The position numbers were made by a program, and so were the translations under genes. The notes beneath the pieces are model-generated. The model made no database searches and had not been told where the DNA came from. It saw nothing but the letters and a program-made list of their open reading frames with translations. From a bacterium (lineage in GTDB: Bacteria > Myxococcota > UBA727 > JAUIJE01), in the NCBI GenBank assembly GCA_030431455.1, contig JAUIJE010000003.1, forward strand, positions 8,360 through 72,359: a stretch of 64,000 bases of DNA, given 5' to 3'. How positions within the stretch are numbered: the first letter of the stretch is position 1; each line of letters begins with the position of its first letter. Below are positions 1 to 64,000 of this stretch, piece by piece.

Positions 1-752
1 TGGTTGACATCAGCGAGGACCACAGCCGGGTCCGCTCGTTGGTCATCGCCACCGACGAAGAGCGCATGATCGCGGACGAGACCCGGCGGGTGGCCGGCGG
101 CGGGGCCGAGGTGCAATCGGAAATGCCCATTCCCATCGCGGTGAGCGCGCGGCACATTCACCTCACCCGGGAGGCGATGGACGCGCTGTTCGGGCCGGGG
201 AGCGAGCTGACCTCGTACCGGCCGCTGTCCCAGCCCGGTCAGTTCGCCTGCCACGAACGGCTCAACATCGTCGGGCCCCGGGGGCGCATCGACGGGGTGC
301 GCATCCTCGGTCCCCTGCGGCCGGCCTGTCAGGTGGAGATCTCCCGCACCGACGAGTTCCATCTCGGGGTGGACGCGCCGGTGCGCCACTCGGGGGATGT
401 CAAAGGCACCGCCCCCATCATCCTCGAGGGGCCCAAGGGCACGCTGCATCTACAAGAGGGGCTGATCTGCGCCTGGCGCCACATCCACATGCACCCCGAC
501 GACGCGGCCCGCTACGGGGTCAAAGACCGCGACGAGGTGATGGTCGAAATCCGAGGCGGCGACCGCGACCTCATCTTCGCCGACGTGGTGGTGCGGGTCT
601 CGCCCAAGTACGCCCTCGAGATGCACATCGACACCGACGAGGCCAACGCGGCCGAGCTGCCCCCCAAAAGCGAAGGGTCGCTGGTCGGGGTCGAGGGCCG
701 CCAGGCGGTCCTGCTCAAGCGCAAAGCCTGGCCGCAGCCCGCGGGGGAATAG
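1..752 (+). CDS. 5'-partial CDS: acetate kinase C-terminal segment fused in frame to a PduL-type phosphate acyl(propanoyl)transferase
   Basis: The frame is open from nt 3. The first residues, VDISEDHSRVRSLVIATDEERMIADETRRV, match the conserved C-terminus of acetate kinases (..VIPTNEELMIA..). The following ~215 aa carry the PduL hallmark (SARHIHL) and a duplicated PTAC-like fold. No stop separates the two parts. Confidence 0.6.
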   Translation, partial: VDISEDHSRVRSLVIATDEERMIADETRRVAGGGAEVQSEMPIPIAVSARHIHLTREAMDALFGPGSELTSYRPLSQPGQFACHERLNIVGPRGRIDGVRILGPLRPACQVEISRTDEFHLGVDAPVRHSGDVKGTAPIILEGPKGTLHLQEGLICAWRHIHMHPDDAARYGVKDRDEVMVEIRGGDRDLIFADVVVRVSPKYALEMHIDTDEANAAELPPKSEGSLVGVEGRQAVLLKRKAWPQPAGE

Positions 753-780
753 CCATCCCGGTCGGGGGGTTGGGCCCCAG

Positions 781-1446
781 ATGGGCGCCACCCGACGACA
801 ACTCTTGATCGGCACCGCCGCGGGCCTGGCCACGTCCGGGGCCCGGGCCGAGGCCCTGGACGTGCGGACCGGGGACCTGATTTTTCACACCTCGCGCTCG
901 GGCCAGAGCGCGGCGATCATGTGGGCGACAAAAAGTTTGCTGTCCCATTGCGGGATGGTGCGCGTGTACCGCGGGGCCCGCTACGTCATCGAGGCGCGCG
1001 GGCCGGTCCAGGTCACGCCGTTTGACACGTTTGTGCGCCGGGGACGCTGGGGCCGGTATCTGGTGCAACGGGTGCCCGACCTCGACGACGAGGCGCGGCG
1101 TCGGGTCTGGAAAGCGGCCAAGGCGTACCTCGGCCGGCCCTATGACGGGCTGTTCTTGTTCGGCAACCGCGCGATCTATTGCAGCGAGCTGCTCTGGCTC
1201 GCCTACCGACACATCGGGCTCGAGCTCGGCACCATCGAGACCGCGGGGGCGCTCGATGTCGACAATGTCATTGTCGACCAAGTCTTGCAGAAACGTTGGC
1301 GACGGCACCCCTCTTGCCGCGGCCTGGCCCACCTCGAGGCCTGCAAGGCCCGCCTCTTGGCCCAGCCGATGATCACCCCCGAGGCGCTGGCCGACGACGA
1401 GCGGCTGGCCACGGTGTTCGACAACTACCCGCTCGGGCTGCGCTGA
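781..1446 (+). CDS. YiiX-like (DUF830) permuted papain/NlpC-P60 family hydrolase, Tat/Sec-secreted
   Basis: N-terminal RRQLLIGTAAGLA twin-arginine-like signal. The architecture resembles YiiX-family permuted-papain amidases. 221 aa. Confidence 0.5.
   Translation: MGATRRQLLIGTAAGLATSGARAEALDVRTGDLIFHTSRSGQSAAIMWATKSLLSHCGMVRVYRGARYVIEARGPVQVTPFDTFVRRGRWGRYLVQRVPDLDDEARRRVWKAAKAYLGRPYDGLFLFGNRAIYCSELLWLAYRHIGLELGTIETAGALDVDNVIVDQVLQKRWRRHPSCRGLAHLEACKARLLAQPMITPEALADDERLATVFDNYPLGLR
1258..1278. repeat. Perfect 21-bp palindrome GTCGACAATGTCATTGTCGAC inside the CDS
   Basis: Read directly from the sequence: the 10-nt arms are exact reverse complements around a central T. It contains the window-wide over-represented CAATGTC/GACATTG motif and encodes V-D-N-V-I-V-D using the rare codons AAT and ATT. 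Confidence 0.8.
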
Positions 1447-2336
1447 ACCTGCTCGTCGGCCGCGCGGTCGACGAGCACCGAGCCATCGGGGGCGAGGGTG
1501 TACGTCACCGGGCACCCCGGGGCCCAGCCCGCGACCACGACCTCGACGTGCACCCGGTAGCGGCGGTCGCCCAGCGCCCGCTCCTCGTCGGTGGGCGCGT
1601 GGAGGGCAAACATGTCCAGCGCCACCTCGCCCCGGGGCGTGGCCAGGTCCAGGCGGGCCTCCTGCGCGCCCTGGCGCAACGAGACGCTCGTGACCTCGGC
1701 CTGGCCGGTGAGGGCGAGGCCGCGCAGGGTCCCGGGCGCGTCGAGCTCCAGGGACAGGCGCAGCCGGCCGTCGTCGCGCACTTTGCGGCTGCCGCGCACG
1801 TCGCGCACCGCCGCCTGCGCGCCGGGCACCGGCGCGCGGGGGGCGAACACCGGGCCCAGCCGCGCGAACCCGTCGGCGCGGGCCGCCCGCGCCCCCCGTT
1901 CGAGGCAGAACAGGTCCCAGCCCGCCCGGCGCCCGAAGGCGTGCAAGGCCGACTCCGCCACCAACCACGCGGTGGCGTCGTCGAAGCGCGCCCCCACCAG
2001 GTCGGCCAGGGCCGACCACGGCCGCTCGTCGTCGGTGGGAAATTCTGCATAGCCAGTGGCCCCGTCGTCGCACACCGCCTGCATCGACATCCACAGGCTG
2101 CGCTTGACCAAGGTCTCGGTCAGGTGCCGGGCCACCGGGAGCAGGGCCGTACGCAATGTCTCTGTGCCTGCCCCGGCCCGGGCCAGCGGGTACAAGTAGA
2201 GCGCCCCATCGCGGCCCACCCGGGTGAACACCACGTGGTCGGCGCTGGTCCCGGACGCACAGTACGCCGCCACCGCCTGCTCGACGTCTTCGAGGCGGTG
2301 CCGGGGCTGGATGCGCACATTGTGAAAGGACGCCAT
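1425..2336 (-). CDS. hypothetical protein
   Basis: 303-aa ORF with normal amino-acid composition, unlike the RGP-rich ORFs on the other frames. I recognise no domain. Confidence 0.45.
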   Translation of the reverse strand: MASFHNVRIQPRHRLEDVEQAVAAYCASGTSADHVVFTRVGRDGALYLYPLARAGAGTETLRTALLPVARHLTETLVKRSLWMSMQAVCDDGATGYAEFPTDDERPWSALADLVGARFDDATAWLVAESALHAFGRRAGWDLFCLERGARAARADGFARLGPVFAPRAPVPGAQAAVRDVRGSRKVRDDGRLRLSLELDAPGTLRGLALTGQAEVTSVSLRQGAQEARLDLATPRGEVALDMFALHAPTDEERALGDRRYRVHVEVVVAGWAPGCPVTYTLAPDGSVLVDRAADEQVQRSPSG

Positions 2337-2407
2337 GGCGTCCTTTCAGTACCACGCGGGGCTCTCGTCCCGCCTCTTTTGCGCCCGATCCGCGCGGGCG
2401 GGACCGC

Positions 2408-3658
2408 TCAGTAGGCGGGCTTTTGGTAGGTCAGGCGCACCACCGGCGCGTCCAGGGTGGCCACCGCCCCCGCCCAGGCGCCGGACGCGCCGTCTTCGGG
2501 CCAGAGCTCGACGTCGGCACGGGGCAGGCCGCGCACGATGAAGCGGCCCTGGTCGTCGGTCTTGACCACGCCGGTGAGGCCGGTGTCGCGCACGCGGTAC
2601 CGCACGGGCTCGAACGCCCGCACTTGGCCTTCCATGTCCCGCACGAACCCCGCGACCTTGTGCCCCACCGCGGCCACGATCTCGAGGTCGCTGGGACCGG
2701 CGATGCCTTGGGTGGCGGGGATGTCGAGCGAGCCGATGTACCCCGTGCGGCGGGCGGTGAGGGTGTGGGCCTGACCGGGCACCACCGGGATGGAGAACGC
2801 GCCGTCCTCGTCGGTGGTCACGCTCACCGGGGGCATCAGCGGGTTGGGGTTGGGTCCGAGGAACACCTCGGCGAAGGGCACGCGCTTGCCGGTGGCGGTG
2901 CGCACGATGCCGGTGGCCTCGGGGCGGTGGGCGAGGGAGAAACGAACCGTGGCCGACGGCGCGTTGTCCTCGACGGTGATGGTCTGGGTCTCGGGCACGT
3001 GGTGGGGCGCGGTGGCGAGCACGGTGTATTCGCCCGCGGGCACGGGGAGCACAAACGATCCGGTGTGGTCGACGGTGGCGTGCAGCACGCCGGCGAACGC
3101 GGTCTTGCGCGTGGGGGCCTGCTCGATCATGACCTCGAGCCCATCGGGGATGCGGCCCTCGAAGCCGGTGACGCGCCCGCTGAGCTGGTGGGTCGCCGCG
3201 GGCAAGGTCACGGCGACAAAGCCGCGCTCCTCGTCGCCGGTGCAGGTGAAGTTGGCGGGGGCGAGGTGGGCGTGACCGGGGGCGCTGGCCTCGACGTGGT
3301 AGGTGCCCGGGGGGAGGTCGATGAAGCGGTGGGTGCCGTGCCGGGAGGTCACCGCTTGCCAATGTTGCAGAGAGGCCGAGCGGCCCACACGGTACAGGCC
3401 GACCTGGGCGTCCGCGAGGGGGCCGGCGGCGTCCTCGACGAGCAAGCCGAGCTGGCAGCCGCGCTCAAAGGTGTTGTCGGTGGCGACGAAGGGGAGATCG
3501 ACCGGCGCGGGGGCGGCGGCTTCGGGCGGGGTGTCGGGGGCGCTGCTCAGCCACAGGGTGGCCACCGAAAGCACCGCCACCCCGAGGGTCGCGCCCGCGG
3601 CGCCGAGATGGATGGCGGTGATGCCGCGGTCCTGGAGTCGGTAGATCAACGCGCGCAT
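2408..3658 (-). CDS. membrane-anchored carboxypeptidase-regulatory-like (CarboxypepD_reg/SdrD-B-like) beta-sandwich repeat protein
   Basis: N-terminal TM helix (ITAIHLGAAGATLGVAVLSVATLWL) followed by several ~80-aa repeats with the PG-Y/DG-F pattern typical of CarbopepD_reg_2 domains. Confidence 0.55.
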   Translation of the reverse strand: MRALIYRLQDRGITAIHLGAAGATLGVAVLSVATLWLSSAPDTPPEAAAPAPVDLPFVATDNTFERGCQLGLLVEDAAGPLADAQVGLYRVGRSASLQHWQAVTSRHGTHRFIDLPPGTYHVEASAPGHAHLAPANFTCTGDEERGFVAVTLPAATHQLSGRVTGFEGRIPDGLEVMIEQAPTRKTAFAGVLHATVDHTGSFVLPVPAGEYTVLATAPHHVPETQTITVEDNAPSATVRFSLAHRPEATGIVRTATGKRVPFAEVFLGPNPNPLMPPVSVTTDEDGAFSIPVVPGQAHTLTARRTGYIGSLDIPATQGIAGPSDLEIVAAVGHKVAGFVRDMEGQVRAFEPVRYRVRDTGLTGVVKTDDQGRFIVRGLPRADVELWPEDGASGAWAGAVATLDAPVVRLTYQKPAY

Positions 3659-3813
3659 GAAGGAGCCTTTCGCCTGACAGGTAGAGCCAGGATACCAGGG
3701 CGATTTCGATCCCTGATTCCCGGGCCGATGCGCCCGGTCACACGACGGTAGACAAATGTAGGTGCGGTGCTGCCCCGCTTCCGTTCGGGCGCCAATTTTG
3801 GGAAACGAGGGCG

Positions 3814-5499
3814 ATGTTTCCCATTGTCGTCACGGTGTTGGGGCTGTGCGCCCTGGTGTTGGGCTTTCGATTCTACTCGCGGTACCTCGCCGACCGCGTG
3901 TTCGGCCTGTCCGCGACCGAGCCGGTCCCCGCGGACACGCTGGCCGACGACGTGGACTTCGTGAAGACGCCGCGCAGCGTGCTGTGGGGCCACCATTTTG
4001 CGTCCATCGCCGGGGCCGCGCCGATCTTGGGGCCGGCCATCGCCATCGTGTGGGGCTGGGTGCCGGCGGTGTTGTGGATCGTGGTGGGGGTCATCTTCAT
4101 GGGGGCCGCGCACGACTTTGGGGCCCTGGTGATCTCCATGCGCCACGACGGGAAAAGCGTGGGCGCACTCACCGAGACGTTCATCGGGGCCCGGGCCAAG
4201 CTGCTGTTCCTGATCGTGATCTTCTTTTTGATCTGGCTGGTGGGGGCGGTGTTCGCGTTCTCCATCGGGCGGCTGTTCGTGGCCTTCCCCCAGAGCGTGC
4301 TCCCGGTGAACCTCGAGATCGTGGTCGCGGTGTTCATCGGGTGGTGGGGGTACAAGCGCAAACGCAGCCTCACGATTCCGAGCATCGTGGCCCTCGTCGG
4401 CCTGTACGCGGTGATATTCGGCACCGCTGCAGGTACATTGTGGTCGCCGGCCGCGGGCAGCGTGTTCGCGAACATCAACTTCTGGCTCGTGGGCCTGCTC
4501 GTCTACGCATTCGTGGCCTCGAGCCTGCCGGTGTGGCTGTTGCTTCAGCCCCGGGACCTCATCAACAGCCACCAGCTCCTCGTCGGACTGGCCGCGTTGT
4601 TCGTGGGCTTTTTCTTGTCCTCGCCCACCTTTGACGCGCCCCCCATCGGGGACTGGGCCAACCTCCCGGTGGTGTTCCCCTTGCTGATGGTCACCATCGC
4701 CTGCGGGGCGGTGAGCGGCTTTCACGGCCTGGTCTCGTCGGGGACCACCAGCAAACAGATCGCCTCCGCCGCCGACGCCCGCCCCATCGGGTACGGGGCG
4801 ATGTTGTGCGAGGCTGCATTGGCATTGCTTTCGACCATGGCCGTGGCCACCGGGGTCACCGTGCTCGGGGGCGAACACGTCTACAGCGCGATGTACGCCC
4901 CCGTGATCGAGGGCGGCGGCTTTCCTGGGGTGGGCGATGCCCTCAAAGGCTTCGTCACCGGGGCGGGCAGCATGCTCGCCCACCTCGGCCTGTCCATCGA
5001 GACCGGGCGGGTGGTGGTCGCGGTGCTCGTCATCTCTTTTGCCGCCACCAGCCTCGACACCGCGTTCCGCATTCAACGCTTGGTGGTGGCGGAAATCGGC
5101 GCCATGGCGCGCATCGCCCCTTTGCAGAACCGTTGGGTGGGGGGCCTGCTCGCCACCGTCACCGTCGGGGTGCTCATCTACGCCGACCAGGACGCGGGAG
5201 CGAAGTCCCTGTGGCCGGTGTTCGGCGCCACCAACCAAGTGCTCGCCGCCATCACCCTGCTGCTCTGCGCGCTTTACCTGCGGTTGCAACGGAAGAAGAC
5301 CTGGCCTTACCTTGTGCCCGCGGTGTTCATTATGCTGGTGACGTTCTCGTCGATGGGCATTCAGGTGTTTCACGACGCGAGCGCGGGCAAAGCCCTGGTC
5401 GCGACCGTGGGGGCGACCATCGCCGTGCTCACGGTGTGGGTGGCCTTCGAGGGCTTTTTGGCCCTCAAGCGCCCGCTCCCCGAGGAGGAAGTGGCCTGA
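3814..5499 (+). CDS. cstA: carbon starvation protein A (CstA family peptide/pyruvate transporter)
   Basis: 561-aa polytopic membrane protein whose N-terminus (MFPIVV..FRFYSRYLADRVFGL) and overall layout are canonical for CstA. Confidence 0.9.
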   Translation: MFPIVVTVLGLCALVLGFRFYSRYLADRVFGLSATEPVPADTLADDVDFVKTPRSVLWGHHFASIAGAAPILGPAIAIVWGWVPAVLWIVVGVIFMGAAHDFGALVISMRHDGKSVGALTETFIGARAKLLFLIVIFFLIWLVGAVFAFSIGRLFVAFPQSVLPVNLEIVVAVFIGWWGYKRKRSLTIPSIVALVGLYAVIFGTAAGTLWSPAAGSVFANINFWLVGLLVYAFVASSLPVWLLLQPRDLINSHQLLVGLAALFVGFFLSSPTFDAPPIGDWANLPVVFPLLMVTIACGAVSGFHGLVSSGTTSKQIASAADARPIGYGAMLCEAALALLSTMAVATGVTVLGGEHVYSAMYAPVIEGGGFPGVGDALKGFVTGAGSMLAHLGLSIETGRVVVAVLVISFAATSLDTAFRIQRLVVAEIGAMARIAPLQNRWVGGLLATVTVGVLIYADQDAGAKSLWPVFGATNQVLAAITLLLCALYLRLQRKKTWPYLVPAVFIMLVTFSSMGIQVFHDASAGKALVATVGATIAVLTVWVAFEGFLALKRPLPEEEVA

Positions 5500-6674
5500 T
5501 GGCCAAGTGGAAACCCAAGCTGGTGGACGGCACGGACCTGACCTCCCTCGACCTCAACGCCGAGGAAGGGTTCGTGCTGTCGCGGGTCGATGGGCGGACC
5601 ACCGTTGACGACCTGACCCACGTGACGGGCATGAACCGCGATCAGGTCAAAGGCATCCTCAAAAAGCTCATCCGCACCGGGGCGGTGGATCGGCCCCCGC
5701 CCCGCGCGGCGAAGAAAAAGGCCGCGGTCCCCAAGACCGCCCCGGCCCCGGTGCCGGAGATGGACCTGCCCGTCCCCGACCTCGACGAACCCCGCGACGA
5801 GGACCAAGACCACGACGAGGACGACGAGGGGTCCGGGGCCGCGGCCGCCACCACCCCGGCCCCCGTGGACACCGGCGACGCCGACGACGGGTCCTCCGAC
5901 GACGGCTCCGCCGAGGACGAGGCGCCGCTTGAGTCCGACGAGGATGTCGAGGACGACGAAGGCGAAGCGGTCGACACCGGCAACCTGCGCAAGCTGTTCG
6001 AGACTGAGCTGCACCCCCTCGACGACGATGTGCGCATCAAGAACGCCCAGACCGCGGAGGGCGCGGTCCTCTCCGCCTACTGCTTCGACCCCAACCCCAA
6101 GGTCATCCAATCGGTGATGCAGAACATGAAAGCCGGGCTGCAGCATGCCCGGCTCATCGCCCAGCACCACCGCAATGCGGCTGGACTTCAGGCCCTGGCC
6201 AAAAAGTCCCAGTTCTTGCGCGACCGCCAAGTCCAGCGTTGGTTGTTCAAGAATTCTCAACTCCCCGAAGCTTTGTTCAAAGCCATCCTGTTGAAGAAAC
6301 GCCTCACCGACGTGTACGGCCTGGCGGTGAGCCGGGAGGTGACCGAGAAGGTCAAGGGCACGGCCAAGCGCTCCTTCCGCAAACGGTTCATCAGCGCCCC
6401 CGCCGAGGAGAAAGCGATCCTCATCCACAAGTGTGAAGGGCGCTGTCTCAACCTCCTCATCGGGGTGCCCCTCGACGGCCGCACCGCCGCCTTGCTCACC
6501 CAACGGGCGGTGCACTCCACCCTCCTGATCCAAAACCTCGCCCGCTGGCCGACCACCCCGCCCTCGGTGCTCCAACATTTGGCCAAACAAGGGCCGGTCA
6601 AGCGCCAACCCAACCTCCGCCAACTCATCATGCGCCACCCCAATGCCCCTGCAGCGCTGAAGGCCGGTCGCTGA
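5499..6674 (+). CDS. hypothetical protein translationally coupled to cstA (ATGA overlap); acidic D/E-rich linker
   Basis: The start ATG overlaps the cstA stop (ATGA at 5497-5501). An N-terminal ~70-aa domain (MAKWKPKLVDGTDLTSLDL..) is followed by a K/P/A-rich and then a D/E-rich low-complexity linker, then a ~230-aa C-terminal helical domain. It is not the small DUF466 (YbdD) partner usually found after cstA. Confidence 0.55.
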   Translation: MAKWKPKLVDGTDLTSLDLNAEEGFVLSRVDGRTTVDDLTHVTGMNRDQVKGILKKLIRTGAVDRPPPRAAKKKAAVPKTAPAPVPEMDLPVPDLDEPRDEDQDHDEDDEGSGAAAATTPAPVDTGDADDGSSDDGSAEDEAPLESDEDVEDDEGEAVDTGNLRKLFETELHPLDDDVRIKNAQTAEGAVLSAYCFDPNPKVIQSVMQNMKAGLQHARLIAQHHRNAAGLQALAKKSQFLRDRQVQRWLFKNSQLPEALFKAILLKKRLTDVYGLAVSREVTEKVKGTAKRSFRKRFISAPAEEKAILIHKCEGRCLNLLIGVPLDGRTAALLTQRAVHSTLLIQNLARWPTTPPSVLQHLAKQGPVKRQPNLRQLIMRHPNAPAALKAGR

Positions 6675-6679
6675 CCGGC

Positions 6680-7162
6680 GTGGCCGTTCATGTCTTCGCC
6701 TACGGGTCCAACATGGACCTCGACGACGTGGCCCGGTGGTGCCGCGAAAACGGCCACCACGCCCCCGCGGTCCACGGGCTGGAGGTCGCCACCCTCCCAG
6801 GCCATCGGTTGAGCTGGAACTACCGCTCCTGGGCCCGCCGCGGAGCGGCCTGCAATGTCATGGCTTCCCCCCACCACCGGGTGTGGGGCCTGTGCCTCAC
6901 CGTCGACGACGCGGCCCTGGCGGCCCTGGACGAGAAGGAAGGCGACGCCTACCACCGCACCCGGCGTGGGTTGCGAACCCTCGAGGACCGACCTCGAGAC
7001 GCCTGGGTCTACGAGGTCAAACCACATCGAAGAGAACCCGCCGACATCGCGCCCCGGGCGCACTACCTCGGCCTGGTGATCGCCTCCGCCGAGCGGCATG
7101 GCTTTCCCCCCGCCTACCTCGACGGGTTGCGCGCCATCGTGCCCCTGGCCGACGACGAGTGA
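6680..7162 (+). CDS. gamma-glutamyl cyclotransferase (GGCT/AIG2-like) family protein
   Basis: The N-terminal VFAYGSNM motif is diagnostic of GGCT/AIG2-like proteins. GTG start. 160 aa. Confidence 0.7.
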   Translation: MAVHVFAYGSNMDLDDVARWCRENGHHAPAVHGLEVATLPGHRLSWNYRSWARRGAACNVMASPHHRVWGLCLTVDDAALAALDEKEGDAYHRTRRGLRTLEDRPRDAWVYEVKPHRREPADIAPRAHYLGLVIASAERHGFPPAYLDGLRAIVPLADDE

Positions 7163-7300
7163 CGTGCCGGCCGAGCTCGTCCGGTCGGGCCCCCGAGGCC
7201 GCAGATTTTCGACACCCCGCGCGGGGCCGGCCCGCGTGCACACGCGCCGGTCCGCGCTGGCATCGCTTTTGCTCAAGCCCCTCAGAGACCAGTCGAAGGA

Positions 7301-8044
7301 ATGAACATGTCAATGCGCGGAATGTGGTTGTGTGGGGCTTGCTGGGCCGGGTTGCTCGTCGGCTGTGGCCCGGCCCCGGGGACGGACGCGGGCGCGGGGC
7401 CCGACGCCGGTGTCGTCGACGGCGGGGACGACGGGGGGGCCGGCGGCCTCGACGCCGGACCTGGCCCCGACGCGGGCGGCGCGGACGCGGGCCAGGGCTT
7501 CGACGGGGGAGACCTGGGGGACGCGGGGGACGTGGGCAGCCACCTCACCGTGCTCGCCAACGAGGCGCAGTACCAAGCGCTCGCCGACGACATGGGCTGG
7601 ATCAAGTTCTTGGCCCCCATCGACGGCGTGGCCCGGACCGCGCCGCTCCTCGAGGACTGTTACTTCCAGAACATGAACGAGGCCGCGTACCACATCATCT
7701 TTCTGCAGCAGTTCGCCGAGACCGCGGACATCACCTACCAGGAGTACCTCGATTGGGTGCTGCGCCGGCCCACCCGACGCTGGTGGGGGGGCGGGGTGCA
7801 GCTGATCAACCAGCCGCACCCGGGCGGCGCGGGGCCGCGCACCCTGGTTTTTACGGTCTACGCGGAGGCGATGGGGATCTCTTCGCTGACGGTGGCGGAC
7901 ATCGTCGAGGTGAACAACATCCTGCACACCTGCGTCGCGTTCGCGCCCGAGCTGCTCGCGTTCCAGGCCAGTGACATTGAGCAGGAGACCCTGGTGGCCC
8001 AGAACGCGGCCGAACTGGAAGCCGCGGGGGTGGACGTATGGTGA
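7301..8044 (+). CDS. lipoprotein, hypothetical
   Basis: Signal peptide with LLVGC lipobox, followed by a D/G/A-rich low-complexity spacer and a ~150-aa globular domain. Confidence 0.5.
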   Translation: MNMSMRGMWLCGACWAGLLVGCGPAPGTDAGAGPDAGVVDGGDDGGAGGLDAGPGPDAGGADAGQGFDGGDLGDAGDVGSHLTVLANEAQYQALADDMGWIKFLAPIDGVARTAPLLEDCYFQNMNEAAYHIIFLQQFAETADITYQEYLDWVLRRPTRRWWGGGVQLINQPHPGGAGPRTLVFTVYAEAMGISSLTVADIVEVNNILHTCVAFAPELLAFQASDIEQETLVAQNAAELEAAGVDVW

Positions 8045-8697
8045 GGGCAACGACATTGGTGAGTGTGGGGTTGATGCTCTCGATGGCCTGTGGCCCGGGC
8101 CCCGCGGGTGCCGATGGCGGGGACACCCCCGACGGGGGCGGCGTCGAGGCCGACGCGGGGGCGACACCGGACGCGGGGGAAGCGGCCGACGCGGGCGCCG
8201 ACGCCGGTCCGGGCCTGGACGCCGGCGACGGGCCCGACGGCGGGACCGGTCTCGACGCGGGCGTCGGGGGCGATGCCGGGGTGGACCTGTGCCACGAGGG
8301 ACTCACCGGGGTGACCGGCCTCGTTCACCATGTGCACCATTTTGTGGGGGAGGACGGCATCGATGTGTGGCTCACGCGCGACTACGTCGGCCAAGGCGCG
8401 GGGTCCTCGAGCATCTATGAAGCGACCCGGCTCAGCGTCGTACAAGGCGATCTGGACGTGTGCATCACCGACCCCGACGCGCTCACCTACGATTCGACGC
8501 ACCACAACTTTGACGACAGCGTGACCGGGGTGGTCGATGACCAGGTGACGTTTTACCTGCACGTGGGCATGGACCTCGAGCCCCCCTACCCCTTCGTGAC
8601 CACCCTCGAACGCCGGGCGACGTCGGACGGAACGGTGCTCGCGGGGCCGTTCGTCGTCGAGCAGGCCGAGGACGACGAGAGCTCGTGGCCTTTTTAG
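8038..8697 (+). CDS. lipoprotein, hypothetical
   Basis: Signal peptide with LSMAC lipobox and a D/G/A-rich spacer. It overlaps the previous lipoprotein gene by 7 nt. Its first codons ATG GTG AGG GCA ACG ACA TTG carry the GACATTG motif. Confidence 0.5.
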   Translation: MVRATTLVSVGLMLSMACGPGPAGADGGDTPDGGGVEADAGATPDAGEAADAGADAGPGLDAGDGPDGGTGLDAGVGGDAGVDLCHEGLTGVTGLVHHVHHFVGEDGIDVWLTRDYVGQGAGSSSIYEATRLSVVQGDLDVCITDPDALTYDSTHHNFDDSVTGVVDDQVTFYLHVGMDLEPPYPFVTTLERRATSDGTVLAGPFVVEQAEDDESSWPF

Positions 8698-8703
8698 GCC
8701 GCG

Positions 8704-10116
8704 CTATGCCGGGGGGAGAAACTTCCCGGGGTTGAGGATGCCGGCGGGGTCAAACGCGGCCTTGAGCCGGCGCTGCAACGCGATGACATCGGGGGAAAGC
8801 TCCAGCCCGAGGTAGCGCATCTTGGCCAAGCCCACCCCGTGTTCGCCGGTGATGGTGCCCTGGCGGTCGACGGTGGCCTTGAACAGGTCTTCCATCAGCG
8901 CCTCGACCCGGGGCATCTCGTCGTCCTCGTCGAACAAGATCTGCACGTGGAGGTTGCCGTCCCCGGCGTGGCCAAACGCACAGGTCTCGAGGTCGTGCTG
9001 CTGCCCCAGCGCGCCCACCACCGCGACCATCTCGGGGATCTTCGAGCGGGGCACGACGATGTCCTCGCTCACCTTTTGTTTTTTGATTTTGCGCGTGGCC
9101 TCGGACAGAAGCCGGCGCGACTCCCAAATGCTGCGGCGTTGCCGCTCGTCGGTGGCGAGCGCGGTGTCGATGGCCCCGCATTCGGTGGCTTCTTCGAGGG
9201 CGCGCGTCAGTTGGGCAAAGGTGCTGGTCTCGTCGTCGCCGTCGGTCTCGACGATGATCGCGGCCTGGGCGTGGTCCGCGAACGGATAGGGAGACCCATG
9301 GTCGCGCACCGCGCGGATGCTGCGGCCGTCCATGTATTCGAGCGTGCGGGGCAGAATGCCCGCGGCGAGGATGCGCGCCACCGCCCGGGCCGCGTCCTCC
9401 GACGACGAGAACACGCAGAGCGCGGTCTTCACCACCCGGGGCTGGGGCAGAAGGCGCAGGGTGATGTTGGTGATGAGACCCAATGTGCCTTCACTGCCGG
9501 TCATGAGCCGGGTGAGGTCATAGCCGGCCACGCCCTTGAGGGTGCGGCGGCCGGTGCGAATGGCTTCGCCGGTGGGCAGCACCACGTCGAGGCCGAGCAC
9601 GTATTCGCCGGTCACGCCGTAGCGCAGGGCGCGCGGGCCGCCGGCGTTCTCCGCCACGTTGCCGCCGAGGGTGCACCACTGCAGCGAGGCTGGGTCCGGG
9701 GGGTAGAACAGCCCCGCTTCCTCGACGACGTCGTGCAGGTCGCGCAACACCGTGCCGGGGGCCACGTCGACGACCATGTTCTCGGTGTCGAGGCTTTGCA
9801 CCCCCACCATGCGGTCGAAGCCGATGACCACCCCGCCGTAGACGGGCACGCAACCACCGGACTTGCCCGTGCCCGCGCCGCGCGGGGTCACGTAGACACC
9901 GCGGTGCGAGGCCTCCTGCATGATGTGCGCGACCTCGGCCGCGGACTGCGGCTGCACGTACACGTCGGGAAACGCGTGAGCCAATCCCGGCGTCTCGTCG
10001 TGCGAGATGGGCTCGAGCTGTTCGCGATCGGTGGTGACGTGCTTTTTGCCCACGATGCGCTCGAGGGCGGGCACGAAGCCATCGGGCAGCGGCTTTTTGT
10101 GCGGCGATGTGGACAT
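8704..10116 (-). CDS. glcD: FAD-linked oxidase (GlcD / D-lactate dehydrogenase family)
   Basis: FAD-binding PCMH domain motifs (TPRGAGTG.. GG; VYGG) and the C-terminal FAD-oxidase_C layout. 470 aa. Confidence 0.85.
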   Translation of the reverse strand: MSTSPHKKPLPDGFVPALERIVGKKHVTTDREQLEPISHDETPGLAHAFPDVYVQPQSAAEVAHIMQEASHRGVYVTPRGAGTGKSGGCVPVYGGVVIGFDRMVGVQSLDTENMVVDVAPGTVLRDLHDVVEEAGLFYPPDPASLQWCTLGGNVAENAGGPRALRYGVTGEYVLGLDVVLPTGEAIRTGRRTLKGVAGYDLTRLMTGSEGTLGLITNITLRLLPQPRVVKTALCVFSSSEDAARAVARILAAGILPRTLEYMDGRSIRAVRDHGSPYPFADHAQAAIIVETDGDDETSTFAQLTRALEEATECGAIDTALATDERQRRSIWESRRLLSEATRKIKKQKVSEDIVVPRSKIPEMVAVVGALGQQHDLETCAFGHAGDGNLHVQILFDEDDEMPRVEALMEDLFKATVDRQGTITGEHGVGLAKMRYLGLELSPDVIALQRRLKAAFDPAGILNPGKFLPPA

Positions 10117-10118
10117 GA

Positions 10119-13100
10119 CTACAAGCTATCGTCGAGGTCGTCGTCGGGCAAACCCCAGCCGAGCTCGTCCTCGCGCTCGACCAGGTCTTGCAACACCTCG
10201 CGCAACGAGCGGGCGTCGTCCTCGGTGAAGTCCCGGACCCCGCCGAGGCCGTCGTCGTGGCCGAACACCAACGCCCCCATGCGCAGGTCGGCCACGCCCT
10301 CGGTGGCCAGCGCACAGGCGTAGGCCGAGAGCTGCTGCCAGGTGGACTCGGACCGGGCCGCGGTGACCGAGGACTTGAGTTCGAGGATGATCGAGCGCTC
10401 GCCCTTTCTCGCGATGAGATCGGCCACCCCGCTGACCACCACCGGGCGGTCAAAGGTGGAGAGCGAGAACGAAAGCGGGGTCTCGAACGCGAGGTCATAC
10501 CCGTCGTCGACCAGGGCCTTCACCGGCCCTTCGAGGGTCAAGCGGGCCCGCTCGACCTGCTCTTTGCCGTGGGGGGTGTGGCTGTCTTGGCCCTCGGCCC
10601 GGGCCACCGCGGACAGGACCGCGTCGAGGCTGGTGCTGTCGTCGAGGGGCGCGCCGTGCTCGAACGCGCGGGCCACGAGCCGGTGCAGCACACGCCCCTT
10701 CCGCTTGGCATAGATGTCGATGGGGCGGGACCCGCGGTGGGCGCGGCCGCCAAAGTCACTGGGCAGGACGCGGAGCGGGCCTTTGGGCGCCTGGGTGGTG
10801 GGCACGTTCTCTGACGAGAGCGCGCGGGCCGCCAGCGGCCGGCGCGGGCCGGGCACGACGTCGACGCGCTCGGAGGGCAGCAACCGCTCGAACGCGTGGG
10901 GGTCGCGGCTTTTGGTCTGTTCGATGATGCGGCGGAGGCTCATGGCCTCGGTGTCGCGCTCTTCCCCGACGAGATAGAGGCGGCGCTCGGCCCGGGTGAG
11001 GGCCACGTAGAGCACCCGGGCGAGCTCGGCTTGTTCTTTTTGGGCCGCGCGCTCGGACAACGTGCGCATCGTGGTGGGCACCGGGTGCCGCCGGCTGTCG
11101 AGGGCGGAGATGGTGCGGCCCCGGGCCGAGACCGCGACCCCGAGGTCAGGGTCGTAGGCGAGATTGGAAAAGGACGGCGGGGGCCGGGCCCCGAGGTCGG
11201 CCACGAACACCACCGGAAACTCCAGGCCCTTGGCCTGGTGGATGGTCATGATCCGGACCGCGTCCGCGTCGGGCTCGAACACCGAGGCTGGGCCCTCCTT
11301 GGGGGGCCGGTCGAGGGTGTTGTAGAGCTTCTCGATGGTGGGGGTGGCGTCGCCGGAGAGGATGCCGCGGAGTTTTTCGAGGTTGGCGAACCGGTCCACC
11401 GCGTCCGAGGTCACGCCCACGGTGAGCAGATAGCCGGTCTCGTCGAGCAAGCGGTCAAAGATCTGCCGCAGGGGGGTGTCGGCGAGACGATTCCGCAGTT
11501 CTTTGAATATCGAATCGAGGTGCAGGAGGCGATCGCCCACCGCCCCGGTGAGCTTGGTGGGGTCTTTGCACAGCTCGGCCCAGCAGAACCGGCGCGCGGG
11601 GGTGAGACCGGTGAGGGCCACGAGGTCGTCGTCAGGGCAGGCCACAAACGCGCTGCGCAAAAGGGCCAAGGTGGCGAGCTCGTCCTCGGGCTCGGTGAGC
11701 AACCGGAGCGCGCAGATCGCGTCGGTGATCTCCGGCCGGGTGTAAAAGCCCGCGCCCCCGGTGATGTGGGCCGGGACCCCGACGTGGGCGAGGGCGAAGG
11801 CGATGTCCGTGGCCGGGGCGATGCGCCGCACGAGCACCGCCATGTCCCGCGGGCGCAGCTTTTCGCCGGTGCCGAGCGGGTTTGTCTCGTCGAGCAGGTC
11901 GCGGATCTTGCGCGCGACCATCACCGCCTCGGCGCGGTCGGCATCGTCCATGTCCCGGGCCAGCGGCTTGAGCATCGCCCCGCCCACCGAGCCCCCGCGC
12001 TTGTGGGGCACGAGCCGGTCCTCGGCATTGAACGGCACCCCAAACGGCCCTTCGGCCAGCGAGTGGGCGGACACGAGGTTGACCAGCTCGAGCACCGCCG
12101 GCTCTGAGCGGTAGTTGACCGCGAGGTTGCGCCGGGTCCCGGTGGCGGGCATCGCCTCGGTGCCCTCGACGAGCACGTCCCGGGTATGGGCAAAAATGCG
12201 CGCGTCCGCCCCGCGAAAACCGTAGATGGATTGTTTGGGGTCACCGACGACAAACAGCCGACCGGGGGCGAGGCGCAGGCTGCCCATCGCCTGCTCACCT
12301 TTTTGGAGCGGCGCGGCCTGGTCCGGGGTCTCGGCCAGCAGCGCGACCAAATCCTCCTGCACCGGGGACGTGTCCTGGTACTCGTCGACCAGCACCCGGT
12401 CGAACCGCGACTTGATGCGCGCCCGGGCCGCGAGGTCGTCGCGCAACAAGTCGCGCGTGCGCACGAGCAGGTCGCCGAAGCCGAGCACCCCGCGCGCGTC
12501 GAGCTCGCGGCGCACCCGCTCCTCGAGCTGCTGCAACATGCTGCACACGACCTCCGCCTGGGGCGCGCTGGCCACGTCGATGAGCGCGGCGCACAGCTCG
12601 TTCAGGTCACCAAAGAACCGAAGCCGGGCATCGTGCACCGCGCCCCGACCAAACGGACGGTCCTCTTTGCGCAGCCGCTCCACCGCGCTCACGATGCGGC
12701 CCTCGTCGTCGGGGCCGGTGTGCTGCAAGGCGTCGAACAGCATCTCCGCGCGGGTGCGCAAGGTGGCCATGCGTTCGATCGCGAAGCGGTCGCCGCTGTG
12801 CTCGGTGGCGGCGAGCAGGTCGCTCAAGGCTTCTCTCAACCGTTGGGCCGCGTCCTTGCGGCGGGCCTCGGCCGCTTTTTGGGTCCTGGCCGGGGTGAGC
12901 TCGGCGGCGGACTTGCCCTGTTCGGACAAGCTTTTGTACACCCCGGCGAGCTGGCTCACGAACCCAAAGCCCGAGCCCGGCGCGCGCAGCTGAAACCGCG
13001 CGGACAGCTCGGCCACGACCTTGTCCCCCGACGAGAGCCGGTCGAGCACGACCCCCTCGGCGGTCTCCGCGAGCAGCAGCCGTTCGTCGGCGTCGTCGAG

Positions 13101-13508
13101 CAGCTGAAAGCCGGGGTCGATGCCCGCGGACAGCGCGAGCTCGCCCTTGAGCAGGCTCACGCACAAGGCATGGAAGGTCGAGATGGGCGCGCCGGGCAAG
13201 TGGCGCGAGAGCCACTCGGCGTCGCTGGGGGTCAGCGGGGGCAAGCCGTGCTCGTCGAGCCGCGCGCTCAGCTCCTCGGGGATGAGACGGGACCGGGCGA
13301 TTTCGGACAGCTGCCCGGCCACGCGGCTTTTCATCTCCGCCGCGGCTTTGTCGGTGAAGGTGATGGCCACCACCCGGTGGGGCGAGCGCACCTTGCCGTC
13401 AAGGTCAGCGCCGAACAAGCTGGCCACGTATTCGCCGACCAGGGCGCGGGTCTTGCCCGCCCCGGCCCCGGCCACCACAATGACATTGGGGGTGCGGGGC
13501 GCGGTCAT
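10119..13508 (-). CDS. addA: AddA/RecB-like UvrD-family helicase-nuclease
   Basis: The real start is at MTAPRTPNVIVVAGAGAGKTR (Walker A); the upstream R/P-rich extension of the ORF is rejected. UvrD helicase motifs follow, with a C-terminal PD-(D/E)xK nuclease motif (GVADLIARKGERSIILELKSS). The ATG overlaps the addB stop (ATGA). Confidence 0.8.
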   Translation of the reverse strand: MTAPRTPNVIVVAGAGAGKTRALVGEYVASLFGADLDGKVRSPHRVVAITFTDKAAAEMKSRVAGQLSEIARSRLIPEELSARLDEHGLPPLTPSDAEWLSRHLPGAPISTFHALCVSLLKGELALSAGIDPGFQLLDDADERLLLAETAEGVVLDRLSSGDKVVAELSARFQLRAPGSGFGFVSQLAGVYKSLSEQGKSAAELTPARTQKAAEARRKDAAQRLREALSDLLAATEHSGDRFAIERMATLRTRAEMLFDALQHTGPDDEGRIVSAVERLRKEDRPFGRGAVHDARLRFFGDLNELCAALIDVASAPQAEVVCSMLQQLEERVRRELDARGVLGFGDLLVRTRDLLRDDLAARARIKSRFDRVLVDEYQDTSPVQEDLVALLAETPDQAAPLQKGEQAMGSLRLAPGRLFVVGDPKQSIYGFRGADARIFAHTRDVLVEGTEAMPATGTRRNLAVNYRSEPAVLELVNLVSAHSLAEGPFGVPFNAEDRLVPHKRGGSVGGAMLKPLARDMDDADRAEAVMVARKIRDLLDETNPLGTGEKLRPRDMAVLVRRIAPATDIAFALAHVGVPAHITGGAGFYTRPEITDAICALRLLTEPEDELATLALLRSAFVACPDDDLVALTGLTPARRFCWAELCKDPTKLTGAVGDRLLHLDSIFKELRNRLADTPLRQIFDRLLDETGYLLTVGVTSDAVDRFANLEKLRGILSGDATPTIEKLYNTLDRPPKEGPASVFEPDADAVRIMTIHQAKGLEFPVVFVADLGARPPPSFSNLAYDPDLGVAVSARGRTISALDSRRHPVPTTMRTLSERAAQKEQAELARVLYVALTRAERRLYLVGEERDTEAMSLRRIIEQTKSRDPHAFERLLPSERVDVVPGPRRPLAARALSSENVPTTQAPKGPLRVLPSDFGGRAHRGSRPIDIYAKRKGRVLHRLVARAFEHGAPLDDSTSLDAVLSAVARAEGQDSHTPHGKEQVERARLTLEGPVKALVDDGYDLAFETPLSFSLSTFDRPVVVSGVADLIARKGERSIILELKSSVTAARSESTWQQLSAYACALATEGVADLRMGALVFGHDDGLGGVRDFTEDDARSLREVLQDLVEREDELGWGLPDDDLDDSL

Positions 13509-16500
13509 GACGCGTCCTCGGGCGCGGCGAACGCATCGTCTTTTTTGCACGCCCGGGCCAGGCGGCAAAAGCGGCACGTACGCGAGGGCCGCGCCTCGAT
13601 GCGCCCCTCGAACAGCGGGTCGAGCACCCGGCCCAGCCCGTGGGCGAGCCCGTCCTCGGCGTGGTCGTCGAGCACCCGGCGCGTGAGCTGCCCATCTTTG
13701 CCCAGCACGTCGCTGGCTTCGCCATCGCGGAGCGAGACCAAGTAGGCGTACAGCTCGGGCCGGCCCTTTTTCATCCCGTGCGCGACGAGGCGCAGGTAGA
13801 GGGGGAGCTGGAAGTGTTCGGTGAGGATTTTTTTGCTCCACACCTTGCTGCGCACCGCTTGGCCGGTGCTGTTTTTGTAGTCGACCACGACCAGGGCTTT
13901 GCGCCGGCCGTCCTCGCTGGGCGGGCTCGCGTCCACCCGGTCGATTTCGCCCCCGATGTACAAGGTGCGGCCCGAGACCTCGATGGGCACCGCGGGGGCC
14001 GCGGGCGGGGGCGCGCCGCGCTTGTGGACCCCGATGTTGCCCTCGAACTTGAGCGGGACCACGTCGGGGACGGGGGGCGTTCGGGCCAGGTTCGCCACGG
14101 TACGAGACAGTGACATTTTGAGCCAATCGATGTTGGCCGAGAGCGCGGCCAGGTGCCCGGTCTCTTTGCCCGCGAGCAGCGGCGCGGCCTCTTCGTCGAC
14201 GAGGGCGAGCAGGCGGGCCTTTTCATCGGCGTTGTAGGTCTTGATCGCCACCTGGCGCTCTTTGCGCGACCGGTAGTACCGCTCGAGCACCTTGTGGGCG
14301 AGCGAACCGAGCACCCGGGCGTCCGCGTCCTGGCCCCCCTCGGGGTTGGTGTCGACCTTGGCCATGTGTTCGACAAAGCCCTTGAAGGGACATTGGGCGA
14401 GCGCCTCCAGGCGCGTGGGGGTCAGGGGGCGCTCTTCTTTGAGCCCGAGCAGGTGCCCGTACTGCTCGTGCACCCGGGCCGCGTCCACCCGGAACGCAAA
14501 CGGCGCGGACTTGTCTTCCCCCGGCCGGGCGGCGAAGAACTTGGTGCGCTCTTGCACCATCTGCACCGTGCGCGCCACGAGCCCGGCCCGGTCGTCGTCG
14601 ATGACCAAGGGCTCACCTTTGACCAACTGGTCTTTCAGCGCGCGGCCCAATGCCAATGTCGCTTCTTTGGGGTGCGCATCGACGGCGAAGGCCGGCCCCG
14701 CCTGCGCCGCCCCCGGCTCGGCCCCGAGGGCGATGAGCGAGGCCTCAAAAAAATCAGACACCGCCCGCTCACGCCCCTTTTCGTCGCGCACCGACGCGGT
14801 GATGAGCAGGCCCTTGTCGGCGGCCGCGGCCGCGGACTTGAACCACAGAAGCTCGAGGGCTTGGCGCGGGGCCACCGCCCCGGGCTCGATGCTGTCTGCC
14901 TCGTCGAGCCAGAGCACGCGCTGGCCGAGGCTCTTGTTGACCAGGATCTTGTCCGCGTCGGGGAACAGGGGATTTTTCCGTTCGGGGCTGGGCAGCTTTT
15001 GGTGCACGCAGTCGGCGATGACCACGTAGTCGAAGCGCAGACCAAACGCCGCCGGCAGGCTCATCATCTCCACCGCGCCGAGGTTGCGCTCGGGGGCGGG
15101 GCGCGTCTTTTGTTCGGCCAGCACGCGCTCCAGCAACCGGGTGAACGCGCTGAGCTCGACCACGCCCTCGTCGTCGCCGTCTTTGAGCAAGGCCTCGACG
15201 GTGCGCTCGGCCTCGTCGAGGGTCTCGCGCACCGCGGTGGTGCCCGCGCCCTCGGCCTCGACCAGCGCCTCCTCCGCGAGGGACCGCGCACACTGCAAGT
15301 ACGCGCGCAGGGTGGCCCGGCGTTTGATCCTGCGCACGTCGAGCATGGTGGCCTCGACGAGGTCGAGGGCCATGCGCGCGCGGTCCTTTTCCTCGTCGCG
15401 GGCGTTGCCCTGCAAGAACCGCTCGAGCCGGTGGCGGTAGCCGCCCTCGGGGCGGGTGCTGTCCTCGGCGTCGGCCCGGGCCACCGCGGTGCGCAGGGCG
15501 CGCGCCACCCGGCCCAATGTCTCTGGGGCCGCGCGGTGGCGGTAGGCGATGCGCGAGAGCAAGGCGAGCACCTGGTCGCGGGGCGCGCCATCTCGACGGA
15601 GCTCGAACAAATCGAGCAGGGCCCGGCCCGCGGGGGTGTCGAGCAGGGGGCGGCCCTCGCGGCGGCGCACGTCGAGGCCGAACGCGGAGAGCTCGTCTTC
15701 GATGCGGTCCGCGCTTTTGTCGAGGTTGCGCAACAGCACCGCGATGCGCGGGGCTTCGTCGGCGGTGCGGGCCCAATGGCTGACCACGCCGGCGATGCGC
15801 CGGGCCTCCTTGGCCGCGGTGGACACCCGCTCGACCCGCACCGGCAAGTCCGCGGTCAACGCCTCGTCGGTGACCGCCGAGGTGTACCAGGTCTCGACGA
15901 AGTCCCGGGTGGGCGACCCCTCGCCGAGGGGCTCGTGGAACAGCTCGAGGTGCGGGGCCTCGTAGTGTTTTTCGATCTCGTCCGCGATCCAGCGCACCGC
16001 GGGGGAAAAGCCGCCGCCCACGTCGAGGGGCAAGACGTACTCGAGGGGCAGGCCACGGTCGGCGAGGCCGAGCACGCAAGACAGCTCGGTGCGGGTGGGC
16101 TCGACCACCTTATCGATGCGCACCGCGCGGTACCGCAACAGCGAAGGCGGAATCTCGACCTCGTCCATCGCCAATGCCAGTGCATACGAACGGTCCACAA
16201 AGAGCGAACGCTCCATGCGCCCTTGCACCCGGCCCGCGAGCTTCAACAGGTCGGCGATGGACTCTTGGCGCGCGCCCTGGCCGGCCAAGCGGGGCACGAC
16301 CTCGGACAGGCCCACACGTTCGTCGGTGAACCCGCGCGAGAGCCGGGCGAGCTCGACCGCGAGCCGCGCCCCCCACGGGCTTTGCCGGGCCAGCTCCAAC
16401 GCCGCGGCCCAGAGCCGCGCGTCATCGTTGCGCACCAGGGCCGCGTGCCGCACGAACGTGATCAAACGCACGCGTTCGAGGAACTCTTCAAACGTGCACA

Positions 16501-16654
16501 GCACCGCGCCCCCGATGAGGTCCGGGGGCGCGGTCCAGGCCCCCGGATCTGTCATGGCGCGCCGGGGCACGACGACCAATGTTGGTCGGGCGGGAGCGGG
16601 CGCCGGATCATCGGGAAAGAACCCGAGCTGGTCGTCGGTGGGCGGAGGCGCCAT
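13505..16654 (-). CDS. addB: AddB-like PD-(D/E)xK nuclease subunit with C-terminal Fe-S Cys cluster
   Basis: 1049-aa protein directly upstream of, and translationally coupled to, the UvrD-type subunit. The C-terminus CRFCRLARAC, plus an upstream Cys, resembles the AddB iron-staple nuclease domain. Confidence 0.65.
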   Translation of the reverse strand: MAPPPTDDQLGFFPDDPAPAPARPTLVVVPRRAMTDPGAWTAPPDLIGGAVLCTFEEFLERVRLITFVRHAALVRNDDARLWAAALELARQSPWGARLAVELARLSRGFTDERVGLSEVVPRLAGQGARQESIADLLKLAGRVQGRMERSLFVDRSYALALAMDEVEIPPSLLRYRAVRIDKVVEPTRTELSCVLGLADRGLPLEYVLPLDVGGGFSPAVRWIADEIEKHYEAPHLELFHEPLGEGSPTRDFVETWYTSAVTDEALTADLPVRVERVSTAAKEARRIAGVVSHWARTADEAPRIAVLLRNLDKSADRIEDELSAFGLDVRRREGRPLLDTPAGRALLDLFELRRDGAPRDQVLALLSRIAYRHRAAPETLGRVARALRTAVARADAEDSTRPEGGYRHRLERFLQGNARDEEKDRARMALDLVEATMLDVRRIKRRATLRAYLQCARSLAEEALVEAEGAGTTAVRETLDEAERTVEALLKDGDDEGVVELSAFTRLLERVLAEQKTRPAPERNLGAVEMMSLPAAFGLRFDYVVIADCVHQKLPSPERKNPLFPDADKILVNKSLGQRVLWLDEADSIEPGAVAPRQALELLWFKSAAAAADKGLLITASVRDEKGRERAVSDFFEASLIALGAEPGAAQAGPAFAVDAHPKEATLALGRALKDQLVKGEPLVIDDDRAGLVARTVQMVQERTKFFAARPGEDKSAPFAFRVDAARVHEQYGHLLGLKEERPLTPTRLEALAQCPFKGFVEHMAKVDTNPEGGQDADARVLGSLAHKVLERYYRSRKERQVAIKTYNADEKARLLALVDEEAAPLLAGKETGHLAALSANIDWLKMSLSRTVANLARTPPVPDVVPLKFEGNIGVHKRGAPPPAAPAVPIEVSGRTLYIGGEIDRVDASPPSEDGRRKALVVVDYKNSTGQAVRSKVWSKKILTEHFQLPLYLRLVAHGMKKGRPELYAYLVSLRDGEASDVLGKDGQLTRRVLDDHAEDGLAHGLGRVLDPLFEGRIEARPSRTCRFCRLARACKKDDAFAAPEDAS

Positions 16655-16732
16655 GGAATCGAGCTTAGGCCGGGAACGTTTCCAGACAAAGGCGGGTCAG
16701 TCCGTCTAAGATTGAAAGTTGAGCGCGTCGGA

Positions 16733-17584
16733 ATGGGTTTTTTCACCGCCCTGTCCCATTTTTTTGGAGCCCGTCGCCGGTTTGTGCGCCGGCTCGGCAG
16801 CCTGTGCCTGGTGGTGCTCGGGGTGCACGCGGCCGGTGACCTCATCGACAACGGCGTGTTCGCGGTCCTCGACAAGGTCGACCTGTTTTTCGACGAGCTG
16901 GTGTGGAAGGTCCTCGACACCGTGGCCGGCTGGGGCCTGTTCTCGGTCGACCGCGCCGCCGATTGGTCGACCCGGTTTGCCGACTGGGTCGACGTCGAGG
17001 CCAAACAAACGCTGGGTCTGTGGCTCGCGCTGATCGTGGAGATCGGGGTGGTGCTGGTGCTGCTCGACTTTGTGTGGGGGCGGCGCCAAGCGTCCCACGA
17101 TGTGAAGGAGCGCGGCATCAAGGGCGAGTTCATGCGCTCGGTGCGCGAGCTGGGCGAAGCGTTCACCGCGTTTGACCTCGAGCGGGTGGCGATCGTGCCC
17201 GTGGTGCTGTGCTTTTCGTTGAGCGGAGCGCTCTGGGCCGGGCGCGGTCTGGAGACGATCTTTTCGCAGCTGTTCACCGACGTGGCCCCGCTGTGGCGCT
17301 TGGGGGTCAACGTCGCCGCGAGCGGCGGCCTGCTCGCGGCCTTGCTGTTGGTGTGGCGCTTTGTGCCCGACCTCGTCGACGGGGCCATCCTGCGCGCCCA
17401 CGACCGCGCCCTCGAACAGCTCGACACCAAAGAACTCGACAAGCCCCCGCCGATGAAAAAGCGTCTGCGCATGGCCCTGCGGGGCGCGCCGTTGGCGTTT
17501 GTGGTGCTGCCCTTGGCGGTGGTGAGCGTGTTCACCGAGGGTTCATTCCTCGAGCTCATCGGGCGGATCGGAGCGGCGCTGTGA
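16733..17584 (+). CDS. membrane protein, hypothetical
   Basis: Several hydrophobic helices (MGFFTALSHFF.., LWLALIVEIGVVLVLL, VPVVLCFSLSGALWAG, LLAALLLVWRFV). Only the 3' part of the long spurious ORF 14153..17584 is taken as coding, because its 5' part lies antisense to addB. Confidence 0.45.
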   Translation: MGFFTALSHFFGARRRFVRRLGSLCLVVLGVHAAGDLIDNGVFAVLDKVDLFFDELVWKVLDTVAGWGLFSVDRAADWSTRFADWVDVEAKQTLGLWLALIVEIGVVLVLLDFVWGRRQASHDVKERGIKGEFMRSVRELGEAFTAFDLERVAIVPVVLCFSLSGALWAGRGLETIFSQLFTDVAPLWRLGVNVAASGGLLAALLLVWRFVPDLVDGAILRAHDRALEQLDTKELDKPPPMKKRLRMALRGAPLAFVVLPLAVVSVFTEGSFLELIGRIGAAL

Positions 17585-18777
17585 CCGACTTCGACCTGAG
17601 CAAGTTCGACTTGCCCCCGGCGGGGGCCAGCGCGGCTGAGCCCAAAAAGGACGTGAAGGTCCGCGGGCTGTTCGACGCCCTGCTCTGCCTGGTGCTGCTG
17701 TACGGGGCCTACGCCCACACCCCGGTGGGGGCGGTGCTCGAGTACGGGGTGCGCACCGCCTTGGGCAGCAAGAACAAGCCGTCGCTGTTCGCGTCGTTTC
17801 GCGGGGCGGACACCGAGGTCAAGCTCGATGCAGCCTCATTTGATGGCCAGTCGGTGCACGCCGCGGACCAGCTGCCCTCCCCCATCGAGGACGCGGTCAA
17901 GCTCACCAAGGTCAACGGGGAGTTGCTGGCGTCTCTCGTCGCCCTGCACGGCAGCTGCGAACTCGGCGGGTGCACGATCAAGACCCCGCCCTTCTTGGAG
18001 GACCTGCTCGAGGCCGACCTCAGGGACGACACCGTGCCCATTGCTCAAGTGGCATTGGGTATCGCCAAGGGCAAGCGCCGCTTTTTGTCCGCCGAGACCG
18101 CCACCGAAGCGATGTTCATCGCCCCCTTCGTCGTCGAGCGCGCGGTGCGCCAAGCCGAAGCCTCCGGCCTCGACCGGCCCGAAGACATCAACGTGCACAG
18201 CGACTTTTTCCCCGCCAACATCCGGCGCGGGGCGATGCAGGACGCGATCCAGGTCCTCGCCCTCTACCGCATGCGCACGTTGGCCTGGCCCACCCCCGCC
18301 ACCGCCCGCGTGACCTCGCCCTTCGGCTACCGCACCCACCCCGTGCTCAAGACCCGCCGCTTTCACAATGGCACTGACATCGGGGTGCGCACCGGCACCC
18401 CGCTGCGCTCGGCCCACCGCGGCATCATCAAACGCAGCGGGTATGACTCGGTGAGCGGCAACTACGTGCACATCGACCACGGCTTCGGCATCGTCTCCAC
18501 CCACTGCCACATGAGCGAGACCCAGGTGAAGCAGGACCAGCACGTGGGCCGCCTCGACGTCGTCGGTTTGTCCGGGGCCACCGGCCGGGTCACCGGGCCC
18601 CACCTCCATTACATTGTGCGGGTGGACAAAAAGGCGGTCGACCCCCAGGCCTATGGCGAGGCCCCCCGCCGCAAGACCAAGCTCGACATGGACGGCAAAG
18701 AGCCGGTGACCCCCAAGGTGTTCCAGAAGAAGAACACCCCCGACGCCGGGCCGGACGCAAACACCCCCGCGCCCTGA
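17581..18777 (+). CDS. M23 family metallopeptidase (LytM/lysostaphin-like)
   Basis: M23 motifs HNGTDI and GPHLHY in the C-terminal domain. The start is tentatively a GTG overlapping the upstream stop (GTGA); the start is uncertain. Confidence 0.7.
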   Translation: MTDFDLSKFDLPPAGASAAEPKKDVKVRGLFDALLCLVLLYGAYAHTPVGAVLEYGVRTALGSKNKPSLFASFRGADTEVKLDAASFDGQSVHAADQLPSPIEDAVKLTKVNGELLASLVALHGSCELGGCTIKTPPFLEDLLEADLRDDTVPIAQVALGIAKGKRRFLSAETATEAMFIAPFVVERAVRQAEASGLDRPEDINVHSDFFPANIRRGAMQDAIQVLALYRMRTLAWPTPATARVTSPFGYRTHPVLKTRRFHNGTDIGVRTGTPLRSAHRGIIKRSGYDSVSGNYVHIDHGFGIVSTHCHMSETQVKQDQHVGRLDVVGLSGATGRVTGPHLHYIVRVDKKAVDPQAYGEAPRRKTKLDMDGKEPVTPKVFQKKNTPDAGPDANTPAP

Positions 18778-18908
18778 TCGCCTGGCGATCGGCGCATATC
18801 GCGCACCCGCGAAAATCTGGCCCCTGGCGCCGCATGCCCACGCGGTCCCGCCGAGGTGGGCAAAGGTGGCACACTCGCTGCACAAGCCCGGGCACGAAAG
18901 GCCTCGCC

Positions 18909-20492
18909 ATGAACCGTGCATTGACGTTGTCCCTCCTGTTCTCCGTGTTGTCCGCCTGCGTGCCCGACGGCGGCGTGGCCGAGCCCGAACCGAGCGCCGA
19001 GCCGGAGCCCACGCCCGACGCCGGAGCGCTCGACGGGGGCGGGGACGCGGGCTTTGCCGACGCGGGCGCCCCCGACGCGGGCGGCGACGATGCCGGGTGT
19101 GTCGACGACGCGCCCTGCGCCAATGTCACCTGTGGCTTGGTCACGGACGCGTGCGGGGCGACGGTGTCGTGCGGCTCGTGCGTCACCCCCGACGAGCTCG
19201 ACCAGCTCGCGCCCCGGGTCGACGAGGTCGTCGACCACCTGTGGTCGACGTCGTATATGCAGGATGTGTTTGACCTCGACCCCAACGCGGTCCGCGAACA
19301 CGCCTTGACCGCCTTCGAGAACATCCCCGACCCGGGCCGCGCCCACATCGCCGCCCTCGGCCGCGCGGTGCGCGGGTTCAAAAATGGCCACACCGGCTTC
19401 GGCCTGTCGCTGGGCGGGACCTGCCGCGAACAATCCGGGGCCGACAGCGGCATCAGCGTGTACGGCGTGTGTGCGCACCCCCGGGGCGATCACTTCGTGG
19501 TCAGCCAGGCCCCGGGCACGTCCAACCCCCTGGCGCTCGACCTCGGGGACGAGGTGTTGGCGGTCAACGGCCTGTCCGGTCCCGCTTTGCACCAATTGAT
19601 TCTCGACGACGCGGTCTGCGGCAATGGCGCGGGCAATGACTCGGTGGCCCACGACCTCGCGGCGGCGGCGCTGTTTTCATGGCTGCGCCCCGGGGATGTG
19701 CTCGACGTGCGCGCGCCCGACGGCACCTTGCACACCGTGGTGGTCGGGGACGAAGAGGCCGCGCCGGTCTACTGCCGTTACCCCGCGGGCCCGACCGGCA
19801 CGCCTTTGGTCACCGCCACCTTGCGCCCCGACAACGTCGCGGTCATCGCCCTCACCCGGTTTGTGTTTTTCCCGGGCGAGCCGGGCTACGACGAGGACTA
19901 CCTCACCCAGCTCGCGAACATGACCCAGGCCATCGAGGACGAGCTCGACACCGTGCGCGACGACGCGGTGGGCGTCGTCTGGGACCTGCGCGGCAACATC
20001 GGCGGCTACACCTTCGCCGGCCTCGAGGTCGTCTCGGGCATGCCCGGGGCGATGTCGACCTTCATCGCCCGGTGTTGGTATCGCGTGCCCGGCTCCGACC
20101 CCCTCGACTACCAGGACAGCGGCCCGTTCCAGCTCACCCCGAGCCCGCGTTTTGACGTCGGGGTGCCCGCGGCGGTGCTCATCGACGGACGCACGATCAG
20201 CGCCGGCGACTACTTTGCCCGCGCGGCCCAGGTCGCCACTGACGCGCGGCTGTTCGGTCGACCCGCGGCGGGGGCGTACGGCGGCGGCGGCGCCTACATC
20301 GAGCTTTCCGAGAGCCCCGGCTATTACCTCAGCTACGACCCCTACCGCTGCGACGACGAGGAGGGCTTGCCGCTGGAGACACGCTCGGTCGAGCCCGACG
20401 AGCTGGTCGAGCTCTCCCCCGACGACCTCGTGGCCGGCCGCGACACCGTCGTCGAGCGGGCCGCGGCGTGGATCCTCGACCAAGCCCCCTAG
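18909..20492 (+). CDS. S41 family (C-terminal processing/tail-specific-like) serine peptidase, lipoprotein
   Basis: Signal peptide MNRALTLSLLFSVLSAC (lipobox), a D/G/A-rich spacer, then S41 motifs VWDLRGNIGG and DGRTISAGD. Confidence 0.7.
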   Translation: MNRALTLSLLFSVLSACVPDGGVAEPEPSAEPEPTPDAGALDGGGDAGFADAGAPDAGGDDAGCVDDAPCANVTCGLVTDACGATVSCGSCVTPDELDQLAPRVDEVVDHLWSTSYMQDVFDLDPNAVREHALTAFENIPDPGRAHIAALGRAVRGFKNGHTGFGLSLGGTCREQSGADSGISVYGVCAHPRGDHFVVSQAPGTSNPLALDLGDEVLAVNGLSGPALHQLILDDAVCGNGAGNDSVAHDLAAAALFSWLRPGDVLDVRAPDGTLHTVVVGDEEAAPVYCRYPAGPTGTPLVTATLRPDNVAVIALTRFVFFPGEPGYDEDYLTQLANMTQAIEDELDTVRDDAVGVVWDLRGNIGGYTFAGLEVVSGMPGAMSTFIARCWYRVPGSDPLDYQDSGPFQLTPSPRFDVGVPAAVLIDGRTISAGDYFARAAQVATDARLFGRPAAGAYGGGGAYIELSESPGYYLSYDPYRCDDEEGLPLETRSVEPDELVELSPDDLVAGRDTVVERAAAWILDQAP

Positions 20493-20590
20493 CGTCCCGC
20501 GCCGAGACGCCGGACCAGAGCGACCGGTGCGTGGCCTGACTCGACAAAAGGGGCGAGGGTCAGGTACTCCTCCGTACCGAAGGAGGATGT

Positions 20591-21868
20591 ATGCGTTTTT
20601 CGTCTGTTCTGGGGGCCCCGGTGGTTGCGGCCTTGCTGCTCTGTTCGTCGTCGAGCCTCGCGGGGGGGCTGGACATGCTCCAGCCCAAAAGTGGCAAGGT
20701 GATCTACGTCTCCCCAAAGGGCAAAAACAAGAACGACGGGACCGCCGCCGCCCCGATGAAAAACATCGACAAGGCCATCGCCAAAGCCAAAGCCGGCGAC
20801 ACCATCGCGGTGGCCGAAGGCCGCTACAAAGGCACCTTCAGCGTCGGGCTCTGGGAGCTCGACAAAGACCTCCACATCTACGGTGGCTTTGCCAAGGACT
20901 TCAAATCCCGTGACGTGCAAAAGCACATCACCCTGCTGCAACCGGACAACACCCGGTTCGACAAGTCGGGGGTCAAGCCGTTCTTCGCGGGCAAGCAGAA
21001 CTTCAAGTTCAAAGACCTCGTCATCGACGGGTTTGTGTTCGAACAGGGCGAGATGACCCCCTACGAAAAATCCAAAGGCAAGCCCGACGGGGTCGAGACC
21101 GGGATGATGCGCATCGGACCGGGCATGAAAAACCCCGACACCCCGTGCCTCAACCTGCAAGGGGACAACATCCGGATTCGCCACAATGTCTTTGTCAACT
21201 GCGCCGGCGGCGGGGTCCGCCTGGGCCTCGACGGCAAGCAGGGCGCGGTGGTGGAGAACAATGTGTTTGTGGCCAACCGCTACGCCGCGGTCAACAGCCG
21301 GGGCCTCAAGCCCAGCGGGATCGGGAAGACGGTGGTCAAGAACAACACCATTTTGTTCACCTGGACCCGGGCCAAGGATTTCCAGAGCCAAGGCTATGGC
21401 GTCGAAGTCCTGAGCAAGACCGGCTACGTCATCGAGAACAACATCATCGCCCTCAACATCGGACCCGGGATCAACAGCCAACGTTTCAACACCGACATCG
21501 TGATGAACGGCAATCTGTTCTGGGGGAACAAAAAGAAGGACCTGTGGTTCAACCCCTCTTCCAATGTCTCTGTGCAGATCGATGCCGCGGAGTTCGAGGA
21601 CCTCGAGGTGGAGAACGACGGCAACGAGAACAAACCCACCAAGCTCGACGTCAACCCGGCCTACCTCGCGGGGGTGATCAGCGCGTCGTACTCCGAGAAG
21701 GTCGACTACGACCCCGAGTCCCCCGCCAATCTGATGCGCGAGCTGTTCGGGCTGAACAAGCAGGGCAAGATCCAAAGCAAAGTCACGATGTTCGCCAACC
21801 GCTACCCCTGGAAAAACGCGGTGGGCTTGTTCGGGGCGGTGAAGGGCAAAGGCGCGCAAAAGCCCTGA
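20591..21868 (+). CDS. secreted right-handed parallel beta-helix repeat protein (pectate-lyase-fold, DUF1565-like)
   Basis: AGGAGG RBS 5 nt upstream of the ATG and a signal peptide. Repeated beta-helix rungs (NNxFVANRY, NNTILF, ENNIIALN, NGNLFWGN). The protein is Lys/Asn-rich and the local GC (~58-60%) is well below the window average. Confidence 0.7.
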   Translation: MRFSSVLGAPVVAALLLCSSSSLAGGLDMLQPKSGKVIYVSPKGKNKNDGTAAAPMKNIDKAIAKAKAGDTIAVAEGRYKGTFSVGLWELDKDLHIYGGFAKDFKSRDVQKHITLLQPDNTRFDKSGVKPFFAGKQNFKFKDLVIDGFVFEQGEMTPYEKSKGKPDGVETGMMRIGPGMKNPDTPCLNLQGDNIRIRHNVFVNCAGGGVRLGLDGKQGAVVENNVFVANRYAAVNSRGLKPSGIGKTVVKNNTILFTWTRAKDFQSQGYGVEVLSKTGYVIENNIIALNIGPGINSQRFNTDIVMNGNLFWGNKKKDLWFNPSSNVSVQIDAAEFEDLEVENDGNENKPTKLDVNPAYLAGVISASYSEKVDYDPESPANLMRELFGLNKQGKIQSKVTMFANRYPWKNAVGLFGAVKGKGAQKP

Positions 21869-21941
21869 CCCGCGAAATGCGCACCCGCCATCAAGCGCGC
21901 CTCCCGCTCGCCCCTTAGGGTGGCGTGCAGGAGGTCCGGAC

Positions 21942-22565
21942 ATGGCCAAGATCGACGTCAAAAAGCAGTTCCCCGCGGCCTACAAGATCACCCCCCGGGA
22001 TGGCGTGGTGGTGCGGGACATCCCCCCGCTGCGGTTTTTGATGATCGACGGCGAAGGGCCCCCCGGCAACGACGCCTACACCGCCGCGGTGGAGGCGCTG
22101 TTCTCGGTCTCCTACGCCACCAAGTTTGCGGTCAAAAAAGGGCCCAGCGGCGTGGACTACGGCGTCATGCCCCTGGAGGGCTTGTGGTGGGCCGACGACC
22201 ACGACGCCTATCTCACCGACCGCCGCGACGAGTGGAAATGGACCCTGATGATCTTGCAGCCGGACATCGCCACCGACGAACTGCTGCGTGACACCATGCA
22301 GAGCGTACAGGCCAAAAAGGGCCTCACCGCCATCGACCACCTGCGCATCGAGACCCTGGAGGAGGGATGCTGCGGCCAAGTCCTCCACATCGGCCCGTTC
22401 ACCGAGGAAGGCCCCACCGTCGAGCGCTTGCACGCGGTCATCGCCGAACGCGGCACGCTGCGGGGCAAGCATCACGAGGTGTACCTCAGCGACGTGCGCC
22501 GGGCGGATCCCGCACGCTGGAGAACCATCATCCGGCAGCCGATGACCGCGGCCCCGGCCGTCTGA
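21942..22565 (+). CDS. GyrI-like small-molecule-binding domain protein
   Basis: 207 aa. CAGGAGG RBS. The layout and conserved WWADD..W and HIGPF..P segments resemble GyrI-like/AraC-effector-binding-domain proteins. Confidence 0.55.
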   Translation: MAKIDVKKQFPAAYKITPRDGVVVRDIPPLRFLMIDGEGPPGNDAYTAAVEALFSVSYATKFAVKKGPSGVDYGVMPLEGLWWADDHDAYLTDRRDEWKWTLMILQPDIATDELLRDTMQSVQAKKGLTAIDHLRIETLEEGCCGQVLHIGPFTEEGPTVERLHAVIAERGTLRGKHHEVYLSDVRRADPARWRTIIRQPMTAAPAV

Positions 22566-22566
22566 G

Positions 22567-24372
22567 TCAGGGCAGGACGCGCTCGAAGCGCAAGTCGAGT
22601 TCGTCGAGGTCCCGGGCGTATTCGACCCGCACCGTGTCCTGGGTGCGGTGTTCGGTGAGGGTGAACGCCCCCTGGGTGGGGATGCCGGCGGGCACCCAGC
22701 CGAGACCGTCGGCGAGCTCCACGTAGGCCCCGATGGCCTGGGCGGTGGCGGGGTTGACCTCGACGCTGAACGGAACCGGACCGGGAGAACTCAAGGTGCA
22801 GCGGCCGTCGTCGCGCACCAAGCGAACCTGATGCCGGCCATCGCGCAGCAGCGTGCGCAGCAACACGCCGACGTGACGCCCCAAAAATGCCCGAACGTGG
22901 GCACGGCCCTGGTGGCCCAGCGCCTCCGCTCGGCACACAAATGTCACTGCCCGCTCGAGGCGCCGCAATGCGTCGGCCAGCTCCAGTTGCCCATGGCCCC
23001 ACCGTTCGAGGGTGCGCTCGATGGCGGCCGGGGCGGCGGCCACGACTTGAATCTCGTGCCCGGTGCGGAACCGCAGCGCATCTTGGGCGGTGAGGTCACC
23101 AGGGGCGGCCGTGGCCACGGTGATCACCCGCCCCAGCTGGCGCACCGGGACCATGCGGTGCTGGTCGAGGGGGCCGCACAGGTCGACCAGGTCGGGCAAA
23201 AGCCCGACGGTGTCGAGGTCGATGGTGGGCACGCCCCACACCTCGCCCAATGCATCTGCAATGTCCGCCTCGGCGAGCAGCCGGTAGGTGGTCAGTCGGG
23301 TCGACGCTCCAGGGTCGTCGAGCCGTGCCACCTGGGCGACGTGGTCGGTGATCAACCCGCGGGCGCGCAACGCGGCGATCACCGGGGCGTCTGGGTCTGG
23401 AGGCGCCCACGCGTTGTGCGATCGGTGGGCGCGCTCGACGGAGTCGGCCTCGAACTCTTGTTCGTACAGCCGGGTGGCGTCCCGGATCGCTGCCGGGGCC
23501 GCGGCCAGCGGAATCATCGGGCCGACCACGCTTTCACACAGCCACACCGCGGTCTGGTCAGACGGATCGAGCATCGCCACCCGGCGGAAGCGGCCGCTTC
23601 TTCCCAATGGTACTGCGTCGCAGACCTGCATCCGGCGGAGCTGGTCGCGGTGTTGGTACACCCCCGCCTCGGCGAACTCCTCGCGGGGGTTGGCCCAGCC
23701 GGTGCCATAGAACGCCCCCATCAACTCGGCCGAAAGATTCTCGTCGTCTTCGCTGCGCGAGCCGAGGAAGTCGAGCAGGGGCTGCCGGGCGGCCATCGCC
23801 TGCGCGTCGAGGGCGCGCACCTCTGCGGGCGAAAAGTGCCCCAGGGCCACCAACGCCCGGCGCACCGGGCCGTTGAACTCGTCATCGGCCACCCGCGAAA
23901 AACCATCCGGGCTCTCGGGCAACTGCACGAGGGCGGCGTACAGGCGCGACTCGGGCAGAACCACGACGTGGATCGGCAACCGGCTCCAGCGCGCGGCGGC
24001 GGCGATCGCGCCGGCGCGGTCCGGGTCATCCATGCCGAGCCAGAGGCTCTCCTCGTCGACGTGCAGGGGCACCATCCCGTGCAGCCGGCAGCCGTCGGGG
24101 GGCAGGACATAGACCGCTTCGGGGAGCGGCTCGCCATCGGGCCAGGTGCCAAACCGCACCGACACCGCCTCTTTCTCGTCCGCGGGGGTGATCAGACGGC
24201 CGGGCGCGGGCCGCCGGACCCACCGCCGCCACAGGGCCAAAAGCCCACGACCGACCCAACGCGCAAGCAGCAGCCACAACGGCGACGACGGCGTGTGAAA
24301 CCACGACGGCGCCGGCCGCTGGAGGTTGAGGCGCACCATCTGCCAATGATGACCCGCCCGGCCCGGCCCCAC
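22567..24372 (-). CDS. tandem GspE-N/MshEN (T2SS-E N-terminal) domain protein, putative c-di-GMP-binding regulator
   Basis: Two segments resemble T2SSE_N/MshEN domains (ITDHVAQVARLD..LAEADIADALGEVWGVPTIDL and MVPVRQLGRVITVATAAPGDLTAQDALRFRTGHEIQVVAAAPAAIERTL). It sits immediately downstream of pilT on the same strand. Confidence 0.5.
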   Translation of the reverse strand: MGPGRAGHHWQMVRLNLQRPAPSWFHTPSSPLWLLLARWVGRGLLALWRRWVRRPAPGRLITPADEKEAVSVRFGTWPDGEPLPEAVYVLPPDGCRLHGMVPLHVDEESLWLGMDDPDRAGAIAAAARWSRLPIHVVVLPESRLYAALVQLPESPDGFSRVADDEFNGPVRRALVALGHFSPAEVRALDAQAMAARQPLLDFLGSRSEDDENLSAELMGAFYGTGWANPREEFAEAGVYQHRDQLRRMQVCDAVPLGRSGRFRRVAMLDPSDQTAVWLCESVVGPMIPLAAAPAAIRDATRLYEQEFEADSVERAHRSHNAWAPPDPDAPVIAALRARGLITDHVAQVARLDDPGASTRLTTYRLLAEADIADALGEVWGVPTIDLDTVGLLPDLVDLCGPLDQHRMVPVRQLGRVITVATAAPGDLTAQDALRFRTGHEIQVVAAAPAAIERTLERWGHGQLELADALRRLERAVTFVCRAEALGHQGRAHVRAFLGRHVGVLLRTLLRDGRHQVRLVRDDGRCTLSSPGPVPFSVEVNPATAQAIGAYVELADGLGWVPAGIPTQGAFTLTEHRTQDTVRVEYARDLDELDLRFERVLP

Positions 24373-24415
24373 GACCGGCGCGCCAACGCTGTCTCAAGGC
24401 GGGCGCCGGGGGCGC

Positions 24416-25621
24416 TCAGAACCGTTCGATCTTGAAGTCGTCGTCGACCGGGGCGCCGGTCTGGCTCCGGACCGGGTTCTGCGGGGGCTGGCTGGGCGCG
24501 GCCGGCCGGCTCTGGCTTTGTTCGAAGTCGTCCCAGCGGGAGTCGGACGTGCCCCCAATGCCACTGACCCGCAGCTTGAAGTCGTCGGGGTTGGTGGCCT
24601 GGCGCACCGCCTCTTCGAAGGTGATGAGTTTGCGCGAGAGCAGCGACATCAAGGACTGGTCAAAGGTCTGCATCCCGTAGGTGGTGTAGCCGGCGGAGAT
24701 CGCGTCGTTGAGTTCTTTGGTGCGGTCTTTGTCCTCGATGAGCTCGCGCACCCGGGCGGTGGCCCGCAGCACTTCCACCGCCGCGACCCGGCCGCGCCCG
24801 TCGGCGCGGGGCACCAGGCGTTGCGACACCACCGACCGAAGAATCGCGCCCAGCTGGAGCCGGACCTGCTTTTGTTGGTAGGGCGGAAACGCCGCCACCA
24901 CGCGGGTGATGGTCTCGGTGGCGTCGAGGGTGTGCAGGGTGCTCATCACCAGGTGACCGGTCTCGGCCGCGGTCATCGCGGTCTCGATGGTCTCCAGGTC
25001 GCGCATCTCACCGACGAGGATGACGTCGGGGTCTTCGCGCAGGGCGCTCTTGAGGGCCCGGGCAAAGCTGCGGGTGTCGACGCCCACTTCGCGCTGGTTG
25101 ACGATGGACCGCTTGTCACGAATGAGGAACTCGATCGGGTCTTCGATGGTGAGGACGTGGCACGTGCGGTTGGTGTTGATGTGGTCGATGAGCGCGGCCA
25201 GGGTGGTGGATTTGCCCGAGCCGGTGGTGCCGGTGACGAGGATGAGGCCACGCTCTTCGCTTGCCACCTTTTCGAGCACGGGGGGCAAGTTGAGCTCGGC
25301 GATGGTGAGGATCTTGAACGGGATGACCCGGAACACGATGCCCACGGTGCCGCGCTGCATAAAGCAGTTGACCCGGAACCGGCCCAGGCCGGGCACGCCG
25401 TAGGCCAGGTCGATCTCGTTTTCCTTTTTGAAGACATCCTTTTGGTAGTTGTTCATGATCGAAAAGGCCATGCGACCGACCTCTTCGGGGGGCAGCCGGC
25501 GCGCGTCTTTCAGCGGCACCAACGACCCGTCGACCCGGAACATCGGGGGCAGGCCCGCCTTCAAGTGGATGTCCGAGGCGCTGCCTTTGATCGCGACGGT
25601 GAGGATGTCGTTGAGCTCCAC
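24416..25621 (-). CDS. pilT: type IV pilus twitching-motility ATPase PilT, with a ~50-aa C-terminal extension
   Basis: Walker A GTTGSGKSTT. PilT-specific motifs (EDPIEF, AHLVMSTLHT, AIRNLIRE-like VRELIEDKD). 401 aa. Confidence 0.9.
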   Translation of the reverse strand: MELNDILTVAIKGSASDIHLKAGLPPMFRVDGSLVPLKDARRLPPEEVGRMAFSIMNNYQKDVFKKENEIDLAYGVPGLGRFRVNCFMQRGTVGIVFRVIPFKILTIAELNLPPVLEKVASEERGLILVTGTTGSGKSTTLAALIDHINTNRTCHVLTIEDPIEFLIRDKRSIVNQREVGVDTRSFARALKSALREDPDVILVGEMRDLETIETAMTAAETGHLVMSTLHTLDATETITRVVAAFPPYQQKQVRLQLGAILRSVVSQRLVPRADGRGRVAAVEVLRATARVRELIEDKDRTKELNDAISAGYTTYGMQTFDQSLMSLLSRKLITFEEAVRQATNPDDFKLRVSGIGGTSDSRWDDFEQSQSRPAAPSQPPQNPVRSQTGAPVDDDFKIERF

Positions 25622-25694
25622 GCTGGCTCCTTCGTTCGGCGGTCAGGCTATCTCATCTCGAACCGTGGCATCGGCAGGCGATACAGTCCGTGTC

Positions 25695-26897
25695 ATGTCG
25701 ACCATCGCCCTCGGGGACCAAGCGCTCCCGCTGGACGTGCCCGGTCTGCGCCGGCTCACCGCGCCGCCCTCGGCCGGGACCGGCCCCGACCGCGCCGGCC
25801 TCCTCGCGCCCTTGTTGCGCGCCCTCGACGGGGCCCGGCGCCCGGTCTTGCTCGTGCCCGATCACACCCGCGCCCCCGGCGCGCTCTGGGCCCTGCCCGC
25901 TTTGTGCGCGGCCGCCCCCCGCGCGCGGGTGGTGATCGCCTCGGGCACCCACGCGCCGATGACCCCCGGCGCGGTCCGCGCCCACCTGCCCGCCCCGGTG
26001 CCGCGGGACCGGGTGCACGTCCACGACGTGACCCGCGGCCCCTACGCCGACCTCGGCGACGGCCACGCGATCTTGCGCCTGGTGGCGGACGCGGACGTGG
26101 TGGTCGCGGTCTCCCAAATGGTTCTGCATTACCTGGCGGGGTTTGGCGGCGGGCGCAAAATGCTGTTCCCCGGGGTGGCCTGCGCACAGACCGCGCGCTG
26201 GGTGCACGCCGCTTCGCTGTCGGCGACCTCCCGGGGTCGCCCGGCCACGGTGGCGCTGGGCGTGCTCGACGAAAACCCGCTGCACGCCCGCATCGAAGCC
26301 CTGTGCCACCGGCTCACGGGTGAGCTCTGGGGCGTGTGCAGCGTGCTCGAGGGCGGTCGGTTGGTGGACGCGACCGCCGGTGAACTCTTTGCCCACCACC
26401 GGGAGCTGGCCGTGCGGTACCGCGCCAACAAGACCGTCTCGGTGACCGCGCGGCCGAACCGCGTGGTGGTGAGCGCCGGCCCCGCGTCGTCGTCGCGCGA
26501 CCTCGTACAGGCCCACAAGGCCCTGTACACCGCCGCGCAGCTGTGCGCTGAGGGGGGCCAGATCCTGCTGGTGGCGGGCCTTGGCGACCGCGCCCCCGGC
26601 GCGGTGGAGCGGCTGGTCGCGGACCGTGATGCAGACTCATTGTTGGCGGATGCCCTGCACGACTTTGCCATCCCCAAACAGACCGCGTGGTCGATCAAAG
26701 ACATCCTCGCGCGGTTTGAGGTCACGGTGTGCTCGCCGCTGGCCCCCGCGCGGGTCCACCGCTGGGGCGCGCGCGCCATCGCCCCCGGCGCGCTCCCCGC
26801 CACGGTGCGCGCGTGGTGCGCCGACGACGACGAGACGGTTTGGCTCGACAGCGGGCCGGTGCGGTTTGTGTTCGGCGCGCAGAGCGCGCGCAGGTAG
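25695..26897 (+). CDS. LarA-like (DUF2088, lactate-racemase N-terminal domain) protein
   Basis: LVPDHTRAPGA resembles the LarA/DUF2088 I(S/P)DHTRP segment. The start is taken just outside the pilT overlap. 400 aa. Family assignment is tentative. Confidence 0.45.
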   Translation: MSTIALGDQALPLDVPGLRRLTAPPSAGTGPDRAGLLAPLLRALDGARRPVLLVPDHTRAPGALWALPALCAAAPRARVVIASGTHAPMTPGAVRAHLPAPVPRDRVHVHDVTRGPYADLGDGHAILRLVADADVVVAVSQMVLHYLAGFGGGRKMLFPGVACAQTARWVHAASLSATSRGRPATVALGVLDENPLHARIEALCHRLTGELWGVCSVLEGGRLVDATAGELFAHHRELAVRYRANKTVSVTARPNRVVVSAGPASSSRDLVQAHKALYTAAQLCAEGGQILLVAGLGDRAPGAVERLVADRDADSLLADALHDFAIPKQTAWSIKDILARFEVTVCSPLAPARVHRWGARAIAPGALPATVRAWCADDDETVWLDSGPVRFVFGAQSARR

Positions 26898-26904
26898 ATG
26901 CGCG

Positions 26905-28653
26905 CTAAAGCCGCAACGACTCGATGTCGTCGGGGGCGGCGCCGTCCGGGTCGACGGTGACGGTGTAGCGGCCCGAGCGGGTCTTGGACTTGCTGACGAC
27001 CTTGCCGCTCACGAGGCCGCCCTTGGCGGTCTTGAGCGTGACCTTGGCGCCGACCTTGAGGCGCTGGGCCTGCTTGGCCGCGACGGTGGCGTAGACGGTG
27101 CTGGGGCCGGACGACTCGATCACCGCCACCGCGCTCCCCGCGCGCAGGGCATCGCCGGCCTTGACCGACAGGCTCTTGACCTCGCCGGAGATGGACGCGG
27201 TCACCGTGCCCCCCGCCCCGCCCTTTTTGGCTTGGGCCAGCTTTTTGCGCTCCTGCTCCAGGGCCTGTTTGGCCTCTTCCGAGCCGGAGCTGTTCACGAC
27301 TTCTTCGAGGGCGGCCACGCTTTCTTCGAGCCGGGCCACGTCGTCACCACCGCTGCCCGCGGCCACGACCAAGGTGTCGCCGGCGTCCACTTTGTCGCCC
27401 ACCGCGACGGCCACGCGCTCGATGGTGCCCGACACCTTGGCCGACACCGTGGCCTTGCGCGCGCGCGCCGCAGTGACATTGACGGGCACCCACGTCACCT
27501 TGCTCGGGGGCTCCGCGGCCGCGGCCGCGGCCGGCTCGGGGGCGGGCTCGTCGTCGTCCTCGTCCTCATCGGCGGCGGCCGCGCCGGACGCGGTCGCCGG
27601 TTTGCGGCGGGTGGACCGGCGGGCCTTGGCGACCTTCTTGGGCGCGGGGGCCGGCTCGTCGGTGGCCGGGGGCGTGGGGGGCGGATCGGGCTCGGCCGGC
27701 TCGTCGGCCGCGGGGGCGGGCTCGGCGGGGGCGTCGTCGACGGGCGCGTCTGCCGCCGGGGCATCCGCGGGCGGGGGCTCGGTGCCGGGGGCCGGGTCTG
27801 CGGGATCTGGGGGCGCATCCCCGGGCGCGTCCACCGCCCCGGCCCCGAGGGGGGTGTCGGCGGGGGGCGGGGGCGCGGGGTCGGTCGGCGCGGGGTCCTC
27901 GTCGGCCTGGGCCACCACCGGGATGGCCCCGTCCCCGACGAACAACATGCCCGCGTAGGCCCCGCCCCCGATGAACAAGGCCACGAACAGCCCGATGAAA
28001 AACGACGGCCACGCCGAACCCCGGCGCACGGGTGCAGTGACATGGGGCCGGGACAGCTCGGTGTTTTTTGGGTCCCAGGCGTCGGTGGGCGGGGGGGTGA
28101 GCGGGGCCTCCACCGCGATCTCGGGCGGAGAGAACTCCACGAACTCGCCCGGCGCGGGCTCCGCCACCGGGGGCATCGGGGGGTCGACCGAGGTGTCCGC
28201 ATCCACCGAGGTGTCCTCGGCGGAGACCAAAAACGGGGCTTCGTCCGCGGGGGCCGCGCGGCTCGGAACCGATGTCGACATGCCCGGGCTCACCGCGGTC
28301 TTGTCGCTCATGCCCTCGGTCTGGGAGAAGCGAAGCTTGCAGCCACAGATCTGGATGGTGTCGCCGTCGACCAGGGGCTGGCGGCGGATGGCCCGGCCGT
28401 TGACGATGGTGCCGTTGCGGCTCTCCTCGTCGATGAGCACGTATTGCTCCCCGTCGGCCACGATCTTCGCGTGGGTCTTGGAGACCCCGGGCTCCTGGGG
28501 CAAGTACAGGTCACTGCCCGGCCGCCGGCCGATCACAAATGTCCCTGCAGACAGCTCCCACGAACGGCCCGCCACCGTGCCTTCGATGCACACGATCTGC
28601 CCGGACAAGACCGAGGGCAGCTGGAAAATGACGGTGCGTTCGTTGTCGCTCAT
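26905..28653 (-). CDS. FHA-domain membrane protein with a Pro/Ala/Asp-rich periplasmic linker and a C-terminal biotinyl/HlyD-like barrel domain
   Basis: N-terminal FHA domain (GRRPGSDLYL..SKTHAKI..NGTIVNG), a single TM helix (AWPSFFIGLFVALFIGGGAYAGMLFV), a long P/A/D-rich low-complexity region, and a C-terminal lipoyl/HlyD-like fold. Confidence 0.7.
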   Translation of the reverse strand: MSDNERTVIFQLPSVLSGQIVCIEGTVAGRSWELSAGTFVIGRRPGSDLYLPQEPGVSKTHAKIVADGEQYVLIDEESRNGTIVNGRAIRRQPLVDGDTIQICGCKLRFSQTEGMSDKTAVSPGMSTSVPSRAAPADEAPFLVSAEDTSVDADTSVDPPMPPVAEPAPGEFVEFSPPEIAVEAPLTPPPTDAWDPKNTELSRPHVTAPVRRGSAWPSFFIGLFVALFIGGGAYAGMLFVGDGAIPVVAQADEDPAPTDPAPPPPADTPLGAGAVDAPGDAPPDPADPAPGTEPPPADAPAADAPVDDAPAEPAPAADEPAEPDPPPTPPATDEPAPAPKKVAKARRSTRRKPATASGAAAADEDEDDDEPAPEPAAAAAAEPPSKVTWVPVNVTAARARKATVSAKVSGTIERVAVAVGDKVDAGDTLVVAAGSGGDDVARLEESVAALEEVVNSSGSEEAKQALEQERKKLAQAKKGGAGGTVTASISGEVKSLSVKAGDALRAGSAVAVIESSGPSTVYATVAAKQAQRLKVGAKVTLKTAKGGLVSGKVVSKSKTRSGRYTVTVDPDGAAPDDIESLRL

Positions 28654-30665
28654 GGCGCGGCGGGCTCGCTCGGGGGTTGGATATCAAACAATACCGCACC
28701 CGCCTTCTCGCCTTTTTTCGCCACCCGGGCCTCGGCCACGACGCGGCGCGGCAGCACCCCGTGCGCCTCCAGGTACGCCTTCACCACGTCGGCGCGCTCC
28801 TGGGCTTGGGGGAGGCCCTTTTTCTTCTTGGCCAGCACCACGACCTTGACCTGTTCGATCCCGCGCTCCACCAGCAACACATCCACCACATCGTCGAGCA
28901 CAAACGCGGCCGCGCTCAGCAGCTCGGCGCTGCGCGAGGAGAACGCCACGTTGGCCGCGGTCTCGATCCGCCCCTCCACGCGCTTGGCGATGCGCCGGGC
29001 CGGGACTTTGTTGAGGCGGAACGCAACCTGAACCGGCTCGCCCATCACCGCCTCCACCACCCGGCCCGCGCGCAGGTACCCGTCGCTGTGCGCCTGCAGC
29101 ACCCAGGTCCCGGGCTCCACCGCGGTGGTGAACCGCCCGCCCTCGACGTCGACCTCGACAAAGCCTGAGCCGTCCTGCCGGGTCAACTCCACCGTGCCCG
29201 GGAGGGCCACGTCGTCGACTTCGCCCCGCACCGAGCCTTGCAGCGTCACCCGCTGGATCGGCCGCTCCAGCACCACCCGGCCGGGGGCGCCGTCTTCCAA
29301 TGTCACAGCGTTGTCCTCGAAGCCCTCCAGCGACACCGTCACCCGCCGGGTGGCGGCGGTCTCGGCCCACCCCCGGACACACCCGTCGTCGCCGGTGAGG
29401 CTGTCCGGCAACCCCCCGTCGCTGAACGACACCCGGGCCCCGGGGAGCGCGAGGCGCGCGCCGTCGGTGACGCAGACCTCCACTTTTTGCACCGCCGGCG
29501 CCGCGCCGTCGGGGGTGGCCGCCCCCTCGGGAAAATCGCCGCCCGCCGCCTCCGCCGGGGCCGACGACGACGGTGACGACGACGAGAACGCGTCCATGGA
29601 CACCGTCACCGAGCCCCCCGCGAAGTACAGCGGATTCAACGGTTGGCCATCGACCACGTTGGCCAGCGAGGGCGGGACGTAGCCGGCGTTTCCGGTGGGG
29701 CCAATGTCACAGAACAGCTCGAAGGTGACACCTTGAAATGGCGTCACCCGCACCCCCGGGGTCACCACCGTGTGGGGATCGAACACAAAGTCATAGTCGG
29801 CGCCCGAGGCCCCGCGCCCCGCGGGCACCATCAACGCGCCCTGCCACCAGGCCTCGACGAACGGGGTGACAAACGGCAAGGGCACCTCGACCGCCACCCC
29901 GCCAAACGCTTGGTCGTACCACCAATAGTCGCCGGCGGCGGCGAGCACGTGGCCGTCGACCCCTTGCAGGTAGTACCGGGCCCGGGTGTCGACCGGCGCG
30001 AGGTAGTGGGCGTTTTGGTACCGGTACCCGCCGTTGAGGTGGGCGCGAAAGGGCAAGCCGTAGGCGTCCGCGAGGTCGACGGTGACCAGGGCCGCGACCT
30101 GGGCGGAGAGGTTGAGGTAGTCCGGCACAATGCCATTGAGACGGGCCGGCATCGTGACCTGGGCGGACAGCCCCGCGGCCACGGGAATGGGAAAATCTGT
30201 GAACAGCCCCACGAGGCCCACCGGGTTGAGCTTGGCCCCGACGGAGAACTGGGGCGCGGCTTGGCGGGTGGAGTAGTCGCCGATGGTGTTTTCCGTGCCC
30301 GCGCCCAGGGCCTGAGCGGACAGCTCGACGAGGTCAAAAAAGCCCAGCGCGGCCGCGCCCCGGGCCCGCACGATGACCTGCTGGTCGACGTCAGGCCCGA
30401 CAAAATCCGGCAGATAGAACCCGCCCCCCGAGAGCTGGGCGGTGGCGGCCACCGGGCCGTACACCCGGGCCGAGGTCACCCGGCGCACCCCCACGAAGCC
30501 GTAGCGGTTGAGCACCCGGTCCGACGAGCCGAAGCCGAAGCCGTCGTCGCCGTCGTCCACGTCCGCCGCGGGCGCGGCCGCGGGTGCGTCCTGGGCGTGT
30601 GCGAGCGCCCCCCACAGACAGCCGAGGGCGGCCAGGGCGGGCGCGCAGGTTCGGGTCCCCCACAT
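28650..30665 (-). CDS. outer-membrane protein with C-terminal OmpA-like peptidoglycan-binding domain
   Basis: Signal peptide MWGTRTCAPALAALGCLWGALAHA. C-terminal OmpA_C-like segment (..AFSSRSAELLSAAAFVLDDVVDVL..VVLAKKKKG..RADVVKAYL). The stop of the upstream FHA gene overlaps by 4 nt. Confidence 0.65.
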   Translation of the reverse strand: MWGTRTCAPALAALGCLWGALAHAQDAPAAAPAADVDDGDDGFGFGSSDRVLNRYGFVGVRRVTSARVYGPVAATAQLSGGGFYLPDFVGPDVDQQVIVRARGAAALGFFDLVELSAQALGAGTENTIGDYSTRQAAPQFSVGAKLNPVGLVGLFTDFPIPVAAGLSAQVTMPARLNGIVPDYLNLSAQVAALVTVDLADAYGLPFRAHLNGGYRYQNAHYLAPVDTRARYYLQGVDGHVLAAAGDYWWYDQAFGGVAVEVPLPFVTPFVEAWWQGALMVPAGRGASGADYDFVFDPHTVVTPGVRVTPFQGVTFELFCDIGPTGNAGYVPPSLANVVDGQPLNPLYFAGGSVTVSMDAFSSSSPSSSAPAEAAGGDFPEGAATPDGAAPAVQKVEVCVTDGARLALPGARVSFSDGGLPDSLTGDDGCVRGWAETAATRRVTVSLEGFEDNAVTLEDGAPGRVVLERPIQRVTLQGSVRGEVDDVALPGTVELTRQDGSGFVEVDVEGGRFTTAVEPGTWVLQAHSDGYLRAGRVVEAVMGEPVQVAFRLNKVPARRIAKRVEGRIETAANVAFSSRSAELLSAAAFVLDDVVDVLLVERGIEQVKVVVLAKKKKGLPQAQERADVVKAYLEAHGVLPRRVVAEARVAKKGEKAGAVLFDIQPPSEPAAP

Positions 30666-30778
30666 GGGGGGAGGTTTTCGCCTCCGGCGGCGTAAATCAA
30701 GTTCCCCCGGGGCCGGGCCGGCCAAAACCCCTTTAGATCTCGGGCGGTTTCGGGCAGGGTCGCGCGCCTGGAGGCTTT

Positions 30779-31648
30779 ATGATCCCGCTCGATCTGTCCG
30801 GAAAAACCGCCCTCGTCACCGGCTTGGCCGACAACGTGGGCTTCGCCTGGAGCATCGCCAAAGCCCTGCAGGGGGCCGGCGCCGATGTCATCGCGTCCCC
30901 CCACCCGCGGGTGGCCGGCATCCTGTCCCGGTTCCTCACCCGGGAAAAAGACAAGGACAGCCGGGCCCTGCCCGGTGGCGGCGAATTTGCGCCCAAGGCG
31001 GTCATCCCCTGCGACGTGAGCTACGACGTGGCCGATGACGTGCCCGCCGACCTGCGGGACAAAAAAGGCTACGAGGGCCTCGACGTCTCCATCGAAGGCC
31101 TGGTCAAAGGCGTGAAGGAACATTGTGACGGGGTGGACATCCTCGTGCACTCGGTGGCGTTCTCGCCCGAGATTTCCAAGGACCACATCGACGTGAGCCG
31201 CGCGGCCTACATGACCGCGATGAGCGTGAGCTCGTATTCGTTGGTGTCGCTGTGCCGCGCGATCCGCCCCTTGATGGCCGGGCGCGCCGGGTCGGTGACC
31301 TGCCTGAGCTACCTCGCGGCCGAGCGCGTGGTGCCCTTCTACGGTGGGGGCATGGCCTCGGCCAAAGCCGCCCTCGAGTGCGATGCGCGCATGTGCGCGT
31401 GGTTCATGGGCGAGGACGGCCACCGGGTCAACGTCGTGAGCGCGGGGCCGTACGCGTCGCGGGCGGCGAAATCCATCGGCGACATCCAGAAGATGGTCGA
31501 CTACTGCGCCGAGCGTTCGCCGATCAAAGCCGCGGTCACGCCCGAGCAGGTGGCCAACACCGTGCTCTTCTTGTCGTCGAACATGTCGTCGGGCATCACC
31601 GGCAGCACCGTGTACGTCGACAGCGGCTACCACGCGATGGGCATGTAG
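30779..31648 (+). CDS. fabI: enoyl-[acyl-carrier-protein] reductase (FabI family SDR)
   Basis: LSGKTALVTGLADNVGFAWSIAKAL N-terminus and Y-x6-K catalytic region typical of FabI. 289 aa. Confidence 0.85.
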   Translation: MIPLDLSGKTALVTGLADNVGFAWSIAKALQGAGADVIASPHPRVAGILSRFLTREKDKDSRALPGGGEFAPKAVIPCDVSYDVADDVPADLRDKKGYEGLDVSIEGLVKGVKEHCDGVDILVHSVAFSPEISKDHIDVSRAAYMTAMSVSSYSLVSLCRAIRPLMAGRAGSVTCLSYLAAERVVPFYGGGMASAKAALECDARMCAWFMGEDGHRVNVVSAGPYASRAAKSIGDIQKMVDYCAERSPIKAAVTPEQVANTVLFLSSNMSSGITGSTVYVDSGYHAMGM

Positions 31649-31683
31649 GACGTTCGTCTCCCTGCACTGACATGGTGGCCTGT

Positions 31684-31715
31684 CTCCACTCGGTCGATCG
31701 CCCGAGCGGAGACAT
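31684..31715. terminator. Imperfect GC-rich hairpin GTCTCCACTCGG-N7-CCGAGCGGAGAC downstream of fabI and upstream of the paralog-A start (possible terminator or attenuator)
   Basis: An 11/12 inverted repeat is visible in the sequence. There is no downstream T-run, so the function is uncertain. Confidence 0.3.
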
Positions 31716-31769
31716 CGGCGGGGCCGGGCGCGCGATAACGTCCCTGGTGCCTCGGCACCGGGAGGCCCG

Positions 31770-34310
31770 ATGACGATCCGCCGTACGCCCACGTCCACGT
31801 ACAAGCCGAAGACCCAACGCAAGAGCATCAAACCGAGCCCCACGCGCACGACCTCGAACACGACGTCGAGTTCGTCGAGCTCGTCGACGCGCACCCCGGC
31901 CAGCACCGCCACCCAGCAGGCGAGCCGCACCCGGGCCGCGAACGCCGATGCCACCGCCCGCGCGCGGGTGGGCGCGTCGAACCCGTCCGGCACCGGTCGC
32001 GCCGGCGCGAGCGCCGCGCCCCCGCCCGAGAGCGCCCAAAAACGCGTCGAGCGCACCCGGGCCGACGCCCAAGAGGCGATCACCGCCGCCAACGACGTGC
32101 GCGCCCGGTACGACGACGCGCGCCGCGACCTGCTCCAAGCCTCGCTGCCGCGCTTTCTCGGGGGCAGCTCCCCGGCCGAGCGCGGGGACCTCGACAAGCT
32201 GCGGCGCCGCACGTCCCTGTTGCGCGACGCGAGCTTAAACGCGGACAAGAACGCGTACGAAAAAACCCAAACCGCGCTCGACGCCCAGCGCGAAGCCGGC
32301 GTCGCCCCCGCGCGCGCCCGGGTGTTCGGCGGCCAAGCGCCGGTGCCCACCCACCTCGAGAACCTCACCCCCGGCGAGCGTCAACAGGTCGCGGGCCAGG
32401 ACGTGCCGAGCCGCATCGCCAACATCCCCGACCGCATCTACGCGCAATCGGAAGAAGGCCAGCGCGAGGCCCAGGTCAACGCCGCGGTCGACGACATCAA
32501 CCGCGCGGTGGACGGCATCGACAGCGACGCCGACAAAGGCACGCGCAACGGCCAGACCATCAACGCCACCGAGACCCTCGAGCGCACCTTGCGCGAGGCC
32601 CCGCCCGAGCTGCGCGGGGAGATCCTCGAGCAGAGCCGGGACGCCATCGAGCGGCTGACCCCCAACCTCAAGGACCTGAACAAAGACGAGACCACCCGCG
32701 CGGTGGAAAATCTCACCACCGCCACCGAACACGCCGGCGCCCAGAACGCGCATCTGCTCACCGACCCCATCGCCGAGCAGGTGCAGGCGGGTTCGCTCGA
32801 GGAGCGCGGGTCGTTCTTGGGGCGGCACGATCACCGCAGCGAGCAGGAGTTTTCCGACTCGGTGCACGAGGTAATGCAGGACTCGGGGTCGGACCTGTTC
32901 GCCCGGTCGTTGGCCAACCAGCTGCACGAACGAGGCGACACCGGCTTTGCCAATGCCATTGCCACACACGGCGGGGTCCCGGGCAAAAACCTGCTCGAGC
33001 GCGGGAGCGAACTGTTCAGCAACGCGGTGGACAACGTCACCGGCTTCGTCGGCGACATCGCCAACGCGGGGGGCGATTTTATCCGCAACAAGATCGCGGA
33101 CATCGCCCAGATCGACCAGCGCGTGGCCGAGCTGAACTCCGAAGGGGATTCGTTCACATTGGGTCTCGGGGGCGAAGCCGCCGCCGGGGTCTCGGTGGGC
33201 GCGTCCGCCGAGATGGAGGTGCAAAGGACCGACGACGGCTACACCGTGACGGTGACCGGCGAGGCCTCGGCGGGCATCTTTGGCCAACTCGGGGCCAAGG
33301 CGGGGATCGGAGGCGGGGCCCTCGAGGGCCAGGCCAACGTCACCGGACAGGTCCAGGTCGAGGCCCACTTCGATTCCCTCGAGGAGGCCCAGCGGGCGGC
33401 CAGCACCATCGCGGGCATTGGCATTGGCACGGCGGTGGGCGGACCCGCGGGGGCGGTGGCCACCGGCGCCACCGCCACCGACGAGCTGCGGGCGTTCGGC
33501 GAGAACGTCACCGCCACCCGGATCGGGGTCGAGCTGTCCGGCTCGGTGGCGGCCGAGCTCGGGACCGAGGTCGGCCACGCCGGCCTCGGGGGCAGCGCCG
33601 AGATCGAAGCGTCGACGTCGGCCACGGTGGAGATTCGCCCCGGCGAAGCCCCGGCGTTGATCGTGGGCAGCGAGCTGTCCGGCGAGGCCAGCCTCAACGT
33701 GGGCATGGGCGATCTGGAGATGCCGGGGGGCGGTTCGCTCAACCTCGGCAGCGTGGGGGCCAAGGGCGGCGTCAGCGTCGAGACCCGCATCCCCCTCGAA
33801 GGCTTCTCGGTGCAGGACGCGCTCACCGATCCGGTGGGCACCCTGCGCGCGATCCCCGGCCGGATCGCAGACAGCGAAACCACGCTCAAGGCTGAAGTGA
33901 CATTGGAAGGCGAAATCAACCCCAGCATGAACCTCCCGGGGGACAACCAGGTCGGGTTCAACGGGGGCGGGGGCGCGCTCACCGCGGAGATCGCCGCCAC
34001 CATGCCCACCTCGGAGCTCGGCACCGCCGCGCGCCGGGCCCTGTCCGGCGATCTCGGGGGGGCGATTCGCGGCTTGTCCGACGAGGCCCAGCTCGACATT
34101 CAGATCGCCGCCCTCGACCGGCGCGGCTTCGAGATCGACGCGGACATCTCTGCGGGCATCTTCAAAGTCGGCGTCGAGGCCGCGTACATGACCGACGACA
34201 AGACCGACATCTTCACCTTCGAGGGCACGCCGCGCGAGCTCGGCCGCGAGGCCGCGGACTTCTTCGACACCCTCACCGACCCGCTGACCGAGAGCGTGAC
34301 CGGGGGTTGA
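31770..34310 (+). CDS. large hypothetical protein, paralog A of a tandem pair (no recognisable domain; C-terminal Gly/Ala-rich amphipathic beta-like segments)
   Basis: GGGAGG RBS. 846 aa with an S/T-rich N-terminus and no signal peptide. It shares long colinear similarity with the next gene (e.g. HRSEQE..DLFARSL..GGVPGKN..ELNSEGD.FTLGL..AHFD..A.TIAGIGI..AEVTLEG). Confidence 0.6.
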   Translation: MTIRRTPTSTYKPKTQRKSIKPSPTRTTSNTTSSSSSSSTRTPASTATQQASRTRAANADATARARVGASNPSGTGRAGASAAPPPESAQKRVERTRADAQEAITAANDVRARYDDARRDLLQASLPRFLGGSSPAERGDLDKLRRRTSLLRDASLNADKNAYEKTQTALDAQREAGVAPARARVFGGQAPVPTHLENLTPGERQQVAGQDVPSRIANIPDRIYAQSEEGQREAQVNAAVDDINRAVDGIDSDADKGTRNGQTINATETLERTLREAPPELRGEILEQSRDAIERLTPNLKDLNKDETTRAVENLTTATEHAGAQNAHLLTDPIAEQVQAGSLEERGSFLGRHDHRSEQEFSDSVHEVMQDSGSDLFARSLANQLHERGDTGFANAIATHGGVPGKNLLERGSELFSNAVDNVTGFVGDIANAGGDFIRNKIADIAQIDQRVAELNSEGDSFTLGLGGEAAAGVSVGASAEMEVQRTDDGYTVTVTGEASAGIFGQLGAKAGIGGGALEGQANVTGQVQVEAHFDSLEEAQRAASTIAGIGIGTAVGGPAGAVATGATATDELRAFGENVTATRIGVELSGSVAAELGTEVGHAGLGGSAEIEASTSATVEIRPGEAPALIVGSELSGEASLNVGMGDLEMPGGGSLNLGSVGAKGGVSVETRIPLEGFSVQDALTDPVGTLRAIPGRIADSETTLKAEVTLEGEINPSMNLPGDNQVGFNGGGGALTAEIAATMPTSELGTAARRALSGDLGGAIRGLSDEAQLDIQIAALDRRGFEIDADISAGIFKVGVEAAYMTDDKTDIFTFEGTPRELGREAADFFDTLTDPLTESVTGG

Positions 34311-34313
34311 TGG

Positions 34314-34345
34314 TTCAGCAATAAATTGCTGATTTTACAGTCATT
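34314..34345 (+). terminator. AT-rich perfect 18-bp palindrome TCAGCAATAAATTGCTGA followed by a T-rich tract, between the tandem paralogs (terminator or operator)
   Basis: Seen directly: 8-bp arms with a 2-nt loop, then ATTTTACAGTCATTTT. This is an unusually AT-rich patch in a 70% GC context. Confidence 0.35.
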
Positions 34346-34399
34346 TTCGTCGTCTTTGGCCGCGCCAAAAGCCGCCGCGGTCCGATAGATCCCTCACCC

Positions 34400-36835
34400 A
34401 TGGTTGTCCGGCGCTCCCCGCCCCCGTCTGTCCAGGTTCCGCGCTCCCGCGCCGCCGATTCGGCTGTCCCCGCCGCGTCGGCGCAGGAGACGACGGCCGC
34501 GTCCCCCGCCGCGTCCCCAGACGGCATCGACCGCGGGCCCGGCCAAAGCGCCCGGCCCGGCCAAAGCCCCGATGTCGCCGGGTTGCGCGCCGCCGCCCGG
34601 GCCGCGCTGGCCGCGGCCCAGGAGGCCCGCCACGCCGCAGACCAGGCCCAGGACGCGCTGTTGCGCGCCGAGCTGCCGGTGGTCAGCCACGAACTCGGCG
34701 CGCTGTTGCCCCCGCCGTTGCCCGGCCACGACGCAGAGACATTGTCACGGCTCCAGGCGCAGGCCACCCGCCTCGAAGACAAGAGCGCGGCCGCCGACCG
34801 CGCCGCCCACGACGCGCTCAACGCGGTGCTGCACGCCACCCACGGCGCCGGCCAAGCCCCGCATCACGTGCGGCTGGGGGGCCACCTCGCGCCGCTGCCC
34901 GCGCGGCTGTCGCAGCTTCTCGACGAGGAGCGCGCGGCGTTGGCCGGCCAGCCGGTGCCCGACCGCATCGCCCGCGTGGCCCAGCCCGACGACGGCGCCG
35001 CCCGCCGCGCCACAATGCTCAAGGGTCACCTGCGCACCCTGCGCGACGCGGTGGACGGCATCGACGGGCGCAAAAAGGCGCGGAACCGGGCGACCTTGGC
35101 CGCGGTCGCCACCGTCGCGCGCACCGTGGCGGACGCCCCCGCCGAGCTGCGCCCCATGTTGCTGCACCAGGCGCGCCCGGTGTTGATGCGCCTGAGCCTC
35201 GCGCTCCAGGACCTGGGCCCCGACGACACCCGCGCCGCCGTCGAACAGCTCAGCGCCGCGGCCGAGACCCTGGGACCGGCTCAGGTGTTTTTGCTCACCA
35301 GCCCGCTGGCCAGCGAAATCGCCGCCGGCAGCCTCGAGGAGGACAACACCTTCCTCAACCGGCGGCGACACCGGAGCGAACAAGAGCTCTGCGACGCCGT
35401 GCACGCGGTCATGAACGACACCGGCCACGACCTGTTCGCGCGGTCGTTGTGCCAACAGCTCGTGGTCCTCGACGATCTGGGCTTCGCCCAGGCGGTGGCG
35501 GTGGGCGGCGCGGTCCCGGGCAAGAACACCTGGGAACGCGGCAGCGAGCAGCTCGACGACGCGCTCCGGGATGTCAGCGCCTTCGTCGGCGACCTCGCCA
35601 ACTCGGGCGGCGACTACCTGCGCGAGCGCATCGCCGACTTGAGCGGCATCGACCACAAGATCGCCGAGCTGAACAGCAAGGGCGACAAGTTCACCCTCGG
35701 GCTCGAGGTCGAGGTCGCCACCGGGGCGGCGGTGTACGCCGCGGCCGAGCTCGAGGTCAAACGCAAAAAACACGGCCACTACGAGGTCACCATCTCGGGG
35801 GCGGCGGGGGCGGGCATCTTTGGCGCCCTCGGGGCCAAGGCCGGCCTGTTCGGCGGGGCCCTCGATGGGGAGGCCTACGCTTCTGGGTTCGTCGAAGTGG
35901 AGGCCCATTTTGACACCCGGGAAGAAGCTCTGGCCGCCGCCCGCGCCATCGCCGGCATTGGCATTGCGAGCGGGCTGACCGGCCCGGTGGGCGCCCTGGT
36001 GGTGGGGGCCACGGCCAAGGACGAACTGCGGCCTTTCCTCGACGGGCTGCACGCCACCCGGCTCGGCATTGAGCTCGAAGGAAAAGCCGAGCTCGACCTC
36101 GGCTTTGCCATCGGCCACGGTGGGCTCGCGGCGGAAAATGAGATCAAGGCCACCGCGTCGGCCACGGTAGAGCTGCGGCCGGGCCGCGCCCCCGCGCTGG
36201 TGGTGGCCAGCGAGCTCGAAGGCGAAAGCGTGCTCCGGCTGGGCCACGAAAAACTCAAGCTCCCCGGCGGGGGGGAACTCGAGCTGGGCAGCGTCGGGGC
36301 CAAGGGCACGGTGAGCCTCGAGACCAGCGTGTCGCTCGAGGGCATGAGCCTGCGCGACGTGCTGCGCGACCCGGTCAAGACGGTGCGGGGTCTGAAGAGC
36401 CGGCTCGCCGAGGCCGAGACCACCCTCGCCGCTGAAGTGACATTGGAAGGCCTGTACAACGCCGAGGGCGACCTGCCCCTGCACAGCGACATGAAGCTCA
36501 CCGCGGGGGGCGCCGCGGTCACCGCCGAGCTGGCCGCGACGTTGCCCCACAAAGACCTGGGCGAGTCCGCGCGGCGGGCGTTCGGGGGCGACCTCAAGGG
36601 GGCGCTGTCCGCGCTGTCCGACGAAGCGGTGCTCGAGGTCGAGACCCACGCGCTGGACAAGCGGGGGTTCGACATCGAGGCCGGCATCGAGGTGGGCATC
36701 TTCGCCATCGGGGTCGCGGCCGAGTATCTCACCGAGGACAAGACCAAGATGTTCGCCTACGAGGGCAGCCCGCGCGAGCTGCTCGACGAGGCGGCGGACT
36801 TTTTCCACCGCGTCACCGGCTCGATCACCGCCTAG
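34400..36835 (+). CDS. large hypothetical protein, paralog B of the tandem pair
   Basis: 811 aa, colinear with paralog A. It shares identical nucleotide blocks with paralog A (GCTGAAGTGACATTGGAAGG; GGCATTGGCATTG). Confidence 0.6.
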   Translation: MVVRRSPPPSVQVPRSRAADSAVPAASAQETTAASPAASPDGIDRGPGQSARPGQSPDVAGLRAAARAALAAAQEARHAADQAQDALLRAELPVVSHELGALLPPPLPGHDAETLSRLQAQATRLEDKSAAADRAAHDALNAVLHATHGAGQAPHHVRLGGHLAPLPARLSQLLDEERAALAGQPVPDRIARVAQPDDGAARRATMLKGHLRTLRDAVDGIDGRKKARNRATLAAVATVARTVADAPAELRPMLLHQARPVLMRLSLALQDLGPDDTRAAVEQLSAAAETLGPAQVFLLTSPLASEIAAGSLEEDNTFLNRRRHRSEQELCDAVHAVMNDTGHDLFARSLCQQLVVLDDLGFAQAVAVGGAVPGKNTWERGSEQLDDALRDVSAFVGDLANSGGDYLRERIADLSGIDHKIAELNSKGDKFTLGLEVEVATGAAVYAAAELEVKRKKHGHYEVTISGAAGAGIFGALGAKAGLFGGALDGEAYASGFVEVEAHFDTREEALAAARAIAGIGIASGLTGPVGALVVGATAKDELRPFLDGLHATRLGIELEGKAELDLGFAIGHGGLAAENEIKATASATVELRPGRAPALVVASELEGESVLRLGHEKLKLPGGGELELGSVGAKGTVSLETSVSLEGMSLRDVLRDPVKTVRGLKSRLAEAETTLAAEVTLEGLYNAEGDLPLHSDMKLTAGGAAVTAELAATLPHKDLGESARRAFGGDLKGALSALSDEAVLEVETHALDKRGFDIEAGIEVGIFAIGVAAEYLTEDKTKMFAYEGSPRELLDEAADFFHRVTGSITA

Positions 36836-38816
36836 CCGCCCGCTGTTCGAGCCCGAGGGCCACCGCCAAGCTCGCCGCGCAGAACACGTCGAGCCCAGCC
36901 TCGGACGGCGCCGCCCCCACCACCGCGGAGACCGCCCCCACCCGGGCCGCAATCGTGGACAGCCCGACCTCTGCCAATGTCTGCGCAGACCGTTCGAGGG
37001 CTTTTTGGCGCCGGGCGGATCGGCGCCCCACCCCCGCTTGCGCCAGCTCTTCGAGCCCGGCGCGCGCCTGCCGCAGCGCTTCTTGCACCGGGTCGGCGGA
37101 GGTCTCGAAGCTGGGCACGACCTCGAGGTCGTCCGGCCGCGCCACCGGCTGATGCAGATCGAGGGCGATGACCCGGTCGGTGACCAACAACATGGGGCGA
37201 AGCTCGGCCCCCCGCGGCGACAAGGTCAGCACCCCGGACAGGTACCGCACCGCGTTCGCTTTCACCGCGGCCAAAAAGACATCCACCGCGCCCGGGGTCA
37301 GGGCCCGGTGCTCGATGACCGCCTCCACCGCGACCCCGTCGTGTCCCACCACCTGGGCCCGGGCTTGCTGCGCGCCCGGCGCGTACACCGGCTCGGACAC
37401 CTCGGCCGGGCACAACGCGACGACGTTCTCGGCCAGCACCCGCGGCCGCAAAAACCGCGTGGGGCGGCGGCGCCAATGTGACAGGACCGGCGCGAAGTCC
37501 CGGTGCAGAACCTTGTCGGACCAGGACGCCCAGTCTCCCGACTGCGGCATCACCGACACTTTGCTCAACATCGCCTGGCCGAGGACGAGCGCGCGGTTGG
37601 GCCGGCGCTTGACCGCCTCGGTGAGCAGGTGCCCCTCGGCCAGGGCCCGGAGCTTGACCCCCCGGGCCATCAACCGCCCCCCCAGGGCAGGCCCGGTCGC
37701 CTCCCCCTGCGCGGGCCCGGGAAAACTCTTGGCCAGCACCAGCACGTTGCCCTGGTCGGGCTCGAGCAGCACCACCTCGGCGCGCACCTTGTCATCGTCC
37801 CGCCAGAGGCGGCAGCCCAATGAAACAGCACGCAAGCGCTTCAGCCGGGTCTCGGTCTTGACCTCGGTGCCGAGCACTTCGCTCTGGGGCAGGGGCGCGT
37901 CCTCGGTGTTCGCGGTGCGGCGCCTGGCCTCCAGTTCGCTCACCAGGTGCAGCAGCCGGGCCCCGGAAAAGCGCGCCGACCGGGTCTGGTAGGCCTCCAG
38001 TTGGTCCACGAGGTCGTCGGCACAAGACGCGGGCCAGGTGAAGCCCGCGTCGACGAGCGCCCCCCGTGCCGACCGCAGGCGGGCCACCATCGCGGGGTCG
38101 CAGCCCGACGCCCCCCCGAACAGCAAGCTGACCAGGCCGTCGCGGGCGGGGGCAAACGCTCCGTCGACGTCGAGCCGACGGGCGGGCTGGAGGTATACGG
38201 TGTGGGGGCGCGCGGCGCGACCGGATGCCCGCACCGCCCACACCGCCAAGGCGTGGTGCACACACGCCCCGCTGACGTCGCAATCGCATTGTGCGAACGC
38301 CAGGTCGCCCCCCAGCACAAACCGCACTGTGGAGGTGGGCAGCTCTACGGTGAGAATGCCCCCGGGCCCATCCAGGACCTCGGCCCGGAACCCCGCCCGC
38401 CGGACCTTCTCCGCTTGGCGGTACAGGCGGGCGTGCAGGTGGGCCTTCAGCGCGTCGTCGTCGATATCCGCCACCGGGGCGGCGGCCGGGGCGGACGCAG
38501 CGCCGGTTCCGGCCGCGTCGGGGCCGGAGGGGGCCGCCCGGGCGCGGTAGGCCATGACCAGCAGCAACGCGTGGCGGCACACCCCGGTGGACGCGCAGCT
38601 GCATTGGGCGTCGGATAGGGCGGTGCCGGGGGGCAGCCGGGTCTCGACCGCGTCGTCCTCGCTGACCACGGTGCCGTCGGCCTCGATGCGCAATGTCTCC
38701 GGACGGCCGGCCTCGCACAGCCGCCGGGCGCGCTTGACCAACCCCCGGTTGCTGAGCGCCACCAAGCGGTCGTCGTCGAGCACGAGGAGGTCGTCGCGCG
38801 CGCTCACCGGAGACAA
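36825..38816 (-). CDS. SWIM zinc-finger domain protein (YehQ-like component of MoxR-vWA system)
   Basis: SWIM CxC..CxH signatures (CSCASTGVCRHALLL and CDCDVSGACVHHAL). It is the last gene of the AAA-DUF5682-vWA-SWIM operon. Confidence 0.7.
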   Translation of the reverse strand: MSPVSARDDLLVLDDDRLVALSNRGLVKRARRLCEAGRPETLRIEADGTVVSEDDAVETRLPPGTALSDAQCSCASTGVCRHALLLVMAYRARAAPSGPDAAGTGAASAPAAAPVADIDDDALKAHLHARLYRQAEKVRRAGFRAEVLDGPGGILTVELPTSTVRFVLGGDLAFAQCDCDVSGACVHHALAVWAVRASGRAARPHTVYLQPARRLDVDGAFAPARDGLVSLLFGGASGCDPAMVARLRSARGALVDAGFTWPASCADDLVDQLEAYQTRSARFSGARLLHLVSELEARRRTANTEDAPLPQSEVLGTEVKTETRLKRLRAVSLGCRLWRDDDKVRAEVVLLEPDQGNVLVLAKSFPGPAQGEATGPALGGRLMARGVKLRALAEGHLLTEAVKRRPNRALVLGQAMLSKVSVMPQSGDWASWSDKVLHRDFAPVLSHWRRRPTRFLRPRVLAENVVALCPAEVSEPVYAPGAQQARAQVVGHDGVAVEAVIEHRALTPGAVDVFLAAVKANAVRYLSGVLTLSPRGAELRPMLLVTDRVIALDLHQPVARPDDLEVVPSFETSADPVQEALRQARAGLEELAQAGVGRRSARRQKALERSAQTLAEVGLSTIAARVGAVSAVVGAAPSEAGLDVFCAASLAVALGLEQRAARR

Positions 38817-39925
38817 TCCGCCACGAACTGGGCCAAATGCGCGGGGGTCATCGCGCCCACGAACGCGCCGAGGTCGGCCAGGGTCTGGCCCAACTGCCGG
38901 TCGTAGTCAGGGGCGGCGTTGTCGTCGAGGGCGGCGAGCACGAGCACCTTGGTGCCCTGGCTGCAGAGGTCCCGGACCTGCTGGATCAACCAGCGCGCGT
39001 CCCCCCCTTCGTAGAGGTCGGTGAGCAGCACCATGATCGCGCGGCGGGGCGACGCCACCAGGGAGGCCCCGTAGGAGACGGCGCGGGCGATGTCGGTGCC
39101 CCCGCCGAGCTGCACCTTCATCAGGGTCTCCACCGGGTCGGTGACGTGGTGGGTGAGGTCGACCACCTCGGTGTCGAACACGCAAAGGTGGGTGCGGATC
39201 TGGGGCAAGCCGTGCAAGCACGCGGCGGTCACCGACGCGTGGATGGTCGAGGGCAACATCGAACCGCTTTGATCGACGAGGATGATGATTTGCCATTTCT
39301 CGGAATGTCGACGTGCGCGGGACGAGAACACCGCGCGCTCGAGCACCAGCCTTCGGCGCGCGGGGTCGTAGTGCTTGAGGTTGGTGCGCAAGGTGGTGCG
39401 CAGATCGAAGTTGGCCGCGATCTTGTGGGCGCTGCGGCGGCGGCGGTCGAGGGTCCCGGTGAACGCGGTGCGCACCTCGACGGCCAGGCGCTCCATCAGC
39501 TCGCGCACCACCTGCTGGATGATCTTGCGGGCCATGGCGAGCACCTTCTCGTTCATCAGGTGCTTGGTGCGCAAAACCGCCTGAAGCAGTGACTCGGACG
39601 GCACCGCTTGTTCGAGAATGGCGGGGTCGGTGACGACCTCGTCGATGTGGTACCGCTCGACCGCGTCGGTCTGGAGGCGCTCGATGGTGTCCTGCGGGAA
39701 CAGCTCGTGGATCGCGTGGATCCACTCCGGCACCGTCAACGTCGACGGGCCCGGGCCGCCCTCGCGGGTGTGCAGGTCGCGCTCGGCCATCGAGGGGTCG
39801 CGGTCGTACAGCCAGGACAACGCCGCGTCCATGGCCGAGACCTCGCCTTCGCCCCGCCCGAGCACGGCCTCGCTGGCTTGGCCCAACACCAGGCGCCAGC
39901 GGTCGATGGGGTCGAGGTCGCTCAT
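38804..39925 (-). CDS. vWA-domain protein (YehP-like)
   Basis: vWA/MIDAS region IILVDQSGSM..T. The start is chosen at the ATG overlapping the upstream stop (ATGA); an alternative start lies 21 nt upstream. Confidence 0.7.
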   Translation of the reverse strand: MSDLDPIDRWRLVLGQASEAVLGRGEGEVSAMDAALSWLYDRDPSMAERDLHTREGGPGPSTLTVPEWIHAIHELFPQDTIERLQTDAVERYHIDEVVTDPAILEQAVPSESLLQAVLRTKHLMNEKVLAMARKIIQQVVRELMERLAVEVRTAFTGTLDRRRRSAHKIAANFDLRTTLRTNLKHYDPARRRLVLERAVFSSRARRHSEKWQIIILVDQSGSMLPSTIHASVTAACLHGLPQIRTHLCVFDTEVVDLTHHVTDPVETLMKVQLGGGTDIARAVSYGASLVASPRRAIMVLLTDLYEGGDARWLIQQVRDLCSQGTKVLVLAALDDNAAPDYDRQLGQTLADLGAFVGAMTPAHLAQFVADCLR

Positions 39926-42228
39926 GGGGTGCTCTCCTCGGGCCACCAGCCGTAGTCGATGCCCTGGACCGCCACCGCGCGGTCGAGGGCCCGGGCCTCG
40001 ACCAGCTCGTCCGCCGACGCCGCCGGGCGCAAGAGGTCACGCGCGTCGGGTGGCGCCTCGGCCCCGAGCAACGCGGCCACCACCGCGGCCAGCGCCTCCC
40101 GCTCCCGGGGCGGAAAGTACGCGAAGGAATGCCGCAGCGCGGGCAACGTGGCCAAGAACTCCGCTTGCGACAGCTGGCACAACACCTCGTGCACCGCCCC
40201 GACCAGCGACGGGTCCACGCCGATCTCGACCCGGGCGAGACAAAACAGACCGGCGAGAAAGTCCCCCAGCTGCGACGGGGGCGCGGCCTGGAGCATGGCC
40301 CGGCGATCCCCGGGCAGCCGGCTCGGCGCGTCCTCGTCGTCGTCGACAAGGCTGATGTGCGCGCCCCACGCCGCCCCCCGCAGCCCGCACGGGCAGTCCG
40401 CGTCCAAGGCGCGGCGGCGGAAGGTGGCGCGCACCGCGGCGCCGGTGGCGTCGGCGACCCCGCCATGCCGGACCACGTCGCGCAGCCCCAGCGCCAAATC
40501 CAAATGTGACTGGGTGAGCCCAGCGGTCGCGCCGGACAACATGTCGGCGTGCCACAGGGCGCGGTCGGTCAACGCCTCGAGCAGGGCCGCGACCTGGGGG
40601 TCCCCTTGCCCCCCGAAGCGCGCATCGTGGCGGTGCACGGCCAACAGCCTCGACAGCGCCGGGCCCACCTCGTCGAGCTTGGCGTGTTGCATACGTTGCG
40701 CGAGCACGGCCAAGGCCCGCGCGTCGATGTCGGCGAGCCCGGCGAACCGGGACATCAACAGCACCTCCACCAAGGCGTCGAGCGGGGCGTCGGCTTCGAG
40801 CATCTCGGACAGCCGGCGCCGGGCTGCGTCCTCGATGGTGGCCCCGTAGGCCCCCGCCTCGATGGCGCTGGCCTCGGTCTCGAGCGTCCACCGCACGTTC
40901 CAATGCTCTTGGAGCTCGACGTCGTGAACGGTGGCCGGCCCCGCGGCGCGCACGACGCCGTGGATATCGAGCAGGCGGAGGCGGTGAAGCACCGCGCTCT
41001 GTTGGCGGTGCGCGGCTTGGTGCAGGTCGAGCGACACCGGCACGGTGTCGGCCGAGAACGCGACCCCCCACGATCGCAGGGCGGCGTGTACGTCGTGCAA
41101 CAGCGGGGGCCGGGGGGTGTCGGGGTGCAAGCGGCCGCGGTCGTCGCCCGACAGCACCCGCAGGATCTCCACCAACAACGGGTCGGTGTGGGCGGCGATG
41201 GGCGCGCGCCGGGTCCAGGGCAGCGGCATGTCGAGGGCGCCCTTGACCAACGACGCGGCCAGGCCGTCGAGGAGGTCGACGCGCTGAACCGCCTCGTGAC
41301 CACGCAGCCGGGCCAGGCCTCCGGCGAGGGTGCGGGCGGCGATCAGGTCCGCGGTGGAACACGTCTGGTTCTTGTCGCGGAGGCGGACCACGATGCGGGC
41401 CAAGGCCTCATCGACGGCGCGTTCGGGGCCGTGGTCCCACACCATTTGGTAGTAGCCGGGGGAGGGCATGCCCGACTGGTACCCGGTGAAGCTGTCCAGG
41501 CGGTGAAAGGTGTAGGGCACCAAATAGGTGCCAAGCTCCGCGTCCTCCTCGGGGACGATGTCGGCCGGCGGCGTGTCCGACGGGGTCGCGTCCTCCAGCG
41601 CGGGTTGGTGAAAACCACCGCACACCACCACCACGGTGTCGTGCCGGGCGAGGGCGTGGGCCACGTGCGCCCGCATGTAGGCCTCACGGCGCTCGTCCCG
41701 CGCCTCCGCGGGGTTGGCCTCGCGCAACAGCCGAAAGTAGATTTGGTGGCGTTCGGCCCGCACCTCGTCGTCCAAGGCTTGCTCGAACACGTGGTCCCAC
41801 ACCGCGTCGTACCCGTCGGCGGAGAAGGCCTCGCACAGGCGCTCGGCCCAGGGCATGGGGGCCCGCGGGGCATGGTCGTAGACACGGTCCCGGTAGCGGT
41901 TCTCGACGTCGGCGAAGGCTTCGTGCCAGGCCGGCAGATCGATGAACGCGAGCTCGGCCCCGGTCTGCTGCCCCGCGCGCAAGGCGCGCCACTCCGGGGA
42001 ATAGCCACAAAAAGGGGTCCAGGAGCCGTGCGTGTGAGGCCCCTGCCGATGATGCGAATAAAGCGCCACCGGGGGCTGGTGGTCGAGCAGCAACTCCGGC
42101 AGCCGGGGGGTAAAGTCCGCGGGTCCCTCGACGAGCACCGCGCCCGGGCGCAGCCGGTCGATGGTGCGCTCGACCCAGCCCGCGCAGGCGGGGCTGTGGT
42201 GACGGACACCGAGCACCACCAATGTCAT
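39922..42228 (-). CDS. DUF5682 family protein (YehM-like)
   Basis: 768-aa protein positioned between the MoxR-like ATPase and the vWA gene, as in E. coli yehLMPQ. It starts MTLVVLGVRHHSPACA. Confidence 0.6.
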   Translation of the reverse strand: MTLVVLGVRHHSPACAGWVERTIDRLRPGAVLVEGPADFTPRLPELLLDHQPPVALYSHHRQGPHTHGSWTPFCGYSPEWRALRAGQQTGAELAFIDLPAWHEAFADVENRYRDRVYDHAPRAPMPWAERLCEAFSADGYDAVWDHVFEQALDDEVRAERHQIYFRLLREANPAEARDERREAYMRAHVAHALARHDTVVVVCGGFHQPALEDATPSDTPPADIVPEEDAELGTYLVPYTFHRLDSFTGYQSGMPSPGYYQMVWDHGPERAVDEALARIVVRLRDKNQTCSTADLIAARTLAGGLARLRGHEAVQRVDLLDGLAASLVKGALDMPLPWTRRAPIAAHTDPLLVEILRVLSGDDRGRLHPDTPRPPLLHDVHAALRSWGVAFSADTVPVSLDLHQAAHRQQSAVLHRLRLLDIHGVVRAAGPATVHDVELQEHWNVRWTLETEASAIEAGAYGATIEDAARRRLSEMLEADAPLDALVEVLLMSRFAGLADIDARALAVLAQRMQHAKLDEVGPALSRLLAVHRHDARFGGQGDPQVAALLEALTDRALWHADMLSGATAGLTQSHLDLALGLRDVVRHGGVADATGAAVRATFRRRALDADCPCGLRGAAWGAHISLVDDDEDAPSRLPGDRRAMLQAAPPSQLGDFLAGLFCLARVEIGVDPSLVGAVHEVLCQLSQAEFLATLPALRHSFAYFPPREREALAAVVAALLGAEAPPDARDLLRPAASADELVEARALDRAVAVQGIDYGWWPEESTP

Positions 42229-42232
42229 GGCA

Positions 42233-43336
42233 TCACGTCCCGAGACGGTGGCGGGCCTCGTACAGCGCGGTCCAGTGGGCGCCCTTCTTCTTGGGCACCC
42301 GGCGCTCGAGGTAGGCGCGCAGTCGTTTGAGGTCTTCGGCGTCGTCCTTGGCCGCGACCCCGGCCAAACATTCGACCAGGTCGGCGGCGGAGACTTTTCC
42401 CTCGGTGAGGTAGTGGCTGCGCACCCCCAACAGGTGCGCCACGCTCACCGCTTCGGCGGTGGACAGCACCGAAGACAACCGCTCGGTGGCGTGGCCCTGG
42501 GTGGTGACCCCGGTGCGCAGGTCGCGGAAGGTGGTGACCAAAATCTCGAGAATCTCGTCGGGGGGCCGCGTGTGTACGCCCGAACGTTCGAGCAGGCGGG
42601 TGGCTTCGCGCTTGACCAGGTTGAGCTCGACCTGGAAATCGTTGATGGGAAAAATCGTCTCAAAGTTGAGCCGGCGCTTCAGCGCCGCGCTCATCTCGTG
42701 CACCCCGCGGTCGCGGGTGTTGGCGGTGGCGATGAGGTTGAAGCCCTCTTTGGCAAACAACATCTGCTCGAGCTCGGCCACCGCGAGCTGGCGGTCGGAC
42801 AGCACCGACAAGAGCGCGTCCTGCACCTCCAGCGGGCAGCGGGTGATTTCTTCGAAGCGCACGATCGCGCCTTCTTTCATCGCGGTGTACAGCGGCGCGG
42901 GCACGAGGGCTTTTTCCGTCGGGCCTTCGGCCACGAGCAGCGCGTAGTTCCACGAGTATTTGATGTGGTCCTCGATGAGCGAAGCCCCCCCTTGGATGGT
43001 CAACGTCGACCGCCCTGAGATGGCCGCGGCCAGAAGCTCAGACAGGAGCGACTTGGCGGTCCCGGGCTCCCCGACAAGCATCAGGCCCCGATTTGTGGCA
43101 AGCGTGACCATGGCCCGCTCGACCAGCGACGGGGCCCCGACGAACTTCTTGCTGATGTCGCGGTCGCCATCGCCGAGGATAAACGCCCGCACCGCGGGGA
43201 GCGAGAGCCGCCAACCGGGCGGCTTGGCCGCGGTGTCGTCTTGGGCCAGCCGCGCGAGCTCGTCGGCATACAGCACTTCGGCGGGGGGCCGCTGCAGGTC
43301 CGGCGACGGGGACGGGCGCGATTTGGACTTGGGCAT
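42233..43336 (-). CDS. MoxR-like AAA+ ATPase (YehL-like)
   Basis: Walker A GEPGTAKS, Walker B/sensor regions and the MoxR-type lid. The real start is at MPKSKSR.. (ATG at 43336). Confidence 0.8.
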   Translation of the reverse strand: MPKSKSRPSPSPDLQRPPAEVLYADELARLAQDDTAAKPPGWRLSLPAVRAFILGDGDRDISKKFVGAPSLVERAMVTLATNRGLMLVGEPGTAKSLLSELLAAAISGRSTLTIQGGASLIEDHIKYSWNYALLVAEGPTEKALVPAPLYTAMKEGAIVRFEEITRCPLEVQDALLSVLSDRQLAVAELEQMLFAKEGFNLIATANTRDRGVHEMSAALKRRLNFETIFPINDFQVELNLVKREATRLLERSGVHTRPPDEILEILVTTFRDLRTGVTTQGHATERLSSVLSTAEAVSVAHLLGVRSHYLTEGKVSAADLVECLAGVAAKDDAEDLKRLRAYLERRVPKKKGAHWTALYEARHRLGT

Positions 43337-43416
43337 GGGGCCTCCACCAACCGGTGTGACGGTACCCCAAACGGTCCGGTTTTGCCGTGCTAAAGATCGC
43401 GCCACCGGAGGTGACG
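43337..43416. promoter_or_regulatory. Divergent intergenic region between the MoxR-vWA-SWIM operon and the WGR-DUF4132 gene
   Basis: 80-bp spacer between two divergently oriented starts. GGAGGTGA Shine-Dalgarno before the ATG at 43417. Confidence 0.3.
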
Positions 43417-46400
43417 ATGACCGTGCAGCGCTTCGAACTCTCGGACGGCAAGAGCCACAAGTTCTGGTCGGTGAACGTACAAGGCGCGGACGTGCACATA
43501 CATTGGGGACGCATCGGAACCCAAGGGCAAAGCAAGGTCAAGTCGCTCCCCTCCGCCGCGGCCGCGTCCCAAGAAGCACAAAAGCTCATCGCGTCCAAAA
43601 CCAAGAAGGGCTATGCGCCAGTGACGCCCCACGACGACGACGCCCCCGCCCCCGTCCCCGCCGTCCCCCGGTCCACTCCCGCTTCCCCGCCACCCGCGGT
43701 CGCCGCGCCCCCCACCGCGCCGCCACCGGAGCGCGCCGCCCCCGCGCCTGCCGCGACCATCGATTGGCCCGACGAAGAGACCTTCGTCGTGCCCGACGCG
43801 TGGTCCCGCAAGGCCAACCCACCCAAGGCGCGCACCTCGACGCCGGCCAAGGTGGCCAAGACCTGGGCCGCCCTACAAGCCCGTTGGGCCTCCACCGAAC
43901 TCCGCTTCGTCAAGCCGATGCTGCTCGCGTCGCTCCCGGCCCTCGATCAGATCCTCCAAGCCCCCGCCGCCCCGGCGAAGGCCGACGCCCACGTCGACGC
44001 GCACCTCGGCGCGGTGGGCCTTGTCATCACCGTGCACCAACCCGCGCTGGGCACCGACGTGGTCGACTTCTGGCTCCGCCACGGCCCCGCGCATGCGGTG
44101 GACGCGCTGTTCGCGTGCATGCCCTTGGTGAGCAGCTCCATCGCCACCAAAGACCGCTATCCACATTTGATCACGCCCCTGGCGGATCACCTCGCCAGCC
44201 TGGACGACGCCGCACAGAAATCCTTGGCCGCTTCCCTGGAGGCCCACAGCCAAAAGAGCGTCGACGCCCTGGTCGCGGCCACCCTGCTCACCCCGCGTCC
44301 CCAACCTTGGTCGGATGCTCTGCTGCAGTCCCCCCAGCACAAGACCTGGCGCGAACAACACCGCGACATGACCCTCGACCTCCTCGCGCGTTCGGCCTGT
44401 CGCCCCGCCGATGTCGCCGCGCTGCTCGACGTCCGCCATCTTTGGAACGTCGACTGGCGCCCCGTGTTTGCCCGCGGCGGACGCGAGACCCTGGAGGCGG
44501 TCCTCGAAAACCCGCCGCTCAACCGGACGGTGTCCATCGAGCTGCTCGCCGCCGTGCCCAGCGATGCCACCGCGCGCACCTTGTTCGCGCGCGCCCAAGA
44601 GGGCGACCGCCACGCCATCGGCGCGTTCGATGACCTCATGGGACGTTTTCCAAAGCGCGCCCTCCGCACCTGTCTGCCCGCGGTGCGCGCCGGGGACGAC
44701 TTTGCCGAACGCACCGCCCGCCGCCTGGTGCTGACCTGGCCCGGGCTCGAAGACCAACTCGGGCTCGACGACGAGGACCGCGCCCGGATCGCGGCCTTGC
44801 TCCCCGACGATGTTCCCGACGCCGCGCCCGAAGACGTGCCCGACATCCTGCGCCACCCCCCGTGGATGTCCCGCCCCCCCGAACCCAAAGCGGTGAAGCT
44901 CGACCTCACCGCCCCCGACCTCGCCCCCGCGCTGACCTGGACCGACGACGAGCGGTCCGCGATCGTGGCCGCGGGGCGCGCCGCGGGCGCCGAGCACACC
45001 TACGGCCCGCTGTACAAGCTCGCGTGGGGGGACGACACCCTCAAAAAGGGCAATCCCCCCATCGACATGTGGGGGGGCGGCGCCGCCGCTCACCTCCCCC
45101 GGGCCATCGAACGACACGGACTCGACGTGTTGCACGCGGTGCTCGCCTATTCCTACGTCGGCCCCTTCCTCGGTGCCGTGCTCAAGTGGTGCACATACAT
45201 TGCAGACCCGGTGCTGGTTCCCCTCGCGGCACGCAAGTTGCGCACCAAGCGCGACCACAAACCCGCCGCGGCGTGGCTCGAGCAACACCCCACGTTCGCG
45301 GCCCGGCTGCTCATTCCCGTGGCCCTGGGCAAAAAGACAAGAAAGCAAGAACGCGACGACGCCATGGCCGCGTTGCTGCACATCATGGACAATTCCGGAG
45401 ATGACGAAGTGTTGGCCGTGGCGCGAGATTATGCGCCAGAAGCCGCCGCCTACCTCGAGGCCCGGGGCGCGATCGCCCCCGTCCACCGCCTGCCCAAAAA
45501 GCTCCCCGCGCCCCCCGACTATCTCGTGCTCGGGGCGCTGCCCCGTCCGGTGTTGCACGCCGGGGGCGCGCTTCCCGAGGACGCGGCGTCGAACTTTCTG
45601 ATCATGCTCGCCCTGTCCACCCTCGACGAACCCTATCCCGGTCTCACCGAGGTGGTGGCGGCCTGCACCCCCGCGTCGCAGGCGCGCTTTTCCTGGGCGG
45701 TGTTCGAGGAATGGGAAGCGCAGGGCATGCCCAGCCAGGACAGCTGGTTGTTCGAACAGCTCGGTCACCTCGCCGACGACGGGGTGGTCCGTCGATTGAG
45801 CAAAAAGATTCGGGAATGGCCGGGGGAAGGCGGACACGCGCGGTCGGTGAAGGGGCTCGACGTGCTCGCCGCCATCGGCACCGACGTGGCCCTGATGAAC
45901 ATCTACGCCATGAGCCTGAAGTTGAAGTTCAAGGGGCTGAAAAAGACCGCGGGGGAAAAGGTCGCGGAGATCGGCGAAGCCCGGGGGCTCACCGCCGACG
46001 AGATGGCGGACCGGTTGGTGCCGCGCTTCGACCTCGACGACGAAGGCCGCATGCCACTGGACTACGGCCCGCGGTCGTTCACGGTGGGTTTTGATGAACA
46101 GCTCAAACCATTCGTCCTCGACCAATCGGGCAAACGGCTCAAGAACCTCCCCAAGCCGGGGCAAAAGGACGACCCCGATCGGGCGGTGCCCGCGGAAGCG
46201 AAGTTCAAGCAGCTCAAAAAAGATGTCCGGGACGTGGCCGGCCAGCAGCTTTATCGGTTCGAGCAGATCATGGTCCGGCAGCGCCGCTGGTCGCGGGCCG
46301 ACTTCCAAACGTTTGTGGTCGACCACCCGCTGCTCGTGCACCTCGCCCGCCGCTTGGTGTTCGGCCAGTTCGACGCGGCGGGAGAAATTGTGAACAGCTT

Positions 46401-46941
46401 CCGGGTGGCCGAGGACCGGACCTTCGCCAACGTGGACGACGACGAACTCGACCTCTCAGACGATCACGCCGTGGGCCTGCCCCACCCCTTGGACTTCCCC
46501 GCGGGGGCGGACGCGACCTGGGCCGCGGTGTTCAGCGACTACGGCCTGATTCAACCCTTCACCCAGCTCGGCCGCGAGACGTTTGTGCTCGACGACAAGC
46601 GGGCCAAAGAACGCGCCTACGCGGGCCTGGAGGCGACGCTGGTGCCCACCGGCAAGGTCCTCGGGCTTGAAAAGCGTGGCTGGCAACGGGGCGAGCCCCA
46701 GGACGGCGGCTGCATCTGGTGGATGAAAAGAGCGCTCGGCGACGGCCGCACCGCCTACCTCGCCCTCGACCCCGGCATCGTGGTGGGCCTGCCCGGCGAG
46801 TTCCCTGAGCAGACATTGGGCAAAGTCACCATCGAGGCCGCGCGGTGGGGCCCGTCCCCCGAGGGCGAACCCTTCTCAACCCTCACCCCCGTCGAGTACA
46901 GCGAGCTGATGCTCGACCTGTCCACCCTCACCGCGGGCTGA
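43417..46941 (+). CDS. WGR-domain plus DUF4132 protein (YehI/MolR-like)
   Basis: N-terminal WGR domain (RFELSDGKSHKFWSVNVQGADVHIHWGRIGTQGQ), a proline-rich linker, then a ~1000-aa region typical of WGR-DUF4132 proteins. Confidence 0.7.
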   Translation: MTVQRFELSDGKSHKFWSVNVQGADVHIHWGRIGTQGQSKVKSLPSAAAASQEAQKLIASKTKKGYAPVTPHDDDAPAPVPAVPRSTPASPPPAVAAPPTAPPPERAAPAPAATIDWPDEETFVVPDAWSRKANPPKARTSTPAKVAKTWAALQARWASTELRFVKPMLLASLPALDQILQAPAAPAKADAHVDAHLGAVGLVITVHQPALGTDVVDFWLRHGPAHAVDALFACMPLVSSSIATKDRYPHLITPLADHLASLDDAAQKSLAASLEAHSQKSVDALVAATLLTPRPQPWSDALLQSPQHKTWREQHRDMTLDLLARSACRPADVAALLDVRHLWNVDWRPVFARGGRETLEAVLENPPLNRTVSIELLAAVPSDATARTLFARAQEGDRHAIGAFDDLMGRFPKRALRTCLPAVRAGDDFAERTARRLVLTWPGLEDQLGLDDEDRARIAALLPDDVPDAAPEDVPDILRHPPWMSRPPEPKAVKLDLTAPDLAPALTWTDDERSAIVAAGRAAGAEHTYGPLYKLAWGDDTLKKGNPPIDMWGGGAAAHLPRAIERHGLDVLHAVLAYSYVGPFLGAVLKWCTYIADPVLVPLAARKLRTKRDHKPAAAWLEQHPTFAARLLIPVALGKKTRKQERDDAMAALLHIMDNSGDDEVLAVARDYAPEAAAYLEARGAIAPVHRLPKKLPAPPDYLVLGALPRPVLHAGGALPEDAASNFLIMLALSTLDEPYPGLTEVVAACTPASQARFSWAVFEEWEAQGMPSQDSWLFEQLGHLADDGVVRRLSKKIREWPGEGGHARSVKGLDVLAAIGTDVALMNIYAMSLKLKFKGLKKTAGEKVAEIGEARGLTADEMADRLVPRFDLDDEGRMPLDYGPRSFTVGFDEQLKPFVLDQSGKRLKNLPKPGQKDDPDRAVPAEAKFKQLKKDVRDVAGQQLYRFEQIMVRQRRWSRADFQTFVVDHPLLVHLARRLVFGQFDAAGEIVNSFRVAEDRTFANVDDDELDLSDDHAVGLPHPLDFPAGADATWAAVFSDYGLIQPFTQLGRETFVLDDKRAKERAYAGLEATLVPTGKVLGLEKRGWQRGEPQDGGCIWWMKRALGDGRTAYLALDPGIVVGLPGEFPEQTLGKVTIEAARWGPSPEGEPFSTLTPVEYSELMLDLSTLTAG

Positions 46942-46956
46942 CCGACGGCGGGCGGC

Positions 46957-48039
46957 TCAGCCGAACGCTTGTTTGTAGTTGACCCCTTCGGCCTCTTCGG
47001 TCGGGTCGAACGCGTCGTCGGTCATGGACTCAAAAAACCGGGCCAAGGCGTCGCCCACCTCGGCGGGGGTCTCGAGCAACACCGCGCGTTTGCGGAACTG
47101 GCTGCCCCCGCGCAGGCCGCGCGAATACCAAATCAAGTGCTGCCGAAAGGTGCGCACCGCCTGTTCCTCGGCGGAGTAGCGCATGCGTTTTTGCAGGTCG
47201 GGGTCGCGCTCCTCATCGAGCTGCTGGTGGAACGCCACGTGGGCGGCAAAGTGTCGCACAATGGTATTGTATCGATGCTCGGGACCCGGCGCGGGCAGAG
47301 ACCGCCCCGCCTTGCAGCTCTCGAACACCCACGGGTTGCCCAATGCCCCCCGGCCGATCATCACCGCGTCGCAGCCGGTCTCGGACAGCCGGGCCATGGC
47401 CTCCTCGTAGCTGGTGATGTCCCCGTTGCCGATGATGGGCATGTCCACCGCCTCGACCATGCGCGCGATGTGGTCCCAGTTGGCTTTGCCCTTGTACATC
47501 TGGGCCCGGGTCCGGCCGTGCACCGCCAACGCCGCGCAGCCCGCGTCCTCGAGGTGTTTGGCCATGTCGAGGCAGGTGATGCTGTGCTCGTCCCAGCCGG
47601 TGCGGATCTTGGCGGTGATGGGCACTTGGTCGTCGACCGCTTCGCGCATGGCCTTGACCAGGTCCGCGGCCCGGGCCGGCTCGGTCAAAAGCGCGCAGCC
47701 CGAGCCGGTCTTGGTGACCTTTTTCACCGGACAGCCCATGTTGATGTCGATGATGTCCGCCCCGATGCGCACCGCCTCTTGGGCCGCCGCGCACATGGGC
47801 TCGATCTCGCCGCCGAAAAGCTGCACCGAGTAGGGCCGCTCTTTTTCTTTGTCGTAGGTGAGGTACTGCTGCGTGCGGCGATTCTTGTAAAAGATGCCTT
47901 TGGCCGAAATGAGCTCCGTCGTGCACAACCCCGCGCCCATCTCCTGGGCCAACACCCGAAACGGCATCTCGCTCACCCCCGCCATGGGGGCGAGCAACAC
48001 CGAGGGCTCGATGGTGAAAGGGCCGATGCGCAGGCTCAT
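46957..48039 (-). CDS. dusB: tRNA-dihydrouridine synthase (DusB-like)
   Basis: Dus motifs LAPMAGVSE, IDINMGCP, catalytic Cys, KIRTGWD. The start is at MSLRIGPF. Confidence 0.85.
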   Translation of the reverse strand: MSLRIGPFTIEPSVLLAPMAGVSEMPFRVLAQEMGAGLCTTELISAKGIFYKNRRTQQYLTYDKEKERPYSVQLFGGEIEPMCAAAQEAVRIGADIIDINMGCPVKKVTKTGSGCALLTEPARAADLVKAMREAVDDQVPITAKIRTGWDEHSITCLDMAKHLEDAGCAALAVHGRTRAQMYKGKANWDHIARMVEAVDMPIIGNGDITSYEEAMARLSETGCDAVMIGRGALGNPWVFESCKAGRSLPAPGPEHRYNTIVRHFAAHVAFHQQLDEERDPDLQKRMRYSAEEQAVRTFRQHLIWYSRGLRGGSQFRKRAVLLETPAEVGDALARFFESMTDDAFDPTEEAEGVNYKQAFG

Positions 48040-49147
48040 GCTTCTTTCGGTAGCGATGGTGTGCAGCGTCGTCAACGCCGCGGGCTGCTCGGCCGCCGAC
48101 CACCCCGGCCCCGCCCCCGACCGGTGTGGCCGAAGGCCCCTGCCCGCGTTCGTGCTCGGGGCGAACGTCATCGACCACCTCGACGACGACGCGCGCGGCT
48201 TCGGCACCAAAAAGAGCCGTACCACGCTGCGCCGCCTGGCCGGTCTCGGCCTCACCGGGGTGGTGCTGCCGGTGTCGCTCACCACCCCCGGCTTGTCCGC
48301 CACCGAAGTCGCGGCCGGGCCCCGGCTTTACGGCGCGGGGCGGGCGCGACTGGTGGCGATGATCGACCAGGCCAAGCAGGAGCGGCTTTTGGTCACGGTG
48401 GTGCCCCACGTCTTGCTCGACGACGGGCAGTGGCGCGGCGATCTCGCCCCCGCGTTCGACGGGGTGGCGTCGGAGGCCGCGTGGCGGGCGTGGTGGGACA
48501 GCTATGCTCAGTTGGTCCTGGTGCTGGCCGAGGCCGCCGAAGAGGGGTGCGCGGATGTGTTGAGCCTGGGCATCGAGTTCAAGTCCTTCTCGCGCGAACC
48601 CTTCGCCGCGGCCTGGATGGATGAGCTCGCGGACGACGTGGGCCAGGTCTTCGGGGGCGCGCTCACCTACAGCGCGAACTGGGACGAGGTGGAGATCGTG
48701 CCGTTTTGGGAGAGCCTCGATGTGGTGGGCATCAACGCGTTCTATCCGCTGGTGAAAAAGGGTGCGCCCGACGACCAGGCGGCGCTGTTCGCGGGGGCCG
48801 CGCGCATTCATGAGGGGCTGGCGACGATGTTCCCGGCCCAGCGGGTGTGGTTCATCGAGCTCGGGTTCAAGTCCACGGTGCGCTCGTATGACGAGCCTTG
48901 GAAATGGATCGACGAGGTGCCCGACGACGCGGTGTCCGAGCGCGCCCAACTGCTCGGCTATCAGGCCCACGCCCGGGCCTTGCGCGCCCAGCCCGCGGTG
49001 GATGGGGTGTTCTTTTGGGCCGTGCCCGCCGACCCCGACGACCGCGCCCACGCGTACAAGTTCGAGGACGAACGGGGCTTTTCCTTTTTGGACAAGCCCG
49101 CCGAAGCGGTGGTGCGCGACCTCGCCCAAGCCCCGCCCGCGCGCTGA
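48038..49147 (+). CDS. TIM-barrel glycoside hydrolase-like lipoprotein (GH113/GH5-like)
   Basis: Signal peptide LLSVAMVCSVVNAAGCS. Putative catalytic NWDE and FIELGF segments with (beta/alpha)8 periodicity. The family is uncertain. Confidence 0.5.
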   Translation: MLLSVAMVCSVVNAAGCSAADHPGPAPDRCGRRPLPAFVLGANVIDHLDDDARGFGTKKSRTTLRRLAGLGLTGVVLPVSLTTPGLSATEVAAGPRLYGAGRARLVAMIDQAKQERLLVTVVPHVLLDDGQWRGDLAPAFDGVASEAAWRAWWDSYAQLVLVLAEAAEEGCADVLSLGIEFKSFSREPFAAAWMDELADDVGQVFGGALTYSANWDEVEIVPFWESLDVVGINAFYPLVKKGAPDDQAALFAGAARIHEGLATMFPAQRVWFIELGFKSTVRSYDEPWKWIDEVPDDAVSERAQLLGYQAHARALRAQPAVDGVFFWAVPADPDDRAHAYKFEDERGFSFLDKPAEAVVRDLAQAPPAR

Positions 49148-49203
49148 GCCCCGGGGCGCCGCCGCGGGCATGTTTTGCCCGCCCCGCGTGTTAGCCTCAG
49201 GCG

Positions 49204-50019
49204 ATGGCCCCGTCGTCTGAAGCGGTCCCGAAGTCAAAGAGCACCCTGCGTCGCTACCTCGACCAGAGCCGCGACCCCGCCAATGCGGTGTTGTTTGTGC
49301 TGCCGCTGTTTGTGGCCTACCAGCTCGGCATCTTGTTCGCGGGGGGCCTGCGCAACGGGGTCGACTTCGTCACCACCGCGCTGTTCCTCGTCATCCGCGG
49401 CGCGGTCAAGCTGCTCACCGGCGCGGCCGCCGACGGTGACGTGCTCATCGGCTACATCGGGCTCAACCTCGTGGTGCTCGCGGGCATGCTCGTGGCCCTG
49501 CGGGTGCTCAACGCCAAGGGCAAGCTGCGCCCCCAAATCTGGCCCTGGATGTTGCTGGAAAGCTTCGTGTACGCGCTCTTTTTCGGGGCCGCGGTCAACG
49601 GCCTGATGCACGCCTTCGGGCTCGACCACCTGCTGGCCACGGTGGCGGAGACGTCGCTGGAAGTGACCTCGATGAAGGAGCTCAACCCCGTGCAGGCCCT
49701 GGTGGCGAGCGTGGGCGCCGGGCTCTACGAAGAGCTGGTGTTCCGGGTGCTGATCTTGGGCGGCATCTTCGCGGTGTTGAACAAGCCCGGTCGGCTCACG
49801 CCCTTTCTCGCCGGCGCGGTGGCGGTGATCGTCTCCAGTTTCATTTTCAGCGCCATCCACCATGTGGGCTCGCTGGGCGACGCCTTCTCGCTCGGGGTGT
49901 TCTTTTTCCGCTTCTTCGCCGGGGCGGTGTTGGCCACGATCTACGCCACCCGCGGCTTCGCCATCGCGGTCTACACCCACGCCCTGTACGACGTATTTGT
50001 GCTCCTGCTCCGGCTCTGA
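49204..50019 (+). CDS. CPBP (CAAX) family intramembrane metalloprotease
   Basis: EELVFR motif, FxxxH and HALYD motifs, 6-7 TM helices. Confidence 0.75.
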   Translation: MAPSSEAVPKSKSTLRRYLDQSRDPANAVLFVLPLFVAYQLGILFAGGLRNGVDFVTTALFLVIRGAVKLLTGAAADGDVLIGYIGLNLVVLAGMLVALRVLNAKGKLRPQIWPWMLLESFVYALFFGAAVNGLMHAFGLDHLLATVAETSLEVTSMKELNPVQALVASVGAGLYEELVFRVLILGGIFAVLNKPGRLTPFLAGAVAVIVSSFIFSAIHHVGSLGDAFSLGVFFFRFFAGAVLATIYATRGFAIAVYTHALYDVFVLLLRL

Positions 50020-50097
50020 CCCGCGCGTACGCCCGTCGCGCCGGCACCGTTTGGCGACCAAACACGCGTCACAATCCCTTTTCGTCGTCCCTGGCCA

Positions 50098-52635
50098 ATG
50101 GTATTTCGTGGCGTGCCCCTCGACGTCAAACGCTCCGGTCAACTCGGCAACGCCGCCTTTGCGTTGGCGCTGTTTTGTGTGTGTGCGGTGGGCCCCCTCG
50201 TCGGCGTGGTGCACCCACCCATCGTGGTCGGGGTGTTTTTCTGTGCCCTGCTCGCCCTCGTCCTGCACGTCGTCGATCGGCTCTGGGCCCGGCGCCGCCC
50301 CTCGTTCGCCCCGCTGTACGCCTCGCTGTTCGTCGTGGGGGCCGCCCTCAGCGTGGTGCAACTGCTGCCCCTCCCCCACGCCCTGCGCGCGGTGATCGAG
50401 CCCGCCACCACCGAGCGGGTGCAGTGGGTGCTCTCCGCCCTGTCCCCCGAGGCCCTCGAGAGCTTTTGGCCCTCGCTCTCCACAGATCCGGCCCAGACCG
50501 GCCATGAGCTGATTCGGCTCTGCACCGGCCTGTTTGTGTTCTTGGTGCTCGCCGACCGCTGCCGCAAGCGCACCCACCGCCGCACCGTATACCGCGCGCT
50601 CATCGCCAGCGGCGTGCTGGTGTTGATCATCAGCATTGGGCACAAGGTGGCCCAGACCGATTGGGTGTGGGGCATGTTCCGGGCCACCGGCCGCACGCCC
50701 CTCGCCGGGCCGTTGGTCAACCCCAACCACCTCGCGCGGCTCTACGGGGTCATCGCCCTGGTCGCCCTCGGCTACGGGTTCACCGCCCGGGGCCGCAGCG
50801 AGCGGCTGGTCAGCTTCGGCGTCGCCGCGGTGCTGAGCGCGGCGGTGTTTTTGACCTTGTCCCGGGGGGGCGCGTTGGCGTTTGTGGGCGCGGCCGGCTT
50901 GCTCGCCCTGCTGTTCACCCGGGTGCCCGACGAGCCCGACGACAAACATCCCGTGCGCGTGGGCTGGTCGCTGGTGGCCTTGCCCGCGTTGGTGTTCGCG
51001 GGGTTGGCGGTGGCGATCTACCTCGCCCGCGAGGGGTTCTTGGCCGAGCTCGAGATGTCCGCGGACACCACCTTCGAGACCTCCAAGACCGCCATGTACG
51101 GCCCCGCCCTCCGGCTGTTGCAGGACCATTGGCTGCTGGGGGTGTCCACCGGGGGGTTCGAGACCGCGTACCCAGGAGTACTCAACGTCGGCGAACTCAA
51201 GAACCGCACCTTCAGCCACATCGAAAACGGCCTGCTCCAGGTCTTTTTGGACCACGGCGTCATCTTTGGCGCGGCCTTGGTCGCGCTTTTGTTGTTCGTG
51301 GCCCAGCGGGCCTTGTCGTCGGTGAGCGCCCGCCGCGACCTGGTGCCGTTGTGCGCGCTGGCGTTCATGCTGCTCGGGGATGTGTTCGACTTCTTTTTGG
51401 AGATCGGGGCCGGGACCTTGCTCGCCGCGGCCCTGCTCGCGCTGGTGGCCGGGCGCGCGATGGAGCAGCGCCGCACCCGCCGCCATCTCCCCCGCGCCCT
51501 CTGGGCGCCCGCCCTCGCCGCCCTGGTCGTGGTCTGCCTCGCCGCGGTGCCCGCCGCCCTGCTGCACACCCGCTGGACCGTCGACCAGACCCTGCGAACC
51601 CCCGACCTGCCCACCCTCACCCTCGAGCAGGCCCTGGCCCGCCGGCCCCTCGACGGCTTCATCGCCTACCGCCTCGCCGCCGACGCGCGCAAACGGTCGC
51701 ACCCCCGGCGCGCCCTCCGCTGGGCCAACCGCGCCATGGTGCTCTGGCCCAACCTCGGCCCCGCCCACATCGAAGCCGCCCGCGCCCTGTGGTCGGTGGG
51801 CCGCTACGAGCAAGCGTTGCTCGAGTACCGCCTCGCGTGGCGGGCCAAGGCCTTCTCCCACCAAAAGCTCATCGAGGAGCTGAGCCGGCGCACCTCGTCC
51901 CTCGACGCCCGGCTCCGGGCGGTGCCCAACGACGACGCAGGCGCGTTCTCGGCGGTGTGCCGCAGCTTCGAACAGGCCAAAGAGCACACAAAGGCATTGG
52001 AATGCCTGGACCGGCTCTTGGCCCAACACGACCTCGCCGACGCCAAGACCCGGGTGGTGCACGCGGCCCTGGCCGCGGGGGACGTGGACGGGGCCGAGGC
52101 CCGGTTCCAGCGACATTTCCCCCACCAAAACCAGACCGGCCCCGTGCTCGAGCTGCAGAGCAAGATCGAAGAACGGCAGTACGGCCTCGACGAGGCCTAC
52201 ACCCGCGCCCAGGCCCGGGTCCCGGCGGGACAGGCCGCGCCCTTTTTGTGGTGGAAGCTCTACGCCGCCCAGCGTCTGCGCAAGACCGCGGACGCGCTGC
52301 AGATCGCCAAGGCCCTGCGCCCCCTGGTGCACCACCCGCGGGAGCAGGACCGCCTCGACAAGGCCGAGGTCTCGCTGTGGCACGCCCTCGGCAACCTCGG
52401 CGAAGCCCTGCGCGTGGCCGAACGCTGGGCGCGCCGTTCGCCCCGGGACAAGGAAGCGCTCATCGCGTTGCTCGGCCTCGAGATCGAGCTCGACCTGTTC
52501 GCCCGGGCCACCGCCACGTTGCGCCGGGCCGAAGCGGTGGCCAAAGACGACGCCCGCTTGTCACGGTTGCGTCAGTCGTTGGGCGAGCGGCGCGACGAGA
52601 GCAAAGAAGAACGCGCCCGCGACCTGCTCAAGTAG
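50098..52635 (+). CDS. O-antigen ligase/polymerase (Wzy_C) family membrane protein fused to C-terminal TPR repeats
   Basis: About 12 TM helices with a Wzy_C-like LSRGGALAFVGAAGL loop, followed by ~350 aa of TPR-like helical repeats. Confidence 0.65.
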   Translation: MVFRGVPLDVKRSGQLGNAAFALALFCVCAVGPLVGVVHPPIVVGVFFCALLALVLHVVDRLWARRRPSFAPLYASLFVVGAALSVVQLLPLPHALRAVIEPATTERVQWVLSALSPEALESFWPSLSTDPAQTGHELIRLCTGLFVFLVLADRCRKRTHRRTVYRALIASGVLVLIISIGHKVAQTDWVWGMFRATGRTPLAGPLVNPNHLARLYGVIALVALGYGFTARGRSERLVSFGVAAVLSAAVFLTLSRGGALAFVGAAGLLALLFTRVPDEPDDKHPVRVGWSLVALPALVFAGLAVAIYLAREGFLAELEMSADTTFETSKTAMYGPALRLLQDHWLLGVSTGGFETAYPGVLNVGELKNRTFSHIENGLLQVFLDHGVIFGAALVALLLFVAQRALSSVSARRDLVPLCALAFMLLGDVFDFFLEIGAGTLLAAALLALVAGRAMEQRRTRRHLPRALWAPALAALVVVCLAAVPAALLHTRWTVDQTLRTPDLPTLTLEQALARRPLDGFIAYRLAADARKRSHPRRALRWANRAMVLWPNLGPAHIEAARALWSVGRYEQALLEYRLAWRAKAFSHQKLIEELSRRTSSLDARLRAVPNDDAGAFSAVCRSFEQAKEHTKALECLDRLLAQHDLADAKTRVVHAALAAGDVDGAEARFQRHFPHQNQTGPVLELQSKIEERQYGLDEAYTRAQARVPAGQAAPFLWWKLYAAQRLRKTADALQIAKALRPLVHHPREQDRLDKAEVSLWHALGNLGEALRVAERWARRSPRDKEALIALLGLEIELDLFARATATLRRAEAVAKDDARLSRLRQSLGERRDESKEERARDLLK

Positions 52636-53684
52636 GTCGTGAGCAGACCGGTGGCGTCCTGGGCCCGGCGGGCCGCCCACCGCGCGATGTAGGCCGCGGC
52701 CGCCCCCGCCTGGTCGGGGATGAGGGCCCGGCCGGGCATGCCCCGGATGGCAAGGGGTGCGCCGTCGATGCCGAACAGCGCGGACAGAAGCGCGGCCTTG
52801 GCCGCGGGGGGGGCCAGCTCGTCGAGCACGGCCGGGTCGACCCGCGCCCCCAGCCGGCGCTGGACCAAAGACAACAGCGCCCACAAGGCGTGTGCCGCCC
52901 CCGCGCGCTGGGCCCAGGGCACGGCCTCCGCGGGCGCGCCGGGGAACCGGCGGACGAGCCCGGCCACGTCGAGCATTTGTTTATCCCGGCCGGACAGGCC
53001 ATCCCCCGCGAGGTTGGCCGCGGAAAAGGCGAGCCACGGCCCGGGGGCGAGCCCCCACCAGGTCTCGCTCCCGGTGTCGTAGGCCACCCGCTCGTCGAGC
53101 GCGGCCGGGCCAATGTCTCTGAGCGGTTGGTCGGACAACCCGGTGTGCACGTCGACGACCAACTGGGCCCCGGGGGTGGGCCAATGCCAAGGCCGGCCGT
53201 GGGACGCGGCCACGGTGGCTTCGAGCCCCGGGAAGTCGAACTGCCGCGCGCCCTGTTCGCGCAGGAGCTGGGCCACAATGTCTCTGTCTTGGGGCGCGAC
53301 CAGCAGGTCAATGTCTGTGCACCCGCGGTGGCCCCGGCCCCCGAACAGCAACGGGTCCGAGACCAGCCCCTTCAAGAACGCGTGGGCCACCCCCCGATCG
53401 GTCAGCCGGCGGCTCAGCTGTTGGGCCCGCGCGCTGAGCGCGGTGGACGCGAACAGCGCCTCGCGGGTCTTGGCCGACAGCACCGATTCGTCCTCGGCCA
53501 CGTCGAGGGCCAAAAGGCCTGAGAGCACCGGGACCATCAAGCGCTGGCGGTCGGCCCGGGCCAAGACCGCGTCCCGCACCGCGGCGAAGCGGCTCGGATC
53601 GAGCCCCTGGGGGGGCGGCTCGAGGTAGGCGCGCAGGGCGTGGGTGAACGCCCAGTCGACGGCGTGTTCGTCCGGCTGGTTCAC
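52572..53684 (-). CDS. nucleotidyltransferase-fold family protein (polysaccharide-locus associated)
   Basis: GCTDIDLLV matches the NTase-fold hG[GS]..D.D motif. Its 3' end overlaps the convergent Wzy-TPR gene by 64 nt. Confidence 0.45.
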   Translation of the reverse strand: MNQPDEHAVDWAFTHALRAYLEPPPQGLDPSRFAAVRDAVLARADRQRLMVPVLSGLLALDVAEDESVLSAKTREALFASTALSARAQQLSRRLTDRGVAHAFLKGLVSDPLLFGGRGHRGCTDIDLLVAPQDRDIVAQLLREQGARQFDFPGLEATVAASHGRPWHWPTPGAQLVVDVHTGLSDQPLRDIGPAALDERVAYDTGSETWWGLAPGPWLAFSAANLAGDGLSGRDKQMLDVAGLVRRFPGAPAEAVPWAQRAGAAHALWALLSLVQRRLGARVDPAVLDELAPPAAKAALLSALFGIDGAPLAIRGMPGRALIPDQAGAAAAYIARWAARRAQDATGLLTTYLSRSRARSSLLSSRRSPND

Positions 53685-53709
53685 GCGGGCGAGGCTAACA
53701 GAGCGCCGC

Positions 53710-55632
53710 TCAGCCGCGCAGGGCGATGATCTCGGCGGTGTCGCGCTTTTGCCGCGGCGCGGGGGCGTTTTTCTGGGACGCGCCCCCGGTGCCGCCCGAG
53801 TCGAACTCGGGCACGATGGTCTTGATCCCGCGGCGCAGCTCGGCGGGGGTGGCGTCGTCGGCCTGCTCGGTCAAGGACGCGACCTGGGCTTGGACCCAAG
53901 CCCACTCGTAGGTGCGTTTTTGGCCCACGAAGATCTTGGGGTGTTTTGTCTTTTCTGCGTTCTCTTCGTCGCGGGCGAGCTCTTCGAAGAGTTTTTCCCC
54001 CGGCCGCACCCCGGTGAACTTGATCTCGATGTCCTCGTCGGGAACGAAGCCGGACAAGGTGATGAGGTCGCGGGCGAGGTCGACGATTTTGACCGGCTGG
54101 CCCATGTCGAGCACGAAGATTTCGCCCCCGTCGCCCATCGAGCCGGCCTGCAAGATGAGCTGACAGGCTTCGGGGATGGTCATGAAGTAGCGGGTCATGT
54201 CCGGGTGGGTGACGGTGACGGGGCCGCCGGTCTTGATCTGTTCTTTGAAGATGGGGATCACGCTGCCGGCGGATCCAAGCACATTGCCAAAGCGCACGGT
54301 GACGAACTTCGTCTCGCTCCGCGCCGACAACGTTTGGATATAGATCTCCGCCACCCGCTTGCTCGCCCCCATCACGCTGGTGGGGTTGACCGCCTTGTCG
54401 GTGGACACCATCACGAACCGCTCCACCGAGAACCGGTCGGCCATGTCCGCGAGCACCTTGCTGCCGCGGATGTTGTTCTTCACCGCTTCGCCCGGGTTCC
54501 ATTCCATCATCGGCACGTGTTTGTGGGCGGCGGCGTGGAACACCACCCGGGGCCGGTGCTCCTCGAACAGGCCCTGCATCCGGGCCTGGTCGGCCACGTC
54601 GGCGATGGCCGGCACCACGTCGAGCTCGGGGAACTGGCCGACGAGCTGGCGGTGGATCTCGAACAGGTTGTTCTCCGCGCGCTCGACGAGGATCAACCGC
54701 CGGGGCCCAAACCGCGCCACCTGGCGGCAGAGCTCGGACCCGATGCTGCCCCCCGCGCCGCTGACCAGGACCACCGCCCCGTGCACGCTCTCGGAGATGA
54801 CGTCCGACTCCAATGCCACAGGATCACGCCCGAGCAAGTCCTCGATCGCGACGTCCCGGATTTGATTCACCCGCACCGTGCCGTCGATGAGGGAGTTGAT
54901 GCCGGGGATGGTGCGCACGTCGACCTTGGCCTGCTTGCACACCGCGAGGATGCGCCGCATCTGGGTCCCGGTGGCGGTGGGGATGGCCACCACCACCTCG
55001 TGCACGTCGTGGCGCTTGACCAGCTCGGGCACCAGGCCGATCTTGCCGAACACCGGGAGGTTGTGGATGCGCGAGCCCTTTTTGCGGACGTCGTCGTCGA
55101 CAAAGCCCACCGGTTGGTAGCGAGAGGTGTGCGATTTCTGCACCTCGCGAACCAGCATCTCGGCCGCGTCCCCCGCCCCCACGATGAGCAGCCGGCGCTT
55201 CTCCGACGCGCGGGAGGCGATCTCAGCGCTGACCTCGCGCAGCTTGCGGATGCCAAAGCGCAGGCCCCCGACCATAAAGATGGTGGTGCCGAACTCGATG
55301 ACGAAGATGGAGCGGGGGAAGCCCTTGGCCGAGGTGAACACCACGAACAACAAAAACAGCGTCGAGCCGAGGGCGGTGGATTTGAACAGCGCGACCAGGT
55401 CTTTGGCCCCGGTGTAGCGCCACAGCCCCTGGAAGTTGCCGAACACCGCCGCGGACAGGACGCGCACGGTCAAAAGCGCGCCCCCCCACACGTAGATGCG
55501 GGGGAAGAGCACGTCGGGGAGCGAAAAGTCGAAGCGGAGCAGGAACGCGGTCACATACGCGAACGACCACAACGCGACGTGGACGAGCACGATGAACACA
55601 CGGCGGTAGCTGAGAAGGATGCTCTCAGACAA
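53710..55632 (-). CDS. pglF: membrane-bound UDP-N-acetylglucosamine 4,6-dehydratase (PglF/CapD/WbpM family)
   Basis: N-terminal 4-TM domain, a Rossmann VSGAGGSIG motif, and SDR dehydratase motifs. The TTG start at 55632 has an AGGAGG SD 6 nt upstream; the upstream RSG-rich part of the ORF is rejected. Confidence 0.8.
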   Translation of the reverse strand: MSESILLSYRRVFIVLVHVALWSFAYVTAFLLRFDFSLPDVLFPRIYVWGGALLTVRVLSAAVFGNFQGLWRYTGAKDLVALFKSTALGSTLFLLFVVFTSAKGFPRSIFVIEFGTTIFMVGGLRFGIRKLREVSAEIASRASEKRRLLIVGAGDAAEMLVREVQKSHTSRYQPVGFVDDDVRKKGSRIHNLPVFGKIGLVPELVKRHDVHEVVVAIPTATGTQMRRILAVCKQAKVDVRTIPGINSLIDGTVRVNQIRDVAIEDLLGRDPVALESDVISESVHGAVVLVSGAGGSIGSELCRQVARFGPRRLILVERAENNLFEIHRQLVGQFPELDVVPAIADVADQARMQGLFEEHRPRVVFHAAAHKHVPMMEWNPGEAVKNNIRGSKVLADMADRFSVERFVMVSTDKAVNPTSVMGASKRVAEIYIQTLSARSETKFVTVRFGNVLGSAGSVIPIFKEQIKTGGPVTVTHPDMTRYFMTIPEACQLILQAGSMGDGGEIFVLDMGQPVKIVDLARDLITLSGFVPDEDIEIKFTGVRPGEKLFEELARDEENAEKTKHPKIFVGQKRTYEWAWVQAQVASLTEQADDATPAELRRGIKTIVPEFDSGGTGGASQKNAPAPRQKRDTAEIIALRG

Positions 55633-55720
55633 CGATCCCCTCCTGTTTGGGTAGGTGCCTTCTGTGGGCGGGATCGTTCTTTGAAAAGTGGGATCTAGGC
55701 CAATTCCTTTGAGATTTGGC

Positions 55721-57241
55721 TCAACTCGGCCCACCTGGGGCCTGGACCGCCTCGATGTCGGCGATGTCGACCCCGAAGACCCCGTTGCGCCAGTGCACTG
55801 TGCCGGCCGGCTGCCAGGGCGCAGCCATGTTGGACAAAAGCCGGTCGCGCTCCCAGCGCATCTCGTCGGAGATGACCTTGACCCGGACCTCAAAGGTGAG
55901 GTCATCGAGCAAGAGCCCCTCCCGGGCGGCCCAATAGGCGGTCCAGCGCTTGGTGGCCTTTTTGAAGCGAACGCGTTTGAACCGTGGTCGGTTGGTGCGG
56001 AACGACGTGTACACCCAGCCCCGGCCTCGGTTGTAGCCCGCGGCTTGCCCCTGCTCGTCAATGAGCGGCAGCCAGGTCTCCGTTTGGTCCTCGTCCCGGT
56101 GCACCAGCGCGATGATGTGGTTGTAGCCCTGAAAGTGCATGTCCAAGAACACGGGGTGGGGGTGGACGCCGATCACCGACCGAAAGGCCTTGGCGACGCT
56201 CTTGGCCGATCGCTTGGCCGACCGCAGGGTGGACTCTTCGGCCACCAACCCCAGGGCCGCCCGGCCCACCGTCGAGCGCGCCATGGTCTGGGTGGACTGG
56301 AGCACAAACACCGCCGCCAGTACCGCAGGAAGAAGACGCGCGACGTCGGGCAAGCCGCCGCGCAGTCCTGGCAGATGCGACCATCGTGCTCGCCGCGCGG
56401 GGTCCGGGGGCCCAAAGATCGGCCGCAACCAGCCATGGGGAATCAAGAGCGCGTACAGCGCCGCCACCCCGAGACCGAACCAAGGGATGGGGAACGCGAC
56501 CATGATCCCCAGGTGCAGTCCCATTCCGATGCACAACAGCGGCAACCTGGCCCGGCGCGTCCAAAACACAAACAGAAACGCGGTCTCGAACGCCAACGTC
56601 AGGTGGCTGAGGGTGAGCACCAGCCAGCGTTGGTTGAGCACCGCGTTGAGCGGCCCCGCCGGGGCCCACGTCGCCCAGGGCATCGACGCGGGGAACCACA
56701 TGCCCAGCCCACCGCGCCACATCGGGCTTCCCCACTTGTAAAACACCGAGTCAAAGTAAGTGAGGCCGGCGCCCAAAAACAGGAACGCCCACGCCCACCC
56801 GCGCGGAACGGTGGCTTTCCATGGTTGTCCCCGTCGTCGCGCCCACGCCGCGTCCACCGACAACCGGGCGGAGAGCGGGGCGAAGGGCAACAGGAACGCG
56901 AGCTCCACGATGACGTAGTCGTTGTGGTACTCCCACGACCTGGTTTGGCCGAAGGTGAAGATCGACAACACGAACAGCAACGTGGCCATCGTCCGGGTCT
57001 TGAGCCCCACGATGAACAGCAGCGTGACCACGATGGCGCCGGTCCACACCAGATGCCGCCAGGACCAGAGCGAATCGTAGGGGGGCACCCGGTACATCAG
57101 TGCGTCCATCGAGAACCACTGCACCATCTCGCCCAGAAGCGAGCAGCCCCACAGAACACGAAACAGTGCCAAGCCGATCCCGTCGATCGGCTTGGCAAAC
57201 GCATCGGTGAGTCGGGTGTAGGCGCGGACCAGCGCGTTCAT
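55721..57241 (-). CDS. HTTM (vitamin-K-dependent gamma-carboxylase-like) domain membrane protein with ~190-aa C-terminal extension
   Basis: HTTM N-terminus (GIGLALFRVLWG..) and a multi-TM core. The start ATG overlaps the upstream aminotransferase stop (ATGA). Confidence 0.6.
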   Translation of the reverse strand: MNALVRAYTRLTDAFAKPIDGIGLALFRVLWGCSLLGEMVQWFSMDALMYRVPPYDSLWSWRHLVWTGAIVVTLLFIVGLKTRTMATLLFVLSIFTFGQTRSWEYHNDYVIVELAFLLPFAPLSARLSVDAAWARRRGQPWKATVPRGWAWAFLFLGAGLTYFDSVFYKWGSPMWRGGLGMWFPASMPWATWAPAGPLNAVLNQRWLVLTLSHLTLAFETAFLFVFWTRRARLPLLCIGMGLHLGIMVAFPIPWFGLGVAALYALLIPHGWLRPIFGPPDPARRARWSHLPGLRGGLPDVARLLPAVLAAVFVLQSTQTMARSTVGRAALGLVAEESTLRSAKRSAKSVAKAFRSVIGVHPHPVFLDMHFQGYNHIIALVHRDEDQTETWLPLIDEQGQAAGYNRGRGWVYTSFRTNRPRFKRVRFKKATKRWTAYWAAREGLLLDDLTFEVRVKVISDEMRWERDRLLSNMAAPWQPAGTVHWRNGVFGVDIADIEAVQAPGGPS

Positions 57242-58449
57242 GCGCGGTGTTGTTGCACAAGCTCCCGCACGCTGTCGATGACGGTCTGTTGTTCGTCGTC
57301 GGTCATGCCGGGAAAGAGGGGCAGGCTGATGAGCCCCTCGTAGGCGGCCTCGGCCACGGGAAACATGCCCGGGCCGGTGCCGTAGGTCTGGCGATAGTAG
57401 GGATGCAGATGCAGCGGCATCCAATGCACGCTGCAGCCGATGCCGCGTTCTTTGAGCGCGTCGATGAAGTCGTTGCGCGAGATGCTCAGCGTCCCGGGCA
57501 CAAGCCCAATGGGGAACAGGTGCCAGGAGCTTTGCCGGTCATCGTGTTCGGTGAGGGTCCAGAGCGCGGGCTCGTCGGCGAAGGCACTTTGGTACACCCC
57601 GGCGAGACGGCGGCGCTCTTGCCAGAGCTCATCCGCGCGGGCGAGCTGGTGCAGGCCGATGGCGGAGGCGATGTCGGTGAGGTTGTACTTAAAGCCGGGG
57701 GCGACGATTTCGTAATACCAACTCGCCTTGGTGTCGAAGCGGCGCCAGGCGTCTTTGCTCATGCCGTGCAGGGACATGACCCGCATGCGATCGGCGAGCT
57801 TTTCGTCGTCGGTGACGGCCATGCCCCCTTCGCCGGTGGTGATGCACTTGTTGGCGTAAAAGGAAAAGCACACGATGTCCGCGGTGGTCCCGCAGGGCCG
57901 CCAGGTGTCGCCCTCTCCCTTGGCGTAGGCAGGCATGCAGTGGGCCGCGTCCTCGATGAGGGCCAGGTCATAGGCCTCGGCCAAGGCGCGCACGCCGTCG
58001 ACGTCGGCCATCTGCCCCGCGTAGTGCACGGGGATGATGGCGCGGACTCTTTGGTACGGCGGCTTGAGCCCGGCCACGGGCTGGCCTTGGCGGATGGCCT
58101 CGAGGGTCTCGCCCGCCTTTTGGGTGTCGATGCACAATGTATCTGGTCGGCAATCGACCATCACCGGCACCGCGTCGAAGTAGCGCACGACCTCGGCGGT
58201 GGCGGCGAAGGTGAAGGTGGGCACGATCACGAGCTCGCCGGGCTGGATGCCCACCGCCTCGAGGGCGAGGTGGAGCGCGGCGGTGCAGGAGTTGAGGGCC
58301 ACCGCGTGTTTGGCCCCGACCTTTTGCGCGAACTCCTCTTCGAAGCGTTTGGTCTTGGGCCCGGTGGTGAGCCAGCCCGAGCGCAAGGTGTCGACGACCT
58401 CGTTGATCTCAGCGTCGGTGATGTGGGGGCGGAAGAACGGGACGTTCAT
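57238..58449 (-). CDS. DegT/DnrJ/EryC1/StrS sugar aminotransferase (PglE/WecE-like)
   Basis: PLP-dependent sugar aminotransferase fold with a SFYANK-type Lys motif (FSFYANKCITTGEGG). Confidence 0.85.
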   Translation of the reverse strand: MNVPFFRPHITDAEINEVVDTLRSGWLTTGPKTKRFEEEFAQKVGAKHAVALNSCTAALHLALEAVGIQPGELVIVPTFTFAATAEVVRYFDAVPVMVDCRPDTLCIDTQKAGETLEAIRQGQPVAGLKPPYQRVRAIIPVHYAGQMADVDGVRALAEAYDLALIEDAAHCMPAYAKGEGDTWRPCGTTADIVCFSFYANKCITTGEGGMAVTDDEKLADRMRVMSLHGMSKDAWRRFDTKASWYYEIVAPGFKYNLTDIASAIGLHQLARADELWQERRRLAGVYQSAFADEPALWTLTEHDDRQSSWHLFPIGLVPGTLSISRNDFIDALKERGIGCSVHWMPLHLHPYYRQTYGTGPGMFPVAEAAYEGLISLPLFPGMTDDEQQTVIDSVRELVQQHRA

Positions 58450-59123
58450 GTCGGGGTCTCTTTTGTGGAGAGCTGGGCGAGGCATTCGTCGAGCACCGAT
58501 TGTTGTTCGGCGGGGATCTTGCCGAGGACCGAGAGCGCGGTCTTGGCCACGATGCCGAGGTCGAACAACAGCGATTGCGACTCAACCCCGCGCTGGGCGA
58601 GCTCGAGTTTTTTGGGCAGGACCACTTCGCGGTAGGCCCACTCGCGGTCGGTGGCCCGGGCGAGGATGTCCTCTTCGTGGCGAAAGGTGAGCGAAGACAG
58701 ATCGGTGATGCCGGGCCGGACCTGGAGCACCGCCTGCCAGCGCGGGTCTTGCTCGTCGACGTAAGCCGGGGCTTCGGGCCGCGGCCCGACAATGCTCATG
58801 TCCCCGCGCAACACGTTGATGAGCTGGGGCAACTCGTCGAGTTTGGTCTTGCGCAAGATGCGGCCCACGGGGGTGATGCGGGCATCGCCGGCCGCGGTCA
58901 CCGCCGGGCCTTGTTTGTCCGCGCCTTGGGTCATGGTGCGCAGCTTGAGCGTGGAAAAGGGCCGACCGTCTTTGCCGATGCGGCGGTGGGCGAACAGCGC
59001 CGGCCCGTCGGAGGTGGCCTTGACCAACACTGCCCCGGCCGCGAGCAAGGGCACGGTCAACGGGGCGGTGCCAAGCACACAGGCGACATCGAGCCCGCGT
59101 TTCAATCGCCGGTAAAGACTCAC
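58446..59123 (-). CDS. undecaprenyl-phosphate sugar phosphotransferase (PglC/WbaP-C-terminal-like bacterial sugar transferase)
   Basis: Conserved PRP..E catalytic segment (DMSIVGPRPE). The GTG start has a GGAGGG SD and overlaps the upstream stop (GTGA). Confidence 0.75.
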   Translation of the reverse strand: MSLYRRLKRGLDVACVLGTAPLTVPLLAAGAVLVKATSDGPALFAHRRIGKDGRPFSTLKLRTMTQGADKQGPAVTAAGDARITPVGRILRKTKLDELPQLINVLRGDMSIVGPRPEAPAYVDEQDPRWQAVLQVRPGITDLSSLTFRHEEDILARATDREWAYREVVLPKKLELAQRGVESQSLLFDLGIVAKTALSVLGKIPAEQQSVLDECLAQLSTKETPT

Positions 59124-59773
59124 CGCACCCTCCGGGCGGGCGCGCCGACGTAGAGGCCGGGTTCGGTGAGGTCTTGGGTGACCACGGTGCCGCCGCCGGT
59201 CTGGACTCGGTCGTGGATCGTCACGTTGTCGATGACGGTGGTGCCGATGCCCAAAAAGCACTCGCGTCCGACGGTGACGTAGCCCGCAAGGTTCACCGCC
59301 GGGCCGAGAAAGGTGTGGGCCCCCACGGTGGTGTCGTGGGCGATGACGCAACCGGCGTTCAGCAAAGAATTGGCCTCTACGCGCGCGCCCACGTCGAGCA
59401 CGCAGCGGGGGAACAGCACCGCGCCGTCGGCCACGGTGGCGGTGGGATGTACGTAGGCGCTTTCGTGCACCACCGCGGCGAACTGATGACCGGCCTGGAT
59501 GAGCGCGGCAAACAGCGACGCCCGGGCCTCGAGATGTTTGTAGCCGATGCCCATGACCAGGCGGTCGAATGGACCGCGGGGGTCATGTTGGCGCTTGAGC
59601 GGCTGAATCGCCCCGAGCACGGGCAAGCCGGTGACTTGGGTCCCAGGCTCGAGGGTGTCGTCGTAAAAACCCACGCAACGCCATTGTCCAGACGTCGCCA
59701 GATGGGCGGCCAGGGTCTGGCCGAGGTCGCCGGCCCCGAGGATGGCCACGGGCACTTTGTCGGCCGGGCTCAT
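59120..59773 (-). CDS. PglD/NeuD-like sugar N-acetyltransferase (hexapeptide left-handed beta-helix)
   Basis: N-terminal Rossmann-like AILGAGDLGQ and C-terminal hexapeptide repeats. ATGA overlap with the upstream gene. The R/P-rich 5' half of ORF 59120..60589 is rejected. Confidence 0.75.
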   Translation of the reverse strand: MSPADKVPVAILGAGDLGQTLAAHLATSGQWRCVGFYDDTLEPGTQVTGLPVLGAIQPLKRQHDPRGPFDRLVMGIGYKHLEARASLFAALIQAGHQFAAVVHESAYVHPTATVADGAVLFPRCVLDVGARVEANSLLNAGCVIAHDTTVGAHTFLGPAVNLAGYVTVGRECFLGIGTTVIDNVTIHDRVQTGGGTVVTQDLTEPGLYVGAPARRVR

Positions 59774-60774
59774 GTGCCGAGCTCGCGGACAGGGGTGGGG
59801 CGCGCGGCCTCGAGCGGCACCGCTTGCTCGTCGAGGTTGAACGTCCGTTGCACGCCGTAGATGGGCCGCGCCTTGGCCTCGGCGTAGAGCCGCCCGAGAT
59901 AGCTGCCGATGAGGCCGAGCAGAATGATCTGCACCGAGCCGAGCAAGAGGATGACGAGGATGGTCGAGGTCCACCCAGACATGCCGATGCCGAACACGAG
60001 CTTGCGAATGAAGGCGTACAGGCCCCACAGCGAGGTGGCGGCGAGCAAGGTCACGCCAAAGCTGATGCCAAGCTGAAGGGGCTTGTCCGAAAACGCGATC
60101 ATCGCGTTGAGCGCCAGGCGCATGCGACGGCGGAAGTTGAACTTGGTCTGGCCGGCAAAGCGCGGGCGGTGCTCGACCTCGAGGGTGGTGCGGCGCATGC
60201 CGACGAGCATGAAGATGCCCTCGATGAAGCGCACGCGCTCTTTGTGCTGCAAGAACGCTTCGGCGAAGGGCCGGTTGAAGATGCGCATCACCGACAGGCC
60301 GGTGGGGATTTGCAGCCCCGTCATCCAGTTGAGCGAGGTCCAAAACACCTTGGAGAAGAGCCGGGTCGAGAGCGAGGCCGAGCGCTCTTTGCGCACGCCG
60401 AACACGAGGTCGTAGCCCTCTTGGGCCTTTTGGTAGAAGTCGACGATGCGCTCGGGCGGGTCTTGCAGGTCGGGGTCCATCATCAGCATCCACCGCCCGC
60501 GGGCGTGTTCGATGCCGGCGGTGACCGCCGCCTCCTTGCCATGGTTGCGCGAGAGCTGCACGAGTTTGATGCGGTCGTCGTCCGCGCAAAGTGCAGCGGT
60601 GAGTTCGACCGTGCGGTCCTGGCTCCCGTCGTCAACAAATACGATCTCGTACGTGAGGTCCTCGTCGTCGAGAGCCGCGCGCACCTGGCGCACAAACTCC
60701 TCCACGCACTCTTCCTCATAGTAGAGCGCCACGATGAGCGAGAGGTCCGGGCGATCGCTCACCCTGCCCCCCAC
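59770..60774 (-). CDS. GT2 polyprenyl-phosphate glycosyltransferase (ArnC/GtrB/DPM1-like)
   Basis: GT2 DxD region (VFVDDGSQD), a conserved core, and two C-terminal TM helices. An alternative GTG start at 60762 would give a GTGA overlap with the upstream gene. Confidence 0.8.
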   Translation of the reverse strand: MGGRVSDRPDLSLIVALYYEEECVEEFVRQVRAALDDEDLTYEIVFVDDGSQDRTVELTAALCADDDRIKLVQLSRNHGKEAAVTAGIEHARGRWMLMMDPDLQDPPERIVDFYQKAQEGYDLVFGVRKERSASLSTRLFSKVFWTSLNWMTGLQIPTGLSVMRIFNRPFAEAFLQHKERVRFIEGIFMLVGMRRTTLEVEHRPRFAGQTKFNFRRRMRLALNAMIAFSDKPLQLGISFGVTLLAATSLWGLYAFIRKLVFGIGMSGWTSTILVILLLGSVQIILLGLIGSYLGRLYAEAKARPIYGVQRTFNLDEQAVPLEAARPTPVRELGT

Positions 60775-61469
60775 TGGGCCACGGCGTACGCGGTCAGCCC
60801 CGCCCAGCTCTGTACATACGGACAGTCCACGTGCGGTCCATAGCGCCCCGCCACGTCGAGCAAAACCGGGGAAAGCCCCGCCCCGCGCGCCCCGGTCACG
60901 TCGGCCACATAATCGTTGCCCACGTACACACAGTCCGCGGCGGCCAGGCCCGTTCGCGCCAAAAAGCCCGCGAACGCTCCCGGGGCGGGCTTTTCCACCC
61001 CGAGCGCTTGAGACGAAAGCGCCGCGCGAAAGAAGCCGTCCAGCCCCGCGTCGGCGAGGACCCGTTCGAGACCAAGGTCCCAGTTGGCCAACACGTACAA
61101 ATCCGTACGCGCGGCAAACGTGTCCAGCGCGGCCCGCACCCCGTCGTGCGGGACCCAGCGACGTTGGGCGCGCACCGCCTCGACCATGCGCGGCCCGAAC
61201 GCCTTTTCGTACGAACCAAGCCCCAACGCGGACAGCACCGCGCGGTTGAGCCGCGCGTAGAACGCGGCCTTGTCCTCCTCGGTGGCGAGCTCACTTGAAT
61301 GCATCTGCATCGCAAAGTCGACCCGGGCGTACGCCTGCGTGACCGCCGCCAGAGGGACCTCGACCCCGAGGTCCTGCAACACCCCGGCGCACATCTCTTC
61401 GCGGCGCGGCGACAGGTGCAGCAAGGTATCGCCACAATCGAACACCAACGTGGGCCACGCTTCGCTCAT
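60759..61469 (-). CDS. HAD-superfamily hydrolase
   Basis: Motif I FDCGDT at the real N-terminus (MSEAWPTLVFDCGDTLL) and a YVGND motif IV. The upstream RGP-rich ORF extension is rejected. Confidence 0.6.
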   Translation of the reverse strand: MSEAWPTLVFDCGDTLLHLSPRREEMCAGVLQDLGVEVPLAAVTQAYARVDFAMQMHSSELATEEDKAAFYARLNRAVLSALGLGSYEKAFGPRMVEAVRAQRRWVPHDGVRAALDTFAARTDLYVLANWDLGLERVLADAGLDGFFRAALSSQALGVEKPAPGAFAGFLARTGLAAADCVYVGNDYVADVTGARGAGLSPVLLDVAGRYGPHVDCPYVQSWAGLTAYAVAQWGAG

Positions 61470-62425
61470 GCCACCACCAGTTCGGTCCAATGCCGAAACA
61501 CGGTCGCTTCTTGGGGGGCGTGTCGGGGCATGGCCTGGCCGTGCACGAAGTGGTCGTAGAGCCGGATGGGGTCGTTCACGCCCAGGGCGACCCGCATCGC
61601 GGTCGAGCCGGACAAACGCGGATTGATTTCGAACACCCGCGGCGTGCCCTGCTCGTCGAGCCGCAGCTGCACATTGATGGCCCCGCGCGCGCCGGTGAGC
61701 GCGGGGGCCAGCCTGGCAAAGAAGTCGTCCAGGAACCCATCGGTGCGGGGTCGGCACCACATCGTGCGCCCGTCGCGCAATCCGCGCTCGCACACCACCG
61801 TGTCGCAGAGGGCGCCGTCCCGGTCGAACAACAGCCCACAGGTGTATTCCGGCCCCTCGACGTAACGCTGCGCGCAGGGCGCATCCGTGGAGAGCCACGC
61901 GGACAGAAACGAGGTCTCGTCGTGGCAGATGGAAATCGCGCTCGAGCCGTGACCTGCCCGGGGCTTGACCACGAGCGGCAACCCCAGCTGCTCAAGCACC
62001 TGCTGGGCCGCGACCTCGGGCCCGCAGGTCGGCAAATGGGGCAGGCCGGCCCGATCCAGCAACATTTGGGTGCGGACCTTGTCGCTGGCGTGGTGCACAA
62101 AATCGGGCGAAGCCACGAGCACCTGCGCGCCGGTCTTCTGCTCGACCTCGGTCCGGTGTTCGGCCCAGAGCGGAATCTCTTGGTCGATGCCCAAAAAGAG
62201 GCACTCGATGTCGTGGGCCATAAGCTGCGCGGAAATCGCGTCGATGTAGCCGGGGTCTTTGACCAGAGGGGGACGGTGGTGCGCGTCGACGAGATGAAAC
62301 CCGGCACAGTCGGAGGACGCATCCAAGCCGAGCAGGAAGAAGTCGCGGCCCGACGTGCGCAGGGCCTTGATCACCCCGAGGCCGACATCGCCGCTCACCC
62401 CGGTGATCGCCACCCGCCCGGTCAC
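61466..62425 (-). CDS. ATP-grasp domain protein (CarB/PurK/DdlA-like ligase)
   Basis: ATP-grasp core (LPLVVKPRAGHGS, EINPRLSG). The GTG start overlaps the upstream stop (GTGA). Confidence 0.6.
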   Translation of the reverse strand: MTGRVAITGVSGDVGLGVIKALRTSGRDFFLLGLDASSDCAGFHLVDAHHRPPLVKDPGYIDAISAQLMAHDIECLFLGIDQEIPLWAEHRTEVEQKTGAQVLVASPDFVHHASDKVRTQMLLDRAGLPHLPTCGPEVAAQQVLEQLGLPLVVKPRAGHGSSAISICHDETSFLSAWLSTDAPCAQRYVEGPEYTCGLLFDRDGALCDTVVCERGLRDGRTMWCRPRTDGFLDDFFARLAPALTGARGAINVQLRLDEQGTPRVFEINPRLSGSTAMRVALGVNDPIRLYDHFVHGQAMPRHAPQEATVFRHWTELVVA

Positions 62426-63234
62426 GCGCCCTCCGCCATGGCCAAGATGGTGTCGCTGAGCGGGGTGAACGGTCGGGCGAGCAGCTCGCGCGCCGGCCCC
62501 GCGTCATAGGACGCGGGCTTGCCACCGTCGCCCGTGCGGTCGTCGACAACGTCACTGGACGACTGGAGCGCGGCTTTGACCGCATCGGCGAGCGCGCGCA
62601 TGTCGAGGGTCGTGTCCGAAAAAGCGTTCACCACGTCCCGGTCCTCGTCGAGCAGGCGCGCCGCCAAGTCGGCCACGTCCTCGACCGCGATGAAGTTTTG
62701 CACGTACGCCCGTGGACCGACCACCCGCAACGGGTCGCCGGCCTTGGCCGCGGCCACGAAGGTGGGCAACACCGATCGCAGCGTGGGCGCGGGACCCGCG
62801 ATCGAGCTCGGCCGCAACACCGAAAGCCGCGCGCCGAACGCCTGCCGCAACACCTGCTCGGCCGCGGCTTTGTCCGCGCCATACGGGCCCGGGGCCGGGG
62901 CCGACGCAAAAGGTCCCCAGCCGGGGACCTCGTCGGTGCCGTACACCGAAACCGACGAGAGGTACACCACCTTGCGCAATGCTTGTGCACGCGGGCTCTC
63001 CACCAACGCCTCGGCCAGCGCGCGGTTCGGCCAGGGGGCGCCCCCCCGACGGGGCAACACCCCGGCCACGTGCACCAGTTCGCTCACGTCGTCGAGCGCC
63101 GTGGTCCAGCTCGCGGGCTGCGCAAGGTCGCCACCGGCTCGGTCGTGCGCGCGCCCGGTGCGTCCCGCGCGTGACAACGCAGAGACCACGTGACGGCCCA
63201 CGAACCCCGCCGCTCCGGTGACGAGGGTGGTCAT
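62422..63234 (-). CDS. NAD-dependent epimerase/dehydratase (SDR)
   Basis: N-terminal TGAAGFVG Rossmann motif. Y..K active-site motif not checked. Translationally coupled to its neighbours. Confidence 0.7.
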   Translation of the reverse strand: MTTLVTGAAGFVGRHVVSALSRAGRTGRAHDRAGGDLAQPASWTTALDDVSELVHVAGVLPRRGGAPWPNRALAEALVESPRAQALRKVVYLSSVSVYGTDEVPGWGPFASAPAPGPYGADKAAAEQVLRQAFGARLSVLRPSSIAGPAPTLRSVLPTFVAAAKAGDPLRVVGPRAYVQNFIAVEDVADLAARLLDEDRDVVNAFSDTTLDMRALADAVKAALQSSSDVVDDRTGDGGKPASYDAGPARELLARPFTPLSDTILAMAEGA

Positions 63235-64000
63235 GTCGCGACCACGCTCCCCTCGTCGCGCACGTGCTCGAGGTAATCACGATAGACCGAACGCGGGAGC
63301 TGTTGGACCAACTGCGCGAACGCATCGTGCGACAGGTACCCGCGCCGGTACGCGACCTCTTCCGGGGAGCCGATGATCAGCCCTTGGCGCGACTGCAGCG
63401 CGTGCACGAAGCTCGAGGCTTCGAGCAGATTTTCCGGTGTACCGGTGTCGAGCCAGGCGATGCCGCGGCCCATCGGCCGGGCCCGGAGCTGACCATTCTC
63501 GAGGTAGACGCGGTTGAGGTCGGTGATTTCGAGCTCGCCCCGCGCCGAGGGCGCAAGCGCCTTCGCATACGCGGGGGCGTGCTCGTCGTAGAGGTACATG
63601 CCGGGGACCGCCCAGGGTGATTTGGGCTTTTTGGGTTTTTCTTCGAGGGACACGACCTGAAAGTCCGCGTCCACCTCGACCACGCCGTACGCGCTCGGGT
63701 CGGCCACGCGATAGCCGAACACGGTGGCGCCTTCTTTGAGCTGTTCGACCTCTTCGCGCAAAAAGTCGAGCCGGCCGTAGATGAAGTTGTCGCCGAGCAT
63801 GAGCATGCTCTTGTGCCCGTCGAGGAACGTCTCCGCGAGCACCAACGCTTCAGCGATGCCGCGGGGTGCGGCCTGCTCTTGGTACGCGAGCGACACGCCC
63901 CAGCGCGACCCGTCGCCCAGCAACTGTTCGAACCGCGGGAGGTCTTCGGGCGAGCTGATGATCAGAATCTCACGCAGCCCGGCCACCATCATGGTGGTGA
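63231..64000 (-). CDS. rfbA: glucose-1-phosphate thymidylyltransferase (RmlA/RfbA); N-terminus lies beyond the window
   Basis: C-terminal ~255 aa of RmlA (..GYRVADPSAYGVVE.., EITDLN, SHDAFAQLVQ). The ORF runs off the window end. Confidence 0.85.
   Translation of the reverse strand, partial: TTMMVAGLREILIISSPEDLPRFEQLLGDGSRWGVSLAYQEQAAPRGIAEALVLAETFLDGHKSMLMLGDNFIYGRLDFLREEVEQLKEGATVFGYRVADPSAYGVVEVDADFQVVSLEEKPKKPKSPWAVPGMYLYDEHAPAYAKALAPSARGELEITDLNRVYLENGQLRARPMGRGIAWLDTGTPENLLEASSFVHALQSRQGLIIGSPEEVAYRRGYLSHDAFAQLVQQLPRSVYRDYLEHVRDEGSVVAT

Follow-up and report, generated by a model that had tools for sequence, protein, structure and literature searches.

The described systems closest to the sequence word reported here are HIP1 (Highly Iterated Palindrome 1, GCGATCGC) and the alternate HIPs of cyanobacteria, short dyad words far more abundant than a codon-aware model would predict. 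HIP1 exceeds expectation 15- to 300-fold (PMC5861425) and contains the known methyltransferase sites GATC and CGATCG (PMC4390886). Here we analyze a 64-kb stretch of DNA (the window) from a Myxococcota-like genome, in which a word built around CATTG behaves in a comparable way. Like HIP1, this word is built into ORFs by codon choice, on either strand and in various reading frames; it is lineage-restricted, sparse in probable foreign DNA, and has no known gene-level function. Its 8-mer is enriched 13-fold and its 11-mers 16- to 35-fold, values that can be set against those of HIP1. However, HIP1 is a perfect GC-rich 8-bp palindrome, whereas the CATTG word is rich in AT within a genome of 70% GC, and it is more degenerate, with CATTG as the strict half and variation in the other. 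HIP1 reaches more than one copy per gene, against about one per 2.5 kb here; it is tied to methyltransferase sites, while the CATTG word is linked to none; and the latter, unlike HIP1, is known from 68 kb of a single genome.

Three further systems invite comparison. Chi, the signal of RecBCD and AddAB, is likewise an over-represented short genic word with kilobases per site, but it is asymmetric, G-rich and co-oriented with replication, whereas the CATTG word is a dyad with an AT-rich core and without demonstrable polarity. The uptake sequences of Neisseria (DUS) and Pasteurellaceae (USS) resemble it in being species-specific and spread by point mutation in coding DNA in both orientations; they differ in being denser (about 1 per kb), non-palindromic, often arranged as inverted terminator pairs, and competence-dependent. 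In matS (GTGACRNYGTCAC), the enterobacterial MatP site, the first nine positions match a 9-mer of the window, GTGACATTG, but the second half-site is absent from the CATTG word, matS does not accommodate the variants AGACATTG and GGCATTG, and the matS pattern with two mismatches is not enriched in the window (12 vs 13.6).

Results

Identical 13-mers in an OmpA-like gene and two tandem paralogs

A sequence-only reading of the window had noted one 13-mer, encoding V-T-L-E, in three genes. This was borne out: GTGACATTGGAAG occurs three times in the 64-kb window, and no copy was present in any of 100 dinucleotide-preserving shuffles. The copies are located at 29294-29306 (minus strand) in an OmpA-like gene, and at 33897-33909 and 36437-36449 (plus strand) in two tandem paralogs, within ORFs spanning 28650-30725 (minus), 31770-34310 (plus) and 34400-36835 (plus). 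Each is read in frame as GTG ACA TTG GAA G, which in the first paralog is embedded in A-E-V-T-L-E-G. The positions previously given for the paralogs, 33891 and 36431, mark where an identical stretch of 21 nt (GCTGAAGTGACATTGGAAGGC) begins, a few bases off the 13-mer, and a range ending at 36445 had cut the last copy short. The description of the 13-mer as a string of rare codons holds for ACA (5.9% of Thr codons) but not for GTG, the major Val codon; TTG accounts for 19% of Leu and GAA for about 27% of Glu codons.

The OmpA-like outer-membrane protein (P0003, 671 aa; gene at 28650-30662, minus strand) has no Pfam match for an OmpA domain at E<=0.001, and its earlier description as an OmpA-domain protein is instead supported by homologs that carry PF00691 and PF13620 and by a syntenic ortholog. 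VTLE is conserved neither among the OmpA-like homologs nor in this ortholog, which reads L-S-V-(gap)-D (CTG AGC GTC) at the same place; the column block is variable in an alignment of eight OmpA-like proteins, and the window protein is two residues shorter than its homologs there. Ortholog alignment had been proposed as a check on the 13-mer, with VTLE spelled in common codons as the refuting case, which did not arise because the orthologs encode no VTLE. Further motif sites in the same gene lie at 29702 (TGT GAC ATT GGC) and 30128 (CAATGGCATTG).

The tandem paralogs, of an orphan family (paralog 1, 846 aa, 31770-34310; paralog 2, P0001, 811 aa, 34400-36835; both plus strand), are 51% identical and carry their copies at homologous positions, as expected if two copies reflect paralogy; the distant homolog P0002 has GTG GAC CTC AAG (V-D-L-K) at the position of the third copy. 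These two copies are best read as one ancestral site retained by both paralogs. The copy in the OmpA-like gene, which is indeed unrelated to them, is an independent site that shares four further bases by happenstance. Its GAAG tail is outside the general motif and can be put down to minor coincidence or to a slight preference (CATTGGAA, 6 observed vs 0.3).

What recurs is not the 13-mer or the 9-mer GTGACATTG (7 observed vs 0.28 expected), as had been thought, but a word of 11-12 nt in which the CATTG core is invariant and the left part, CA[GA][TA]G, is degenerate. Each of the three 13-mer sites departs from this word at one position (CTGTGACATTG, AAGTGACATTG); the copy in the OmpA-like gene, read as an 11-mer at 29298-29308, is CTGTGACATTG, one mismatch from CAGTGACATTG.

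A CATTG word is enriched beyond codon usage

The word can be written CA[G/A][T/A]G[A/G]CATTG(G), or approximately CAGWGACATTGG, an imperfect CAATG-N-CATTG dyad of 5-1-5 form. In the window CANNGNCATTG gives 29 strand matches (1.55 expected) at 25 places, next to 26 occurrences of GACATTG (about 4-5 expected) and 96 of CATTG, which are preceded by C at -6 in 69 cases and by CA at -6/-5 in 47. CARTGNCAYTG occurs 8 times (0.23 expected) and CAATGNCATTG with at most one mismatch 21 times (0.99 expected), while the reversed word, GTTACNGNNAC, has no match. The CATTG-word family ranks at the top of unbiased scans of both 8-mers and 5-N-5 gapped words, the leading 8-mer being GACATTGG (15 vs 1.25 under synonymous-codon shuffling).

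Under a codon-aware null, in which synonymous codons are shuffled within genes, GACATTG is enriched in sense (18 vs 3.7) and in antisense (7 vs 1.7), as is GACATTGG (11 vs 0.83 and 4 vs 0.33, respectively), and this enrichment on both strands therefore reflects neither a codon-pair nor a peptide effect. It extends to each reading frame (8 vs 0.03, 11 vs 1.3 and 7 vs 0.2). The two halves are coupled: left CA and right CATTG co-occur with an odds ratio of about 20 in the window (counts 29, 4, 13, 35) as compared to 1.2 in relatives (11, 23, 82, 205), while general CA-CA periodicity does not differ between the two.

Sites are spaced about 2.5 kb apart (about 0.4 per kb) in coding DNA on both strands, with almost no intergenic copies and no inverted pairs in terminators. 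GACATTG splits 9 plus to 17 minus, without a significant overall bias, and GC skew is flat across the window. Density is about 5 per 10 kb over most of the window and 0-1 per 10 kb in a lower-GC polysaccharide cluster, probably horizontally acquired DNA, as would suit a signature native to this genome. The pattern persists in 3.6 kb outside the window.

Sites and their counterparts in relatives

Only four perfect dyads were found: CAATGTCATTG at 1263-1273, inside the 15-bp palindrome GACAATGTCATTGTC; CAATGACATTG at 13478-13488 in an AddA-like gene; and CAATGCCATTG twice, at 30128-30138 in the OmpA-like gene (L-N-G-I-V, CTC AAT GGC ATT GTG, where the ortholog has CTC GAC GGG CTC GGT) and at 32951-32961 in paralog 1 (A-N-A-I-A), a site that paralog 2 lacks. 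Symmetry is lost in the most frequent left half, CAGAG, which is part of CAGAGACATTG. The latter occurs on the minus strand at 2154-2164 (sense, ACA GAG ACA TTG), at 15515-15525 in an AddB-like gene (P-E-T-L, CCA GAG ACA TTG; orthologs CCG GAG CGC GCG, TGT GAC GAG GTG and ACC GTC GAA GTG), at 21562-21572 antisense to a beta-helix gene (20540-21868, plus) and followed by GAAG, at 53111-53121 in a different reading frame (CTC AGA GAC ATT GGC, with the very rare codon AGA), and at 53276-53286 (GAC AGA GAC ATT GTG), adjoined by CACAGACATTG at 53309-53319; on the plus strand it is found at 34734-34744 in paralog 2 (GCA GAG ACA TTG). CAGTGACATTG lies on the plus strand at 7969-7979, where it contains the 9-mer in frame AGT GAC ATT G, and at 27471-27481, antisense to an FHA/HlyD gene (26905-28683, minus). 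The remaining 11-mer places are 4817, 6641, 8048, 14648, 18366, 21184, 51989 and 59676.

Where amino acids are conserved (VSGIG, DIG, ALA), relatives spell them with common codons. The V-S-G-I-G of a PilT-like ATPase gene, encoded here by GTC AGT GGC ATT GGG (CAGTGGCATTG, 24556-24566, minus), is encoded by GTC AGC GGC ATC GGC in an 86%-identical ortholog, and at CACTGGCATTG in the AddB-like gene (16172-16182, minus; GCA CTG GCA TTG) three orthologs have GCG, GCC or GCT with CTC GCG. Overall, the motif was found at orthologous positions for 0 of 12 sites. Many sites correspond to CpG to TpG/CpA changes from the relatives' state (AGC to AGT, ATC to ATT before G, GCG to GCA). No enrichment was detected in about 385-390 kb of related Myxococcota genomes, neither over 26 loci (15 vs 16.9) nor in the three closest syntenic loci included there. 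Public data contain no close relative, the best AddB homolog being 46% identical.

Within the window, one-mismatch neighbours of the word are not depleted, so that an origin by conversion or repair gains no support from them, and a candidate CpG precursor, CG..G.CATCG, is undepleted as well (35 per 64 kb vs 205 per 385 kb in relatives). No similarity around the sites extends beyond 11-13 nt.

Retention between the tandem paralogs

The paralogs share no identical stretch longer than the 21-nt run (33891-33911 in paralog 1). A second shared site, CATTGGCATTG, lies at 33416-33426 in paralog 1 (G-I-G-I-G, with ATT twice) and at the homologous 35956-35966 in paralog 2 (both plus). These two sites hold 5 of the 9 rare codons common to both genes and have been kept while synonymous sites elsewhere are close to saturated; a short gene-conversion tract could also account for this.

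Discussion

We consider it probable, at about 85%, that the three 13-mers are instances of a DNA-level genome-signature motif. The signal is real, acts at the level of DNA, is independent of strand and frame, is restricted to this lineage, and was born by substitution. The earlier proposal of a DNA-level signal independent of protein context thus withstands scrutiny, with enrichment that codon usage does not explain in three settings of frame and strand, rare codons that spell the word in unrelated peptides, and orthologous positions in relatives that lack it. Its suggestion that the element is inserted does not, as flanking similarity is absent, no residues are added relative to homologs, and point substitutions make the sites.

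It is unlikely, though a comparable repair-type model has been published for HIP1 (PMC4390886), that the word is a functionless by-product of a neutral, context-dependent mutation or repair bias active in this lineage, for example mismatch repair linked to methylation, as Elhai's model for HIP has it. Such a bias would fit the birth of sites by point substitutions, many of them CpG to TpG/CpA, together with the lineage restriction and the scarcity in the probable horizontally acquired cluster; but there is no shortage of near-cognate words, the CG..G.CATCG "precursor" occurs at the frequency seen in relatives, two sites survive between paralogs near synonymous saturation, and the 11-nt specificity, with coupling over 6-10 nt, requires a sequence-specific reader anyway. 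We find improbable a Chi-like hotspot, that is, a polar single-strand signal for double-strand-break repair read by a host AddAB-type helicase-nuclease. An AddA/AddB-like gene pair is present at 10119-16696, the commonest form of the word, CAGAGACATTGG, is asymmetric with 5 of 6 copies on the minus strand, and the density of Chi in E. coli resembles the one per 2.5-5 kb seen here. Yet strand bias over all GACATTG sites is not significant, sense and antisense enrichment are equal after accounting for coding constraints, perfect dyads would be unexpected, and the Chi sites described so far are 5-8 nt in length and rich in G. More doubtful still is a DUS/USS-like sequence accumulating through preferential uptake of same-species DNA and subsequent recombination: the word is species-specific, has both orientations, tolerant coding frames and a point-mutation origin, is scarcer in the probable foreign cluster, and shares the window with type IV pilus/T2SS-type ATPase genes, but known DUS/USS exceed it in density and fold-enrichment, its inverted terminator pairs are absent and intergenic copies almost nil, dyad symmetry is no feature of uptake sequences, and competence is not known for the lineage.

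A translational preference for particular codon pairs, or an mRNA-level signal, is very improbable and already largely refuted. ACA-TTG (17 vs 1.1 expected) and GCA-TTG (11 vs 1.6) are indeed in excess, and the sense setting xxG ACA TTG accounts for 13 of the 25 GACATTG sites in genes; against this, the word is 4- to 12-fold enriched in antisense and also enriched in the GAC ATT G / AGA GAC ATT G frame, its coupling to CA two codons upstream draws on additional rare codons, and relatives of similar GC content lack the enrichment. We give slightly less credence to paralogy and chance without an underlying signal, or to a conserved VTLE peptide motif as its variant. Two copies are at homologous positions, and the extra GAAG, given GTG-ACA-TTG, would be a coincidence of about 1-3%; as a full explanation, however, chance is refuted by the codon-aware enrichment and the unbiased scans, with the 13-mer never seen in shuffles and the core word family massively enriched window-wide, and VTLE is unconserved in the OmpA-like homologs and ortholog. 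Finally, the same string in unrelated genes might point to an inserted or mobile element of small size, or to errors of assembly or base calling where DNA is modified, possibilities to which we attach next to no weight: similarity ends at 11-13 nt with reading frames intact, insertion is rejected since the window protein is two residues shorter than its homologs at the site, and three independent sequencing runs gave assemblies that match the window exactly over 34 kb and therefore rule out an assembly artefact.

For the genome-signature motif, the most coherent picture is one in which the word enters genes by point substitution rather than insertion, through rare synonymous codons (ACA, GCA, CCA, AGA, AGT, AAT, ATT, TTG) and tolerated amino-acid changes. 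It may be recognized, on double-stranded DNA and throughout the genome, by a sequence-specific factor, where "genome-wide" is an extrapolation from about 68 kb of one genome; with its dyad symmetry, the word points to a dimeric protein that binds or modifies DNA. The specific HIP1-like mechanism is tentative and in our judgment has slightly less than even odds. Under it, the abundance of the sites would be upheld by selection or by recognition-linked biased repair, as has been proposed for cyanobacterial HIP1.

Results

The 13-mer GTGACATTGGAAG, reported in the sequence-only reading from an OmpA-like gene and from both of two tandem paralogs, was found in exactly three copies in the window and in 0 copies in 100 dinucleotide-preserving shuffles. 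One copy lies at 29294-29306 on the minus strand, within ORF 28650..30725 (-), and the other two lie on the plus strand, at 33897-33909 within ORF 31770..34310 (+) and at 36437-36449 within ORF 34400..36835 (+). All three are read in frame as V-T-L-E through the codons GTG ACA TTG GAA G, bearing out that observation, and the chance estimate of ~4e-4 attached to it is correct because the G+C content of the window is ~70%. The OmpA-like gene (28650-30662, minus strand) is unrelated to the tandem paralogs. The 9-mer GTGACATTG, singled out in the same reading, was observed 7 times as compared to 0.28 expected. An interpretation of GTGACA as a −35 box was rejected, since direct reading of the three sites retrieved no −10-like hexamer 17 nt downstream.

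The core GACATTG/CAATGTC appears 26 times in the window (about 4-5 expected), which places it second among the 630 words with this base composition (mean count 2.15). A position matrix built from all 96 CATTG sites in the window, aligned, revealed preferences for C at −6 (69/96), A at −5 (56/96), G at −2 (54/96), A or G at −1 (75/96) and G at +5 (49/96), with no information content in the aligned sites outside the 11-12 motif positions. These column preferences therefore define the word as CA[G/A][T/A]G[A/G]CATTG(G), the perfect form of which, CAATG-N-CATTG, is a 5-1-5 palindrome; a motif-bearing sequence, written out, is CAATGACATTG. Taken as 11-mers, the three 13-mer sites are CTGTGACATTG and AAGTGACATTG, each one mismatch away from CAGTGACATTG.

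The degenerate 11-mer form of the word, CANNGNCATTG, has 29 strand matches at 25 places, as compared to 1.55 expected from dinucleotide shuffles, and 26 as compared to 1.64 when synonymous codons are shuffled; CARTGNCAYTG occurs 8 times (0.23 expected). The perfect dyad CAATGNCATTG is present in 4 copies, and 21 sites match this palindrome with at most one mismatch (0.99 expected), while the commonest form, CAGAGACATTG, carries two mismatches to it, in the left half. The reversed word, examined as a control, had 0 occurrences in the window. Unbiased scans retrieved the same signal: the ranking of all 5-N-5 gapped words was headed by CAATGNCATTG, CAGAGNCATTG and CAGTGNCATTG, and among all 8-mers, scored against the synonymous-codon shuffle, GACATTGG ranked first (15 versus 1.25) and AGACATTG second (11 versus 0.65). 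Left and right halves are statistically coupled, with counts of 29, 4, 13 and 35 for left CA/CG against right CATTG/CATCG (odds ratio ~20). A general CA-N4-CA periodicity was rejected as the cause, the 3-nt coding periodicity being equal in the window and in relatives.

Beyond the word itself, CATTGGAA occurs six times, at 21562, 29298, 33899, 36439, 40901 and 51995, as compared to 0.3 expected under the synonymous shuffle, and with the last of these an element with inverted arms is formed, GGCATTGGAATGCC, at 51989-52008. CATTGGAA may extend the motif weakly on its 3' side; GGAA(G) was rejected as a general 3' part of it, as the position matrix shows no preference there. The third 13-mer copy, in the OmpA-like gene, also has the GAAG beyond the word, which we estimate, from the number of GTGACATTG sites and local codon frequencies, to be a coincidence of ~1-3%.

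We shuffled synonymous codons within each gene, a codon-aware null that keeps the protein sequences and the per-gene codon usage. Against it, GACATTG was found 18 times in sense (3.7 expected) and 7 times in antisense (1.7 expected), and GACATTGG 11 times in sense (0.83) and 4 times in antisense (0.33), and thus the fold-enrichment is equal on both strands relative to transcription. CANNGNCATTG is enriched as nCA NNG NCA TTG (8 versus 0.03), as nnC ANN GNC ATT G (11 versus 1.3) and, in antisense, as nnC AAT GNC NNT G (7 versus 0.2). The over-representation of this partly dyad-symmetric 11-12 nt word in the coding DNA of this genome is strong and specific, and extends to both strands and to all frames able to accommodate it. 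Enrichment in antisense and in several frames rules out a translational codon-pair bias. A peptide motif is ruled out as well, since the peptides vary by site (ETL, VTL, QTL, MTL, RDI, SDI, NGI, ALAL, GIGIG, NV and others) and VTLE is not conserved in homologs. The word is a DNA-level signal, and not a peptide or codon-pair effect.

The motif codons are rare codons of this genome, and codon choice carries a clear footprint of the word: ACA is followed by TTG in 17 of the 60 ACA codons (1.1 expected), and ~30-38% of all ACA, ATT and AAT codons fall in CATTG/CAATG words. Codon usage in the window is unusual for 70% GC, with TTG making up 19% of Leu, CAA ~33% of Gln and AAA ~39% of Lys codons. 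The synonymous-shuffle null also revealed other deviations in coding DNA, with 35 CAAAAAG/CTTTTTG as compared to 9.2 expected, a ~2.5-fold enrichment of CTCGACGA-type words, and a depletion of runs of seven C or G (17 versus 61). In the DUF5682 gene, the apparent start reads ATG ACA TTG GTG (M-T-L-V), a motif copy at 42220-42230 (-) overlapping the start codon.

The OmpA-like protein of the window has no Pfam match of its own at E<=0.001; its homologs, 31-35% identical and aligning across its C-terminus, carry PF00691 (OmpA) and PF13620, as does the syntenic ortholog, in locus L034 of a relative. Scanning with the OmpA-like alignment, we retrieved 26 loci, all from Myxococcota or 'Deltaproteobacteria' metagenome-assembled genomes. 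In the ~390 kb of these loci GACATTG is not enriched (15 versus 16.9 expected) and the left-right coupling is absent (odds ratio 1.2). Public data contain no close relative: the nearest ones reached through AddB show no more than 43-46% identity. Three loci from these relatives, L032-L034, share partial synteny with the window, and the motif is not enriched in them.

We compared 12 separate motif sites whose genes have orthologs, all of the latter distant; the word was present at 0/12 orthologous positions, and wherever the peptide is kept, it is encoded by common codons in the relative. Thus, V-S-G-I-G in a PilT-like ATPase (86% identical) is GTC AGT GGC ATT GGG in the window and GTC AGC GGC ATC GGC in the ortholog; D-I-G in the OmpA-like protein is GAC ATT GGC and GAC ATC GGC, respectively, and A-L-A in the AddB-like protein GCA CTG GCA and GCG CTC GCG. 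At the VTLE position the syntenic OmpA-like ortholog reads L-S-V-(gap)-D, the block is variable across all seven OmpA-like homologs, and P0002, a distant homolog of the paralogs, has V-D-L-K (GTG GAC CTC AAG). Alignment of the orthologs therefore indicates that VTLE is not conserved, the word being absent from them, and that the word has arisen in this lineage by substitution.

The tandem paralogs are 51% identical over 703 residues and have A-E-V-T-L-E-G at the same aligned position. They matched nothing in Pfam, NCBIfam, PADLOC or PDB sequences, a search among 5.8 billion proteins retrieved only themselves and the single distant homolog P0002 (37% identity), and a scan of the genome collection with the paralog alignment found no relatives; they are thus a nearly orphan family, and P0002 alone served for comparing orthologs of these two genes. 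Their N-terminus is rich in Ser/Thr/Pro, and they contain Gly/Ala-rich repeats. No stretch of identity between the two genes exceeds a 21-nt run, GCTGAAGTGACATTGGAAGGC, the next longest being 16 nt. Where residues are identical, the same codon is used in 241/393 cases as compared to 190.5 expected from codon usage alone, and synonymous sites are therefore largely, though not wholly, randomised. Nine rare codons are common to both paralogs, 5/9 of them within two motif sites: the VTLE-site run, with GCT/ACA/TTG, and CATTGGCATTG, at 33416 in paralog 1 and 35956 in paralog 2, with ATT ATT in both. Judged from these two sites (n=2), the comparison suggests that motif sites were preferentially retained between the paralogs; a short gene-conversion tract could also lie behind the sites they have in common.

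Sequence examined from this genome amounts to ~68 kb, comprising the window and 3.6 kb past its right edge, where the same CA-N4-CATTG pattern is seen. Logan assemblies of three separate sequencing runs have 0 mismatches to the window over 34 kb, and these identical independent assemblies rule out an assembly artefact. The organism is present in runs ERR3420974, ERR3428548 and SRR24442552. Overall motif density is ~0.4 per kb, with ~5 sites per 10 kb in most of the window, including the ~15-kb paralog segment. The gaps between sites, read by eye from their positions, are Poisson-like with no obvious clustering. Only 1/26 GACATTG sites falls outside predicted long ORFs, with 0 inverted intergenic pairs, and the strand distribution (9 plus versus 17 minus) is not significant; GC skew is flat across the window.

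Sites thin out to 0-1 per 10 kb in a polysaccharide-biosynthesis cluster of lower GC (0.664) at 53.9-64 kb; this polysaccharide / nucleotide-sugar cluster (53900-64000) has 0 GACATTG and 1 CANNGNCATTG. Near-absence of the motif there is consistent with horizontal acquisition, and the low density is as expected for a host-specific signature that foreign DNA gains slowly.

The paralogs lie within ~15 kb (window 31650-46950) bounded by an adh_short gene (30779-31648) on one side and a Dus gene (46957-48327) on the other, together with a 663-aa ORF, VWA_CoxE, DUF5682, a MoxR/GvpN-like AAA ATPase and a WGR+DUF4132 protein. In L034 (1-1291) the adh_short and Dus genes are adjacent, and the segment was therefore either inserted in the window or deleted in L034. 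Motif density in this segment is close to native.

Discussion

Over-represented short words are rare windows onto whole-chromosome processes, as with HIP1, Chi, DNA uptake sequences and KOPS. To our knowledge, the function of HIP1, the highly iterated palindrome, is still unknown after decades, and its occurrence is essentially confined to cyanobacteria. HIP1 is over-represented by a factor of 15 to 300, is conserved both inside ORFs and from one ORF to another, and lacks a gene-level function; one proposal gives it a part in chromosome structure (PMC5861425), and another explains its origin by repair linked to a methyltransferase (PMC4390886). The word described here resembles HIP1 in its large over-representation against composition- and codon-aware expectation, and in its placement inside ORFs, where codon choice produces it on both strands and in several frames. 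By this analogy, and from ~68 kb of the genome, it appears to be an iterated oligonucleotide specific to this genome and similar to HIP1. HIP1 is a short perfect palindrome, and this word occurs in perfect as well as imperfect forms; unlike HIP1, it is also AT-rich, in a Myxococcota-like genome of 70% GC. The window encodes no DNA methyltransferase genes, and our literature search found nothing specific on CAATG/CATTG over-representation or Myxococcus methylomes.

The sequence-only reading took the element for a DNA-level signal inserted or selected independently of protein context; the signal and its independence held, while the insertion did not, and the unit is neither the 13-mer nor the 9-mer. 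A mobile MITE/REP-like repeat would have brought flanks or residues with it, and the sites have no common flanks, no similarity beyond the word and no extra residues in alignments with homologs; they arose through point substitutions. Neither a methylated CpG precursor (CG..G.CATCG), which is not depleted relative to the relatives and is too rare as a source, nor the one-mismatch neighbours from which conversion would draw, also not depleted, lends support to an origin by pure decay or repair.

We infer a factor that reads double-stranded DNA in a sequence-specific manner. Such a reader would recognise the word, would be a dimer as suggested by the dyad, and the abundance of the word would then be kept by selection or by recognition-linked biased repair. 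An AddA/AddB-type pair with UvrD helicase and PD-(D/E)XK nuclease domains (10119-16696, minus strand) speaks for a Chi-like role with this enzyme, and the organism therefore probably has its own Chi sequence; yet the dyad symmetry, the lack of significant polarity, the few intergenic copies and an enrichment symmetric in sense and antisense make that role less likely. Chi sites are polar, oriented along the direction of replication, and are recognised by the helicase-nuclease. The symmetry, the absence of significant polarity and the scarcity of copies between genes likewise make DNA uptake less likely. DUS/USS reach about one copy in each kb and are often arranged as inverted pairs at the ends of genes, unlike this word at ~0.4 per kb. 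The matS site of MatP is a 13-bp palindrome, GTGACRNYGTCAC, and its matches with at most two mismatches (12 versus 13.6 expected) rule out that reading.

It is therefore possible, with a probability we put at roughly 0.4, that this deep-branching and poorly sampled Myxococcota lineage has its own genome-wide CA[GA][TA]G-N-CATTG quasi-palindrome, read by a dedicated dimeric protein that binds or modifies DNA, and maintained by selection. If true, this would be an AT-rich counterpart of HIP1 outside cyanobacteria and, as an independent case, another system for studying the purpose of such words. If the density of the window holds, an 8-10 Mb genome (assumed size) would contain ~3,000-4,000 copies. 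The word accounts for about one-third of the ACA, ATT and AAT codons of the genome, which are otherwise puzzling. If genome-wide, it would be a sensitive marker of native versus acquired DNA, and it may help to bin metagenomic contigs of this lineage.

Follow-up and report, generated by a model that had tools for sequence, protein, structure and literature searches.

Two adjacent genes in a stretch of 64,000 nucleotides (hereafter the window), which probably derives from a poorly sampled Myxococcota lineage, encode members of a rare, undescribed, and modular protein family, neither of whose modules is covered by Pfam or NCBIfam. Gene A (31770..34310, + strand) encodes 846 aa and gene B (34400..36835, + strand; database id P0001) encodes 811 aa; these coordinates and lengths match the ORF list, and both genes are full two-module paralogues in which a helical N-terminal module precedes a C-terminal β module. 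At present, it is the family that is well defined, and the mechanism given here is a proposal. The reading that we favor, tentatively and at somewhat less than even confidence, is that A and B are Sec-independent, polymorphic-toxin-like effectors with a β module that inserts into or crosses a membrane; the suggestion in the first-pass annotation that they are a secreted or contact-dependent effector or a pore-former is plausible, on indirect evidence that comes from relatives.

The codon bias of A and B is that of real genes, GC3 being 0.90–0.91 and GC2 0.50–0.54 in a window of ~70% GC, and an SD-like GGGAGG lies 4 nt 5' of the ATG of gene A. As proposed from the sequence alone, the two proteins are colinear over most of their length: BLASTP aligned 703 colinear residues with 51% identity and 67% positives (E = 0), and nucleotide identity across the aligned codons is 61%. 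Because amino acid identity is only 51%, the duplication is judged to be old, and by sequence A and B are old tandem paralogues; a third, β-module-only paralogue (P0010) is found elsewhere in the same genome or sample. Both exact nucleotide blocks reported to be shared were recovered, GCTGAAGTGACATTGGAAGG at 33891 in A and 36431 in B, and GGCATTGGCATTG at 33414 (33414–33426) and 35954. Neither block has any copy in the window beyond these two, both pairs are 2540 nt apart, and shuffles expect 0–0.01 matches. The shared 20-nt block was rejected as a conserved element, being confined to A and B and absent from other homologues. That the pair reflects an assembly duplication or a pseudogene copy has a negligible probability, and we found no point in support of it: A and B are unlike at 39% of the aligned nucleotide positions, both ORFs are uninterrupted with the GC3 given above, and both genes occur in the same order in the independent assembly of run ERR3420974. 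Gene A is also called in an independent Logan assembly (L001), and gene B is found in both NCBI and Logan records.

The genes are separated by an AT-rich spacer of 89 bp (34311..34399), unique in the window, that contains the inverted repeat TCAGCAAT-AA-ATTGCTGA at 34315–34332 followed by T-runs. The arms, 8 nt each, are perfect, the T-runs are present as described earlier, and the 2-nt center is not palindromic. A sequence scan of the spacer found no terminator-like or sigma-70-like site; the inverted repeat is a possible operator or promoter for B.

An exhaustive HMMER search of 1.84 billion proteins (E ≤ 1e-3) delimited the family as 171 clusters at 50% identity; ~100 clusters have the β module and ~50 the helical module, and HMM searches found the N and C modules independently of each other. 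No close relative was detected in 185,579 species-representative GTDB genomes (two scans, with the A1 and A6 patterns), and one scan of JGI metagenomes found no relative. Word-indexed protein search recovers few family members and missed gene A, because the representative of its 90% cluster is a 56-aa Bacteroides peptide. Searches of Pfam, NCBIfam, PADLOC, and PHROGs confirmed the description of A and B as proteins in which no domain is recognizable, the one exception being two sub-threshold, unrelated Pfam matches on B; A gave no Pfam match of any kind, and neither Pfam nor NCBIfam has a domain in the N-terminal halves of the two proteins. Among 24 β modules compared with Pfam at E ≤ 1, no consistent family emerged, DUF2188, LEA_2, and Bactofilin appearing as isolated sub-threshold matches, and PDB sequence profiles returned nothing, whether for the alignment of whole proteins or for that of the C module. 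The family is thus undescribed, in keeping with the earlier suggestion of a novel one, and matches none of four HMM libraries nor PDB.

Protein A begins with a basic, Ser/Thr/Pro-rich leader (aa 1–83; 31770..32018, + strand) that is predicted to be disordered (pLDDT less than 50) and has no hydrophobic core. Both paralogues open with M-[TV]-[IV]-R-R-[TS]-P (M-T-I-R-R-T-P in A and M-V-V-R-R-S-P in B), and A has a net charge of +14 in its first 100 aa, −57 in the remainder, and −43 overall. The helical N module that follows in A, a module of ~270 aa in this family (approximately aa 87–405, HMM-defined aa 140–405; 32028..32984, + strand) is predicted to be all-helical, mostly at pLDDT 80–93, and closes with the motif R-x-x-H-R-S-E-Q-E, which is invariant in the columns of alignment A1; its counterpart in B spans aa 114–374 (34739..35521, + strand; hmmsearch envelope, E = 6e-108), and the HMM of this module recovers N-module-only relatives. 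A linker with low-confidence helices (aa 406–439, VPGKN...FVGD..GGD; 32985..33086, + strand; pLDDT less than 50) leads to the β module in A, and its VPGKN and FVGD motifs are conserved in alignment A1.

The earlier observation that neither protein has a signal peptide was borne out: the listed ATGs of A and B are the first start codons past upstream stops, and both N-termini are basic, Ser/Thr/Pro-rich, and predicted to be disordered, with no hydrophobic core. Signal peptides are likewise absent from all 124 full-length members of the family: two poly-Ala runs apart, no hydrophobic h-region lies in the first 45 aa. The heuristic N-terminal signature of Pseudomonas syringae type III effectors is a Ser-rich stretch of the first 50 aa, with Pro or an aliphatic amino acid as the third or fourth residue and positions 1–12 free of acidic residues. 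A and B show all three features; however, only 12 of 124 family members do so versus 9 of 117 FabI controls, and a T3SS-type N-terminal signal was rejected as a family property. The window contains no T3SS genes.

The C-terminal β module comprises aa 440–846 of A (33087..34307, + strand) and aa 409–811 of B (35624..36832, + strand; hmmsearch envelope, E = 2e-178, aligned in A4). The AF2 model of the A module, built from a 24-sequence alignment (pLDDT 77.4, pTM 0.74), has 12 long amphipathic strands and four helical segments, all of which are predicted to emerge at one end of the strand meander. In each of the 12 predicted strands, which are 16–22 residues long, polar and hydrophobic positions alternate and a hydrophobic face runs along the whole length. 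The alternation and the Gly/Ala-rich stretches that had been noted are present, with the correction that the β-rich part is the last ~400 aa; a helical linker precedes it and the four helices lie inside it. Gly makes up 14% of the module and Ala 13%, whereas F accounts for 2.9%, Y for 1.2%, and W for 0.2%. A Gly/Ala-rich hydrophobic segment read from the sequence, TIAGIGIGTAVGGPAGAVATGATAT (GxxxGxxxGxxxG; 33405..33479, + strand), contains GGCATTGGCATTG and sits in the long helix between strands 4 and 5, where that helix is modeled with the lowest confidence; the G, P, and G flanking this glycine-zipper segment are invariant in alignment A6. The module terminates in an amphipathic helix of ~24 residues, not in a terminal aromatic β-signal. 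An origin of the barrel from internal repeats was rejected, because there was only one weak hairpin-to-hairpin match (hhalign 72%).

Significant Foldseek matches of the C module were to membrane β-barrels only, the top ones being 12-stranded autotransporter translocators (NalP, EspP, Hbp, AIDA-I, and BrkA; prob 0.96–1.0, TM 0.27–0.42, rmsd 13–17 Å). The matched folds are outer-membrane barrels, and the low TM values show that the matches are poor over the whole structure. The likeness to membrane-inserting β-hairpins drawn in the first-pass annotation agrees with the long amphipathic hairpins predicted here and with membrane β-barrels being the only structural neighbors; the C module may permeabilize membranes as an inserted β-barrel. 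The 12 predicted strands and these best matches would also suit outer-membrane-anchored type V proteins of the producer, classical or inverse autotransporter-like, in which the module is a BAM-inserted barrel; the succession of LysM, barrel, and extra C-terminal domain in some relatives likewise mirrors intimin/invasin. However, a Sec signal peptide is found in 0 of 124 members, no autotransporter, intimin-barrel, or OMP model of Pfam matches even at E ≤ 1, the module ends in an amphipathic helix, it is poor in aromatic residues, and the TM is only 0.27–0.42. We disfavor this reading and consider it very unlikely.

Because aromatic residues are scarce, the modeled strands have no aromatic girdle, and because the hydrophobic face spans strands longer than a bilayer requires, a soluble barrel with a hydrophobic interior would be suited to them; these two features fit such a barrel no less well than one embedded in a membrane. 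A and B could be intracellular lipid- or membrane-binding structural proteins, in which the β module is a soluble barrel or tube with lipid or its own Gly/Ala helix inside, docking on membranes or lipid bodies is the task of the variable N-termini, and nothing is secreted. That all 124 full-length members lack a signal peptide is consistent with this, as is the failure to find immunity or secretion genes nearby. Many β-module-only relatives begin with amphipathic helices of the MG[LI][LIF]D[RK] (MGLFDR) type, which resemble the N-termini of PspA/Vipp1 or CsbD, or carry Apolipoprotein-type repeats, and lipovitellin and microsomal triglyceride transfer protein are among the weak fold matches of the full model. 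These lipid-transfer matches have a TM of less than 0.1, however, and the fusions described below are hard to square with a cytoplasmic role; we consider an intracellular function unlikely.

In relatives, the β module is placed after LysM domains, apolipoprotein-like helices, or Ala-rich coiled coils, and some are fused to EF-hands. An N-terminal LysM was confirmed by Pfam in 4 of 65 scanned relatives as well as in P0005 and P0123, none of these bearers having a signal peptide, and further relatives are LysM-like by eye. Downstream of the β module, P0024 carries PG_binding_1 and P0020 carries Endonuclea_NS_2 (8.9e-21), the sole nuclease fusion observed. The stop of P0020 is overlapped by the start of a downstream ORF, which by analogy with the usual toxin–immunity layout is a candidate immunity gene. 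Family members contain 0.10% Cys and are acidic behind basic leaders, and leader-bearing relatives form tandem arrays on another contig (L003). The LysM, PG_binding_1, and nuclease fusions of relatives point to the envelope and to conflict, and the multiple paralogues found in one genome together with the L003 arrays fit an expanding effector family.

Gene neighborhood is not conserved across the family. No secretion-system, adaptor, or immunity gene adjoins A or B, and none was found in L002, L003, L004, L005, L007, L009, L010, L011, or L012, L006 having only a weak, partial match; the suggested check for co-occurrence with secretion systems found no such gene linked in any context read. The next gene after B is convergent and encodes a SWIM domain, and a functional link to the yehLMPQ/molR-like cluster downstream (SWIM, VWA_CoxE, DUF5682, AAA_5, and WGR-DUF4132) was rejected because the neighborhoods read around homologues elsewhere are without such genes. 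No Rfam family is present in the window. An FHA-HlyD-type membrane-fusion gene lies 3 kb upstream, alone, with no ABC exporter adjoining it.

This last gene, even without its exporter, could be aligned with a role of A and B as exported structural proteins of the producer's own envelope, matrix, or coat, that is, self-assembling, peptidoglycan-tethered, non-toxin proteins that leave the cell independently of Sec (e.g., by type I secretion). An acidic, Cys-poor, Gly/Ala-rich composition, the peptidoglycan-binding domains and long Ala-rich coiled coils of relatives, and the lack of an immunity gene beside A and B would all suit such proteins. Yet a strict C-terminal type I signal is disfavored by P0020 and P0024, in which the protein continues beyond the module, Pfam detected no RTX or other known repeats, and the nuclease fusion with its candidate immunity ORF speaks of conflict rather than structure. 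A core component of the envelope would also be expected to be less rare and less patchy than this family is, and we regard a structural role as improbable.

In the effector reading that we prefer, the leader and helical module would serve export or presentation, and the β module would be the working end that binds and inserts into the membrane of a target envelope as a pore or translocation conduit. In most members, including A and B, the β module itself would be the effector, whereas a few would use it to carry or place a further domain, for example a nuclease or a peptidoglycan-binding domain. The analysis establishes that the genes are intact and paralogous, that the family is modular and has the domain fusions described, that signal peptides are absent, and what secondary structure and fold class are predicted; from these we infer that the proteins are exported, which target they have, and that they insert into membranes and act as pores or translocators. 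Features that speak for effectors are the basic leader and acidic body, low Cys content, missing signal peptides, and the GxxxGxxxGxxxG segment in the central helix. Features that speak against them are the lack of secretion and immunity neighbors, the TM of 0.27–0.42, scarce aromatics, and over-long hydrophobic strands, as well as the single nuclease fusion and the N-termini, in some members, that are like cytoplasmic membrane-binding amphipathic helices or apolipoprotein-like repeats.

A more specific and decidedly speculative version, which we think quite unlikely in its full form, is that the β module is a new self-contained, Sec- and BAM-independent 12-stranded barrel whose soluble form hides the glycine-zipper helix and which, after unconventional export, inserts into the target-cell membrane as a single-chain pore or portable translocon. 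Attached cargo such as the P0020 nuclease would then be carried across the target membrane, and the producer would be a predatory or competitive Myxococcota-like bacterium, in which A and B may work as a heteromeric pair. If the β module does insert independently of Sec and BAM, it would represent a new toxin or translocator that forms a barrel from a single chain, and a first handle on how peptidoglycan-binding and nuclease effectors without a recognizable export signal are delivered in some poorly sampled Myxococcota-like bacteria; even if it is a soluble, hydrophobic-lined barrel, two new mobile protein modules have been defined.

Glycine zippers of the VacA type are found in pore-forming toxins, and in known β pore-forming toxins each subunit supplies one or two hairpins. 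The GxxxGxxxGxxxG segment and amphipathic β hairpins of the family are comparable, and A and B are predicted to be soluble acidic proteins that could convert to a membrane-inserted form; unlike in those toxins, a single chain of A or B already supplies 12 strands, and neither PDB profiles nor Foldseek gave a sequence or fold match to a solved pore-forming toxin. Type I (RTX-like) substrates have Gly-rich nonapeptide repeats, a C-terminal signal, and a linked ABC, MFP, and TolC export system; A and B differ from them in having no RTX/HemolysinCabind match in Pfam and no ABC exporter beside the lone FHA-HlyD gene. With type V barrels, which include the classical autotransporters NalP, EspP, and Hbp and are the best and only significant fold-search neighbors, they have twelve long, predicted antiparallel strands in common; unlike in type V barrels, four helices stand at one end of the strand meander, no Pfam model matches, and the Foldseek similarity is local only. 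Inverse autotransporters (type Ve, intimin/invasin) consist of a signal peptide, an optional periplasmic LysM, a 12-stranded barrel, and a C-terminal passenger (PMC4943183), whereas A and B have no signal peptide, LysM, or passenger, and LysM or C-terminal extras are present in some relatives only.

In polymorphic toxins, LysM/PGB1 domains for adhesion occur together with nucleases of the NucA type and with immunity genes downstream (Zhang, Aravind et al. 2012; PMC3482391). The present family departs from them in that no N-terminal domain known to direct trafficking (signal peptide, TPS, PAAR/VgrG, WXG/LXG, and others) is detectable, A and B have neither a detachable C-terminal toxin nor an immunity gene, and the 400-aa β module matches no described pre-toxin or translocation domain. 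It resembles them in its modular build, with a variable N-terminal part and a central module, in the C-terminal NucA-type nuclease of P0020 followed by an overlapping small ORF, in the LysM/PGB1 domains of some members, and in its expanded paralogues, with related genes in tandem arrays.

The two adjacent open reading frames placed by the first-pass annotation at 31770..34310 and 34400..36835, both on the + strand, were recovered at these positions, and we refer to them as A (846 aa) and B (811 aa). In a window of ~70% GC, both have the frame-specific bias of real genes (GC3 0.90–0.91, GC2 about 0.5). BLASTP analysis bore out that they are colinear paralogs (51% identity across 703 residues), and their aligned codons are 61% identical at the nucleotide level, a divergence that indicates an old duplication and rules out an assembly artifact. 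A and B are also present, in the same order, when run ERR3420974 is assembled independently (Logan). Both ATGs are the first start codons past the upstream stops, so that no N-terminal extension could add the signal peptide that both proteins had been said to lack; because the proteins begin alike (MTIRRTP in A, MVVRRSP in B), the start calls are supported.

The two exact nucleotide blocks reported as common to A and B are real, and both lie at an identical 2540-nt offset. A 20-nt block (33891–33910 in A, 36431–36450 in B) specifies AEVTLEG through codons that are rare or end in A/T (gct gaa GTG aca TTG gaa) despite the 91% GC3 of the genes; over the whole alignment, A/T-ending codons common to A and B were observed 14 times against 6.9 expected, that is, twice as often. 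Because this block is not present in other homologs, it reflects either gene conversion over a short tract or a cluster of rare codons that has been retained. The 89-bp spacer between the genes contains the previously noted palindrome, TCAGCAAT-AA-ATTGCTGA (34315–34332), which is unique within the window and is followed by T-runs, and a consensus scan of the spacer detected no terminator and no sigma-70 promoter. This AT-rich inverted repeat (TCAGCAATAAATTGCTGA) is located 68 bp 5' of B, and an AT-rich, imperfectly palindromic sequence (CTCCTAATAAATAAGGAG) with the same AATAAAT core lies upstream of the gene for a third paralog, P0010 (contig L004, about 6096–6113); the resemblance is weak, and the two repeats could be a shared regulatory site.

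Searches of A and B with Pfam, NCBIfam, PADLOC, and PHROGs returned nothing above threshold, and profiles gave no match among all PDB sequences; the pair represents a new and locally duplicated family. By word-indexed search, just five proteins related to A were recovered, B among them. A itself went unseen in the word-indexed homology search because its product (31770–34307) is filed in a 90%-identity cluster that has a Bacteroides uniformis peptide of 56 aa as its representative, presumably via the poly-Ser run of A. When the representatives of 1.84 billion clusters at 50% identity were searched exhaustively with a HMMER profile, 171 of them matched at E <= 1e-3 and 33 at E <= 1e-30. Separate HMMs made for the N-terminal helical and C-terminal beta halves show that these are independent modules: the beta module occurs alone behind unrelated N-termini in about 100 representatives, the helical module alone ahead of other, mostly unannotated C-termini in about 50, and only a minority, including A and B, have both. 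P0010 (559 aa), encoded at another locus of the same genome or sample, consists of a leader and a beta module only and is 51% identical. A set of 185,579 species-representative genomes, scanned twice, contained no close relative, and one metagenome scan also found none.

An AlphaFold2 model of full-length A, built from a 6-sequence alignment, comprises a disordered leader (residues 1–83), an all-helical part (residues 87–400, mostly pLDDT 80–93), a helical linker of low confidence (residues 406–453), and a C-terminal half of long strands. When only the C module was modeled, with an alignment of 24 diverse homologs, confidence rose to pLDDT 77.4 and pTM 0.74, and the model had 12 strands of 11–22 residues each in the order strands 1–4, a 42-residue helix, strands 5–8, helices, strands 9–10, helices, strands 11–12, and a terminal helix. 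If the strands form an up-and-down meander, the connection lengths in this model place the exits of all four helical segments at one sheet end. In averages taken across the 24 sequences, each strand is two-faced, with hydrophobic (Kyte-Doolittle about +2) and polar (about -1 to -2) residues alternating; the C-terminal half is a predicted amphipathic beta-hairpin or barrel module. The module is rich in Gly (14%) and Ala (13%) but has only 2.9% Phe, with Tyr at 1.2% and Trp at 0.2%, and its long helix includes a glycine zipper (GxxxGxxxGxxxG, TIAGIGIGTAVGGPAGAVATGATAT) flanked by G, P, and G residues that are invariant in the close subfamily. Also invariant there is R-x-x-H-R-S-E-Q-E (A residues 352–360, about 32823–32849), which sits in a low-confidence loop where the helical module meets the linker and could serve in processing or in metal binding. 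Aromatic girdles are typical of integral outer-membrane barrels. Because the beta module has none and its strands, with a hydrophobic face along them, far exceed the length needed to span a bilayer, the protein at rest may be a soluble barrel with the Gly/Ala helix or a lipid enclosed in its hydrophobic interior. That A and B are intracellular lipid- or membrane-binding proteins is a live rival reading, though improbable in our estimation.

A Pfam scan of 65 relatives, together with separate follow-up scans, identified several fusions. LysM is Pfam-confirmed at the extreme N-terminus of 4 of the 65, and separate scans added relatives P0005 and P0123; further members are LysM-like by eye only. 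Three relatives have Apolipoprotein-type amphipathic repeats, and two have EF-hand matches, mostly under the Pfam cut-off. P0024 carries PG_binding_1 C-terminal to the beta module, and in P0020 (L009 804–3385) the beta module is followed by Endonuclea_NS_2 (E = 8.9e-21) with its GH...N...N motif present. The ATG of the ORF 3' of the P0020 gene overlaps the P0020 stop codon, the usual toxin-immunity layout, making this ORF a candidate immunity gene. Among 124 full-length members, the first 45 residues contain no hydrophobic h-region, two poly-Ala runs being the sole exceptions, and Cys accounts for 0.10%; A has a net charge of -43 behind a leader of +14. A D-x-F motif occurs inside the first 130 residues of 28 of the 124, and a 277-aa unannotated gene directly upstream of the gene for relative P0022 (L007 9036–9869; L008 663–1496) encodes a basic Pro/Thr-rich leader of the same kind, ending D-D-F; D-x-F may be a short linear motif that they have in common. 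The JGI metagenome contig L003 carries a tandem array of leader-bearing proteins: a beta-module gene, a 1002-aa LysM protein (1798–4806) that has only the helical module in common (34% identity) and a different C-terminus, and a third gene (5228–5617) encoding a leader of the same kind and sequence resembling a peptidoglycan-binding motif.

Peptidoglycan-binding domains on proteins without signal peptides, the nuclease with its candidate immunity ORF, very low Cys content, acidic bodies behind basic, disordered leaders, and paralog expansion are most simply explained by a family of putative unconventionally exported, envelope-directed effectors with polymorphic-toxin-like organization. Exported structural proteins would be an unlikely, though live, alternative identity for A and B. 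What stays constant across the family is the beta module, terminal in A and B and elsewhere ahead of a toxin or peptidoglycan-binding domain, and on this basis we propose, at somewhat less than even odds, that it would be a membrane-active element forming a pore or translocation conduit. The observation of the first-pass annotation is confirmed, and its interpretation gains partial support. For A and B, we infer putative secretion and pore formation from the fusions in their relatives; that they are polymorphic-toxin-like or barrel-forming effectors with undescribed modules is plausible, if still short of probable. The family merits structural and biochemical follow-up, and there is as yet no demonstrated new mechanism.

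Neither secretion-system genes nor a conserved neighbor were found in the window and in the flanking sequence read at nine loci of family members; L006 contains no more than a weak and partial match. The best named relatives of the adjacent FabI (61–64% identity) are from Myxococcota or 'Deltaproteobacteria' MAGs, and the host probably belongs to a sparsely sampled lineage of Myxococcota. Abutting B, within 36825–46941, is a minus-strand cluster whose products are a SWIM protein, VWA_CoxE and DUF5682 proteins, and a MoxR-like ATPase (AAA_5); a divergent WGR-DUF4132 protein comes next, and the set resembles yehLMPQ/molR of E. coli. Genes of this kind were not seen in the neighborhood read around homologs elsewhere. 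The gene at 26908–28683 (-) encodes an N-terminal FHA domain fused to an HlyD-type membrane-fusion region; a protein with an MshEN domain and a PilB-like ATPase (T2SSE) are encoded close by (22570–25642), and no ABC exporter adjoins the gene. A PduL-type phosphate propanoyltransferase (PTAC) gene lies at the window edge (3–752), with no microcompartment shell genes among the scanned neighboring ORFs. For a type III export signal, the classical N-terminal heuristics are positive for A and B but for only 12 of the 124 family members, about the FabI control rate.

The order of LysM, 12-strand module, and extra domain in relatives mimics that of inverse autotransporters (PMC4943183), and only for this reason does a resemblance to type V systems persist. 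A true type V outer-membrane anchor is very improbable, as signal peptides are wholly missing in the family, there is no Pfam match, the C-terminus is helical, and TM-scores are low. Polymorphic toxins use LysM or PGB1 adhesion domains, NucA-type nucleases, and downstream immunity genes (PMC3482391); among the relatives of A and B, some have LysM, P0024 has PG_binding_1, and P0020 alone has the nuclease with a downstream candidate immunity ORF.

Follow-up and report, generated by a model that had tools for sequence, protein, structure and literature searches.

The locus at positions 36825–46941 of the window, the 64,000-nucleotide stretch of DNA that was analysed, is a complete copy of a widespread five-protein bacterial system of the E. 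coli yehI/molR-yehLMPQ type. For its function a tentative reading is proposed, to which somewhat less than an even chance is given: a DNA-damage-induced, midasin-like AAA+/MIDAS remodeller, possibly proteolytic, that would be targeted to single-stranded DNA or breaks.

Gene organisation and conservation

Four minus-strand genes encode a YehL-like MoxR AAA+ ATPase of the AAA_5 type (42233–43336, 367 aa), a YehM-like DUF5682 protein (39922–42228, 768 aa), a YehP-like CoxE-type VWA protein (38804–39925, 373 aa) and a YehQ-like SWIM protein (36825–38807, 660 aa). An 80-bp spacer (43337–43416) separates them from a divergent plus-strand gene for a MolR/YehI-like WGR-DUF4132 protein (43417–46941, 1174 aa). 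The five genes are backed by open reading frames and high third-position GC, the host DNA being 70% GC, and the same genes were called independently on a metagenomic contig of identical sequence. The AAA_5 gene is followed by the DUF5682 gene after a 4-nt gap (42229–42232), the start of the VWA gene overlaps the DUF5682 stop codon as ATGA (39925–39922), and the GTG start of the SWIM gene overlaps the VWA stop codon as GTGA (38807–38804); the four minus-strand genes are translationally coupled in the window. The first-pass annotation had described this arrangement of linked genes, spacer and divergent gene correctly to the base, and its five genes and junctions stand; the WGR-DUF4132 protein had been given as 1175 aa because the stop codon was counted. 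Its domain assignments (AAA/MoxR, DUF5682, VWA, SWIM, WGR and DUF4132) likewise hold in a Pfam profile search, and BLASTP bears out the proposed match to the E. coli gene set. All five proteins have orthologs in E. coli K-12, with identities of 64% to YehL, 55% to YehP, 36% to YehM, 29% to YehQ, 31% to YehI across the C-terminal half and 38% to YehF, the WGR fragment of MolR. YehL gives its name to the YehL subfamily of MoxR ATPases, which the E. coli locus represents.

In E. coli K-12 the locus reads yehF/yehH (the molR pseudogene)-yehI-yehK-yehLMPQ, with the same five orthologous families, core order and overlapping stop and start codons as here. It differs in containing two co-directional DUF4132 copies and the small yehK, whereas the window has a single divergent WGR-DUF4132 gene; this copy is intact, while the WGR-bearing copy of K-12 is a pseudogene, and the LexA box at molR has no recognisable counterpart in the window. 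The E. coli system is uncharacterised as well, a label that is fair because full-text searches turned up no work on the function of DUF5682, DUF4132 or yehLMPQ. Within E. coli, yehM is a single chromosomal copy in 5333 of the 5426 complete genomes (98%), which is the housekeeping behaviour of a core gene.

Gene-neighbourhood conservation, suggested earlier as a check, is complete for the core: the order AAA-DUF5682-VWA-SWIM is kept, as far as contigs reach, in 80 of 80 loci compared from Myxococcota, Acidobacteriota and Actinomycetota, a linkage far beyond chance. A DUF4132 gene adjoins the MoxR operon in 68 of 81 loci (126 DUF4132 genes altogether), and in alpha- and beta-proteobacteria it is embedded between the DUF5682 and VWA genes, such operon-internal copies occurring in Pigmentiphaga, a Methylobacterium-like contig and Agrobacterium vitis. 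This adjacency and embedding tie the WGR-DUF4132 gene to the MoxR operon, as had been claimed, and strongly support a functional linkage; no other conserved neighbour was found across the 80 loci. The divergent arrangement, from which co-regulation had been deduced, is an exception of the window: the norm is one to four DUF4132 paralogues, upstream and co-directional, many of them without a WGR domain. Co-regulation through a shared bidirectional promoter would therefore be specific to this genome. The 80-bp spacer presumably carries such a promoter and contains an inverted repeat, AACCGG-N21-CCGGTT, and the palindromes ACCGGT and GGTACC; within it there is no match to the sigma-70 consensus and no recognisable damage-response operator.

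Predicted architecture of the five proteins

The ATPase contains an AAA_5 domain (Pfam, E 6e-35), its bpMoxR match falling below threshold, and in translation shows an intact Walker A motif, GEPGTAKS (43049–43072, minus strand), with an intact Walker B motif (FEE) and a sensor-1 element (ATAN) downstream. The VWA protein, which has an N-terminal helical domain, is a strong member of the CoxE-type family (VWA_CoxE, E 6e-54), with an intact MIDAS motif, D-Q-S-G-S (39260–39274, minus strand), and GGGTD and TDLYEG elements downstream of it. The best relatives of the ATPase by sequence in the PDB are the AAA domains of midasin (E 3e-14), and the AAA_5 motor and the proposed MIDAS/VWA mode of client grip and extraction are in common with midasin/Rea1. 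The latter is a eukaryotic AAA_5 ring with a C-terminal MIDAS domain, whereas the bacterial ATPase is single-domain, presumably a homohexamer, and the MIDAS site resides on the separate CoxE-type protein. The single-chain arrangement is echoed by natural DUF5682-VWA_CoxE fusion proteins, which form five independent 50%-identity clusters. Midasin/Rea1 has no counterpart to the TIKI-fold, SWIM-OB and WGR-DUF4132 partners, and its role in ribosome assembly is not indicated here. In the pairs CoxD-CoxE, NorQ-NorD, CbbQ-CbbO and RavA-ViaA a MoxR gene adjoins a VWA gene with an intact MIDAS, as here; pairs of the first three types adjoin their client enzymes (CO dehydrogenase, NO reductase and Rubisco), whereas here no enzyme client is nearby and three extra dedicated large subunits are present.

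In the DUF5682 protein (Pfam, E 2e-113) the N-terminal part (aa ~1–250; 41479–42228, minus strand) is predicted to adopt a hydrolase fold of the TIKI/TraB/EreA type; its conserved His-Glu-Arg-His motifs and catalytic-type residues lie in the segments GVRH (7–10), LVEGP (32–36), RREAYM (180–185) and GGFH (204–207). Sequence profile searches give no connection between DUF5682 and TraB. TIKI enzymes use two His and two Glu residues plus an Arg (PMC6254334), and non-catalytic proteins of this fold exist, namely the heme/metal-binding protein ChaN and, according to PMC6254334, PMT. The C-terminal half is an alpha-solenoid resembling karyopherins and HEAT proteins.

The Pfam match of the SWIM protein only just passes the threshold (19.8 against 19.6 bits), and the assignment is backed by an invariant C-x-C-x5-C-x-H motif, a second copy of this motif and the identity to YehQ (29%, E 3e-49). 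The four residues of the first motif (C72, C74, C80 and H82 in the numbering of the 663-aa ORF; 38571–38603, minus strand) are invariant in 42 homologues, and the second (C177, C179, C185 and H187; 38256–38288, minus strand) belongs to the majority consensus of this family without being invariant. An AF2 model (pLDDT 92.5) predicts two SWIM zinc fingers, a helical bundle, tandem OB folds and a C-terminal helical bundle. The best matches of the OB-fold region (model residues ~320–548; 37164–37850, minus strand) are the single-stranded DNA binders LEF-3, Teb1, RPA, POT1 and SSB, and the anticodon-binding domains of LysRS and AsnRS are also among the matches. The modelled OB folds thus further support the nucleic-acid recognition that had been proposed from the WGR and SWIM domains; for the poly-ADP-ribose-like ligand suggested alongside it there is no indication.

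The WGR domain of the fifth protein (43432–43623, plus strand; Pfam E 4e-18) retains the W30-G31-R32 motif, and among solved structures the WGR domain in 2ra8 is the nearest to it. Such domains are best known for DNA-break sensing in PARPs; RNA or proteins are further possible ligands of OB folds, WGR and SWIM domains. The DUF4132 domain (46129–46683, plus strand; Pfam E 1e-49) has many Asp, Glu, His and Arg residues that are invariant in 33 homologues, and no solved structure for it is detectable by sequence. The middle region of the protein shows weak HEAT-like similarity in a profile search.

Damage regulation in other bacteria and possible alternative functions

The published PafBC consensus, tGTCgg(N10)tA(N3)T (PMC8635444), occurs in 58 actinobacterial loci at 46 sites on the coding strand and 9 on the other, against ~0.7 per strand expected from dinucleotide shuffles; the sites are not phylogenetically independent, since the same genera contribute many of the loci. 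Of the 46 coding-strand sites, 44 immediately precede a DUF4132 or AAA gene, and about 17 show leaderless geometry, with the start codon 7–9 nt past the −10 element. The RecA-NDp motif operates across Actinobacteria (PMC8223512). Searches for classical actinobacterial LexA boxes gave noise only. In E. coli, molR is listed as a LexA gene whose SOS box is known (PMC6590174; PMC11039860), and the box CTGGATAAAATTACAG lies just before yehF; yehL-yehM is silenced by H-NS and has a promoter separate from the molR SOS box. In Deinococcus, DR2173 (WGR) and DRA0166 (DUF4132) are strongly derepressed upon DdrO depletion. The regions before the alpha- and beta-proteobacterial copies contain no discernible damage-response operator or promoter consensus. 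LexA, PafBC and DdrO are three unrelated DNA-damage regulators converging on these gene families. Some defence and prophage-related genes are likewise typically induced by damage, and the PafBC regulon extends beyond repair genes.

The locus had been put forward as a conflict or stress-response machine, and these regulators favour a DNA-damage stress response; phage defence is less likely because PADLOC gives no matches (none of 5027 models for the five proteins, and none for the flanking genes) and yehM is core in E. coli, unlike strain-variable defence islands. In an anti-phage or anti-mobile-element system, ends of foreign DNA or replication intermediates would be detected by the WGR and OB domains, with the MoxR-VWA pair as threshold switch, a role proposed for the MoxR-vWA ternary systems, and with either a TIKI-type peptidase or the DUF4132 protein as effector; such a system is considered unlikely. 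It would fit the tandem, diversifying DUF4132 paralogues (1–4 per locus), which resemble variable sensors, the H-NS silencing of yehL-yehM, as in acquired genes, and the DNA-damage or WYL-type control common in defence systems. Copies are also found on 44 plasmids, some of them probably mislabelled chromosomes, and a copy on a mobilizable Iodobacter plasmid has as neighbours a type I restriction-modification system, IS elements and an integrase. CoxD/CoxE-derived MoxR-vWA pairs have been proposed as switches, and in the ternary conflict systems of Kaur et al. 2020 (PMC7159879) such a pair is combined with large sensor/scaffold proteins, as here, with an enrichment in Actinobacteria and Myxobacteria in common. 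However, the VMAP, iSTAND and beta-propeller third components of those systems are all absent here, the VWA protein has no fused effector domains, and YehL, SWIM and WGR are unmentioned in this eLife survey. Moreover, conserved defence neighbours are lacking across the 80 loci, the system is essentially absent from phage genomes, the bpMoxR match is below threshold and an obvious toxic effector is absent.

Two further readings move the machine away from DNA. Assembly or disassembly of a large non-DNA complex (ribosomal, respiratory or envelope), with damage signals reflecting general stress induction only, is distinctly unlikely: the kinship of the ATPase to midasin and the karyopherin/HEAT-like solenoids that prevail in the C-terminal half of DUF5682 and the middle region of DUF4132 are as expected for such a factor, and the LysRS/AsnRS-like matches make RNA a possible ligand of the OB folds, but the best OB matches bind single-stranded DNA, WGR domains are known chiefly from break sensing and three damage regulators converge on the genes. 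Action on respiratory complexes is described for RavA-ViaA and for other MoxR systems. Very unlikely is a CoxD/CoxE-like chaperone for metal-cofactor insertion or enzyme maturation, with DUF5682 and DUF4132 as client-specific adaptors. The historical name MolR ('molybdate metabolism regulator') and the CoxE-type VWA domain are consistent with it, as are the membership of ChaN in the TIKI fold and the metal insertion by MoxR-VWA pairs such as CoxD-CoxE, NorQD and Mg-chelatase (PMC7159879). The molybdate annotation of MolR and DUF4132 is repeated in the Deinococcus paper, but molybdenum-metabolism genes were unchanged in that study, and the E. coli genes now appear in RefSeq as yehF and yehH instead of molR. 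Neighbouring metalloenzyme, molybdopterin or transporter genes are not conserved in the 80 loci, and none adjoins the system in the window; nor is it obvious what damage-regulon control, OB folds and WGR would contribute to the insertion of a cofactor.

Proposed mode of action on damaged DNA

In the tentatively preferred reading, a damage-induced remodeller, the five proteins would form a self-contained complex around a YehL-like MoxR AAA+ hexamer and a MIDAS-bearing YehP-like VWA adaptor, following the ATPase-plus-MIDAS logic of midasin, CbbQO and NorQD. The system would be expressed following DNA damage, in this organism as well, and recruited to damaged DNA by two putative nucleic-acid modules: the tandem OB folds and SWIM fingers of the YehQ-like protein for single-stranded DNA, and the WGR domain of the DUF4132 protein for DNA ends or nicks. 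The large alpha-solenoids of DUF5682 and DUF4132 would serve as scaffold and specificity subunits, and the variable number of DUF4132 paralogues may provide alternative targets. The MIDAS site of the VWA protein could then grip an acidic residue of a target protein located on DNA, ATP hydrolysis would pull or remodel the gripped target, and cleavage of this target may fall to the TIKI/TraB-type domain of DUF5682 with its retained His-Glu-Arg-His core. A purely functional, tentative analogy is eukaryotic DNA-protein crosslink repair by Cdc48/p97 with SPRTN/Wss1, which combines a damage-linked AAA+ motor, a DNA-targeted hydrolase or protease and modules for single-stranded DNA or DNA ends in the way proposed here; there is no homology, and the AAA+ clade, the protease fold (zincin, against TIKI here) and the targeting domains differ. 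The regulation of these genes in other bacteria and the predicted folds of their products together point to an ATP-driven machine acting on damaged DNA.

Gene content and conservation of the locus

In the window, which has a GC content of ~70%, the ORF listing and third-position GC define five genes. Four of these lie on the minus strand and encode the SWIM protein (36825-38807, 660 aa), the VWA protein (38804-39925, 373 aa), the DUF5682 protein (39922-42228, 768 aa) and the AAA_5 MoxR ATPase (42233-43336, 367 aa); the fifth, on the plus strand, encodes a WGR-DUF4132 protein (43417-46941, 1174 aa). Exactly the same five gene calls are found on an identical metagenomic contig. The tight linkage described in the first-pass annotation is evident from the sequence, in which GTGA and ATGA overlaps can be read, as well as a gap of 4 nt and the 80-bp divergent spacer (43337-43416). 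The domains assigned there are recovered by Pfam, with strong matches to AAA_5 (E 6e-35 in the ATPase), DUF5682, VWA_CoxE, WGR and DUF4132, the latter two on the single 1174-aa protein, and a match to SWIM barely above threshold. A search of NCBIfam with the system proteins gives no specific family match. Likewise, the proposed correspondence to the E. coli yehI-yehLMPQ gene set agrees with a comparison to E. coli K-12, where each of the five proteins finds a counterpart in the yeh locus. The ATPase shares 64% identity over 355 aa with YehL, the VWA protein 55% with YehP, the DUF5682 protein 36% with YehM and the SWIM protein 29% with YehQ, and the WGR-DUF4132 protein is 31% identical to YehI in its C-terminal half and 38% identical at its N-terminus to YehF, the WGR fragment of the molR pseudogene. 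As judged from sequence, the window locus is a complete further member of the yehI/molR-yehLMPQ operon type, with the full gene content of that type.

A scan of one genome per species identified at least 580 genomes encoding a DUF5682 relative, from which the best 80 loci were kept for comparison. The gene set had been called conserved, and indeed the order AAA, DUF5682, VWA, SWIM is retained in all 80 of these best loci, as far as the contig reaches. An exhaustive HMMER search (E<=1e-10) finds 1,656 clusters at 50% identity. When 1026 ORFs from 81 loci are clustered all against all, no conserved neighbour other than the five families emerges, and the remaining large clusters are antisense shadow ORFs; the module is thus self-contained.

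DUF4132 genes are present in 68 of the 81 loci (126 genes in total), usually as one to four tandem paralogues located immediately upstream and in the same direction, and many of these paralogues, like E. coli YehI, have no WGR domain. The divergent layout of the window is a rare variant, since among the 80 loci an opposite-strand DUF4132 gene is otherwise found only in locus L008. In Pigmentiphaga, a Methylobacterium-like contig and Agrobacterium vitis, WGR-DUF4132 genes are inserted between the DUF5682 and VWA genes, and this embedding within the operon indicates that the DUF4132 protein is an integral component of the system. Furthermore, five of the six unusually long representatives examined (P0304, P0335, P0347, P0356 and P0257) are DUF5682-VWA_CoxE fusions, forming single polypeptides of ~1120-1220 aa, some of which may be assembly frameshifts across the usual 4-nt overlap. 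The fusions provide Rosetta-stone evidence that the two proteins work together physically and, combined with the invariant synteny, point indirectly to a putative physical complex of the ATPase and the VWA protein that would act on a defined client.

Folds and conserved motifs

The translated ATPase contains GEPGTAKS (Walker A), FEE (Walker B), ATAN (sensor 1) and KRR (arginine), motifs of a catalytically competent enzyme for which ATPase activity is predicted, and its nearest solved relative by sequence is midasin. The MIDAS site of the VWA protein (DxSxS...T...D) is intact, with DQSGS, GGGTD and TDLYEG present in the translation. Apart from a weak HEAT-like similarity in the middle region of the WGR-DUF4132 protein, no sequence-level match to solved structures is observed for the DUF5682, SWIM or DUF4132 proteins.

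The N-terminal domain of DUF5682 shows an alpha/beta TIKI fold built around a parallel beta-sheet; the other fold matches of the protein are alpha-solenoids such as exportins, FANCI and the HEAT subunits of condensin. Several members of the TIKI superfamily are peptidases or esterases with a 2His/2Glu site and a conserved Arg (PMC6254334). In DUF5682 the motifs GVRH (7-10), LVEGP (32-36), RREAYM (180-185) and GGFH (204-207) are invariant or nearly so, as are the candidate catalytic residues H10/H11, E34, R181/E182 and H207, among which a second Glu has no assignment. The resulting pattern GxxH...E...RxxxM...GxxH is ordered and spaced like GSIH, IVEAD, RNLAW and GALH of YbaP, a TraB-family protein of E. 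coli. Pfam TraB, Erythro_esterase and ChaN give no match to DUF5682 even at E<=10, the hhalign comparison with YbaP has a probability of 0.1, and a profile search against the PDB returns nothing. As profile methods miss the link to TraB, the TIKI assignment is made from the fold and the motif pattern only, and the N-terminal domain of DUF5682 is filed under the TIKI fold, outside the Pfam TraB family.

The SWIM protein contains a C-x-C-x5-C-x-H motif that is invariant in 42 homologues, with a second copy 105 residues after the first, and tandem OB folds that resemble those of the ssDNA binders RPA, SSB, Teb1 and LEF-3; tRNA-binding OB folds are also among its matches. Conserved arginines within the OB region are suggestive of a putative ssDNA-binding function. 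In the WGR-DUF4132 protein the W-G-R motif is kept, and the DUF4132 domain contains many invariant D, E, H and R residues.

Regulation by DNA-damage regulators in relatives

Three unrelated damage regulators, LexA in E. coli, PafBC in Actinobacteria and DdrO in Deinococcus, control components of the system in relatives of the window locus. Depletion of DdrO leads to strong derepression of the WGR protein DR2173 and the DUF4132 protein DRA0166, according to a Deinococcus study that also recalls molR as part of the E. coli LexA regulon; reviews place molR among the genes with a known SOS box. In E. coli the SOS box CTGGATAAAATTACAG is located just before the ribosome-binding site of yehF, and yehL-yehM are silenced by H-NS.

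For PafBC, the (RecA-NDp) consensus tGTCgg(N10)tA(N3)T (PMC8635444) was scanned over 58 actinobacterial loci (1.22 Mb), yielding 46 sites on the coding strand and 9 on the other strand, compared with an expectation of 0.7 per strand (maximum 4) from dinucleotide-preserving shuffles. All but two of the coding-strand sites (44/46) lie directly upstream of a system gene, 41 of them before a DUF4132 gene and 3 before an AAA gene that is not preceded by DUF4132. For approximately 17 sites the start codon follows the -10 element after 7-9 nt, which is the leaderless geometry of Actinobacteria. At least one such site is present in 39 of the 58 loci, with representatives in the Thermomonosporaceae, Pseudonocardiaceae, Micromonosporaceae and Streptomycetaceae. 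The motif is functional across Actinobacteria (PMC8223512); a literature search gave no paper linking PafBC to genes of the system. The classical actinobacterial LexA box TCGAAC-N4-GTTCGA (<=2 mismatches) was also tried and rejected as noise, its matches being scattered over coding sequences with no positional pattern.

In Actinomadura and Spirillospora, a gene of ~310 aa with a HEAT-like N-terminus and its own PafBC-type promoter motif is convergent on the SWIM gene (L006:15816-16767, L016:15572-16550 and L078:16211-17244, minus strand), and may encode an additional lineage-specific, damage-regulated partner. The Lentzea loci share a PafBC-like motif, TGTCGGCATAGCCC(C/G)(G/A)TA(C/G)CCT, at 7-9 kb downstream of the system (L032:19476, L042:19594, L071:17725 and L080:14484, minus strand), which is followed by no convincing ORF.

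The window spacer (43337-43416) contains no sigma-70 consensus and no known LexA-type box, only 6-nt inverted repeats, and the known boxes may not be those of this lineage; no box of the M. xanthus or Geobacter type is seen by eye. Similarly, the gamma/beta LexA box CTGT-N8-ACAG and the alpha box GTTC-N7-GTTC are absent from the promoter regions of the Iodobacter, A. vitis, Pigmentiphaga and Methylobacterium-like loci, and the upstream regions of the other non-actinobacterial loci show no obvious common motif. The Archangium loci (L009-L012) share a conserved element, GGTaCTGGCGCGTcCAGtCGCtCTTCAGTACGA, with inverted ends GTACTG...CAGTAC, which lies directly before the AAA gene, ~45 nt 5' of its start at 8836; sequences further upstream are unrelated between the species. 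No match to the LexA consensus of M. xanthus is seen in this element, which could act as an operator or be part of the 5'-UTR.

Genomic surroundings and possible function

Two large high-GC3 genes adjoin the SWIM gene of the window, at 31770-34310 (+, 846 aa) and 34400-36835 (+, 811 aa), the latter being convergent and overlapping the 3' end of the SWIM gene by 11 nt. Pfam and PADLOC give no match for either gene, and they are not kept beside the system in the 80 other loci. Further away, the gene at 26905-28653 (-) encodes an unusual architecture of an N-terminal FHA domain and an HlyD-type membrane-fusion region, and the adjoining 691-aa gene at 28650-30725 (-) has no family match. On the other side of the locus, the longest ORFs of the divergent Dus (46957-48303, -) and GH113 (47894-49147, +) genes overlap by ~400 nt; the Pfam match of Dus begins only at residue 103, so that its true start is probably located further downstream.

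Elsewhere, a reverse-transcriptase RVT_1 gene lies 3' of the operon in the Methylobacterium-like contig (L085:17258-19156) and an AAA_15/AAA_21 ATPase gene in Pigmentiphaga (L084:15846-17933); both gene types are frequent in defence islands. On plasmid pl1 of Iodobacter fluviatilis (L086, 4330-17578) one DUF4132 gene is truncated and has IS3 and IS200/IS605 transposases on its flanks, and the SWIM gene is apparently split into two ORFs.

The most economical reading of the data, though a tentative one, is that of a DNA-damage-induced MoxR/MIDAS remodelling complex. In such a complex, targeting to DNA ends and ssDNA would fall to the OB/SWIM subunit together with the WGR domain in systems that have one, the solenoids of DUF5682 and DUF4132 would provide a scaffold and select clients, the AAA+ ring would exert force via the MIDAS site, and the TIKI-type domain of DUF5682 might perform cleavage. 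A more specific form, in which an RPA-like tandem-OB/SWIM subunit and WGR-DUF4132 adaptors recruit a midasin-like AAA+/MIDAS extractor to DNA breaks and ssDNA, where it strips proteins trapped on damaged DNA and, via the TIKI-type domain, cleaves them, is rather doubtful; if it were true, the system would be a functional analogue of eukaryotic p97-SPRTN/Wss1 in the repair of DNA-protein crosslinks.

A role as a conflict (defence) system would fit the carriage of the system on some large plasmids, the 'diversifying sensor' flavour of the DUF4132 paralogue expansion, and the Iodobacter plasmid copy, which adjoins a type I restriction-modification system and IS elements. The latter is, however, the one exception to an absence from defence islands: no conserved defence neighbours are found in the 80 loci, PADLOC gives no match for the five system proteins or five flanking proteins, and the flanks of the locus in the window comprise Dus, SDR, GH113, an O-antigen-ligase-like protein and further proteins whose family is unknown. 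Moreover, yehM is a single chromosomal copy in 5333/5426 complete E. coli genomes and the family is essentially absent from phage genomes, which makes a defence role rather unlikely. The system could also be an assembly factor for complexes other than those on DNA, which we regard as unlikely, or a CoxD/E-like cofactor chaperone. The chaperone would suit the old name 'molybdate regulator', but no metalloenzyme client genes are present in the flanks of the locus and no client is conserved in the 80 loci, and it seems quite improbable.

The gene set itself is already catalogued, in Pfam DUFs and as the E. coli yeh genes, and is functionally orphan: searches of the literature on the function of yehL/M/P/Q, DUF5682 and DUF4132 gave incidental mentions only. 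New here are the folds assigned to the YehM-like and YehQ-like proteins, the evidence from fusions, the variants in gene order and the convergence of PafBC, LexA and DdrO. The system is core in E. coli and is represented in at least 580 genomes at species level and, at 50% identity, in ~1,650 protein clusters. Among its subunits, one resembles a binder of ssDNA, one a reader of DNA breaks, one a hydrolase of the TIKI type and one a motor like midasin. Combined with the convergence of damage regulators, these likenesses lead to a testable hypothesis of how proteins on damaged DNA are cleared or remodelled in bacteria, where this process is still poorly understood. Were the system to serve defence instead, it would represent a new type of defence system, based on MoxR-VWA and sensing DNA ends. 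If the hypothesis of protein clearing or remodelling holds, the system would constitute a previously unrecognised machine of the bacterial DNA-damage response, would extend the actinobacterial PafBC regulon by a large conserved branch that is new to it, and would provide molR, an orphan among the canonical SOS genes, with a function and a reason for its SOS membership.
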